32,000 nucleotides of DNA from Kiritimatiella glycovorans (GTDB taxonomy: Bacteria; Verrucomicrobiota; Kiritimatiellia; Kiritimatiellales; Kiritimatiellaceae), in contig NZ_CP010904.1 in assembly GCF_001017655.1 (NCBI RefSeq), positions 1,410,001 to 1,442,000 on the forward strand. Direction: 5' to 3'. Below are positions 1-32,000 of this stretch, in pieces. Under the pieces are notes generated by a model, which was not told where the DNA came from, did not search any database, and saw only the letters and a list, made by a program, of their open reading frames with translations. The position numbers and the translations under genes are program-made. Numbering within the stretch: position 1 is the stretch's first letter; each line of letters begins with the position of its first letter.

Positions 1-2090
1 TGCTGCACGTAGTAGGGTGCGATGCGAAACAGCATCAGCGTGCAGCACGGCGGGAAGTGACTCGGCGAATACTTGTATTTGTCGTGGGTGTGGTGCGGCA
101 CGGTATTGATCGAGAGGCGGTTATCCGGGGTCAGATAACTGTGCGCCGTGCCGTCGGGCAGGCGGGCACCATGGGCGGCATTGAAAAACGCCGTCTCGGC
201 GCGGTCGGCGTATGCCGGATCACCGGTCTTTTCGGCTGCGTAGAGCAGAGAAATCATAAGCTCGGTCGTGGTGCAGAACTCATACGCGAAGTCGGATCGC
301 GCGTGGCGCCCGCCGATATCCTCATCGCCGCAGAGGCTGCCGCTGACCGAGCCATGGCGCTCCAGTTTGCGCAACGCGGCGTCGAAGGCGTCGCGGTAGA
401 CGGGATCGCCGGTCCAGTACCACGCCCAGAGAGGGAAACGGAGATGCTCGGCGGTATGCACGCCGTGTCCCTGAAAGTCGAGATCCTCGTCGAGCAGATG
501 ATGGACCTGCATATCGGTCCCGACCAACTGGGCGTTCGTCAGCGTATTGTAATCGTCGTAATAGAAGTGGCCGTAGTTGCGGTACACCTCCTCGCCCGTC
601 GCCTTCCAGAGCAGCTCCATGATTTCGCCGTAGAGCAGGCCGTGAGTAATCCCGGCGCGCCGTCCGTATTTCGGTATGGGCGAATAATAGCGATGTTCCG
701 GCGTGTAGGAGCGCATGGTGAGATTCGCCTCGCGCTCCACGGCACCGAGTACGTCCTCACGCCCGGTGGCCTGTGCGTAGGCGATCAGGCCCATGTTCAT
801 CCAGGCCTTGGTCGGCATTTCGCCGGAAAGGGCTCGCGCATACCTGCGACCCGGCGGATAGATGCCGAGATATCCGTCCTCGTCCTGCGTCTCAAGGATG
901 TGTTCGACCCACCGGTCGGCCTTGGCCCGCGCCGCCGTGTTATCGGAGAGATAAGCCATGCGGACCCGTGCATCGGTCCAGTATCCCTCGTGCGCGCCGT
1001 CCCAGTAGACCCCGTAGTGGCCCTGCTTTTCCGGGTTATCCCCGCGCGTGCCGAAAGCGTCGTTCTGTACCGTCCAGCTCAATTGATCAAACCAGGCGAA
1101 CGCCCCCTGCTCCACATCGCGATTGATCTGGGCTCTCAGCCAGCCGGAGGGCTGTACAGCGCCGAAGGGCAGCGCCCGAAAACGGGGCTCGGGCGGCGGG
1201 GTTTGTGGCGCGTAGGCCTCGTAGACCTGGAGATCGAACTCCGCGGGCGCGGACGACTTCGCCGAAGCTGTCGCGCGAAACGTGGCTTCCTCATCCTGAG
1301 GCTCACCCTCCATCAGGTTGAACTGATCACGCACGCCGTTGGACCAGCGCACTTCGTCTATCGCACCATTGAACGCACCGATGTTGGCAAAGCCGCCGAT
1401 GCCGATCTGACCCCGCCCGTCTGCATGGAGTCCCCGAATGCGCGGCGCGCGCACGGGGGAGCCGAGCGGCGAACCGGCGCGGGAGGGGATGTAGTCACGG
1501 CGCCGGGCGGGATCGGCGAAGAAGCGCACCTCGCCCTCGTGGTACGTCACGGCCAGGTGGACCCATCCCTGCCCGGCCAGGTCCAGGTGCGGCGAACGCA
1601 CCACGTGGTATACCCCTTCAGGCTCTTTCATGAACCCCAGTTGAAGCTCGCCCTCCCGGCCGTTGTAGATGAACTGTACCAGCGAGTCCCGGATCTCGTT
1701 CGGGCCGCCACCGTCGTCGATCCGCACCAGGCCCTGCAATCCCGGTCTCGGCCGATCAAGCCGTACCCAGGCTTCGATCGTGAACGAGGTGGTATCGAAT
1801 TCTTTGAGATTCGCCGTTTCGCCGCCGCGCTCAATCCTGCGGTCTCCTCCCGTGATGAGTGCGGAACCCAGGCCCGGAGGTCCTTCGGTCAAAATATCTC
1901 CGCCTTCGGGTATCAGAAGGTGGTTGGCCGCCGGGGAGCTATCCTGCAGTTCGCGACCCTCTACGGCATCGAAGTGGTACAGCGCCGCGGTCCTCTCATC
2001 CATCGCGTACGGAGTCACCGCCGCTCGCAAGGGGGTAATCATGGGCAGCAGCGAAAGCATGATTACCACAGGAACATATAATTGGCTCAT
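1..2090 (-). CDS. Secreted LamG-domain + GH127-like (DUF1680) glycoside hydrolase; C-terminus lies beyond the window start
   Basis: The frame is open to base 1, so this gene is absent from the supplied track; I translated the reverse strand by hand. ATG at 2090-2088 is preceded by GGAGAGAG. N-terminus MSQLYVPVVIMLSLLPMITPLRAAV looks like a signal peptide. A LamG_3-type pattern follows (FDTTSFTIEAWVRLD, WVHLAVTYHEGEVRFF, FNGAIDEVRWSN). The C-terminal part has DUF1680/GH127 hallmarks: YEFCTTTEL (E-x-C, codons 281-273) and FPPCCTLMLFR (Cys-Cys, codons 47-42). The 674-aa + ORF 57..2081 is its antisense shadow. Confidence 0.8.
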   Translation of the reverse strand, partial: MSQLYVPVVIMLSLLPMITPLRAAVTPYAMDERTAALYHFDAVEGRELQDSSPAANHLLIPEGGDILTEGPPGLGSALITGGDRRIERGGETANLKEFDTTSFTIEAWVRLDRPRPGLQGLVRIDDGGGPNEIRDSLVQFIYNGREGELQLGFMKEPEGVYHVVRSPHLDLAGQGWVHLAVTYHEGEVRFFADPARRRDYIPSRAGSPLGSPVRAPRIRGLHADGRGQIGIGGFANIGAFNGAIDEVRWSNGVRDQFNLMEGEPQDEEATFRATASAKSSAPAEFDLQVYEAYAPQTPPPEPRFRALPFGAVQPSGWLRAQINRDVEQGAFAWFDQLSWTVQNDAFGTRGDNPEKQGHYGVYWDGAHEGYWTDARVRMAYLSDNTAARAKADRWVEHILETQDEDGYLGIYPPGRRYARALSGEMPTKAWMNMGLIAYAQATGREDVLGAVEREANLTMRSYTPEHRYYSPIPKYGRRAGITHGLLYGEIMELLWKATGEEVYRNYGHFYYDDYNTLTNAQLVGTDMQVHHLLDEDLDFQGHGVHTAEHLRFPLWAWYWTGDPVYRDAFDAALRKLERHGSVSGSLCGDEDIGGRHARSDFAYEFCTTTELMISLLYAAEKTGDPAYADRAETAFFNAAHGARLPDGTAHSYLTPDNRLSINTVPHHTHDKYKYSPSHFPPCCTLMLFRIAPYYVQ

Positions 2091-2251
2091 GTGCTCTCTC
2101 CTCATAAAAATCCGAAAGATGTTTGAGCCTAGTCCGTATTAATCACGCTGACGTTCAACCGGGGCTCCAGACTATATCATACATTTTATTGAGTCGCGCC
2201 CACGCTGCCGGGTATGGTTGCACGGTGAAATCCCGCGATCCCCACACCCGG

Positions 2252-3166
2252 ATGATGCGTGAGGCGGAAGGCCGGCTGCCCTATGTGGAACAGCCTTCCT
2301 GTTCCGGCTGGCGTCAGACTTATGCCGGAGACGACACGCAGTGTCCGTTCATCCCCCATCTGGGGCGGGTTCGTTACGGCGTCGCGCTGACCGAATTGCC
2401 GCATCATATTCATAAAGACTGTTTCGAACTCGCGGGCATTATTTCGGGCCACCTGCACTGGGAACTCGGCGGACGGGAATATGTGCTGCACCCCGGCGAC
2501 TGTTTTCTCACCCTGCCCGGCGAAGTGCACGGAGGGTGCCGATCGGTCATGGAGCCGGGGGAACTCTTTTTTGTTCAGATCGACGCGATTCGAGCGGGGC
2601 GCGACGAGGAGATGCGCAAGCTGCTCGACCGGCTCTTTGAATTCGAGGCGCGTAAGTTTCCGGGATGCACTCAAATCGTGGCCTTACTCGAACGGATGAT
2701 GCATGTCTGCGAACATCCTAAATGGCATGCCCGTCTGTTGCAGCGCAGCCGCCTCACGCTATTGCTTGCCGAAACGATCGAATGCGCCGGTCGTTCCGAT
2801 GACCGGCCCGCCCTGACACCACCGGTACACCGGGCGCTCCGTTACCTCGACGAGCACCTCTGCGAAGGGGTCGTCGTGGCGGATCTCCGTCATGCCTCGC
2901 GATTGAGCCGGAGCGAGTTCTTCCGCCGATTCAAGCTCGAGACGGGCGAGCGGCCTCATGAGATGCTTCTGCGCCGAAAACTCGAGCTGGCGTGTGACCA
3001 CTTGACGGGGACGGCGTGGCGAATCACCGATATCGCGCATGAGCTCGGGTTCTCCAGCAGCCAGTACTTCGCCACGGTCTTCAAAAAGTATACCGGCACG
3101 ACGCCAAGGCGCTATCGGGCCGAGCTGAAGGGCCACAAAGGGGCACAGGGGGGAGGCAGTGGATGA
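2252..3166 (+). CDS. AraC/XylS-family transcriptional regulator (cupin sensor + HTH)
   Basis: C-terminal AraC-type double HTH (LRYLDEHLCEGVVVADLRHASRLSRSEFFRRFK ... ITDIAHELGFSSSQYFATVFKKYTGTTPRRYR). N-terminal cupin-like module (HIHKDCFELAGIISGHLHWELGGREYVLHPGDCFLTLPGEVHGG). The ORF is open from 2123; ATG-ATG at 2252 gives the usual length of about 300 aa. The start is uncertain (2123-2255) and there is no clear SD. Divergent from the gene at 1-2090 and convergent with 3173-5581 (6-nt gap). Confidence 0.85.
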   Translation: MMREAEGRLPYVEQPSCSGWRQTYAGDDTQCPFIPHLGRVRYGVALTELPHHIHKDCFELAGIISGHLHWELGGREYVLHPGDCFLTLPGEVHGGCRSVMEPGELFFVQIDAIRAGRDEEMRKLLDRLFEFEARKFPGCTQIVALLERMMHVCEHPKWHARLLQRSRLTLLLAETIECAGRSDDRPALTPPVHRALRYLDEHLCEGVVVADLRHASRLSRSEFFRRFKLETGERPHEMLLRRKLELACDHLTGTAWRITDIAHELGFSSSQYFATVFKKYTGTTPRRYRAELKGHKGAQGGGSG

Positions 3167-3172
3167 GAATCC

Positions 3173-5581
3173 TCATTCGCGCAACAACGCGGCCCCGGCC
3201 CAATTGGCAAAATCGAACCGGATATCCCCCAGTGCATCGACCTCGAGCGTGAGCGTCTTCGCGTCTTCGAGGGGGACATCGACGGAGATCGGTTCGGTGC
3301 CGGGCGTTACCGGGCCGGAGTCGTAGACGGTCGCTTCGTCCCGCTTCACGGAAAAACGAACCTTCGCCGGCTTATCGCGCATTTCATCGTCTATGCCTAC
3401 GGTCGCCGCGAAACGCGCATAGCCCGCGAGTTCATCTTCGAGCTGAAATACGATTCGGCTGGGCGCATGGGTTCCAATCCCGTGTTCGTATCCTACCCCG
3501 CCCATACGCAGTGGACGCCCCCCGATATTCCGCCCGTCACGCATATCGGCGATCGAGCGCTTCGGCCAGCCCTGCGTGGCCCCGGTCGCCTGTGACGCGC
3601 TGAGATAACGACGCCCGTCTTCGCCGATCCAATTCACGTCCGCTTCATCAGGATTTGTGAACGGCTTCGGCTCCGGGGGCAGAGTCGACTCCCATCGATC
3701 GAGATCGACGTCACGGTACAACTCGTCCTCTGTCGCGGCGGACGGATCACTCAGCGGGAAATAGGTCTCCTCTCCTCCCTCTTCCGGGAAGTCATTAAAG
3801 ACGACCTCGACCTCCTGACCGTCGGGCATCGTCCCGCGAACCCGCACCGCCTGTCCTCCCCGTTCGGCCGTCAGGCCGGTCGGTTCCATGGCCCGCATCG
3901 AGGAAGGATCCATGGTGATGGAAGAGAGCGCCACGCCCTCCAGGCCGGGGTTGTGTTCACGCGACACGCAGAACACCTGCGGCCCCCGCATGAGCGCCGC
4001 GCGTCCGTCGTAGTGAAGTTTCCCGCTCACCCAGCGCCATGTCATCGGCAGGGAGAGAAGAACCGTATCGCCCTTCTTCCATCGACGCGTAATCGCGACC
4101 CTGCCCTGCTCCACCCGGGACTCCATCCTTCGACCGTTCACCGTCAATTCGTGACGGTCCGCCCATTGCGGGATGCGCAGACGAAGCGTGAACGTCTTCG
4201 GACGAAGAGGCGCTACCGTCAAGGCAACCGTTCCCTTCCGCGGATATGGGGTCTCCTGTTTCACGACGACGGGAAGTCCTCCGAGCTCGGCCTTCAATTC
4301 CGAAGGCATATAGAGGTTTACTGCGATGGCATCTTCCCCGGTGAAGTAGACCTGTTCCGGCAGCCGCGCCCAGAAGCGCCGGGTATTGCCTTCGCAACAG
4401 TGAGCGCCCTTGCGGTAGTTGCGCGCGCCGCTGAGCGGGGTGAAATAACGCGTACGACCATCGGTGGGATCGCTGTTTTGCGCGCCATACATGTGATTGA
4501 AAATCATTCGCTCCATCAGATCGCCATACCTCAGATCGCCCCGCAGTTCGATCAAACGCTGCAGCCACCAGATCTGATGGATCACCGCACATGCCTCGCC
4601 CACTGCTCCCCGGCCGTCCTGATCTTCGACCCAGCCCTCGGAGCGCCCGGTGGCGCCGGTGATAAACATCCCGGGTGCCTTGCGATGGACCATTTTCGCG
4701 AGCAGGTAATCGCTCATGAATTCGAGACCGGGATCGGGCTCTATCGCGTTCAGGGCGAGTTGATCTATACAGCGTGCAAAGAGGCGGTAGGTGTGGATCT
4801 TGCTCTCGAATCTGGCCGAAGCGTCGTCGCTGGAAGGCGCGCGCATGGGATAGATTCGCTGCCGCCAGTCGCGGATGGATTCCATGGCGATGAAGCGACC
4901 GTCGAACGGAGTATCGGCGAAGAACTCGAGATACTTTTCCCGGCCCGTGGTCCGGTACAGCTCGCGCGAAGCATCGGTGATCCCGATCGGCGAACAACGG
5001 CCCGGCCGGGTCGGCGCGCGATCCCATGAACCCATCACGAGATCGACAAACTTCTGCGCGGACTCGAGCGACGGCCCGGCGTCGAAACGGCGGAAGTGCT
5101 CGATCATCGCGAGGTCGATATAGGCCCCGTCGTGAAGGGTCCATCCATAAAAAAGCGGGGGGTGCTCCCCGTGCGGATAGATGCCGATATACCCGTCCGG
5201 ATCCTGCGAATCAATCAGCTGCCGGATATAGCCCGCCGTACGGGCTGCCGGACCGGGGTCCGCGTCGGAGGCCTCATACAGTACCCCCGCTTCGAGGGTC
5301 TTTCCAACCGCCGTATAGCCGCACAACAGGTTCTCCCTCACCCATTCCGCAGATCGACGGTCAAGATAGGGGCCCAAAAGATCGCGCTCGAAATCCAGGA
5401 ACCCTTCGAAATGGCGCAACCGCCCCGTCTGATAACGCCAGAGATACTTCTTCTGAATCTGTCGGCGACGCGACGGCTCGCCCGCCAGTTCCACCCGGGT
5501 CACGTCGACGTGTTCCAGCGCGAGCGCGGTTGCCGCACAGCCTGCCATCACCATGCCCATACACAGCCGCTTCATGATCAT
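3173..5581 (-). CDS. GH127-like (DUF1680) glycoside hydrolase with C-terminal NPCBM carbohydrate-binding module; probable lipoprotein
   Basis: 802-aa ORF. N-terminus MIMKRLCMGMVMAGCAATALA is a signal peptide with a lipobox-like MAGC. DUF1680/GH127 motifs are GEACAVIHQIWW (E-x-C, codons 4597-4589) and KGAHCCEGNTRRFWARLP (Cys-Cys codons 4399-4394, checked in the DNA as TGT TGC). The last ~150 aa match the NPCBM pattern (YEHGIGTHAPSRIVF, ATVGIDDE, VRFSVKRD, TLTLEVDALGD, DFANWAGAALL). SD GGAGGAG lies upstream of the ATG. Confidence 0.85.
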   Translation of the reverse strand: MIMKRLCMGMVMAGCAATALALEHVDVTRVELAGEPSRRRQIQKKYLWRYQTGRLRHFEGFLDFERDLLGPYLDRRSAEWVRENLLCGYTAVGKTLEAGVLYEASDADPGPAARTAGYIRQLIDSQDPDGYIGIYPHGEHPPLFYGWTLHDGAYIDLAMIEHFRRFDAGPSLESAQKFVDLVMGSWDRAPTRPGRCSPIGITDASRELYRTTGREKYLEFFADTPFDGRFIAMESIRDWRQRIYPMRAPSSDDASARFESKIHTYRLFARCIDQLALNAIEPDPGLEFMSDYLLAKMVHRKAPGMFITGATGRSEGWVEDQDGRGAVGEACAVIHQIWWLQRLIELRGDLRYGDLMERMIFNHMYGAQNSDPTDGRTRYFTPLSGARNYRKGAHCCEGNTRRFWARLPEQVYFTGEDAIAVNLYMPSELKAELGGLPVVVKQETPYPRKGTVALTVAPLRPKTFTLRLRIPQWADRHELTVNGRRMESRVEQGRVAITRRWKKGDTVLLSLPMTWRWVSGKLHYDGRAALMRGPQVFCVSREHNPGLEGVALSSITMDPSSMRAMEPTGLTAERGGQAVRVRGTMPDGQEVEVVFNDFPEEGGEETYFPLSDPSAATEDELYRDVDLDRWESTLPPEPKPFTNPDEADVNWIGEDGRRYLSASQATGATQGWPKRSIADMRDGRNIGGRPLRMGGVGYEHGIGTHAPSRIVFQLEDELAGYARFAATVGIDDEMRDKPAKVRFSVKRDEATVYDSGPVTPGTEPISVDVPLEDAKTLTLEVDALGDIRFDFANWAGAALLRE

Positions 5582-5621
5582 GCTCCTCCATTATCCAACC
5601 CCGTCCCGAGGCGCGGGCCAG

Positions 5622-5651
5622 GCCAGCGGTGGTCCCGATAGCGGAGCCAGT
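5622..5651. repeat. Inverted repeat (OrfA-distal end) of the IS remnant
   Basis: See the mobile element above. It pairs with 6051-6081 in inverted orientation. Confidence 0.7.
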
Positions 5652-5662
5652 TTTTTCGAGCT

Positions 5663-5991
5663 TTAAGTCAGCATCAGGTCTCCCGCTTCCTGCGAGTGTT
5701 CTGCCACAACTCCGGCGAGTTGTCCATAGCCTGCGGCCGTCGAGAATGGGTCCTTGAACTCGTCGGAGACGGTCGCAGTTCTTTTCCAGCCCGCGCTTTT
5801 CCTGATCCGGGCCTTCTTGCGCTCAAAGAGTTCGGCTGCGCCCTCTGTGAGCTCATTTTTCCATCGAGTGATTATCGTCGGATGCACGTTGTTTTCTGCC
5901 GCGATCTCCGCCACGGTCTTGATGCCGCGCAACGCCTCTATCGCGATACGCGCTTGAACTGCGCGCTGTGATTTCGTCTCGGCTTCTTCAT
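5663..5991 (-). pseudogene. IS3-family OrfA (HTH transposase subunit), frameshifted and C-terminally degenerate
   Basis: From ATG at 5991 the reading is MKKPRRNHSAQFK, then RVSR and a stop. Shifting one base at about 5953 restores the canonical ..QFK(A)RIAIEALRGIKTVAEIAAENNVHPTIITRWKNELTEGAAELFERKKA, the typical IS3/IS911-type OrfA. This is consistent with loss of one G. The track ORF 5663..5932 starts at an internal TTG. The tail after ERKKA does not resemble the usual leucine-zipper/frameshift region. Confidence 0.75.
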
Positions 5992-6050
5992 CGGCTCTCC
6001 TTTCGGTCTCCTTTGTACCGGGAGAGCCCGATGCTGTCTATCCGCCCCTC

Positions 6051-6081
6051 ACTGGCTCCGTTTTCCGGGACCACCGCTGGC
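6051..6081. repeat. Inverted repeat (OrfA-proximal end) of the IS remnant
   Basis: It lies 60 nt upstream (minus-strand sense) of the OrfA ATG at 5991, the usual IS geometry. Confidence 0.7.
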
Positions 6082-6102
6082 AACCTTTTACCGAAATAGG
6101 TA

Positions 6103-6131
6103 TTGTTATGACCCTATATAAAGACTAACTT
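6103..6131 (+). promoter_or_regulatory. Candidate sigma70-type promoter of the toxin-antitoxin operon, possibly giving a leaderless mRNA
   Basis: The stretch 6082-6137 is AT-rich. TTGTTA (6103-6108), a 17-nt spacer and TAACTT (6126-6131) place the predicted start about 7 nt downstream, at the antitoxin ATG (6138). No SD precedes that ATG. Pattern match only. Confidence 0.25.
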
Positions 6132-6137
6132 GACCTC

Positions 6138-6443
6138 ATGAAGGTTAAAGTCGGCGAACTGAAAGCTCATCTCTCCCGCTACCTCAGAGAACTGGAAGGG
6201 CAAGACGAACCGCTCGAAGTCTGCGTTCGAGAGCGGACGGTTGCGTACATGGTCCCTGCGGGCGGGGAAAATGAAGTGAAGGACGAGCGCCGCCGTCTGC
6301 ACGCCAGACTCAAGCAGGCGGGTCTCATTCTCAGCGAACACCCCTCTGACGGTGACTCCGATTTAAATCCGCCCGTGACCGCGGGAGACGGTCGTGAGGA
6401 CATCAATACCGTACAAAAGATGCGGGGGGCAAAGTCATGGTGA
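6138..6443 (+). CDS. Type II antitoxin, Phd/YefM-like N-terminus
   Basis: MKVKVGELKAHLSRYLRELEGQDEPLEVCVRERTVAYMVP is the prevent-host-death/YefM-type fold pattern, followed by an acidic, disordered-looking tail. Its stop TGA (6441-6443) overlaps the toxin ATG (6437) in the sequence ATGGTGA. Confidence 0.75.
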   Translation: MKVKVGELKAHLSRYLRELEGQDEPLEVCVRERTVAYMVPAGGENEVKDERRRLHARLKQAGLILSEHPSDGDSDLNPPVTAGDGREDINTVQKMRGAKSW

Positions 6444-6844
6444 GCCGCGTCTTTTTTGATACCAGCACGGTGGTCCCGCTATTGATTGCCGAGCCTTACT
6501 CAGAAGAAGCACTGTCCGTCTGGAAGAGAACGGAAGAGCGTTTTGCGTGGCGCTGGCTGAAGGTGGAGACCGAAGCCGCCCTCGCGCGACGCCGTGCGCC
6601 CATGGAGGCTTGGGAAAACTGGGGCCGCGCAGAGCGTGCATTATTCTGGATTGAACTACCGGACCATCAGCTGGAGGCCCTCTGCGCGTTCAATCGCTCC
6701 CTGCGACTCCGCGCGGCCGATGCGGCGCACCTTTTTGTCATGGAGCGGCTGGCCCGTGCAGTCCCGAATGTTAAGCTATTTACTTACGATCAGGAAATGC
6801 GCGAGTCCGCCCACGCGTTGAGCCTGTCTCAGATCAACGTCTGA
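6437..6844 (+). CDS. vapC: PIN-domain ribonuclease toxin (VapC-like)
   Basis: 135 aa with the PIN acidic residues in the expected order: FFDTS (D8), KVETEAAL (E45), LRAADAAHL (D94) and FTYDQEM (D117). It overlaps the upstream antitoxin by 7 nt. Confidence 0.75.
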   Translation: MVSRVFFDTSTVVPLLIAEPYSEEALSVWKRTEERFAWRWLKVETEAALARRRAPMEAWENWGRAERALFWIELPDHQLEALCAFNRSLRLRAADAAHLFVMERLARAVPNVKLFTYDQEMRESAHALSLSQINV

Positions 6845-6864
6845 GATCCTTCTTAAGCGCCGCA

Positions 6865-8673
6865 TCATCCCGTTATCCACGGCAGGGCCTTCATCAGGTG
6901 GTGGTACGGGACGTCCCAGATCTCGAGCGTGCTCCAGATGAGTGCGAGGCTCTCTTCGAGATACGGGGTATCGTCCGGGCGACCGATGAATCCGACGCAG
7001 GTCGCGTCGGGGATCTGCGTCGTCAGGGCTCCGTAGAACACGGGCTGGCGGTATCCGATACCATTGTATAGGGAGCGGTTGACGATGTTGTGCCCCAGCG
7101 TCCACTGAATCTGTCGCTCGGCCAGCCTACGCCACTCCGGCCGATCGAGGAGTGCGGCGGCCTTGGCCAGTACCGCGGCGTGAGCGAGTACGACCCCGCT
7201 GGTTCCGTGGATCACCCCCTGCCGGCCGAAGACCTGGATGAAGGAGCGAATGCCCCGCCCTCCCCCGGCGTCGCGAAAGGTCTGGTGGCCCGGATGCGGC
7301 GGGTCGACGTACACGCCGTACGGGACGAGCGAGAACGGATTGGAGGCTGCATCGGTGACGAGATACCCGTCACAGTAGAAGGCCACCGCCTCCCGCGCCC
7401 GCCCGATGAGGTCGTCCAGGCCGGCGGGCGCGAACTCAATCAGCTTCAATAATGCCCAGACCGGCGACTCGGCAAAGGTGATGCTGCGGTAGGCGTCGAC
7501 GCGGTCCTTTTCGTAAAAGAAGCCGCGTATGGTTTCGTCGCCGGTCTCCTGTCGCGCGATCAGTTCCCCGGCGAGTTCGCGCACGGCATCCATCTCGTTC
7601 ATCTCCAGCGCGGCCAGAAGCTCCTGCGCCACAAATAGCGTCCGCCCGTCGTGCCCCCGCCCGCGCCCGTACCGCCAGGCGCGTTCGGCGAGCATCCGGC
7701 ATCGGACCCCGTCGGCGTCGGGCAGGACACGCGAGCACTGACGCTGATGATGCACGAACGCGAACTGGACGGCCGGGTTGTAGAATCGGCGCACGAGCCG
7801 CTCGTCCCCCGAGCCGGGACGATTGTCCGTCCACCGGTTGTCACTCTGTGCGGCACTGCATCCGGGATGATTCTCGTACCACCAGGCGTCTTCAAGATTC
7901 CCCGAGGATTCCATGATGACCGGAGGGACCTCGCCGCCGGCGACGTCTTCGAAGACCTGACCCTCTTCGGTAATCATCGCGTGAAAAAGGTGGTTGCCCC
8001 AGCGGATCTCATCGCACGCGCGATCCCGAAAGGCGTGATGACCGTGCTCCGCGACGGTGACCAGTCCCTCGAGATTACCCTGCGTCAGGGCCAGCCATTT
8101 ACGGACGTCGCCGGCGTCGTGCCATCCTCCGGCCGCCGGCCACGGCGTGCCGTCCTCGAGTACCCCGTCGTCGAGATGGCAGGCCTCGTGCACCCCGGGC
8201 ACCTCGCATCCGCAACGCTGCGCATGGAGAAAGTTGAGAAAGCCGAGCTCGAGTCGTTCGTACACCCGGTCCCGGATCATGAACGGCGGCGAGATTTGAT
8301 ATTCCGTTTCGATCGCCCAGGCCCCGGGTTCACAAAACGAAGAAAAATCGCCCTGCCAGACCGTGCCCCATCGCGTCTCCTCACGAACGAGCATCCCTTC
8401 GTACACGTAGCGCCCCGGACCCTCACCCCGCTCCGGCTGCACCTCGCCGTTCATCGGGTCGAACGGCCACGGGAAGTGAACGCCGAACGCATCGGGACGC
8501 TCCTGCGTGCGCTTCAGTCGCGGAATCGCCCGGCGAAGATAAAAGGGGATTTGCTCGGGAAGATCGTCCTTTGTCGCGCCGACCAGGGTGACCGTTTTCG
8601 GCGAATCGGGCCGGTAGCCCAGGTGGCTGACGCTCAACTGAAGGTCACTGGATAACGCGCCTCGAATGTTCAT
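6865..8673 (-). CDS. GH9-like (alpha/alpha)6 glycoside hydrolase with N-terminal Ig-like (CelD_N-type) domain; no signal peptide
   Basis: GGWHDAGDVRKW matches the GH9 GGWYDAGD catalytic-Asp motif. The N-terminal LQLSVSHLGYRPDSPKTVTLVG resembles the Ig-like domain that precedes GH9 catalytic domains. The C-terminal signatures are divergent (RPDDTPYLEES ... STLEIWDVPY). I place the start at ATG 8673 (MNIRGALSS), 6 nt after GGAGCG, rather than the track start 8718. Neither start gives a signal peptide. Confidence 0.65.
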   Translation of the reverse strand: MNIRGALSSDLQLSVSHLGYRPDSPKTVTLVGATKDDLPEQIPFYLRRAIPRLKRTQERPDAFGVHFPWPFDPMNGEVQPERGEGPGRYVYEGMLVREETRWGTVWQGDFSSFCEPGAWAIETEYQISPPFMIRDRVYERLELGFLNFLHAQRCGCEVPGVHEACHLDDGVLEDGTPWPAAGGWHDAGDVRKWLALTQGNLEGLVTVAEHGHHAFRDRACDEIRWGNHLFHAMITEEGQVFEDVAGGEVPPVIMESSGNLEDAWWYENHPGCSAAQSDNRWTDNRPGSGDERLVRRFYNPAVQFAFVHHQRQCSRVLPDADGVRCRMLAERAWRYGRGRGHDGRTLFVAQELLAALEMNEMDAVRELAGELIARQETGDETIRGFFYEKDRVDAYRSITFAESPVWALLKLIEFAPAGLDDLIGRAREAVAFYCDGYLVTDAASNPFSLVPYGVYVDPPHPGHQTFRDAGGGRGIRSFIQVFGRQGVIHGTSGVVLAHAAVLAKAAALLDRPEWRRLAERQIQWTLGHNIVNRSLYNGIGYRQPVFYGALTTQIPDATCVGFIGRPDDTPYLEESLALIWSTLEIWDVPYHHLMKALPWITG

Positions 8674-8776
8674 GATCGCTCCGTTTCTTTTTTCTGAATC
8701 GGCGGACGTTGGGTTCATGGCTGAAGCATCTTACAAGCTTTGGAGGCGATCTTGAATCACGCGGTATGAAGAAAGA

Positions 8777-8900
8777 CGGCGCGCTCGGAGAGCACGCCCT
8801 ACCCGGGAACACAGAACGAAATCACACGCGAAGGTAGGGACGGCTGTCTCAGCCGTCCGAAGAGCCGTCCGAAGAGCGGCGCGCTCGGAGAGCACGCCCT
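8777..8900. repeat. Intergenic REP-like repeat cluster
   Basis: cggcgcgctcggagagcacgccct occurs at 8777-8800 and again at 8877-8900, exactly 100 nt apart. Between the copies lie a perfect hairpin ggacggct-gtctc-agccgtcc (8838-8858) and a 12-nt tandem duplication gccgtccgaaga x2 (8852-8875). The first copy extends to 8825 and has an inverted relative at 13204-13252. Confidence 0.7.
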
Positions 8901-9484
8901 GACCGTAAAAAAGGCCTTTCCCATTCCCAGGTCCCGGCGTTCAGGACGTCGAGATGCGTCGACTGAGACGCGTTGGAAATGGTGCCTCCGGCCGAAACGA
9001 TATCGTCGATCAGAGCACCGGTGAGGGTCACGTTGCTGCTTGCACTGTCGATCAGCGTATACGACCCATTCGTCGTCAGATCGGCCATATCGATCATGAC
9101 CGTACCGTCCACCACGTTGGAGTCCGTCGCATTACTCTTGGTCGTGTTGATCGTCGTGACGCTGTCTTCCCCGAGCTGAAAGGACACCGTTCCGTAATCA
9201 TATAATTTGAACAGGGACGCATTGACCGTGGCGTCGGGTTCCAGGATCAGGCTGCCGAACATGTTCTCCGACTCACCGCCGACCGACAGAAAACTGGAGT
9301 TCAGATGACGGTTGTCCATCGTCCCTCCGCTTCGAAGCGTAAGATACCCGTCATACCACTGATTCCCCGCATTACTAATGAACGTTCCGGTCGCCTTCAG
9401 GGTAGCGTTCGAAAGAATCTCGGCATAGCTCGTGCCGGTTCCCTCGACTTCTCCGGAAAAGATATAGGCGAAGGTAATCGAGGA
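8849..9484 (-). pseudogene. Remnant of a PEP-CTERM / autotransporter-repeat type surface protein, lacking both signal peptide and C-terminal anchor
   Basis: The frame is open from 9484 (a TGA lies just upstream at 9487-9485). It contains no ATG/GTG/TTG before the ATG at 9319, yet the upstream part (SSITFAYIFSGEVEGTGTSYAEILSNATLKATGTFISNAGNQWYDGYLTLRSGGT) continues the same T/S/N/G-rich beta-repeat style seen in the intact gene 15396-16769. The 3' end reads into the repeat cluster (..NAGTWEWERPFLRSGRALRARRSSDGSSDG) instead of a PEP-CTERM motif. Confidence 0.6.
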
Positions 9485-9530
9485 TCATAGCACCGCCGCT
9501 GCGGCGTTTCGTCATGCACCATCCGCGGGG

Positions 9531-11162
9531 CTATGGCGTCGCCAGGCGTGCGTCGAGCGTTGCGCGAAGGCTTTCGAGCGCGGGTCGCTGCTCCGGATCG
9601 GATGCGAGATTGGTCCATTCGTTCGGATCGTTCGCGAGATCGTAGAGCTCTTCCCCACCGCCGGCGGCGCGGATGTAGCGATAACGGTCCGTGACCAGCG
9701 CGAAGTGCTGATGCTCGATTTCCGCCTTCACGTAAGGATGCTCGCGCTGTTCGGGCGTCGGACGCCCCATCCACGCGACCAGAACCTCGCCCGGCCCGCT
9801 CCATTCTTTCGTTTCCGGATCCTCTATCATCGGTCGAAGGCTGACGCCGTCCAGCTCCTGTTCCGGGGCGGGAAGATCACAGCATTCCACAAGGGTGGGA
9901 TAGAGATCGACGACGGACACGGGGCGATCGCATACCCGGCCGCCCTGTGCGGACCCGGGAACCCGTATGAGCATCGGAACATGGGTCGATTCGTGCCAGA
10001 GGGTCATTTTTGCGAGCATGTCCTTTTCACCGAGATGCATGCCGTGGTCACTGACGAAGATCACGATCGTATTGTCCGCATAGGGGCTCGATTCGAGTGC
10101 GCTCAGGACGCGTCCGAACTGATCGTCCATAAAGGCCGTACACGCGAGATAGGCGCGGATCCATTCCTTCCACGTATCGATCCCCGCGTCCCGCACGGCC
10201 TTGAAATACTTCTGCGGCACCGTGTTTTTCCAGAGCTCCTCGACACAGTCTTCCAGATCGTTCTCCCGGTACGGCGGCAGCTCAATCTCCACCTCGGCGA
10301 AAAGGTCGAAGTACTTCTTCGGTGCGATAAGCGGCGTGTGCGGTTTGCAGAAACCCACGGCGAGAAAGAAGGGGCACTCATGCTCTTGCCGGAGCACTTC
10401 GATCGCATAGTTCGCGGACTTCTCATCACTCATCAAGTCGCGGTCGTTTTCATCGACATAACGAAACGGTTGGCCCCATTCCATCCACCCCCGGTACCCC
10501 GGGGCACCGGTCTTCGGATCGGGCGGGATATCCGGCACCTCGGAGAGCGGCCCGAAATAGCTTCCGATCCGCGCGAGTTCCCGCGGCATCCGATCGGTCG
10601 TCGGCGCACCACGGAGCGATCCGTTGGGCAACGTCCGCCCGTCGCTGGGCCCCGGTCCCTGGGTGACGGGAGAAAAGGCCCAGTGCCGTGTTCCGTCAGC
10701 GTTGTCGAACATCCACGCGCCGAGGTGATACTCATGCGAAATCTTGCCGGTCCCGAATACCGTGTAGCCGTGTTGCGCGAACAGTTGCGGCAAGGTGGTG
10801 CAATCTTTCAGCACGGGACGCTCAAAGGTATGTTTCGGGTTCTGCGGGTCGCCGCCGCCGCGGGCATTCTGGGCCCATCCGTAATAGCCGGTCGTGTGAG
10901 GATAGAGCCCGCTGAGCAGACTCGCGCGTGAGGGGCCGCACAAGGCCACGGCGACATGCGCGTCGGCGAACTTCACGGCGGAACGGGCAAAGCGGTCCAG
11001 ATTCGGTGTGCGGGCCTGCGGATGACCGCCGAATCCCTCCACACTGTCGTTAAGATCATCAGCGATGACGAACAGCACATTGGGTCGTGTCGCGGCCCTG
11101 GAATGGATCGCGAAGGCCAGCAGCAACACAGCAATTCCGGTTGTTTTGAGTCGATGAATCAT
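9531..11162 (-). CDS. Secreted Cys-type (formylglycine) sulfatase, iduronate-2-sulfatase-like
   Basis: Signal peptide MIHRLKTTGIAVLLLAFAIHSRAA. Motifs PNVLFVIADDL and LCGPSRASLLSG (C-x-P-S-R; Cys codon 10940-10938). I trimmed the track ORF (start 11471) to ATG 11162, which is preceded by AGGAGGGAG; the longer version would overlap the upstream gene. Confidence 0.9.
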   Translation of the reverse strand: MIHRLKTTGIAVLLLAFAIHSRAATRPNVLFVIADDLNDSVEGFGGHPQARTPNLDRFARSAVKFADAHVAVALCGPSRASLLSGLYPHTTGYYGWAQNARGGGDPQNPKHTFERPVLKDCTTLPQLFAQHGYTVFGTGKISHEYHLGAWMFDNADGTRHWAFSPVTQGPGPSDGRTLPNGSLRGAPTTDRMPRELARIGSYFGPLSEVPDIPPDPKTGAPGYRGWMEWGQPFRYVDENDRDLMSDEKSANYAIEVLRQEHECPFFLAVGFCKPHTPLIAPKKYFDLFAEVEIELPPYRENDLEDCVEELWKNTVPQKYFKAVRDAGIDTWKEWIRAYLACTAFMDDQFGRVLSALESSPYADNTIVIFVSDHGMHLGEKDMLAKMTLWHESTHVPMLIRVPGSAQGGRVCDRPVSVVDLYPTLVECCDLPAPEQELDGVSLRPMIEDPETKEWSGPGEVLVAWMGRPTPEQREHPYVKAEIEHQHFALVTDRYRYIRAAGGGEELYDLANDPNEWTNLASDPEQRPALESLRATLDARLATP

Positions 11163-11235
11163 GGGTGGCTCCCTCCTGTGTACCACGTCCTGCCTTCTAT
11201 CGATCCGCGAGATTCCGCGTGTTCCGCCGTGGTCC

Positions 11236-13185
11236 TCACAACTCGAGATCCCAGTAATCCAGCCGGTCCACCTCGACCTCGCCGCCTTCCGCAAACACCG
11301 CGACTCCGGTGCAGTCGATCGGGATATCCTCCACCCATCGATTGATCGTCTTCTGGTCATCGATAAAGATCTCGGCCAATCCGCGATCGATGATGACCCG
11401 GAAAGTGACCTTATGAGGATCCTGCTTGTTTTCGGGTCGAATCGCGAGCCTCGCCATCCACGGCGCGTCATACGTCACGACTTCACCGTCCTTGATGACG
11501 GAACACCACGCCTCGTTTCGGGTTACGTCCCATCCCACCTGAAAGAACCGCGACCCGTCATCGGAGCGGCGAAGCTGAAGACCACAGCGCGCGGCGGTCG
11601 TCGCGACGAGATCCGCGACGATCTCGTATTCGCCGCCGGCCTCGAACAGGGCTTCGACACCGCTCACGGTCCCGGTGCATTCACGATGACCGGTCCGCAG
11701 GGCGTGATTCTCCTCCGCCGGACGCTGATGGAGCACGTCGCCTTCCAGCCACCACTCGCGGACGAGCGTGTAACACTCCGTCCATTTCTTTGTCGCCAGA
11801 TCGCCGCCCTCCTTGATCCGGCTGATCGCCAGACGCCGCCCGTCGGGCGCGGTCATCGAACGGTAGGCGTAAAAGAGGCCGGTATTCGCCGTCCCCTGTT
11901 TCGCCGGAGTATAGGTTGCGGAATCGAAATTCAAGTCGCCGACAAAATACTTCATCCCGCCTGGCGAGTAGAACCAGCGGCCCTCCTGTTCGAACAGATC
12001 GCTGACCTCGCAGAACCCTGTCCGGTCTTCCCGAAAGACAAGGCCCCGATAGGTCCACTCGTAGAGATCCCCGGATTCAAAGAGCATCAGGACCGGGGCC
12101 ATCTGTTCATGGTCCCAGTCCTCGAGGTTCGTGACCGTATCGCGGTATTCCTCGCGCAGGATCCCGCCGGTCAACGTGATGAAGTACCGGTCCTCGACGC
12201 GAAATGCGAAGGGGTCGCGCACCTGTTGTACGGGATCCGGAATATCGCGTTCGTTCACGATCATATTCGGAGCGACCTTCCTGAAGCGGACGAAGTCGTC
12301 GTCGATACTGACCCCATGTCCCTGGTACGGATTGCAGGCGGTCGGACGGGCGGGTCCGACGCTGGTGTAATAAAGGTGACAGCGCCCGTCCGGCCCGAGG
12401 ATCGCCGAGCCGGACCAGACGGCGGTCTCGCCGTGCGCGAAACTGGGCACGCACGCCGGCGGCAGTTCCTCCCAGTGGATCAGATCGGTCGACCGCTTAT
12501 GGCCCATCACCGGGGTCGACCCGTTGGGTCGGGCGAGATAGAAGAAATGATAGACGCCGTCCTTGAACACGAGGCCGTTCGCGTCCCAGCTCTTGCCTGA
12601 GGGGATGGCCGTATGGATGACCGGCCGGAACGGATCGCTGTTCGCGACGGCTTCATCCGCCTTCATCAACGCCGTCATCTTCGCGACGTACCAATCGAGA
12701 TTCTCCGGTCCCCGGCTTCGGTTCGACGGTTCGACCCGTTCGAGTGTGAACTCATCCAGCGAGGCAAGATCGCGCACCTGAAGCCGCGCGCGAAGTCCGA
12801 TCAGTTCACTCACCTCAAAGGCGAACCATCCGTCGTTAAGCCACCCCTCCGCCTGACGACTCACATCGGGAATCGTGCGCGATTCGCGGACACGCCCCTC
12901 GTCGTCCATGGTGACCAGACTCAGCGTTCCTCGAAAGGTGTCCTCGCAGAACTTCAGATTGAGCCATGGTTTTTCGAGTATGAACTCATCGGAGAATACC
13001 GCGCCGTCGACCTCGATCGTCTCGGCGTAAAGGTGATGATGATGGTCGCCGCGGTATACCTCGACCGCACCCTCTCCGCCGAATCGGTGCCCCTCCGCCG
13101 TCCAGCCGGGCGGAACGGCGTCCGCGCTCAGAGCAAACAGAGAGAAGATCCCGCCGGCAACACTCAATATCAATCTTGGAATCAA
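11236..13185 (-). CDS. Secreted GH32-like five-bladed beta-propeller glycosidase with N-terminal extra domain and C-terminal beta-sandwich
   Basis: GH32 block order is present: FRPVIHTAIPSGKSWDANGLVFKDGVYHFFYL (compare RPxxHFxPxxxWMNDPNG..YHLFYQ), VWSGSAIL, VRDPFAF (RDP), FCEVSDLF (EC) and RRLAISRIKEGG..KKWTECYTLVREWWLEGDVLHQRPAEE. The start is TTG at 13185 with a G-rich SD; it gives the signal peptide MIPRLILSVAGGIFSLFALSADA. Confidence 0.8.
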   Translation of the reverse strand: MIPRLILSVAGGIFSLFALSADAVPPGWTAEGHRFGGEGAVEVYRGDHHHHLYAETIEVDGAVFSDEFILEKPWLNLKFCEDTFRGTLSLVTMDDEGRVRESRTIPDVSRQAEGWLNDGWFAFEVSELIGLRARLQVRDLASLDEFTLERVEPSNRSRGPENLDWYVAKMTALMKADEAVANSDPFRPVIHTAIPSGKSWDANGLVFKDGVYHFFYLARPNGSTPVMGHKRSTDLIHWEELPPACVPSFAHGETAVWSGSAILGPDGRCHLYYTSVGPARPTACNPYQGHGVSIDDDFVRFRKVAPNMIVNERDIPDPVQQVRDPFAFRVEDRYFITLTGGILREEYRDTVTNLEDWDHEQMAPVLMLFESGDLYEWTYRGLVFREDRTGFCEVSDLFEQEGRWFYSPGGMKYFVGDLNFDSATYTPAKQGTANTGLFYAYRSMTAPDGRRLAISRIKEGGDLATKKWTECYTLVREWWLEGDVLHQRPAEENHALRTGHRECTGTVSGVEALFEAGGEYEIVADLVATTAARCGLQLRRSDDGSRFFQVGWDVTRNEAWCSVIKDGEVVTYDAPWMARLAIRPENKQDPHKVTFRVIIDRGLAEIFIDDQKTINRWVEDIPIDCTGVAVFAEGGEVEVDRLDYWDLEL

Positions 13186-13203
13186 GGTTTCACCCCCCTG
13201 CCT

Positions 13204-13252
13204 TTAATTTCACCCTGTGTTCCCGGGATGGGCGCGATTTCCGAGCGCGCCG
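13204..13252 (-). repeat. Third, inverted copy of the REP-like element seen at 8777-8825
   Basis: The reverse complement cggcgcgctcggaaatcgcgcccatcccgggaacacagggtgaaattaa aligns with 8777-8825 cggcgcgctcggagagcacgccctacccgggaacacagaacgaaatcac. Shared blocks are cggcgcgctcgga, cgccc, cccgggaacacag and gaaat. Confidence 0.6.
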
Positions 13253-13317
13253 CTTTTCGGTCGGTTCTGCTGGACAGCAGAATCCCTGCCTTAACATTCC
13301 AACGCCCATCTTCCGGT

Positions 13318-15156
13318 CTATTCATCCATCCAGCCGATCGGTCCTACGGTCAGTCCGCCTTCGGGCAGCGATTCGGTATCGAGTACGAGCCCGTTGATCG
13401 ACCCGGGATGGGGTTCGCTCGTGCCGCCGCCGTACGGCTCGAATTGATCCCAGGTGAGATCGATGACATCCGACTCCTTCGGAACCTCGACCTCGGCGGC
13501 GTAAAGCTGTTGGTCGAGACTCATATAATCGCGGGCGAGGACGACGCGGGTCGCATAGGATTCCCCGTTGCCCGAGAGTTCGATCCGGATGCCGCGATGG
13601 GGCGTACGCGCCTTTTCCGGAACGATGAAGCTGTTCGTGAGCAGGACGGCGCGTCGTCCCGCCTTGAGCGGAACAAAGCGCACCCGGCCCTCTCCCGCCG
13701 ATTGAATCGTCGATTTATCGAAGGAGAGATCCGAGCGCCAGGCCGCGGGGCCCATGGCCATGTCCCATAACGCGCCGCGTTCCCATGTCATGGCCTCTTC
13801 GAGGGCTGACCCCGGTTTACGTACGAGGTCGGAAGAGACGATGCGGCCGTCGATATCGATCGCGGTGAAATAGATGTGGCCTTCGAAACGCTCATGTCCC
13901 TCGGGAAGAGGTGCGGACCAGACCCCGCCCTTCTCCTCCGCCTCGATCCACCGCCAATAGCGGGCGGGCGAAACGGGATCGCCGACACTCCAGGCGAGAT
14001 GGACCGATTTCAGGGGGCGTTCGGCCTGAATGGGGACGCGCACGTCCCGACCATCCCGTGCCCAGGAGATGGTTCCATACGAGGGGAACGGTGTCCCGCC
14101 GAAATAGACCGCCTGGTGCCAGAGTCCGCTCGGATCCGGAAAGTCGGGACCGCCGTTGCCGTGATCGCTGTTCGGGATCAGGGCCCACTGACCCTTATGC
14201 GGAAAACGGTCGCGGTGATTCGCGGCACCGTCGAGCCAGAAGAAGCGGTCGTTCGCGGCCAGTTTCATGAATACGGGAACATCATGGCGCGGCGCGTAAA
14301 CGATCGGATCGGCGTGTTCCTGCCAGATCGAAACCTGTTCTTCCGGCGGCCAGTCAAGCGCCTGACAACTGCGACCGCGCATTCCTTTCGTGCCCGCCGC
14401 GCTGACGTGGGTCAGGACCGACGTGATACGCTCATCCACGCCGGCGAGAAAAAACGAGACCCACCCGCCGTACGAGATGCCCACCGCGCCGAAGTGTTCC
14501 CCGTCCGACCACGGCTGGGCTTCCGTCCAGTCGAGGACGCGCCGGGTTGCCTGTACGTTGTGGTACATCGGGAAGTTGAGCGGATTTGGATCCAGATCGT
14601 GACGCCGCTCGCGCGTCTCTTCGGTCTGGGTCACCCACTGCGTGACCGGGGCGTCGACGGGCCGGAACTGGCCATTGTAGTCAACCGCCACGGCGGCGAA
14701 TCCGGGATTCATACGCGCGATCCCGAGGGCCAGGGCCCCACTCGCATGCCCTCCCCCGCCGTGAAAGACGAACAGCACGGGGAAGGGTCCCTCCCCATTC
14801 TGCGGCACCGCACTCGCACAGAAAATACGATTGGGGCCGTTTTCATTGCCGCCGCCGGTGACATAAAAATCGGTGATCTCGAGATCATAGGACAATGCGG
14901 TGGCGGAGGCCGTGTCTTCCTCATTCGCCTCACTCGCGGCGACCCAACTATCGCCGACGTGAACCCAGTCGTTGCCTCCCGCGAACTGAAGCGGTGCGAT
15001 GCGGGTGGAGAGGATTTCGATCTCGTGCGGCCAGGCGCGCCACGATTCGAGATCCCATGTGGTCACATCCACCGGCGGCGGAAGGGCCGCAGCCCAGGCG
15101 GTTCCCGCGATCAGCACCCCCAGTGAAAAGCACGCGCCCACACGAATCGACCTCAT
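13318..15156 (-). CDS. Secreted alpha/beta-hydrolase carbohydrate esterase (acetyl-esterase/AXE1-like) with C-terminal beta-sandwich extension
   Basis: Signal peptide MRSIRVGACFSLGVLIAGTAWAAA. Oxyanion-type FVFHGGGGH, nucleophile elbow GISYGG (G-x-S-x-G), later ANDRFF and NSDHG as candidate Asp and His. About 270 extra C-terminal residues follow. SD AAGGGAGG lies upstream of ATG 15156. Confidence 0.75.
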   Translation of the reverse strand: MRSIRVGACFSLGVLIAGTAWAAALPPPVDVTTWDLESWRAWPHEIEILSTRIAPLQFAGGNDWVHVGDSWVAASEANEEDTASATALSYDLEITDFYVTGGGNENGPNRIFCASAVPQNGEGPFPVLFVFHGGGGHASGALALGIARMNPGFAAVAVDYNGQFRPVDAPVTQWVTQTEETRERRHDLDPNPLNFPMYHNVQATRRVLDWTEAQPWSDGEHFGAVGISYGGWVSFFLAGVDERITSVLTHVSAAGTKGMRGRSCQALDWPPEEQVSIWQEHADPIVYAPRHDVPVFMKLAANDRFFWLDGAANHRDRFPHKGQWALIPNSDHGNGGPDFPDPSGLWHQAVYFGGTPFPSYGTISWARDGRDVRVPIQAERPLKSVHLAWSVGDPVSPARYWRWIEAEEKGGVWSAPLPEGHERFEGHIYFTAIDIDGRIVSSDLVRKPGSALEEAMTWERGALWDMAMGPAAWRSDLSFDKSTIQSAGEGRVRFVPLKAGRRAVLLTNSFIVPEKARTPHRGIRIELSGNGESYATRVVLARDYMSLDQQLYAAEVEVPKESDVIDLTWDQFEPYGGGTSEPHPGSINGLVLDTESLPEGGLTVGPIGWMDE

Positions 15157-15336
15157 TCCGCCTCCCTTGTGATCTGTAGTGTTCGGCCCGGATAGAAACT
15201 TAGCGATAGAATAACAGGGGGATCGTTAGTTGGCCACCATCTCTTTATGGGTGCGCGCTGTCATTGCCCTGTTTCGAGCGCGCGGAAGACCACGGGCAAA
15301 GGCAGAGGGATACCCGCTCGCGCTCTTCGGAAACCG

Positions 15337-15371
15337 AAAAAAAAAGGCCTTCCCCGTCTCCGGGAAAGGCC
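15337..15371 (-). terminator. Rho-independent terminator downstream of the PEP-CTERM gene
   Basis: On the minus strand: ggcctttcccg-gaga-cggggaaggcc (11-bp stem including one G-U pair) followed by a run of nine U. It begins 25 nt after the stop at 15396. Confidence 0.85.
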
Positions 15372-15395
15372 TTTCTACGACTCATACGGTCATGA

Positions 15396-16769
15396 TTAGC
15401 GCATAATACGCCTACGCAGCACGAACAGCGCGCCGAAGGCCATGCTGATCAGACCGAGCGTGGCCGGTTCGGGAATCACCGTCAGCATGCCGTCCGATTC
15501 ATCGAACTCGTAGGTCACGCCGTTCGAAGCGTTCGTCCAGAGACCGCTGCCCGCGTCCGTAAACGAAGCGACCGAGAACGTATTGCTGATCTGAACCTGC
15601 TGGAAGCTATCGTAGTCAAAAAGCTCCCATTCGTCGCCGACCGTTGTTCCGGCACCCGTGAGATCGATCACGAACTCACCGGCCAGCACGAGCGCGGCGT
15701 CCGCGTCCGCGCTGTCGTAGATCGTGTTGTTCACGCCGTCGCCTTCGACGAGGAAAGACAGCGTCCCGGTTTCATCGAGTTTGAGCGTACCTTCATCGAC
15801 GACCGTATCGCCGGTGTAGGTGTTCGTACCCTGCAGAATCATGATGCCGGTCCCGAGCTTCTGCCAGTCGCCGTTCGCGCCGGACTGATCGACGAACCGC
15901 GCGGTCGAGGCCTGTCTCATCGTCAGACCCAGCGTATCGATGACCCGTGATCCGGCCCCGTCGCCCAGCGAGATGTCCAGCGTCGACCCCCCCTGCGTAC
16001 TTTCGATGACCGACTCCGCTGCGTTATCGACTTCGATTTCACCGCTGTTAAAGTTGAAGATCGCCGTACCATCCGTAAACTCGTCATTGCCGTCACGAAT
16101 GATGCCGAGACGCGCAATCAGCTTTCCCCCGTCCAGATTAAATTCAGTCGTACTGGCTTGGATATCGTTATCGCGCGGTGCAAGGTGCAACCTCTGCCCG
16201 GTACGCAGCGAGCTGCCGGTCTCAAGGGTCATTACACCGCCATAGGGCTGATTGTTCTGGCCGATGAATGTATTCAGGCTGTCAATATCCTGACCGTTGA
16301 CAAGCGTCCAGTACGCCGTATCGCCCCAGTTCGCCGCTCCACGAAGACCGACATAAAACAACTCCGAGGCATCTGCGGTAAAGACACTGTCTGCGTTCGC
16401 CTCGATGTTCTGCTCAATCTGCAGCGAACCGGCCTGTCCGTTTCCGTCGAGTACCCCGGTCGCGATCGTCAGACTGCCGCCCGTACGGATTTCCAGTCGG
16501 GTATTACCATTGTTGTTGTCCATCGTGAACGAATTGACCGTGCGCGCGTCATCAAGTCCCAGGTTTTTAGCCCCGCTCGTCGATATAATCTGCATCACCA
16601 CGTCGTCATCCGCGTCCGGAAGGCCGCCCGCCGCGTCGCCGCCCGTCCAATAATTCTGATTCGTCCAGTTCCCTACGTCGTTGTTCGTGTACGTCGCCGT
16701 CGCCGCCGAAACCGCGCCCGCCATCGCACCTGTAAGCACGAGAATGACAAACAATTTCACTGTCTTCAT
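15396..16769 (-). CDS. PEP-CTERM-anchored surface protein with autotransporter-associated beta-strand repeats
   Basis: Signal peptide MKTVKLFVILVLTGAMAGAVSA. PATR-like GTGIMILQGTNTYTGDTVVDEGTLKL. The C-terminus VIPEPATLGLISMAFGALFVLRRRIMR gives the PEP motif, a TM helix and a basic tail. SD AGGAGG. Confidence 0.9.
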   Translation of the reverse strand: MKTVKLFVILVLTGAMAGAVSAATATYTNNDVGNWTNQNYWTGGDAAGGLPDADDDVVMQIISTSGAKNLGLDDARTVNSFTMDNNNGNTRLEIRTGGSLTIATGVLDGNGQAGSLQIEQNIEANADSVFTADASELFYVGLRGAANWGDTAYWTLVNGQDIDSLNTFIGQNNQPYGGVMTLETGSSLRTGQRLHLAPRDNDIQASTTEFNLDGGKLIARLGIIRDGNDEFTDGTAIFNFNSGEIEVDNAAESVIESTQGGSTLDISLGDGAGSRVIDTLGLTMRQASTARFVDQSGANGDWQKLGTGIMILQGTNTYTGDTVVDEGTLKLDETGTLSFLVEGDGVNNTIYDSADADAALVLAGEFVIDLTGAGTTVGDEWELFDYDSFQQVQISNTFSVASFTDAGSGLWTNASNGVTYEFDESDGMLTVIPEPATLGLISMAFGALFVLRRRIMR

Positions 16770-16860
16770 GCGATTTCTCCTCCTGTTAGTTTCTCTTCCC
16801 CTGCATCCCCGTGGGTTGGGTCACACTTTCGCAACTCCCCACCTTCCTCGAACAGAGCGA

Positions 16861-16889
16861 AATTTATCGCAACGCTTCCTGAAGTTCAA
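16861..16889 (-). promoter_or_regulatory. Candidate sigma70-type promoter for the PEP-CTERM gene
   Basis: Minus-strand TTGAAC (16889-16884), a 17-nt spacer and TAAATT (16866-16861), in the 137-nt gap after the sulfatase stop. It would give a leader of roughly 80-90 nt. Pattern match only. Confidence 0.35.
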
Positions 16890-16906
16890 CTAAAATTAGT
16901 CGGTTT

Positions 16907-18655
16907 TTAATCGAGCGGATAGAACCTGATTTTCTCCAGCATCGGCGGTTCGCCGGTCTCTGCTCTATCTTCGGTCGAGACCGATACGTCAAGATCGCCC
17001 GCCACCAATTGAGTCGGGCCGAAGACCAGGGCGTCGTCGTCCCGCTTGCGCAGCGGGATCTCTTCGCCGGCGATCTCCAGTTGCCATCCGCGCCCGTGTG
17101 CGATGTGCTCGCCCAGGACCCGTATGTCGTAGCGCCCGGCGTGGTCGACGATCACATTGTAGGTCGCTTGGTCGCCGGGTGCGTCGAATCCCCTGACGCC
17201 AAAGAATCCCACCCCGCGCAGCCCGCCCTCGATCCGCTGCGCCATAGCGCCCCACACGGTGTTGTAGCCTGACTGCGGCCGACCAATCTTGACGATCGGC
17301 ATACGAAAGGCGCGGCCGGTGTCGATGATCTCCCCGTAGGTGCGTTCCAGCTCCGCGTCATACCGCGCGGCGATCTCCGGAAAACGCCCGCTCACGTCGG
17401 TCGTCTCGCCGGGGTCGACATCGATATCATAGAGGGCCGTCTCTCCGCCGGCGAAGTTGTGATATTTGAAGCGCGGGCCGCGCAGGGTGACATGCTGTTC
17501 AGCCATCGTGATTTGTCCGGGATCGTTGACGATCCCCTTGCGTCCGCCCGCGGAACCTTCGCCCGAAATCGCGATACGGAACACGGAACGCTCGATCTCT
17601 TCGGCCTCCGGGTTCTCGATGGCATCCCGGACGCTGATTCCGTCGAAGGACCGATGCTCCGGATACTCGGCTTCATCGATCCCCGTCATGTCGAGCAGTG
17701 TGGGGAGGATATCCTCCACGGTGACGAACTGCGGGCGTTCGCCGGGCGGCACGTGACCCGGCCAGCGGACCATCAACGGCACGCGAATGCCGTTGTCCCA
17801 CGCCGTAGCCTTGCTGCCGCGCAGGCCCAGCGGATTGCGGTTCGCGATATCTTCGTCCGTCATGTTCTTATAGGACGGACCGTTGTCGCTCATGAAGAGA
17901 ACGATCGTATCGTCGGCATGGCCCAGCTCCTCGAGCCCGCGCAGCAGCCGCCCGATGGCGTCGTCGAGCTGCGTGACGCATCCGTACACGGCCGCGAGGC
18001 GCTCGGAACACCCCGCGTCGCGGTACGGCTGCGCGAACTCCTCCGCAGGCTCCCACGGCAGGTGCGGCAGGATAAACGCCGTGGTGCACCACCACGGACC
18101 GTCGCCCTTGCGGCGGATGTAATCGAGCGAGGTGTCGACATCCACATCACAGGTCCACCCGACTCGCGGGACCATGCCGGTGTGGGTGATGCTGGTCGCG
18201 TCCTTGTGCACGTATCCGGTGACGTGCGAGGCCTCGTCGCAGCCGCGCTCCCAGGCCTCCATTTCGAGAAGATAAATCCCGTCGCGTTTCCCGAAGTAGC
18301 CCGTGCCGTATCCCGCCGCTTTGAAAAACTCGGGCATCAGGGTCTCATCGCGCATCAGGTTATTTCGAGGCCCGACGCCCCAGACGCCGGCTTTCATATG
18401 ATTGCGGCCCGTCATCAGTGACGCACGCGTCGGCGAACAGGCCGGGGCGACGATGAAGTTCGTGAATAGGGCCGACTGTTCCGCGAGCCGGTCCAGGTTC
18501 GGCGTCCTGACCGTGTCATTGCCCATGAACCCGAAGTCGCCGATCCCCTGGTCGTCGCTGATAATCAGCAGCACATTCGGGTGTTCCCGTTCTGCCGCGC
18601 GACCGAAAACCGAGGCGGTGAAGAGCAGGAGCGAGAGAAGACAGGATTTTTTCAT
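16907..18655 (-). CDS. Secreted Cys-type sulfatase (arylsulfatase-A-like core) with C-terminal CBM-like beta-sandwich; tandem paralogue 1
   Basis: MKKSCLLSLLLFTASVFGRAA signal peptide. PNVLLIISDDQG and APACSPTRASLMTG (Cys codon 18439-18437). The C-terminal ~120 aa (GDQATYNVIVDHAGRYDIRV...) resemble CBM6/35-type modules. Confidence 0.9.
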   Translation of the reverse strand: MKKSCLLSLLLFTASVFGRAAEREHPNVLLIISDDQGIGDFGFMGNDTVRTPNLDRLAEQSALFTNFIVAPACSPTRASLMTGRNHMKAGVWGVGPRNNLMRDETLMPEFFKAAGYGTGYFGKRDGIYLLEMEAWERGCDEASHVTGYVHKDATSITHTGMVPRVGWTCDVDVDTSLDYIRRKGDGPWWCTTAFILPHLPWEPAEEFAQPYRDAGCSERLAAVYGCVTQLDDAIGRLLRGLEELGHADDTIVLFMSDNGPSYKNMTDEDIANRNPLGLRGSKATAWDNGIRVPLMVRWPGHVPPGERPQFVTVEDILPTLLDMTGIDEAEYPEHRSFDGISVRDAIENPEAEEIERSVFRIAISGEGSAGGRKGIVNDPGQITMAEQHVTLRGPRFKYHNFAGGETALYDIDVDPGETTDVSGRFPEIAARYDAELERTYGEIIDTGRAFRMPIVKIGRPQSGYNTVWGAMAQRIEGGLRGVGFFGVRGFDAPGDQATYNVIVDHAGRYDIRVLGEHIAHGRGWQLEIAGEEIPLRKRDDDALVFGPTQLVAGDLDVSVSTEDRAETGEPPMLEKIRFYPLD

Positions 18656-18716
18656 GGCGGTTCCTTTTTGTATCGTGGCCGTTTTTTGCGGTCGGCCCGA
18701 AGGGGGGCGATTTTTC

Positions 18717-20471
18717 TTACCGTGGCGGGGCGAGGTAGATCTTCTGCACCAGGGGCGGATCGCGCTGTTCGCCGCTTCCTTCTACCGTCAGAGTCATCGT
18801 CTGCCGGCCTTCGCCCAAAGTGAACGGGGGAAAGGTCACTTTCTGCGGAGTCGTCGTCTCCGGCCGCACCTCCGTGTCGCCGAATCGAAGCATCCATCCC
18901 CCGCCATGGTCGAGTTGCTTTCCGTCCATCGTGGCGGTGTACTCGCCGCCGCGCACCACCTCAATCGCGTACTCCGCGCGATCTCCGGGCTGGGCGAAGC
19001 CCTTGAGGTAGTGAAAGCCGACGCCTTTCAGGTCTCCGTAGATCTTCTGCGCCATCACCGAGTTAAGCTTATTGTACCCCGGCCGGTAGCGGCCCACCTT
19101 CAGCCACGGCATCCGGTAGGCGCGGCCGGTATCGAGGATCGCTTCGTACTTGTCCTCGAGTTCCGCGGCGTACCGCGCCGCGATTTCCGGGAATTCGTCA
19201 CTCACGTCGACCGTCTCGCCGGGGTCGGCATCGAGGTCAAAAAGTTCCGAAGACCCGTCCGCGTAGTTGTGATATTTGAAACGCGGGCCGCGCAGCGTCA
19301 CGTGCTGTTCACGCATCGAAACTTCGTCGGGATGGTTGACCACCGCCCGGGCGCCGCCGGCGGCGCCTTCGCCCGAGATGGCCACGCGAAACACGGTCCG
19401 CTCGATCTCCGCCGAATCGGGATCCTGCAGGGCGGAGCGCAGACTGACGCCATCCCACGGGTGATGTTCCGGGAACTTCGCCGGATCCAGCCCCGTCAGG
19501 TCCGCCAGCGTCGGCAGGATATCCTCGACCGAGGCAAACTGGGGCCGCGGGCCGGGCTCGATCGTTCCGGGCCAGCGGACCAGCAGCGGCACACGGATCC
19601 CGTTGTCCCACGCCGTGGCCTTGGTTCCGCGAAGTTCGAGTGAATTGCGGCTCTCGATCTCCTCTTCCGTCATGTCCTTGTAGGAGGGCCCGTTATCACT
19701 CAGAAAAACGATGATCGTATCCTCGATGTGTCCCATTTTCTCCAGCTCGCGCAGCAGGTGACCGGTCGCGTCGTCCATCTGCGTAATGCTCCCGTAGACG
19801 GCGGCGAGACGCTCGGAGCAACCCTGTTTGCGGTAGTATTCGGCATAGGTCTCCGGCGGTTCCCACGGCAGATGCGGGATGATGTAAGCCACCGTGCACC
19901 ACCACGGCTGATCGCCCTGGCGGCGAATGTAATCCAGGGCGAAATCGACATTGATATCACACGTCCAGCCCTCGCGTTCGATCACGCCCTCCGGCGTGAT
20001 CATACGAGGGTCGAGATGATCGTAGCCCCAGGGATACTCCGCCTCGTCGCAGCCGCGATCCCAGGGCTTCAGCTCGAGCAGTCCCACGCCGTCGCCCTTT
20101 CCGAAATAGCCGGTGCCGTAGCCGTTGGATTTAAAATACTGCGGCATGAGGATCTCGTCGCGCATGAGATTATTGCGCGGCCCGACGCCCCAGACGCCGG
20201 CCTTCATATGATTGCGGCCGGTCATCAGCGAGCTGCGCGTCGGCGAACAGGCCGGGGCGACGACGAAATTGGTGAAGTGCGCGGACTGTTCCGCGAGCCG
20301 GTCGAGATTCGGCGTCTTCACCGTGTCGTTGCCCATGAACCCGAAATCGCCAATCCCCTGATCGTCGGTAACGATCAACAGGACATTCGGACGGTCTTTC
20401 GCCGCGCGGGCCGTCTGAAGGACTCCGCACAGGACAAGCAACAGAAGAGATTTCAGCACTGTTTTCGCCAT
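18717..20471 (-). CDS. Secreted Cys-type sulfatase with C-terminal CBM-like domain; tandem paralogue 2
   Basis: Trimmed to ATG 20471 (MAKTVLKSLLLLVLCGVLQTARAA signal peptide, GGGAGA upstream). PNVLLIVTDDQG and APACSPTRSSLMTG (Cys codon 20249-20247). Roughly two-thirds identical by eye to 16907-18655. Confidence 0.9.
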   Translation of the reverse strand: MAKTVLKSLLLLVLCGVLQTARAAKDRPNVLLIVTDDQGIGDFGFMGNDTVKTPNLDRLAEQSAHFTNFVVAPACSPTRSSLMTGRNHMKAGVWGVGPRNNLMRDEILMPQYFKSNGYGTGYFGKGDGVGLLELKPWDRGCDEAEYPWGYDHLDPRMITPEGVIEREGWTCDINVDFALDYIRRQGDQPWWCTVAYIIPHLPWEPPETYAEYYRKQGCSERLAAVYGSITQMDDATGHLLRELEKMGHIEDTIIVFLSDNGPSYKDMTEEEIESRNSLELRGTKATAWDNGIRVPLLVRWPGTIEPGPRPQFASVEDILPTLADLTGLDPAKFPEHHPWDGVSLRSALQDPDSAEIERTVFRVAISGEGAAGGARAVVNHPDEVSMREQHVTLRGPRFKYHNYADGSSELFDLDADPGETVDVSDEFPEIAARYAAELEDKYEAILDTGRAYRMPWLKVGRYRPGYNKLNSVMAQKIYGDLKGVGFHYLKGFAQPGDRAEYAIEVVRGGEYTATMDGKQLDHGGGWMLRFGDTEVRPETTTPQKVTFPPFTLGEGRQTMTLTVEGSGEQRDPPLVQKIYLAPPR

Positions 20472-20505
20472 TACAACATTCTCCCTGTTTGTTCGATGTG
20501 CCGAT

Positions 20506-21341
20506 TCATCGCAACCCCGGCGCCCAGTCACTGTTCGGATCACCGATAAAAAGCTGTCGCCGGCCCTCCAGCGACTGGATGCGCGGATCGGTATAGTGAA
20601 GCGCCTCCACAGGTCCGTCGAAAAAGAGCGCGTTCGCATGGCAGTCCGTCATGTTTCGCATCGATCCTTCGGGGCGGGGGTGACGAAATCATAAAAAGCC
20701 GTACCCGTCGTAGTCGTCCATGTTCGGCATCGGCCCTCCGCGAATAAAATTATACCAGACCGGCGCCAGCCGGAAGTCCCCGAGGTAGTCGCCCGCTGCG
20801 CTCCGCAAACTGTTTCCCGAATCCGCCATCACCACGGTTTCTCCGGGCCGGGGAATGGCAAGCAGGCGTTTTCTCTGCACATGGTACGATCCGTCGGACA
20901 GTTGCCGTACTGCACCAGGCCGTAATTCATACCGTAATCGGGATTGACCCAGTGCCAGTGGGAAAGGCCCTTGCCGTGATCCCGCCCGTCCCGCGCGGTC
21001 AGAGGACAGTAGAAGTATTTGCTTCGCCCATAGCGTGTGTCGACGTAGCCCGCCTCCCAGAAAGCTTCAAACCAGGTGGGCATATCGGGATCGTTCTGTT
21101 TCCAGGCGGGCATATACCCGTCATGATCGGTGACATACATTAGAAACATTTCGCCCAGGTGACTCAGGTGCGAGGTACACTGGGTCGCCAGCGCGCGATT
21201 GTGGGCCTTGCCGATCATCGGCACGAGGATCGTCATCAGGATGCCGATCACCGCGATCACGACCAGCAGTTCGATCAGGGTGAACGCTTTCAGGGTTCTC
21301 TTTTCCCCGAACGACTCCGACTGCACACATCCTTCCATCAT
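20506..21341 (-). pseudogene. Prepilin-type N-terminal cleavage/methylation protein of the DUF1559 / H-X9-DG class, disrupted by one frameshift and one in-frame TGA
   Basis: Piece 1 (21341 to ~20900) reads MMEGCVQSESFGEKRTLKAFTLIELLVVIAVIGILMTILVP ... DYGMNYGLVQYG. Piece 2, shifted by one base (track ORF 20689..20880), reads ..RKRLLAIPRPGETVVMADSGN.. Piece 3 is in the same frame as piece 2 but follows TGA 20691-20689; it reads FRHPRPEGSMRNMTDCHANALFFDGPVEAL...* and ends at 20506. Together these give the normal domain order of this family, about 278 codons. Confidence 0.75.
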
Positions 21342-23059
21342 CGCTCCATCCAGATCACCCGCACCTCTGGCGGGGCAAGGTTCAATGCAAGAGTATACCC
21401 CTCGAGGGTACGCCGGATCGACCCCGCCTCCCCCTCCAGCGGCTGGAGGGTCAGCGAATCGATCCACTGCTGATGATACGTCTCCAGCTTATCGCCGACG
21501 AGTCCCTCCGCCGGACGACCCTTCCCCATCTCGCGCACCCCGCCCAGCCGGTCGGGGCGTTCGACGAAGCGGTCCACCAGCAGCCCGGCGGCGGCGAGAT
21601 CGTCGCGAATGCGATCGTGCACGGCCGTCTCGCGGTCCAGTACGACCGTGGATCGCCTCATCCCGCGCAGGTCGGCGACTTCGGCGGGGACCTGAAACAC
21701 GACCTCCTCCATCTCATCGACATCGGTCTTCCGGTTGTACGCGGCAAACACGAACAACGCCCAGTCGTCCCCCACACTCAAAAAGCCCAGGTGATCAGTC
21801 CGGTGCATCGAAGAGAACAGCGGCTCGAGCAGATAGGACTCGCCGCCGACCCCGCGTTCGAGGACGGAGAGCAGCCAGGCGTGGCCTGTGAACAGGTGCT
21901 TCATCCGGGCGCGCCGGTCCCGAAAGCGATCGGCCATCTCCCAGTGAAAGAGGCGGTCGATGCCCGCCTCGCGCAGGCGAAGCGTCATCTGGGCGGTGAG
22001 CGCCGCCCCGAGGGCACCGTACTCTTCGCTGACAAACGCCCCGCGCCGTTCTTCACCGAAGGGCGCCACATCAAATTCGTGAATCTCGCGCGAGAATTCG
22101 AGCGAAGGGAATCTCCGCTCGAATTCCTCCCAGATCTGATAACACCCCCGGGCGCTGGCATGCACGTCCGTATCCGGCGAGTAGTAGCGCGAAAAGGCCA
22201 CCCAGTCGAACGGCGTCCCGCGCGCACCGTTGAAGGTGTTCGGCTCCGTCCGGCAATGTTCGGCGAGGGCGAGGGCATTCACGTTCTGCTTCGGGAAATG
22301 ACGCAGATTGGCGCCGGAGATATTGTACGGCCCGAAATCCGCGCCGGGGAGGACGGTCTTCACCGCGACCGCCGCGGCGTCGTAGTGCCGCACAAATTCT
22401 TCATGCGTCCCGCCGAAGCGCTCGAGCCCGTTGTTCTCAGTCCCGACGCGGAATCGGAGCTGATTGGCCTTTTCAGCACCGAGGATGCGTTCCAGTTCCC
22501 GGCAGAATACGACGATGAAGTCGTGCCATTCCTTCGGATCCCGAGGGGGCTCGTACTGACCCAGCCCCACCGCATTCGGATCTTCGGGAAAACACCACGG
22601 CACGTTATCGAGCACGATTGTGAAGCTCGAGTAGCCGCAGTCGAGATACGGGCGCAGACGCGGCTCGAGCAGCTCCATGCGGTAGCGGATATCCCCCCGC
22701 TCGTCGCGCCGGGCCAGATCGCGTGCACGAACGGCGGGATCGCCCTCGCCCTCTTCGCTGCCGTCGTTGAAGCCGCCCAGAATGCGCACCATGCTCAGGT
22801 GATCCGCGAAGGGCACTTCGCGCGGATAGGGTTTTTTCGCATACGGGAAATCGCTCTTCAGGACGTAATCGGGAATCTCGATCAGGGCCTGCCCCACCTC
22901 ATGGAACGGGCCGAGCGCCGGGCTGTAGCGCCAGAAGGCGTCCAGCTCGCCGAGCGGCTTGCAGAGCGGGGCGGCGGACGAGGCCGTCGCGAAAGCCCCC
23001 ATCATCAGCAGCGCCGCCGTACGCCGGACGCCTACCGTATTCCGATTCATCCGCAACAT
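21338..23059 (-). CDS. Secreted putative glycoside hydrolase, unclassified TIM-barrel-like family (paralogue A)
   Basis: 573 aa with signal peptide MLRMNRNTVGVRRTAALLMMGAFATASSAAP. Conserved blocks shared with 28722-30572 and 30632->32000: IPDYVLKSDFPYAKKPYPREVPFADHLSMVRILGG, LDNVPWCF, PPRDPKEWHDF, LRFRVGTENNG (Glu codon 22438-22436), REIHEFD (Glu codon 22078-22076) and C-terminal DSLTLQPLEG. Confidence 0.7.
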   Translation of the reverse strand: MLRMNRNTVGVRRTAALLMMGAFATASSAAPLCKPLGELDAFWRYSPALGPFHEVGQALIEIPDYVLKSDFPYAKKPYPREVPFADHLSMVRILGGFNDGSEEGEGDPAVRARDLARRDERGDIRYRMELLEPRLRPYLDCGYSSFTIVLDNVPWCFPEDPNAVGLGQYEPPRDPKEWHDFIVVFCRELERILGAEKANQLRFRVGTENNGLERFGGTHEEFVRHYDAAAVAVKTVLPGADFGPYNISGANLRHFPKQNVNALALAEHCRTEPNTFNGARGTPFDWVAFSRYYSPDTDVHASARGCYQIWEEFERRFPSLEFSREIHEFDVAPFGEERRGAFVSEEYGALGAALTAQMTLRLREAGIDRLFHWEMADRFRDRRARMKHLFTGHAWLLSVLERGVGGESYLLEPLFSSMHRTDHLGFLSVGDDWALFVFAAYNRKTDVDEMEEVVFQVPAEVADLRGMRRSTVVLDRETAVHDRIRDDLAAAGLLVDRFVERPDRLGGVREMGKGRPAEGLVGDKLETYHQQWIDSLTLQPLEGEAGSIRRTLEGYTLALNLAPPEVRVIWMER

Positions 23060-23074
23060 CCTTGGCTCACAGGG

Positions 23075-24577
23075 TTACTCCAGAGGAGGGACCTTCGGCC
23101 CCATGTTGAACAGCAGGTCGGAGTTATCCTCCGGCACGTCATAGCGTCTCCGCAGTTCGACCAGTTTACGCGTGAGACGCTGGATGAGTTCCGGCGACGC
23201 CTCCTCGTAAAGGTTATGCATCTCGTCGGGGTCTTCCTGCAGATCGTACAGTTCCCAGTACTCCTTGCGCGGCGCGCTTCGGGGGTGCATGAAGCGGATT
23301 AATTTATAGCGGTCCGTGCGCACCCCCTCGTGGGGCGTATGACCCCAGCCCGGGTGATAGTACCGGTAGTAGACTGCTTCCCGCCAGGTCCCGCCGTCGA
23401 CCGAGGCATCGACCAGCGGGCGCAGGCTCCGACCCTGCATATCCGCCGGACACTCCACTTCGGCGAAATCGAGCACGGTCGGAGCAAAGTCGATGTTCAT
23501 GGCGAGATCGTCGACCACCGACCCCGGCTGGATTACGCCGGGATAGCGCATCAGCAGTGGGGTGCCGAAGGATTGCTCGTACATGAGGTGTTTGCTGTAG
23601 AACCCGTGTTCGCCGAGGAAATACCCCTGATCGGACGTGAAGATCACGAGTGTGTTTTCGCCCAGCCCCGACTCGTCCAGGTAGTCGAGGAGACGGCCCA
23701 TCTGATCGTCGATCGATGCAACCGTGCGCAGGTAGTCTTTGACGTAACGCTGATAGATCCATCCGCGCATCCGGGCCTTGTTCAGCCCTTCGGGAAGGAT
23801 GCGCTCCGGCCCGCCGTGGCGAGCGGCCCAGCCTTTCTCGTACTTCCAGATCCCCTCGGGGTCGAGGGTCGTCTCCACATGTTCCAAGGGAGGCGTACGA
23901 TGCGAAAGATCCTCATTCAGCGTCCCGGGTTCCGGAAGCCTACGCCCTTCAAACAGCCCGGCGTACTGCTGCTCGTACTCCCATTGCGAATGCGGCGCCT
24001 TGTGTCCGATCTGCAGATAGAACGGCTTGCCCGGATCGCGACCGTTCCGCATCCATTCGATCGCATCCTCAGTAACGACCCGGGTCACATAGCCCGACCG
24101 CCGGATTTTGCCGGCGGGGGTCAGAAATTGGGGATTGGAATACGCCCCCTGCCCCGGCAGCACCTGCCAATGATCGAAGCCGGTCGGCTCCGTATGCAGG
24201 TGCCACTTGCCGATCATGGCCGTCTGGTATCCGGCCCTGCGCAGGTATTTCGGCAGCGTCGGCTGCGAACCGTCAAAATCCGCCCAGTTATCCGGCACGC
24301 CGTTCAGATGCGCATACTTGCCGGTCAGGATCGCCGCGCGGCTGGGCGAGCAGAGACTGTCGGTGACGAAACAGTGATCGAAGCGCGCGCCCTGCTCCGC
24401 CATCCGGTCGAGCCGGGGCGTGTCCAGCAGGGCGTCGCCGTAGCAGCCCATCGCCTTGTGCGCGAGATCGTCGCAGATCACCAGGATCACATTCGGACGC
24501 GGGCGCTCGGCCGACATGCCCGCGCCGCGTCCTATCAGAACGAACGACATAAGGACGGATACGAAAACCTCTCTCAT
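23075..24577 (-). CDS. Secreted Cys-type sulfatase, N-acetylglucosamine-6-sulfatase-like, with DUF4976-like C-terminus
   Basis: Trimmed to ATG 24577 (MREVFVSVLMSFVLIGRGAG). PNVILVICDDL and SLCSPSRAAILTGKYAHLNG (Cys codon 24352-24350). The C-terminal ELYDLQEDPDEMHNLY block is typical of these sulfatases. The start overlaps the upstream stop by 1 nt (TGATG). Confidence 0.9.
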   Translation of the reverse strand: MREVFVSVLMSFVLIGRGAGMSAERPRPNVILVICDDLAHKAMGCYGDALLDTPRLDRMAEQGARFDHCFVTDSLCSPSRAAILTGKYAHLNGVPDNWADFDGSQPTLPKYLRRAGYQTAMIGKWHLHTEPTGFDHWQVLPGQGAYSNPQFLTPAGKIRRSGYVTRVVTEDAIEWMRNGRDPGKPFYLQIGHKAPHSQWEYEQQYAGLFEGRRLPEPGTLNEDLSHRTPPLEHVETTLDPEGIWKYEKGWAARHGGPERILPEGLNKARMRGWIYQRYVKDYLRTVASIDDQMGRLLDYLDESGLGENTLVIFTSDQGYFLGEHGFYSKHLMYEQSFGTPLLMRYPGVIQPGSVVDDLAMNIDFAPTVLDFAEVECPADMQGRSLRPLVDASVDGGTWREAVYYRYYHPGWGHTPHEGVRTDRYKLIRFMHPRSAPRKEYWELYDLQEDPDEMHNLYEEASPELIQRLTRKLVELRRRYDVPEDNSDLLFNMGPKVPPLE

Positions 24578-27225
24578 CACCGCCCCTCTCCTTCTGAAGC
24601 CGGGAGCACGCGCAGTTCCATCGGCCAGCCGCACAGTCCGCTCTTGTTCGGGTTGGCCCCTTGTTCGACAAAGACGGCGATCAGATTATTCGCCCCGTAT
24701 TGGAGCAACTCCGCCGGCACGCGGTAGCGGAATGTTTTGGGTCGGGAAGGAATTTGCTCCAGCTCGGTCTCGTTGACGTACACGGTCGGATAACCGTCGA
24801 TCTCGCCGAAGAACAGCTCGGCGTCATGCCCATCCCATACCGTCGGGACGAGCACGTGCTTCCGGTACCACAGCGGGCCCTCTGAGTTCTCGAACCCCTC
24901 ACAGCGCTGCCAGCGCCGCGGGAGGCGTCGTATGGGCCAGCGTCCGTCGCGGTCGTTGATCTCCATCGACGCCCCCTCGAGCCCCTCTTCGTGCTCATGC
25001 ATGCACCACGTCCCTCGCAATTTAATGGCTTCTTCAACGAGGACCGGGATCTCGGCATAAAAGATCGGGCTGTGTTCGGGAATGATCTCCGCCCGTATGG
25101 TGTGACGCCCGTAATCGAGTTCCGCGGTCGCCTCCCAGGAGACTTTTACGTCCGCTTCGCTCCCGGCGGGAACGTGCAGCGTATGCACGGCTTTTTCGAC
25201 TCTCAGTCCGGCCGGAGTTTCCACCCTGACTTTACAGTTCTCTTCGGTCTGCTTTTCGTTGCGCACCACGAGCCGATGACAGGCGAAGGTCCCGGACTCG
25301 ATCGGGCGGGAGGTGTCGTACACCCCGGGGGCCCAGCGCGCGACCGTCGGCCGCCTCAGTTCAAGGGTCCGCATCGGACCCATGGACCGCGGCTGCCCCT
25401 TGCCGTCCCTGCTGTAGAGCATATACCGGATCGTCCCGGTGCGGTTCCCGCGCAGCTCGCGGGGCTCAAGGGTCAATGTTCCGCGGCTGACTTCGAATCG
25501 CTGCGGAGCGAGGTCAGGTGCAGCGAACACCACGGCCCCGAGATCGTCTCTCCCCCCGTTGCGCACCTCAAGTTCCAGCGCATCCCCGTTGACCGCAACC
25601 CGCATCGGAGGTTGTGTGATCCCGAACGGCAGGGTTTTCGTCATTTCGATCTCGACGACGTGATCTCCTTCGAGTTGACGGGGAAGAATATTGATCGACG
25701 GTTTGCCGTCGATCTTGAATGAAGCGACTCTCGTCCCCTCGCCCCGGACCCGAAAGGTCCATGTGGCTTTTCCATACGGAAATCCCGCGATCTCAAATCC
25801 TCCGGCGAACTCTTCCGGCACGGAGGGTTCAATCAGCATTCCCTGCGGCAGGGCCTCCGCTCCCAGCAGGCCCTGGTAGACGTTCAGCAGAAAGGCCGTG
25901 CAGGACCAGAGCTGAGGATATTTTCCGCGCGGGTCCCCGTCAAACAGCCCCCACATCTCACTCATCGTATGATGGAACGCCCCGTCCCAGGTCAGCAGCG
26001 CCAGGGTCTTGACCATGCGTTCCGGGTTGTCGGCGCGCGCATTCGCCGCGCCCCAGAAGCCGTCCATCATCGGCCACACGTTCTGGTCATGGTAGGCCCC
26101 GCGATTCAGATACGGCGGATAGGTCAGCGGCGCACCCCAGGGCGTGTCAGGCACATGGTCGATGATCGACTCCACGCGTGCCGGATCGTTGATCCCGTTC
26201 CAGAGCAACGCGAAGCTGTTGCCGGATAGCGTCGACCGGCCCAGGGGCTCGGTATCGCGCCCCATTTTGAGCAGAGAAAAGAACCGCTTTTCCTCCAGCC
26301 AGAGTTCGCGGTTGACCGCGTCTTTCAATGCGTAGGCGCGACGGCGGTAGCGCTCCGCCTCTTCGACCGGACGCCCGATCCAGTCGGCGATCTCCCCCAG
26401 CACAAGCTGCGTGCGGTAATGAATGAAATTCACACTGCTGCCCTTGAGGTCGGTGCGGCCCGTGGCGCCTTCCGGGTAAATGCTGCCGCCGTCGCCGATC
26501 GTTTCGCCCCCGTGGTAAAGTCCGTCGTACGGATCGAAATGCAGAGACCTTACCAGCTCCGCACTGTGGGTCATCTCGACGTAATGGTCTTTCAGAAACT
26601 GAACATCTCCGCTCGCCAGCGCGTACTGCCAGGCCCCCTCAATCCAGATCAGAAAATCGGTCATGCTGTAGCGGTTGTCCACGGTCGGGAAATTGATGTG
26701 GAACCCGACGATCCCGTACATCTGCTCCGGCTTGATGCCCTCGCCCTTGTGCAGACACCATTCGAGACTTTTCCGCGCGCCTTCCTGGAAGAGCGGCAGG
26801 CTGCCCATAACCGAGTAGGCCGTGTCACGCACCCAGAGAGGACGGCCCTCGGAGGCGTTGAACAGACCGACCGTACTCTCATTCGGCCAGGCGTAATCGA
26901 GGTGGACAAGGATGTTGTCCATGGCCAGATTGTAAACCGCATCGACGATCGGGTACTCGCTGCGGAAGGAGGGATACGGCGAGAGGTCGTGCTGCGGCGT
27001 CCATTCCGCCGGCCGCTCCGGCTTGCGGTTGAAACGAAATTCCGCCTCGGAGACGAGCGCCCCGGTATCCGGATCGAGATAGGCGCGCTTCCCGTCCCGC
27101 GTCACCGACGTCTGATACACCGTGAAGGCGTCCGATTCGTAAAATGCGCGCTCATCGTCCGCCGCAAAAACAACCGCTGCGGTCAGTACCGACAGAAACA
27201 TCACCCCGGAAACAAGCTGCCTCAT
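24577..27225 (-). CDS. Secreted multidomain six-hairpin (alpha/alpha)6 glycoside hydrolase (GDE_C / GH63 / GH78-like core) with Ig-like repeats and C-terminal galactose-binding-like domain
   Basis: Trimmed to ATG 27225 (MRQLVSGVMFLSVLTAAVVFAADD, SD AAAGGGAGGGG). Core motifs are RGAYHDQNVWPMMDGFW and YPQLWSCTAFLLNVYQGLLG (compare YHNG..WPW and QAWS in six-hairpin glycosidases). The C-terminal block EGPLWYRKHVLVPTVWDGHDAELFFGEIDGYPTVYVNETEL resembles the GH2 sugar-binding jelly-roll. Confidence 0.7.
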   Translation of the reverse strand: MRQLVSGVMFLSVLTAAVVFAADDERAFYESDAFTVYQTSVTRDGKRAYLDPDTGALVSEAEFRFNRKPERPAEWTPQHDLSPYPSFRSEYPIVDAVYNLAMDNILVHLDYAWPNESTVGLFNASEGRPLWVRDTAYSVMGSLPLFQEGARKSLEWCLHKGEGIKPEQMYGIVGFHINFPTVDNRYSMTDFLIWIEGAWQYALASGDVQFLKDHYVEMTHSAELVRSLHFDPYDGLYHGGETIGDGGSIYPEGATGRTDLKGSSVNFIHYRTQLVLGEIADWIGRPVEEAERYRRRAYALKDAVNRELWLEEKRFFSLLKMGRDTEPLGRSTLSGNSFALLWNGINDPARVESIIDHVPDTPWGAPLTYPPYLNRGAYHDQNVWPMMDGFWGAANARADNPERMVKTLALLTWDGAFHHTMSEMWGLFDGDPRGKYPQLWSCTAFLLNVYQGLLGAEALPQGMLIEPSVPEEFAGGFEIAGFPYGKATWTFRVRGEGTRVASFKIDGKPSINILPRQLEGDHVVEIEMTKTLPFGITQPPMRVAVNGDALELEVRNGGRDDLGAVVFAAPDLAPQRFEVSRGTLTLEPRELRGNRTGTIRYMLYSRDGKGQPRSMGPMRTLELRRPTVARWAPGVYDTSRPIESGTFACHRLVVRNEKQTEENCKVRVETPAGLRVEKAVHTLHVPAGSEADVKVSWEATAELDYGRHTIRAEIIPEHSPIFYAEIPVLVEEAIKLRGTWCMHEHEEGLEGASMEINDRDGRWPIRRLPRRWQRCEGFENSEGPLWYRKHVLVPTVWDGHDAELFFGEIDGYPTVYVNETELEQIPSRPKTFRYRVPAELLQYGANNLIAVFVEQGANPNKSGLCGWPMELRVLPASEGEGR

Positions 27226-27252
27226 TGAACCCCTCCCTTTTATAGTCGCTGA

Positions 27253-27281
27253 AAGATAACGAAACGTTACCGTCGAGTCAA
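27253..27281 (-). promoter_or_regulatory. Candidate sigma70 promoter of the long minus-strand operon, with a palindromic operator-like site in the spacer
   Basis: Minus-strand TTGACT (27281-27276), a 17-nt spacer and TATCTT (27258-27253), about 28 nt upstream of ATG 27225. The 13-bp palindrome TAACG-AAA-CGTTA (27257-27269) overlaps the -10 element and spacer. Pattern match only. Confidence 0.45.
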
Positions 27282-27406
27282 CCGCTCCTGTCTCAACTTC
27301 AATATTCAAGTCAAAGAGCATCCTTGAGAAGCAAAACGGACCGCAATATGGCACCTCTGATGAGTGACCCTTTTATCCATACTGAAATTCTGTGATAGTT
27401 CGTTTC

Positions 27407-28384
27407 ATGAACGATTCAAACGGAATCCGCTGGGGCATCATCGGCTGCGGCCTGATCGCGCCGAAGTTTCACCGCTCGCTCTTAAACACCGGAGAGGGAC
27501 GCGTTGTCGCCGCGGCATCCAAGTCGATGCGCCGGGCGCGTCGGCTGGGCGACAAGACGGGCATCCCGCATCTCTACGACTCGTACTCCCGCATGCTTGA
27601 AGAAGAGGATCTCGATGCGGTCTATATCGCCACCACGCACAACGTCCACGCGGATCATGCCCTGCTCTGCCTGGAGCGCGGCATCCCCGTGCTGGTCGAA
27701 AAACCCCTGACCCACCATGCCAGCGACGCGGAACGGCTGATCCGGACGGCCCGCGCGCGGAAGGTTTTCGCCATGGAGGCGATGTGGACCCGTTTCAATC
27801 CCTCGTCAATCCGGCTTCAGCAGGTGCTCGCGGACGGCGTCATCGGCGAGGTCCAACATATGAAAGCGGAGTTCTGCGTCAGGATGCCGCTGCTTGCGCC
27901 GAAAATGATGCCCTGGAACCGGATGTACAGTCCCCGCCTCGCGGGCGGGGCCCTGCTTGATCTTGGGGTCTACCTGGTGGCCTATGCGCGGATGATATTC
28001 GGGCGCGATCCTGAAACGGTCGAGTCTTCGATCACGCCTGCCTGGACGGGCGTCGATAAGACCACCGCTGCACGGTTCCGCTATCCGGACGGCGCGGTGG
28101 CCGAATGGCGATGCTCGTTCCGGGAAGCGCGACCGCGCGATGTGGTTCTCACCGGTACGCGGGGAACGATCCATGTATCCCTTTTCACCGGCGCGGATCA
28201 GTTCACGATCTCTCGGGACGGCGAAGAGGACTCGGTCATTCATTGCGAGAAATCCGGTTTTGAACACGAGATCCGCGAGGTCCATCGCGACCTTCGCGAG
28301 GGCCGAACCGAGAGCGAACGGATGCCGCTCCAGGAGTCTCTCGAAATAGCGCGCACGATGGGCCGCGTGCGATCGTCCGCGTGA
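27407..28384 (+). CDS. Gfo/Idh/MocA-family NAD(P)-dependent oxidoreductase (dimeric dihydrodiol / sugar dehydrogenase-like), cytoplasmic
   Basis: Rossmann N-terminus IRWGIIGCGLIAPKF, DAVYIATTHNVHADHALLCLERGIPVLVEKPLT with the EKP motif, and a C-terminal oligomerisation domain. ATG 27407 is preferred; the track uses GTG 27392. No signal peptide. It is one of only four plus-strand genes in the window and the only one in its downstream half. Confidence 0.85.
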   Translation: MNDSNGIRWGIIGCGLIAPKFHRSLLNTGEGRVVAAASKSMRRARRLGDKTGIPHLYDSYSRMLEEEDLDAVYIATTHNVHADHALLCLERGIPVLVEKPLTHHASDAERLIRTARARKVFAMEAMWTRFNPSSIRLQQVLADGVIGEVQHMKAEFCVRMPLLAPKMMPWNRMYSPRLAGGALLDLGVYLVAYARMIFGRDPETVESSITPAWTGVDKTTAARFRYPDGAVAEWRCSFREARPRDVVLTGTRGTIHVSLFTGADQFTISRDGEEDSVIHCEKSGFEHEIREVHRDLREGRTESERMPLQESLEIARTMGRVRSSA

Positions 28385-28423
28385 ACGCGAGACCGAAGAA
28401 GGGTTTGCAGCCGCGCCGCGCGT

Positions 28424-28723
28424 CTGCCCCGGCAGGCCAGGCGCGTGAAGATAACGGCCCTGGGCCTGCTTCGCAGGCCTGCGGACCTACTACGAACGTT
28501 AAGTGCGCGCGTGTGATGAAACGTTCGTAGTAGCGCCGTAAGCCTGCCCCGCAGGCAAGGCGCGTGAAGACAACGGCCCTGGCCCCGCTGCGCGGACCTG
28601 CGGACCTACTACGAGCGGGAGGAAAAGTTCGTAGTAGCGCCGTAAGCCTGCCCCGCAGGCCAGGCGCGTGAAGATAACGGCCCTGGTCCTGCTTCGCAGG
28701 CCTGCGGGCCTACTACGAGCGTT
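28424..28723. repeat. Tandem array of three highly structured GC-rich repeat units between convergent genes
   Basis: The core ctgccccgcaggc[c/a]aggcgcgtgaaga[t/c]aacggccctgg..cctgcgg.cctactacga.cg occurs at 28424-28500, 28544-28617 and 28648-28723. Units 2 and 3 also share the 20-nt 5' extension ttcgtagtagcgccgtaagc (28524 and 28628), giving ~94-nt units with a 104-nt period. Each full unit is closed by tcgtagtag / ctactacga and contains internal hairpins such as gcctgc-ccc-gcaggc and cctgc-ttc-gcagg. Confidence 0.8.
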
Positions 28724-30572
28724 AAGGGTGTTCGATCGCGATCGCCTTGACCGAGCCGGGGATCATTTCGAAGGTGAATGTATACTCATCATTCCCGCGC
28801 TCCAGGACACCCTCGAACGGCTTCAGGGTGAGCGAGTCTACCATGCGTTCACGATAGACGGGAAAGTTCGCACGCAGACAATCGATGACCTCCCCGCGCT
28901 TTTCCCGATCGGAGATCTCATAGATCCCGGCCAGCAGATCGTCATAGCGAGCATGGCCCGGGGCCAGCAGGCCCCGCTCCTCAAAATCTTTGCGGATCTC
29001 GCGATAGACGGAATTCTTCTGCGTAAGTTCAACCTGTCCGGCGAGGGTCTTTTTCGGGTTACCCGGAAACAGCCGGGCCGGGATCGTCACAGAGAGTTCG
29101 CGCGGGGTGAAATAACCCCGGTCGGCGTGGAAGGCGGAGGCGATCAGGTAGGTATGCCCCCGGCGCGTCGTGAAAAGAATCTTGTAGACCGTCCCGTCGG
29201 CGCCGGCGGGGACATCGAAAACCCACGCCTCGCCGCCCTGGGCGTAATCGAGGATGGAGTAGAGCCATCCGTTGCTCTTGAGCAATGCGTGCGTCACCCG
29301 TCCCGTACTCTTTTCGGCGCTTCCGTCGAGGCCGCCCTTAAAACTCTCCAGCACGCCCCAATGCCAGATCCCCTCGATGGCGGGGACCTCCTCCTTCATC
29401 TCCACGAGCGTGTGAAAGGTCCATGCCGCCCCGCGTCCGCCCGGTTCACAGGTGCGCAGGACGCTGCCGACCCCGGGCATGGCCTTCTCGGTGGGATCGG
29501 TCTGTTCGCTGCACAGGTGTCCGAACTGAAAGCAGTACTTCGGAAGATCGGCGTACTGCCGGTGCGGACCGATCATATTGCGGTACGAATCTCGGTTGGC
29601 ATCCACACGTTCGGAGGGCCACGCGCATCCGACCAGCTTTCCGTTCTGATAACGCGGCACCGAGTGCGACGAATTGGCGATAAAGTCGAGCGGGGCGCCG
29701 ATTTCGCCCGTGGCGTAGTTGGCCCCGGTCGCGCAATGTTCGACGAACCTGATGTAGTCGACGGCGGGCGGTTCGACCCCGCGGGTGTGGATCGGGCCCC
29801 CGAATTCGCCCGGACCGAAGCGCGCCCCGGGCAGCACCTTCTTCACCGCGGCGGACGTGAAGTCGTACCACCGGATCCACTGCTCGTGCGTGCCGTCGAA
29901 GGTATGGGCGTCGCCCGGCTTCTGGCCGTTGTTCTCGGTCCCCATCCGAAACGTCCAGCGATTCGGCAGATCGTAGCCGTAGAGATCGATCATGTGGTTG
30001 CAGAGCGCTTCGATAAAACGGCCCCACTCCTCGTAATCCCGCGGCGGCGCGATCTGTCCGTAAGCCCCGGTCGATTCGTAGGCCTGCATCGCATAGGGCA
30101 CGTTGTCGAGCGAGATGATGATGTCGCGGTAGCCCATCTCGAGGTAGGGGTTCAGTCGCTTTTTCACCCACTCGAACCGGTACTGCAGTTCGCCGTTTTC
30201 ATCCTCGTACGCGAGATCCAGCTTCGCCGGCTCATCGAATCCGGACTGACGCGCCCACGCCTTCTGATAGCCGCCGCAGAAACGGACGATCGAGATCGTG
30301 TCGACAAACGGGATCTCTTCTTCATAGGGCCGTTTACGATACGGAAACGACGTCTCGAACATGTACTCGGGAATCGTGACCAGCCCCTGCCGAAGGCTCG
30401 TGAGGTGGCCCTGAAGCTGGTGACCGCGGTAAAACCCGTCCCACTTCCCGATCGACGCGGCGTCTTCAAAATCCGCGCGGACCTCGCGAACGTCGCGGGC
30501 GCCGGTCAAAGACGCCGGAAGAAGGGTCAGCAGCAGAGCGGCGACCATCCATGATATGGCGCGGTGTTTCAT
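28722..30572 (-). CDS. Secreted putative glycoside hydrolase, unclassified TIM-barrel-like family (paralogue B)
   Basis: Trimmed to ATG 30572 (MKHRAISWMVAALLLTLLPASLTGA, SD GGGAGGA). Shares IPEYMFETSFPYRKRPYEEEIPFVDTISIVRFCGG, LDNVPYAM, PPRDYEEWGRF, WTFRMGTENNG (Glu codon 29936-29934) and DSLTLKPFEG with paralogues A and C. Confidence 0.7.
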   Translation of the reverse strand: MKHRAISWMVAALLLTLLPASLTGARDVREVRADFEDAASIGKWDGFYRGHQLQGHLTSLRQGLVTIPEYMFETSFPYRKRPYEEEIPFVDTISIVRFCGGYQKAWARQSGFDEPAKLDLAYEDENGELQYRFEWVKKRLNPYLEMGYRDIIISLDNVPYAMQAYESTGAYGQIAPPRDYEEWGRFIEALCNHMIDLYGYDLPNRWTFRMGTENNGQKPGDAHTFDGTHEQWIRWYDFTSAAVKKVLPGARFGPGEFGGPIHTRGVEPPAVDYIRFVEHCATGANYATGEIGAPLDFIANSSHSVPRYQNGKLVGCAWPSERVDANRDSYRNMIGPHRQYADLPKYCFQFGHLCSEQTDPTEKAMPGVGSVLRTCEPGGRGAAWTFHTLVEMKEEVPAIEGIWHWGVLESFKGGLDGSAEKSTGRVTHALLKSNGWLYSILDYAQGGEAWVFDVPAGADGTVYKILFTTRRGHTYLIASAFHADRGYFTPRELSVTIPARLFPGNPKKTLAGQVELTQKNSVYREIRKDFEERGLLAPGHARYDDLLAGIYEISDREKRGEVIDCLRANFPVYRERMVDSLTLKPFEGVLERGNDEYTFTFEMIPGSVKAIAIEHP

Positions 30573-30631
30573 TTTATCCTCCCAGGATTCTTTTTCGTTC
30601 TTTATACAGAACCTCGTCGCGGCCAGCAAAT

Positions 30632-32000
30632 TTACCGGAACACCACGACTGTTACAGACGGGCATTCCGCGTGGAATGTAACCATGGTGCTGCCGGGATC
30701 GCCGCCGAACCACTGGCGCCAGACAGGGGCCCCCTCCTCCACCACGGCCATGCCGTCGAACGGGACCCGCGTCAGCGAATCCTTCATCATGCCGAGATAG
30801 CGGTCCCAGTTCTTTCGGACAAACGTCCGGCCCTCTGCGCGGTCTGCAGCCATCACGGTATAGCCGCCTTCCGAGACCACGGTCGCCGGTTCTCCGCGGT
30901 GTTCCCTGTGTTTCTCCGAGAGCAGGCCCGCGGCCTCCAGGTCGCGGCGGATCACGTCATAGACCGAGGTCTCACGGTTGAAGACCAGTTGCTCCGCAGC
31001 CTTCAGCCGCGTCGGGAGAACCTCGCCCGGAAGGTCGACGATCAGTTCGCCGGATTCATGTTTTTCCCGATCGACGTTCCAGTTCGCGACCACGAGAATC
31101 GCTTCGTCGCGTTTTACCGAGAGCATGGCTTTCTGCGTATGGCCGTGATCTTCGGACGCGGTGACCGGAACGGTGTAGAGCGCGCCTCCGCGCATCCGTT
31201 CAAACACGTGATACAGCCAGGCGTGCCCCTGCATCAGGACGTGATCGCCATCGATCCACTCAAAGATGCCCCAGTGCCAGAGGCGATCGCAGCCGACTTC
31301 CTTCATCTCCGCTATGGTATGCAGATTCTGGGCGGCCCCGCGCGCGCCGGTATCGAGTCCGTAGACGCCGCCCTCGGTGTTCAGGTGCGGTCCGTACTCA
31401 TGCACTTCGCGCGAGATACCCTCGTGCTTCGGCGCAATACCTTCGATCGTCTCCCACAACCGCTCGAATTCCGGCACACGCTGATCGGGATGGATGTTGC
31501 CGAATTTGCCGGGCTTGGGATTGCTGGAGAAGTAGTAGAACGACCGCGCGAGGAAGTCGAACGGGGCCCCGATCTCTCCGGTGGCGCGGTTGGTGCCGTT
31601 CGCGCAGTGCTCGGCCAGATCGAAGATGCTGACGTTCCCTTCGACCAGGCCCTCGAAGGTATCGAAGTTCCCGTGCGGCATCGACCGGTTGAACGGCCCG
31701 AACTTCGCCCCGGGCAGGACCTCCTTCACGGCGGCCGCGGCGTGGTCATAGGTCTGCAGGAACTCCTCATACGTCCCGTCGAAGCGCCGCCGATCCTGCA
31801 TCTCGGTTCCCATGCGGAACCGGAGACGGTTCGCGTACGAAGCCCCGTAGAGCCGCTTCAACTCCAGGCACATCTCGCGGATAAAGGTCTGCCATTCATT
31901 GAAATCGGACGGCGGAGCGGCCTGTCCGTACGTCCCCTTGCGAGGTTCGTCGGGCAGGCAGTAGGGGACGTTGTCGAGCACGAGTGTGAGGTCATATCCG
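30632..32000 (-). CDS. Putative glycoside hydrolase, same unclassified family (paralogue C); N-terminus beyond the window end
   Basis: The track ORF starts at an internal GTG (31981), but the frame stays open to 32000 (..GYDLTLVLDNVPYC, matching GYRDIIISLDNVPY in B). Motifs: PPSDFNEWQTF, LRFRMGTEMQD (Glu 31804-31802), REVHEYG (Glu 31399-31397) and DSLTRVPFDG. It sits 59 nt upstream of paralogue B. Confidence 0.7.
   Translation of the reverse strand, partial: GYDLTLVLDNVPYCLPDEPRKGTYGQAAPPSDFNEWQTFIREMCLELKRLYGASYANRLRFRMGTEMQDRRRFDGTYEEFLQTYDHAAAAVKEVLPGAKFGPFNRSMPHGNFDTFEGLVEGNVSIFDLAEHCANGTNRATGEIGAPFDFLARSFYYFSSNPKPGKFGNIHPDQRVPEFERLWETIEGIAPKHEGISREVHEYGPHLNTEGGVYGLDTGARGAAQNLHTIAEMKEVGCDRLWHWGIFEWIDGDHVLMQGHAWLYHVFERMRGGALYTVPVTASEDHGHTQKAMLSVKRDEAILVVANWNVDREKHESGELIVDLPGEVLPTRLKAAEQLVFNRETSVYDVIRRDLEAAGLLSEKHREHRGEPATVVSEGGYTVMAADRAEGRTFVRKNWDRYLGMMKDSLTRVPFDGMAVVEEGAPVWRQWFGGDPGSTMVTFHAECPSVTVVVFR

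Follow-up and report, generated by a model that had tools for sequence, protein, structure and literature searches.

We describe here a family of predicted exported glycosidases related to glycoside hydrolase family GH39 and represented by three genes, denoted A, B, and C, in a sulfatase-rich locus of Kiritimatiella glycovorans. The best overall explanation, which we consider probable, is that these proteins belong to a deep, biochemically uncharacterized branch related to GH39 within clan GH-A, that A and C are exported retaining glycosidases working with S1 sulfatases on a sulfated heteroglycan, and that B lacks the canonical nucleophile. The analysis centered on a window of 32,000 nt (positions 1,410,001 to 1,442,000 of contig NZ_CP010904.1), the relevant features of which are listed in Table 1.

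Table 1. Genes, sites and signals discussed in the text (positions in the window)
Feature	Position	Strand	Comment
S1 sulfatase s4	9531-11471	minus	best solved relatives: 6hhm (deposited as 'Arylsulfatase') and iduronate-2-sulfatase
Strong intrinsic-terminator-like hairpin	15341-15376	minus	16-bp stem and T run
PEP-CTERM / PATR-repeat exported protein	15396-16769	minus	last gene before the terminator
S1 sulfatase s3	16907-18655	minus	paralog of s2
S1 sulfatase s2	18717-20639	minus	paralog of s3
Small protein, prepilin-type N-terminal methylation motif	20829-21341	minus	ATG overlaps the stop codon of A as ATGA
Copy A	21338-23059	minus	573 aa; AKJ64479.1, 'hypothetical protein'
Putative nucleophile of A, E328	22078-22076	minus	
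Putative acid/base of A, T207-E208	22441-22436	minus	
S1 sulfatase s1	23075-24577	minus	directly upstream of A; closest solved relative 5g2v
Exported protein, ~880 aa	24577-27225	minus	first gene of probable operon; weak six-hairpin glycosidase-like region (MGH1-like / rhamnosidase 6-hairpin) and GH2_N-like sugar-binding domain
GFO/IDH/MocA oxidoreductase	27392-28384	plus	between the C-B pair and the operon of A
Copy B	28722-30572	minus	616 aa; AKJ64483.1
Glu356 of B	29507-29505	minus	invariant within B clade
Gln349 (CAG) at nucleophile position of B	29528-29526	minus	end of beta-7
Predicted acid/base of B, T212-E213	29939-29934	minus	kept
Copy C	30632-32000	minus	N-terminus cut off by window end; 455 codons visible
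Predicted catalytic motifs of C	~31810 (GTE); ~31405 (VHEYG, Glu nucleophile)	minus	

Relationships among the three paralogs

A preliminary description of this locus proposed that A, B, and C can be aligned with each other over their whole length, and pairwise BLASTP comparisons bear this out: essentially full-length alignments show 30% identity between A and B (E = 2e-72), 39% between A and C (9e-73), and 33% between B and C (9e-69). The copies share the motifs LDNVP, PPRD..EW, FR[VM]GTE, and a C-terminal DSLT, and all motifs quoted at that stage are present in the ORF translations. Likewise as described, C and B form a tandem pair; C lies upstream on the same strand, at a spacing of 59 nt. 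In copy A, a signal peptide precedes a (beta/alpha)8 barrel, to which a C-terminal beta-sandwich is attached; the RefSeq start is three codons downstream, which yields a protein of 570 aa. The top database match of A is a K. glycovorans protein with 100% identity.

The idea of a local three-fold expansion, by contrast, has to be abandoned. Each copy has closer orthologs in other organisms (61-62% identity for A, 69% for B, and 52% for C), so that the copies are not products of local triplication, and a fourth paralog is encoded elsewhere in the K. glycovorans genome. Judging from these sequence comparisons, A, B, and C are ancient paralogs. The family as a whole comprises 268 clusters at 50% identity (E <= 1e-30). 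Two long antisense ORFs on the plus strand (21473-23302 and 28668-30554) have no homology support and were dismissed as by-products of the 62% G+C content.

Sequence and structural links to GH39

Initially regarded as unclassified, the family is connected to GH39 by several lines of evidence. The Pfam profile PF01229 matches B and C above its gathering threshold of 26 bits (61.8 and 34.4 bits, respectively) and A below it (23.8 bits), with all three alignments confined to profile positions 66-229 of 472, about one third of the model; at E <= 1e-3, this profile is matched by 44 of the 61 family members. When the family profile was compared with canonical GH39 (seven 'WNEP' proteins) using hhalign, the alignment extended over 415 columns, including the C-terminal domain (probability 99.2%, E = 1.5e-19), and paired E208 of A with the Glu of NEP and E328 with the canonical nucleophile. 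A search of PDB sequences retrieved solely GH39 xylosidases and alpha-L-iduronidase (IDUA). In the databases, B is named 'GH39 family glycosyl hydrolase' by RefSeq, and both B and the fourth paralog are 'Beta-xylosidase' in UniProt. The preliminary description would have taken a confident full-length match to a characterized family as the sign of an ordinary member. Measured against this criterion, the outcome is intermediate: the match to GH39 is confident, but the Pfam alignment is partial, and no characterized member is close.

Among the NCBIfam models, NF042992 is the top match for 60 of the 61 family members (best E-value, 6e-21), with partial alignments to A, B, and C scoring 37.9, 43.5, and 51.4 bits. 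Membership in this equivalog is ruled out, given scores of 38-51 bits against a whole-protein cutoff of 850 bits and alignments covering profile positions 59-225 of 471. A literature search found no paper naming A, B, C, or other proteins of the family and no characterized member.

The AF2 models of A and B, both of high confidence (pLDDT 94.4 and 90.8, respectively), contain eight beta/alpha units followed by a beta-rich C-terminal domain. In Foldseek searches of the PDB with these models, the top 23-24 matches were all GH39 proteins (E-values from 1e-16 to 1e-20), the best being xylosidases and alpha-L-iduronidase, with moderate similarity (TM 0.54-0.59 by query length, 11-16% identity). The glycosidase-type barrel of GH39-like architecture that had been surmised from the sequence is therefore recovered in the models, together with the beta-sandwich.

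The GH39 beta-xylosidases, namely, XynB1 of Geobacillus stearothermophilus (2bs9/1w91) and the enzymes of T. saccharolyticum (1px8) and Dictyoglomus (6yyh), share with the family the barrel followed by a C-terminal beta-sandwich, and with A and C the acid/base Glu after beta-4 and the nucleophile Glu on beta-7, both of which align. However, apart from the low identity (the same 11-16%), HMM-level similarity to these enzymes spans no more than approximately 90-165 residues in the region of beta-3 to beta-5, the family has Thr-Glu where the xylosidases have Asn-Glu-Pro, contains an extra conserved N-terminal segment ('IPDY..FPY.K.PY..E.PF.D'), includes B with Gln at the nucleophile position, and is encoded by sulfatase-linked genes. 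Alpha-L-iduronidase (human IDUA, 4kgj; bacterial ortholog, 5ndx) resembles the family in fold, catalytic layout, and a sulfated-glycan context with sulfatases, and iduronate-2-sulfatase is a distant relative of s4, one of the sulfatases linked to the family; identity to IDUA, however, is 11-14%, the family motif is Thr-Glu, and uronic acid recognition by the family finds no support here. A sulfated algal glycan and sulfatases are also the context of the GH39 endo-alpha-1,4-L-rhamnosidase from the ulvan locus of Formosa agariphila (NF042992), which reviewers have called an atypical GH39 (PMC8360166). PslG of Pseudomonas aeruginosa (5bx9/4zn2), a GH39 endo-glycosidase acting on a bacterial exopolysaccharide, shares the clan GH-A barrel and is among the structural matches, but is a weaker one (E-values from 1e-10 to 1e-11, TM 0.42-0.46), and differs from the family in its NE motif and in the absence of the long C-terminal domain arrangement.

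Catalytic residues

In the AF2 model of A, beta-4 comprises residues 202-205, with E208 located just past the strand, and beta-7 comprises residues 323-331, including E328. As modeled, A conforms to the clan GH-A layout, in which a TIM barrel carries one catalytic carboxylate at beta-4 and another at beta-7. In the model of B, Q349 lies within beta-7, and the sole Glu in a catalytic position is on the beta-4 side; the catalytic positions of C were placed by alignment. Thus, of the two conserved Glu residues reported earlier for the three copies, both are found in A and C, whereas B retains only the first.

Residue conservation was assessed across 285 proteins, including 7 canonical GH39 members. 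Glu is present at position 208 (A numbering) in all 285. Thr precedes it in 250, in line with the earlier reading of the site as T-E rather than N-E, and Asn in 20, 7 of which are the canonical GH39 proteins. This Thr-Glu pair, in place of the Asn-Glu of clan GH-A, is a hallmark of the family at the predicted acid/base. Position 328 is occupied by Glu in 212 proteins and by Gln in 62, and the Glu-to-Gln change runs through the whole B clade.

Gene neighborhood and linkage to sulfatases

Several operon signals surround A: the ATG of s1 overlaps the stop codon of the upstream gene as TGATG, the ATG of A follows the s1 stop codon after 15 nt, the next gene overlaps A as ATGA (the latter two junctions having been correctly noted before), and a strong terminator lies downstream. 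This hairpin probably ends a transcription unit that starts near 27250-27280. The product of the first gene has no confident family match. In phmmer searches, s1 is most similar to the N-acetylglucosamine-6-sulfatase of B. thetaiotaomicron (5g2v, E = 5e-119), followed by a mucin-desulfating sulfatase (7p24, 2e-115), both of which we take to be of the S1_11 type.

The association with sulfatases proposed for this window recurs in other genomes. Among 43 family loci, a sulfatase is encoded within 10 kb in 25 and directly adjacent on the same strand in 15. Orthologs of s1, s3, and s4 adjoin family genes elsewhere: those of s3 (49-60% identity) are immediate neighbors of family genes in three loci (L019, L023, and L029), and those of s4 (68-70%) immediately follow A-clade genes in two (L012 and L013). 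No sulfatase was found near the A-clade orthologs in Coraliomargarita, a planctomycete-like genome, and a Hydrogenedentes MAG. The glycosidases encoded near family genes vary by locus (GH31, GH28, GH3, GH97, GH2), so that no single substrate is indicated.

Proposed functions

Whereas paralogy, fold, homology to GH39, conservation of the motifs, and linkage of the genes are shown by the data above, hydrolysis, a retaining mechanism, the partnership with sulfatases, and the substrate are inferred. For A and C, the most likely role is that of exported exo-glycosidases with a retaining mechanism. The Glu after beta-4 (E208 in A), preceded by Thr instead of the usual Asn, would serve as the acid/base, and the Glu at the end of beta-7 (E328 in A) as the nucleophile. 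Acting on oligosaccharides of a sulfated heteroglycan, both enzymes would remove a terminal sugar in cooperation with the probably co-transcribed S1 sulfatases, including the close relative of N-acetylglucosamine-6-sulfatase directly upstream of A. Candidate sugars are the GH39-type substrates, beta-D-xyloside, alpha-L-iduronide, and alpha-L-rhamnoside; the Asn-to-Thr replacement beside the acid/base may change the reading of the sugar 2-position. That these proteins are instead ordinary GH39 beta-xylosidases, distinguished by sequence drift alone, appears unlikely. Such an assignment would fit the above-threshold PF01229 matches of B and C, the database names, the xylosidases at the top of the structural matches, and the fucoidan-locus studies in which dbCAN hits to GH39 are reported as presumed xylosidases, but it is at odds with the truncated Pfam alignment, the low identity to solved xylosidases, the prevalent change of the NEP Asn to Thr, and the loss of the nucleophile in B; the top NCBIfam model, too, is an alpha-1,4-L-rhamnosidase, although the scores are far under its cutoff.

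Because Gln occupies the place of the nucleophile Glu in B, this protein and its clade, which keep the predicted acid/base, would follow a non-canonical route or not hydrolyze glycans at all. One possibility, which we advance tentatively, is that the clade is active with a relocated carboxylate, Glu356, 7 residues past the Gln, acting as nucleophile or general base, perhaps with a switched stereochemical outcome; such a switch is known inside GH97. The clade-wide Gln alongside retained acid/base Glu, LDNVP, and HW motifs is consistent with this route, as are the glycan-degradation loci that encode a B-clade protein but no Glu-type partner and the presence of the +7 Glu in 33 of 33 B-clade proteins compared with 141 of 211 Glu-type ones. 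However, the frequency of this residue among the latter argues against specific compensation, and other Gln-type clades ('EIHQFG') mostly lack it (present in 9 of 28). An equally tentative alternative is that B is a non-catalytic pseudo-enzyme, a glycosidase-derived glycan-binding protein serving C or A by presenting or sequestering their substrate. A Glu-to-Gln change of the nucleophile normally kills the activity of a retaining glycosidase, and the C-then-B tandem recurs in a metagenomic contig (L008; 52% and 69% identity), but the acid/base Glu, superfluous for mere binding, is invariant across the clade, and B-clade genes are often solitary, without a Glu-type paralog. Participation of a neighboring group of the substrate (2-acetamido, or the 2-OH as in the 1,2-anhydro chemistry of GH99 on manno-configured sugars, e.g., alpha-L-rhamnosides), which would make an enzyme nucleophile dispensable, is quite improbable. 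It would agree with the missing nucleophile and retained acid/base, with replacement of the Asn that normally reads O2, with the adjoining GlcNAc-6-sulfatase-like gene, with the rhamnosidase model as top NCBIfam match, and with the rhamnose-related genes that accompany some family genes (rhaM at L049, FGGY kinase at L006, aldolase II together with FGGY at L003). Nevertheless, the idea is inferential throughout; an assisting Asp/Asn pair, as is typical of substrate-assisted families, was not identified, and the context genes are heterogeneous.

Within the preferred reading of an uncharacterized GH39-related branch, the Thr-Glu clade might be a functionally new glycosidase group that merits its own CAZy subfamily or family, with sulfated or 2-substituted sugars as substrates and a Gln-type clade, including B, that cleaves without the canonical Glu nucleophile, through either Glu356 or substrate participation. 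We view this broader proposal as rather unlikely; if true, cleavage by the Gln-type proteins would mean that the mechanism has changed within a GH39-type scaffold.

Family placement and sequence hallmarks

The genes A, B and C encode three paralogous proteins of a family that is an uncharacterized, deeply diverged form of GH39, clan GH-A. The only Pfam family matched is Glyco_hydro_39 (PF01229; 61.8 bits for B and 34.4 bits for C, above the threshold of 26 bits, and 23.8 bits for A, below it), and the matches span only positions 66-229 of the 472 in the profile. The sole NCBIfam match of all three proteins is the GH39 alpha-1,4-L-rhamnosidase equivalog, with scores of 38-51 bits where the cut-off is 850; this pattern recurs in 60 of 61 family members. 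PDB sequence searches with the single proteins and with the family profile retrieved only GH39 beta-xylosidases and alpha-L-iduronidase, in alignments that span the acid/base region and pair FRVGTENN with FEVWNEPN. When an alignment of 61 family sequences was compared with seven canonical 'WNEP' GH39 proteins, profile against profile (hhalign), the match extended over 415 columns, reaching the C-terminus (probability 99.2%, E 1.5e-19); in it, E208 of A is paired with the acid/base of canonical GH39, and E328 with the nucleophile.

The AlphaFold models of A and B, built on family alignments, have high confidence (pLDDT 94.4 and pTM 0.91 for A; 90.8 and 0.90 for B) and consist of a (beta/alpha)8 barrel and, C-terminal to it, a beta-rich domain; in the A model, E208 is located just past beta-4 (202-205) and E328 inside beta-7 (323-331). 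When these models were compared with the PDB using Foldseek, GH39 enzymes occupied the first 23-24 places (E 1e-15 to 1e-20, TM 0.51-0.59 on the query), followed by GH51, GH30, GH79 and PslG. The identity in these GH39 matches is 11-16%, and the kinship of the family to known GH39 is remote. Together, the Pfam, NCBIfam, PDB, hhalign, AlphaFold and Foldseek results identify both the fold and the family relationship as GH39-type. The glycosidase barrel of GH39-like fold proposed in the preliminary description is thus borne out, whereas the designation 'unclassified' overstated the novelty: Pfam, hhalign and Foldseek all place the family with GH39, which rules out both a novel fold and a family that defies classification.

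When 1.84 billion cluster representatives were searched exhaustively with a profile, 268 clusters with full-length matches were obtained at E <= 1e-30 and 567 at 1e-10; at 1e-3 the number rose to 1415, a set that merges into canonical GH39. A third homolog search, also with a profile, added a single fragment (P0290); the Formosa rhamnosidase was not among its matches. For a motif census, A, B and C were aligned to the family HMM together with the 288 proteins retrieved, 291 in all. The acid/base Glu (E208 in A, E213 in B) is present in all 285 proteins covering that site and is preceded by Thr in 250 of them, as opposed to Asn in only 20, seven of which are canonical GH39. The Thr-Glu pair, previously noticed in place of Asn-Glu, is therefore a true hallmark of the clade. 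Nearly invariant as well are three further motifs: LDN(V/I)P after beta-3, (R)E(I/V)HE(F/Y)G on beta-7 and HW after beta-8.

The searchable literature, queried by family, organism, glycan and accession, yielded neither a mention nor a characterization of the A, B or C proteins, and no paper on a 'GH39-like' family. The GH39 genes in verrucomicrobial fucoidan loci were simply presumed, from dbCAN, to encode xylosidases. The present names, under which A is a 'hypothetical protein' and B a 'beta-xylosidase', are uninformative and probably wrong.

Ancient paralogy of the three genes

Pairwise BLASTP alignments cover essentially the whole length of the proteins, with 30% identity between A and B (E 2e-72), 39% between A and C (E 9e-73) and 33% between B and C (E 9e-69). 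All the motifs quoted in the preliminary description are present. The 15-nt gap between the stop of the sulfatase gene s1 and the ATG of A, and the ATGA overlap of the A stop with the start of the next gene, which encodes a prepilin-motif protein, are both present as well. Full-length similarity, motifs and gene junctions together confirm the earlier observation far beyond chance.

The accompanying claim of a local expansion did not hold. The copies are 30-39% identical to one another, compared with 52-69% to orthologs in other organisms: A shares 61-62% identity with proteins from Kiritimatiellales MAGs, B 69% with P0105, and C 52% with the product of the gene directly upstream of P0105 in contig L008. 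Every copy is nearer to relatives outside the window than within it, which rules out a recent local triplication. The best match to A is a 100%-identical K. glycovorans protein, and the fourth paralog in this organism is AKJ63685.1 (RefSeq name 'GH39 family glycosyl hydrolase'). Average-linkage clustering, a grouping of the family and not a phylogeny, assigned A and B to separate old clusters and the fourth paralog to yet another. The tandem of C followed by B is kept in L008, and the Pontiellaceae contig L013 combines A-type, C-type and Gln-type (see below) paralogs with a sulfatase; three to four family paralogs are found at 618-13586 of this contig. Diverged paralogs commonly stand in tandem arrays; a Lentisphaerae MAG has as many as four (L039, 8087-16094). 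The 1140-aa protein P0160 consists of two family domains fused head to tail.

The G+C content of the window is 62%. Opposite A and B, respectively, plus-strand ORFs of 609 aa (21473-23302) and 628 aa (28668-30554) were detected; these have no homology support and are high-G+C artefacts of the typical kind.

Organization of the locus

A appears, judging by the gene layout, to belong to an operon of approximately 12 kb (see the table). The stop of its first gene, encoding an exported protein of about 880 aa, overlaps the s1 start as TGATG (24575-24579), and downstream of the prepilin-motif gene follow the sulfatase genes s2 and s3, the PEP-CTERM gene and the terminator. The ~880-aa protein has only weak family matches (MGH1-like, rhamnosidase six-hairpin and GH2_N-like domains), and its PDB sequence matches are confined to a C-terminal sugar-binding-like domain (carbohydrate/sialate esterases, galactosidases); it is one more candidate for an uncharacterized glycosidase. 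Between the putative A operon and the separate unit formed by C and B lies a GFO/IDH/MocA gene on the opposite strand. The remainder of the window (2123-15156) is one long minus-strand glycan-degradation cluster. A PATR protein is also encoded close to the A ortholog in L004.

Features of the K. glycovorans locus (window positions)
Feature	Position	Strand	Remarks
AraC-type regulator	2123-3166	plus	
GH127-like protein	3173-5581	minus	NPCBM domain
GH9-like protein	6865-8718	minus	
Sulfatase s4	9531-11471	minus	
GH32 protein	11236-13185	minus	
Alpha/beta-hydrolase or esterase-like protein	13318-15156	minus	
Terminator-like hairpin, very strong	15376-15341	minus	16-bp stem and T run, after the PEP-CTERM gene
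PEP-CTERM/PATR-repeat protein	15396-16769	minus	last gene before the terminator
Sulfatase s3	16907-18655	minus	
Sulfatase s2	18717-20639	minus	
Prepilin-type N-terminal methylation-motif protein	20829-21341	minus	inside the putative A transcription unit
A	21338-23059	minus	573 codons; AKJ64479.1; RefSeq name 'hypothetical protein'
Sulfatase s1	23075-24577	minus	
Exported glycosidase-like protein, ~880 aa	24577-27225	minus	first gene of the putative A operon
Promoter-like site	27281-27253	minus	upstream of the ~880-aa gene
B	28722-30572	minus	616 codons, start as in RefSeq; AKJ64483.1; 'GH39 family glycosyl hydrolase'
C	start past window end; stop at 30632	minus	455 codons visible

Loss of the nucleophile in the B clade

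Two conserved Glu residues had been attributed to all three copies, but this does not apply to B, where the beta-7 motif is KYCFQF and Gln349 (codon CAG, 29528-29526) occupies the nucleophile position that is Glu in A and C. All 33 proteins of the B clade (within P0105-P0142) have this Gln, in the shared motif Y-x-F-Q-(F/S/Y)-G, and such conservation rules out a sequencing error. Across the census, Gln is found at this position in 62 of 276 proteins, among them members of 'EIHQFG' groups that are more distant and in many cases have Asn-Glu as the acid/base motif. This distant set (P0184, P0210, P0255, P0259-P0264, P0276, P0281 and others) mostly contains the canonical Asn-Glu ('FKIGNEY'). Given the presence of Gln in this set as well, loss of the Glu nucleophile is either recurrent or ancient in the superfamily.

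The loss of the nucleophile speaks against ordinary retaining hydrolysis by B, and the retained acid/base speaks against a role in binding alone; in the alignments examined, B-clade proteins keep this Glu as well as LDNVP and HW. B-clade proteins may employ a relocated carboxylate, may rely on participation of the substrate or may be pseudo-enzymes. A Glu seven residues past the Gln (E356 in B, 29505-29507) occurs throughout the B clade (33 of 33 proteins); among Glu-type proteins (those with Glu at the nucleophile position), 141 of 211 have it, and among the other Gln-type proteins, 9 of 28. B-clade genes lie beside a Glu-type paralog in the window and in L008, and stand alone in glycan-degradation loci in L006, L007 and L047-L049; these lone genes rule out an obligatory pairing of the two types.

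Linkage to sulfatases

Among 43 non-redundant loci from other genomes, an S1 sulfatase is encoded within 10 kb of the family gene in 25 and directly adjacent, on the same strand, in 15, supporting the previously suggested sulfatase wiring. Even in a genome as rich in sulfatases as that of K. glycovorans (56 in 2.95 Mb; PMC5148204), adjacency by chance is roughly estimated at about 5%. The clade with adjoining sulfatases is spread over Kiritimatiellales, Verrucomicrobiota, Planctomycetota and some Bacteroidota. Some members lack this linkage: no sulfatase was found near the A-clade genes of Coraliomargarita, a planctomycete-like genome and a Hydrogenedentes MAG.

The linked sulfatases are often orthologs of those in the window. 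Orthologs of s1 (44-45% identity) are located in the operons of A orthologs in L003 and L004, those of s4 (68-70%) immediately follow A-clade genes (L012, L013), and those of s3 (49-60%) adjoin family genes in L019, L023 and L029. The nearest relatives of solved structure hint to some extent at specificity: the Bacteroides thetaiotaomicron GlcNAc-6-sulfatase 5g2v (E 5e-119) is closely related to s1, as is a mucin-desulfating sulfatase; s4 is distantly related to iduronate-2-sulfatase and to 6hhm (deposited as 'Arylsulfatase'), which we take to be an ulvan-locus sulfatase; for s3, no close characterized relative was found. A GH31 gene recurs beside family genes (L003, 1-6306; L004, 4135-6756; L048, 8579-10519). 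In L003 and L004, its product has a PA14 domain and the gene precedes the block of two sulfatases and the A ortholog, a slot filled in K. glycovorans by the ~880-aa protein.

Predicted function and implications

A and C are predicted to be exported retaining exo-glycosidases of the GH39 type, with E208 as the putative acid/base and E328 as the putative nucleophile of A. They would act on oligosaccharides of a sulfated heteroglycan, either before the putatively co-transcribed sulfatases have removed the sulfate or afterwards. GH39 chemistry suggests beta-D-xylose, alpha-L-iduronate or alpha-L-rhamnose as the sugar. Several hints weakly point to rhamnose: a rhamnosidase is the best NCBIfam match; the A ortholog in L003 has adjoining genes for aldolase II and an FGGY kinase, and the B-clade gene in L006 has one for an FGGY kinase; a rhamnose mutarotase is encoded near the Gln-type gene in L049; the upstream ~880-aa neighbor contains a weak rhamnosidase-like six-hairpin region; and GH78 and GH106 rhamnosidases dominate the CAZy counts of K. 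glycovorans (PMC5148204). Alternatively, the distant similarity of s4 to iduronate-2-sulfatase weakly suggests a 2-O-sulfated sugar of the xylose or iduronate type. A 2-position that is either axial or substituted would be consistent with Thr, the smaller residue, in place of the Asn that reads O2. We infer these sugars from the NCBIfam match, the neighboring genes, s4 and the Asn-to-Thr replacement.

Of the preliminary description, the fold, the motif and the sulfatase wiring stand; the unclassified status, the local expansion and the two Glu residues in every copy do not.

Few marine carbon pools are as recalcitrant as the sulfated glycans of algae, mucus and microbial mats. Kiritimatiella and other PVC-group bacteria encode dozens of sulfatases, the glycosidase partners of which are, to our knowledge, mostly unknown. 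With its Thr-Glu motif and sulfatase adjacency in a third of the loci, the GH39-related clade defined here, comprising at least 268 clusters at 50% identity, is a concrete candidate for a missing exo-glycosidase step. Within the family, the Gln-type clade attracts the greatest interest, and the Gln of the B clade provides a defined test case for distinguishing a pseudo-enzyme from an altered catalytic mechanism in clan GH-A.
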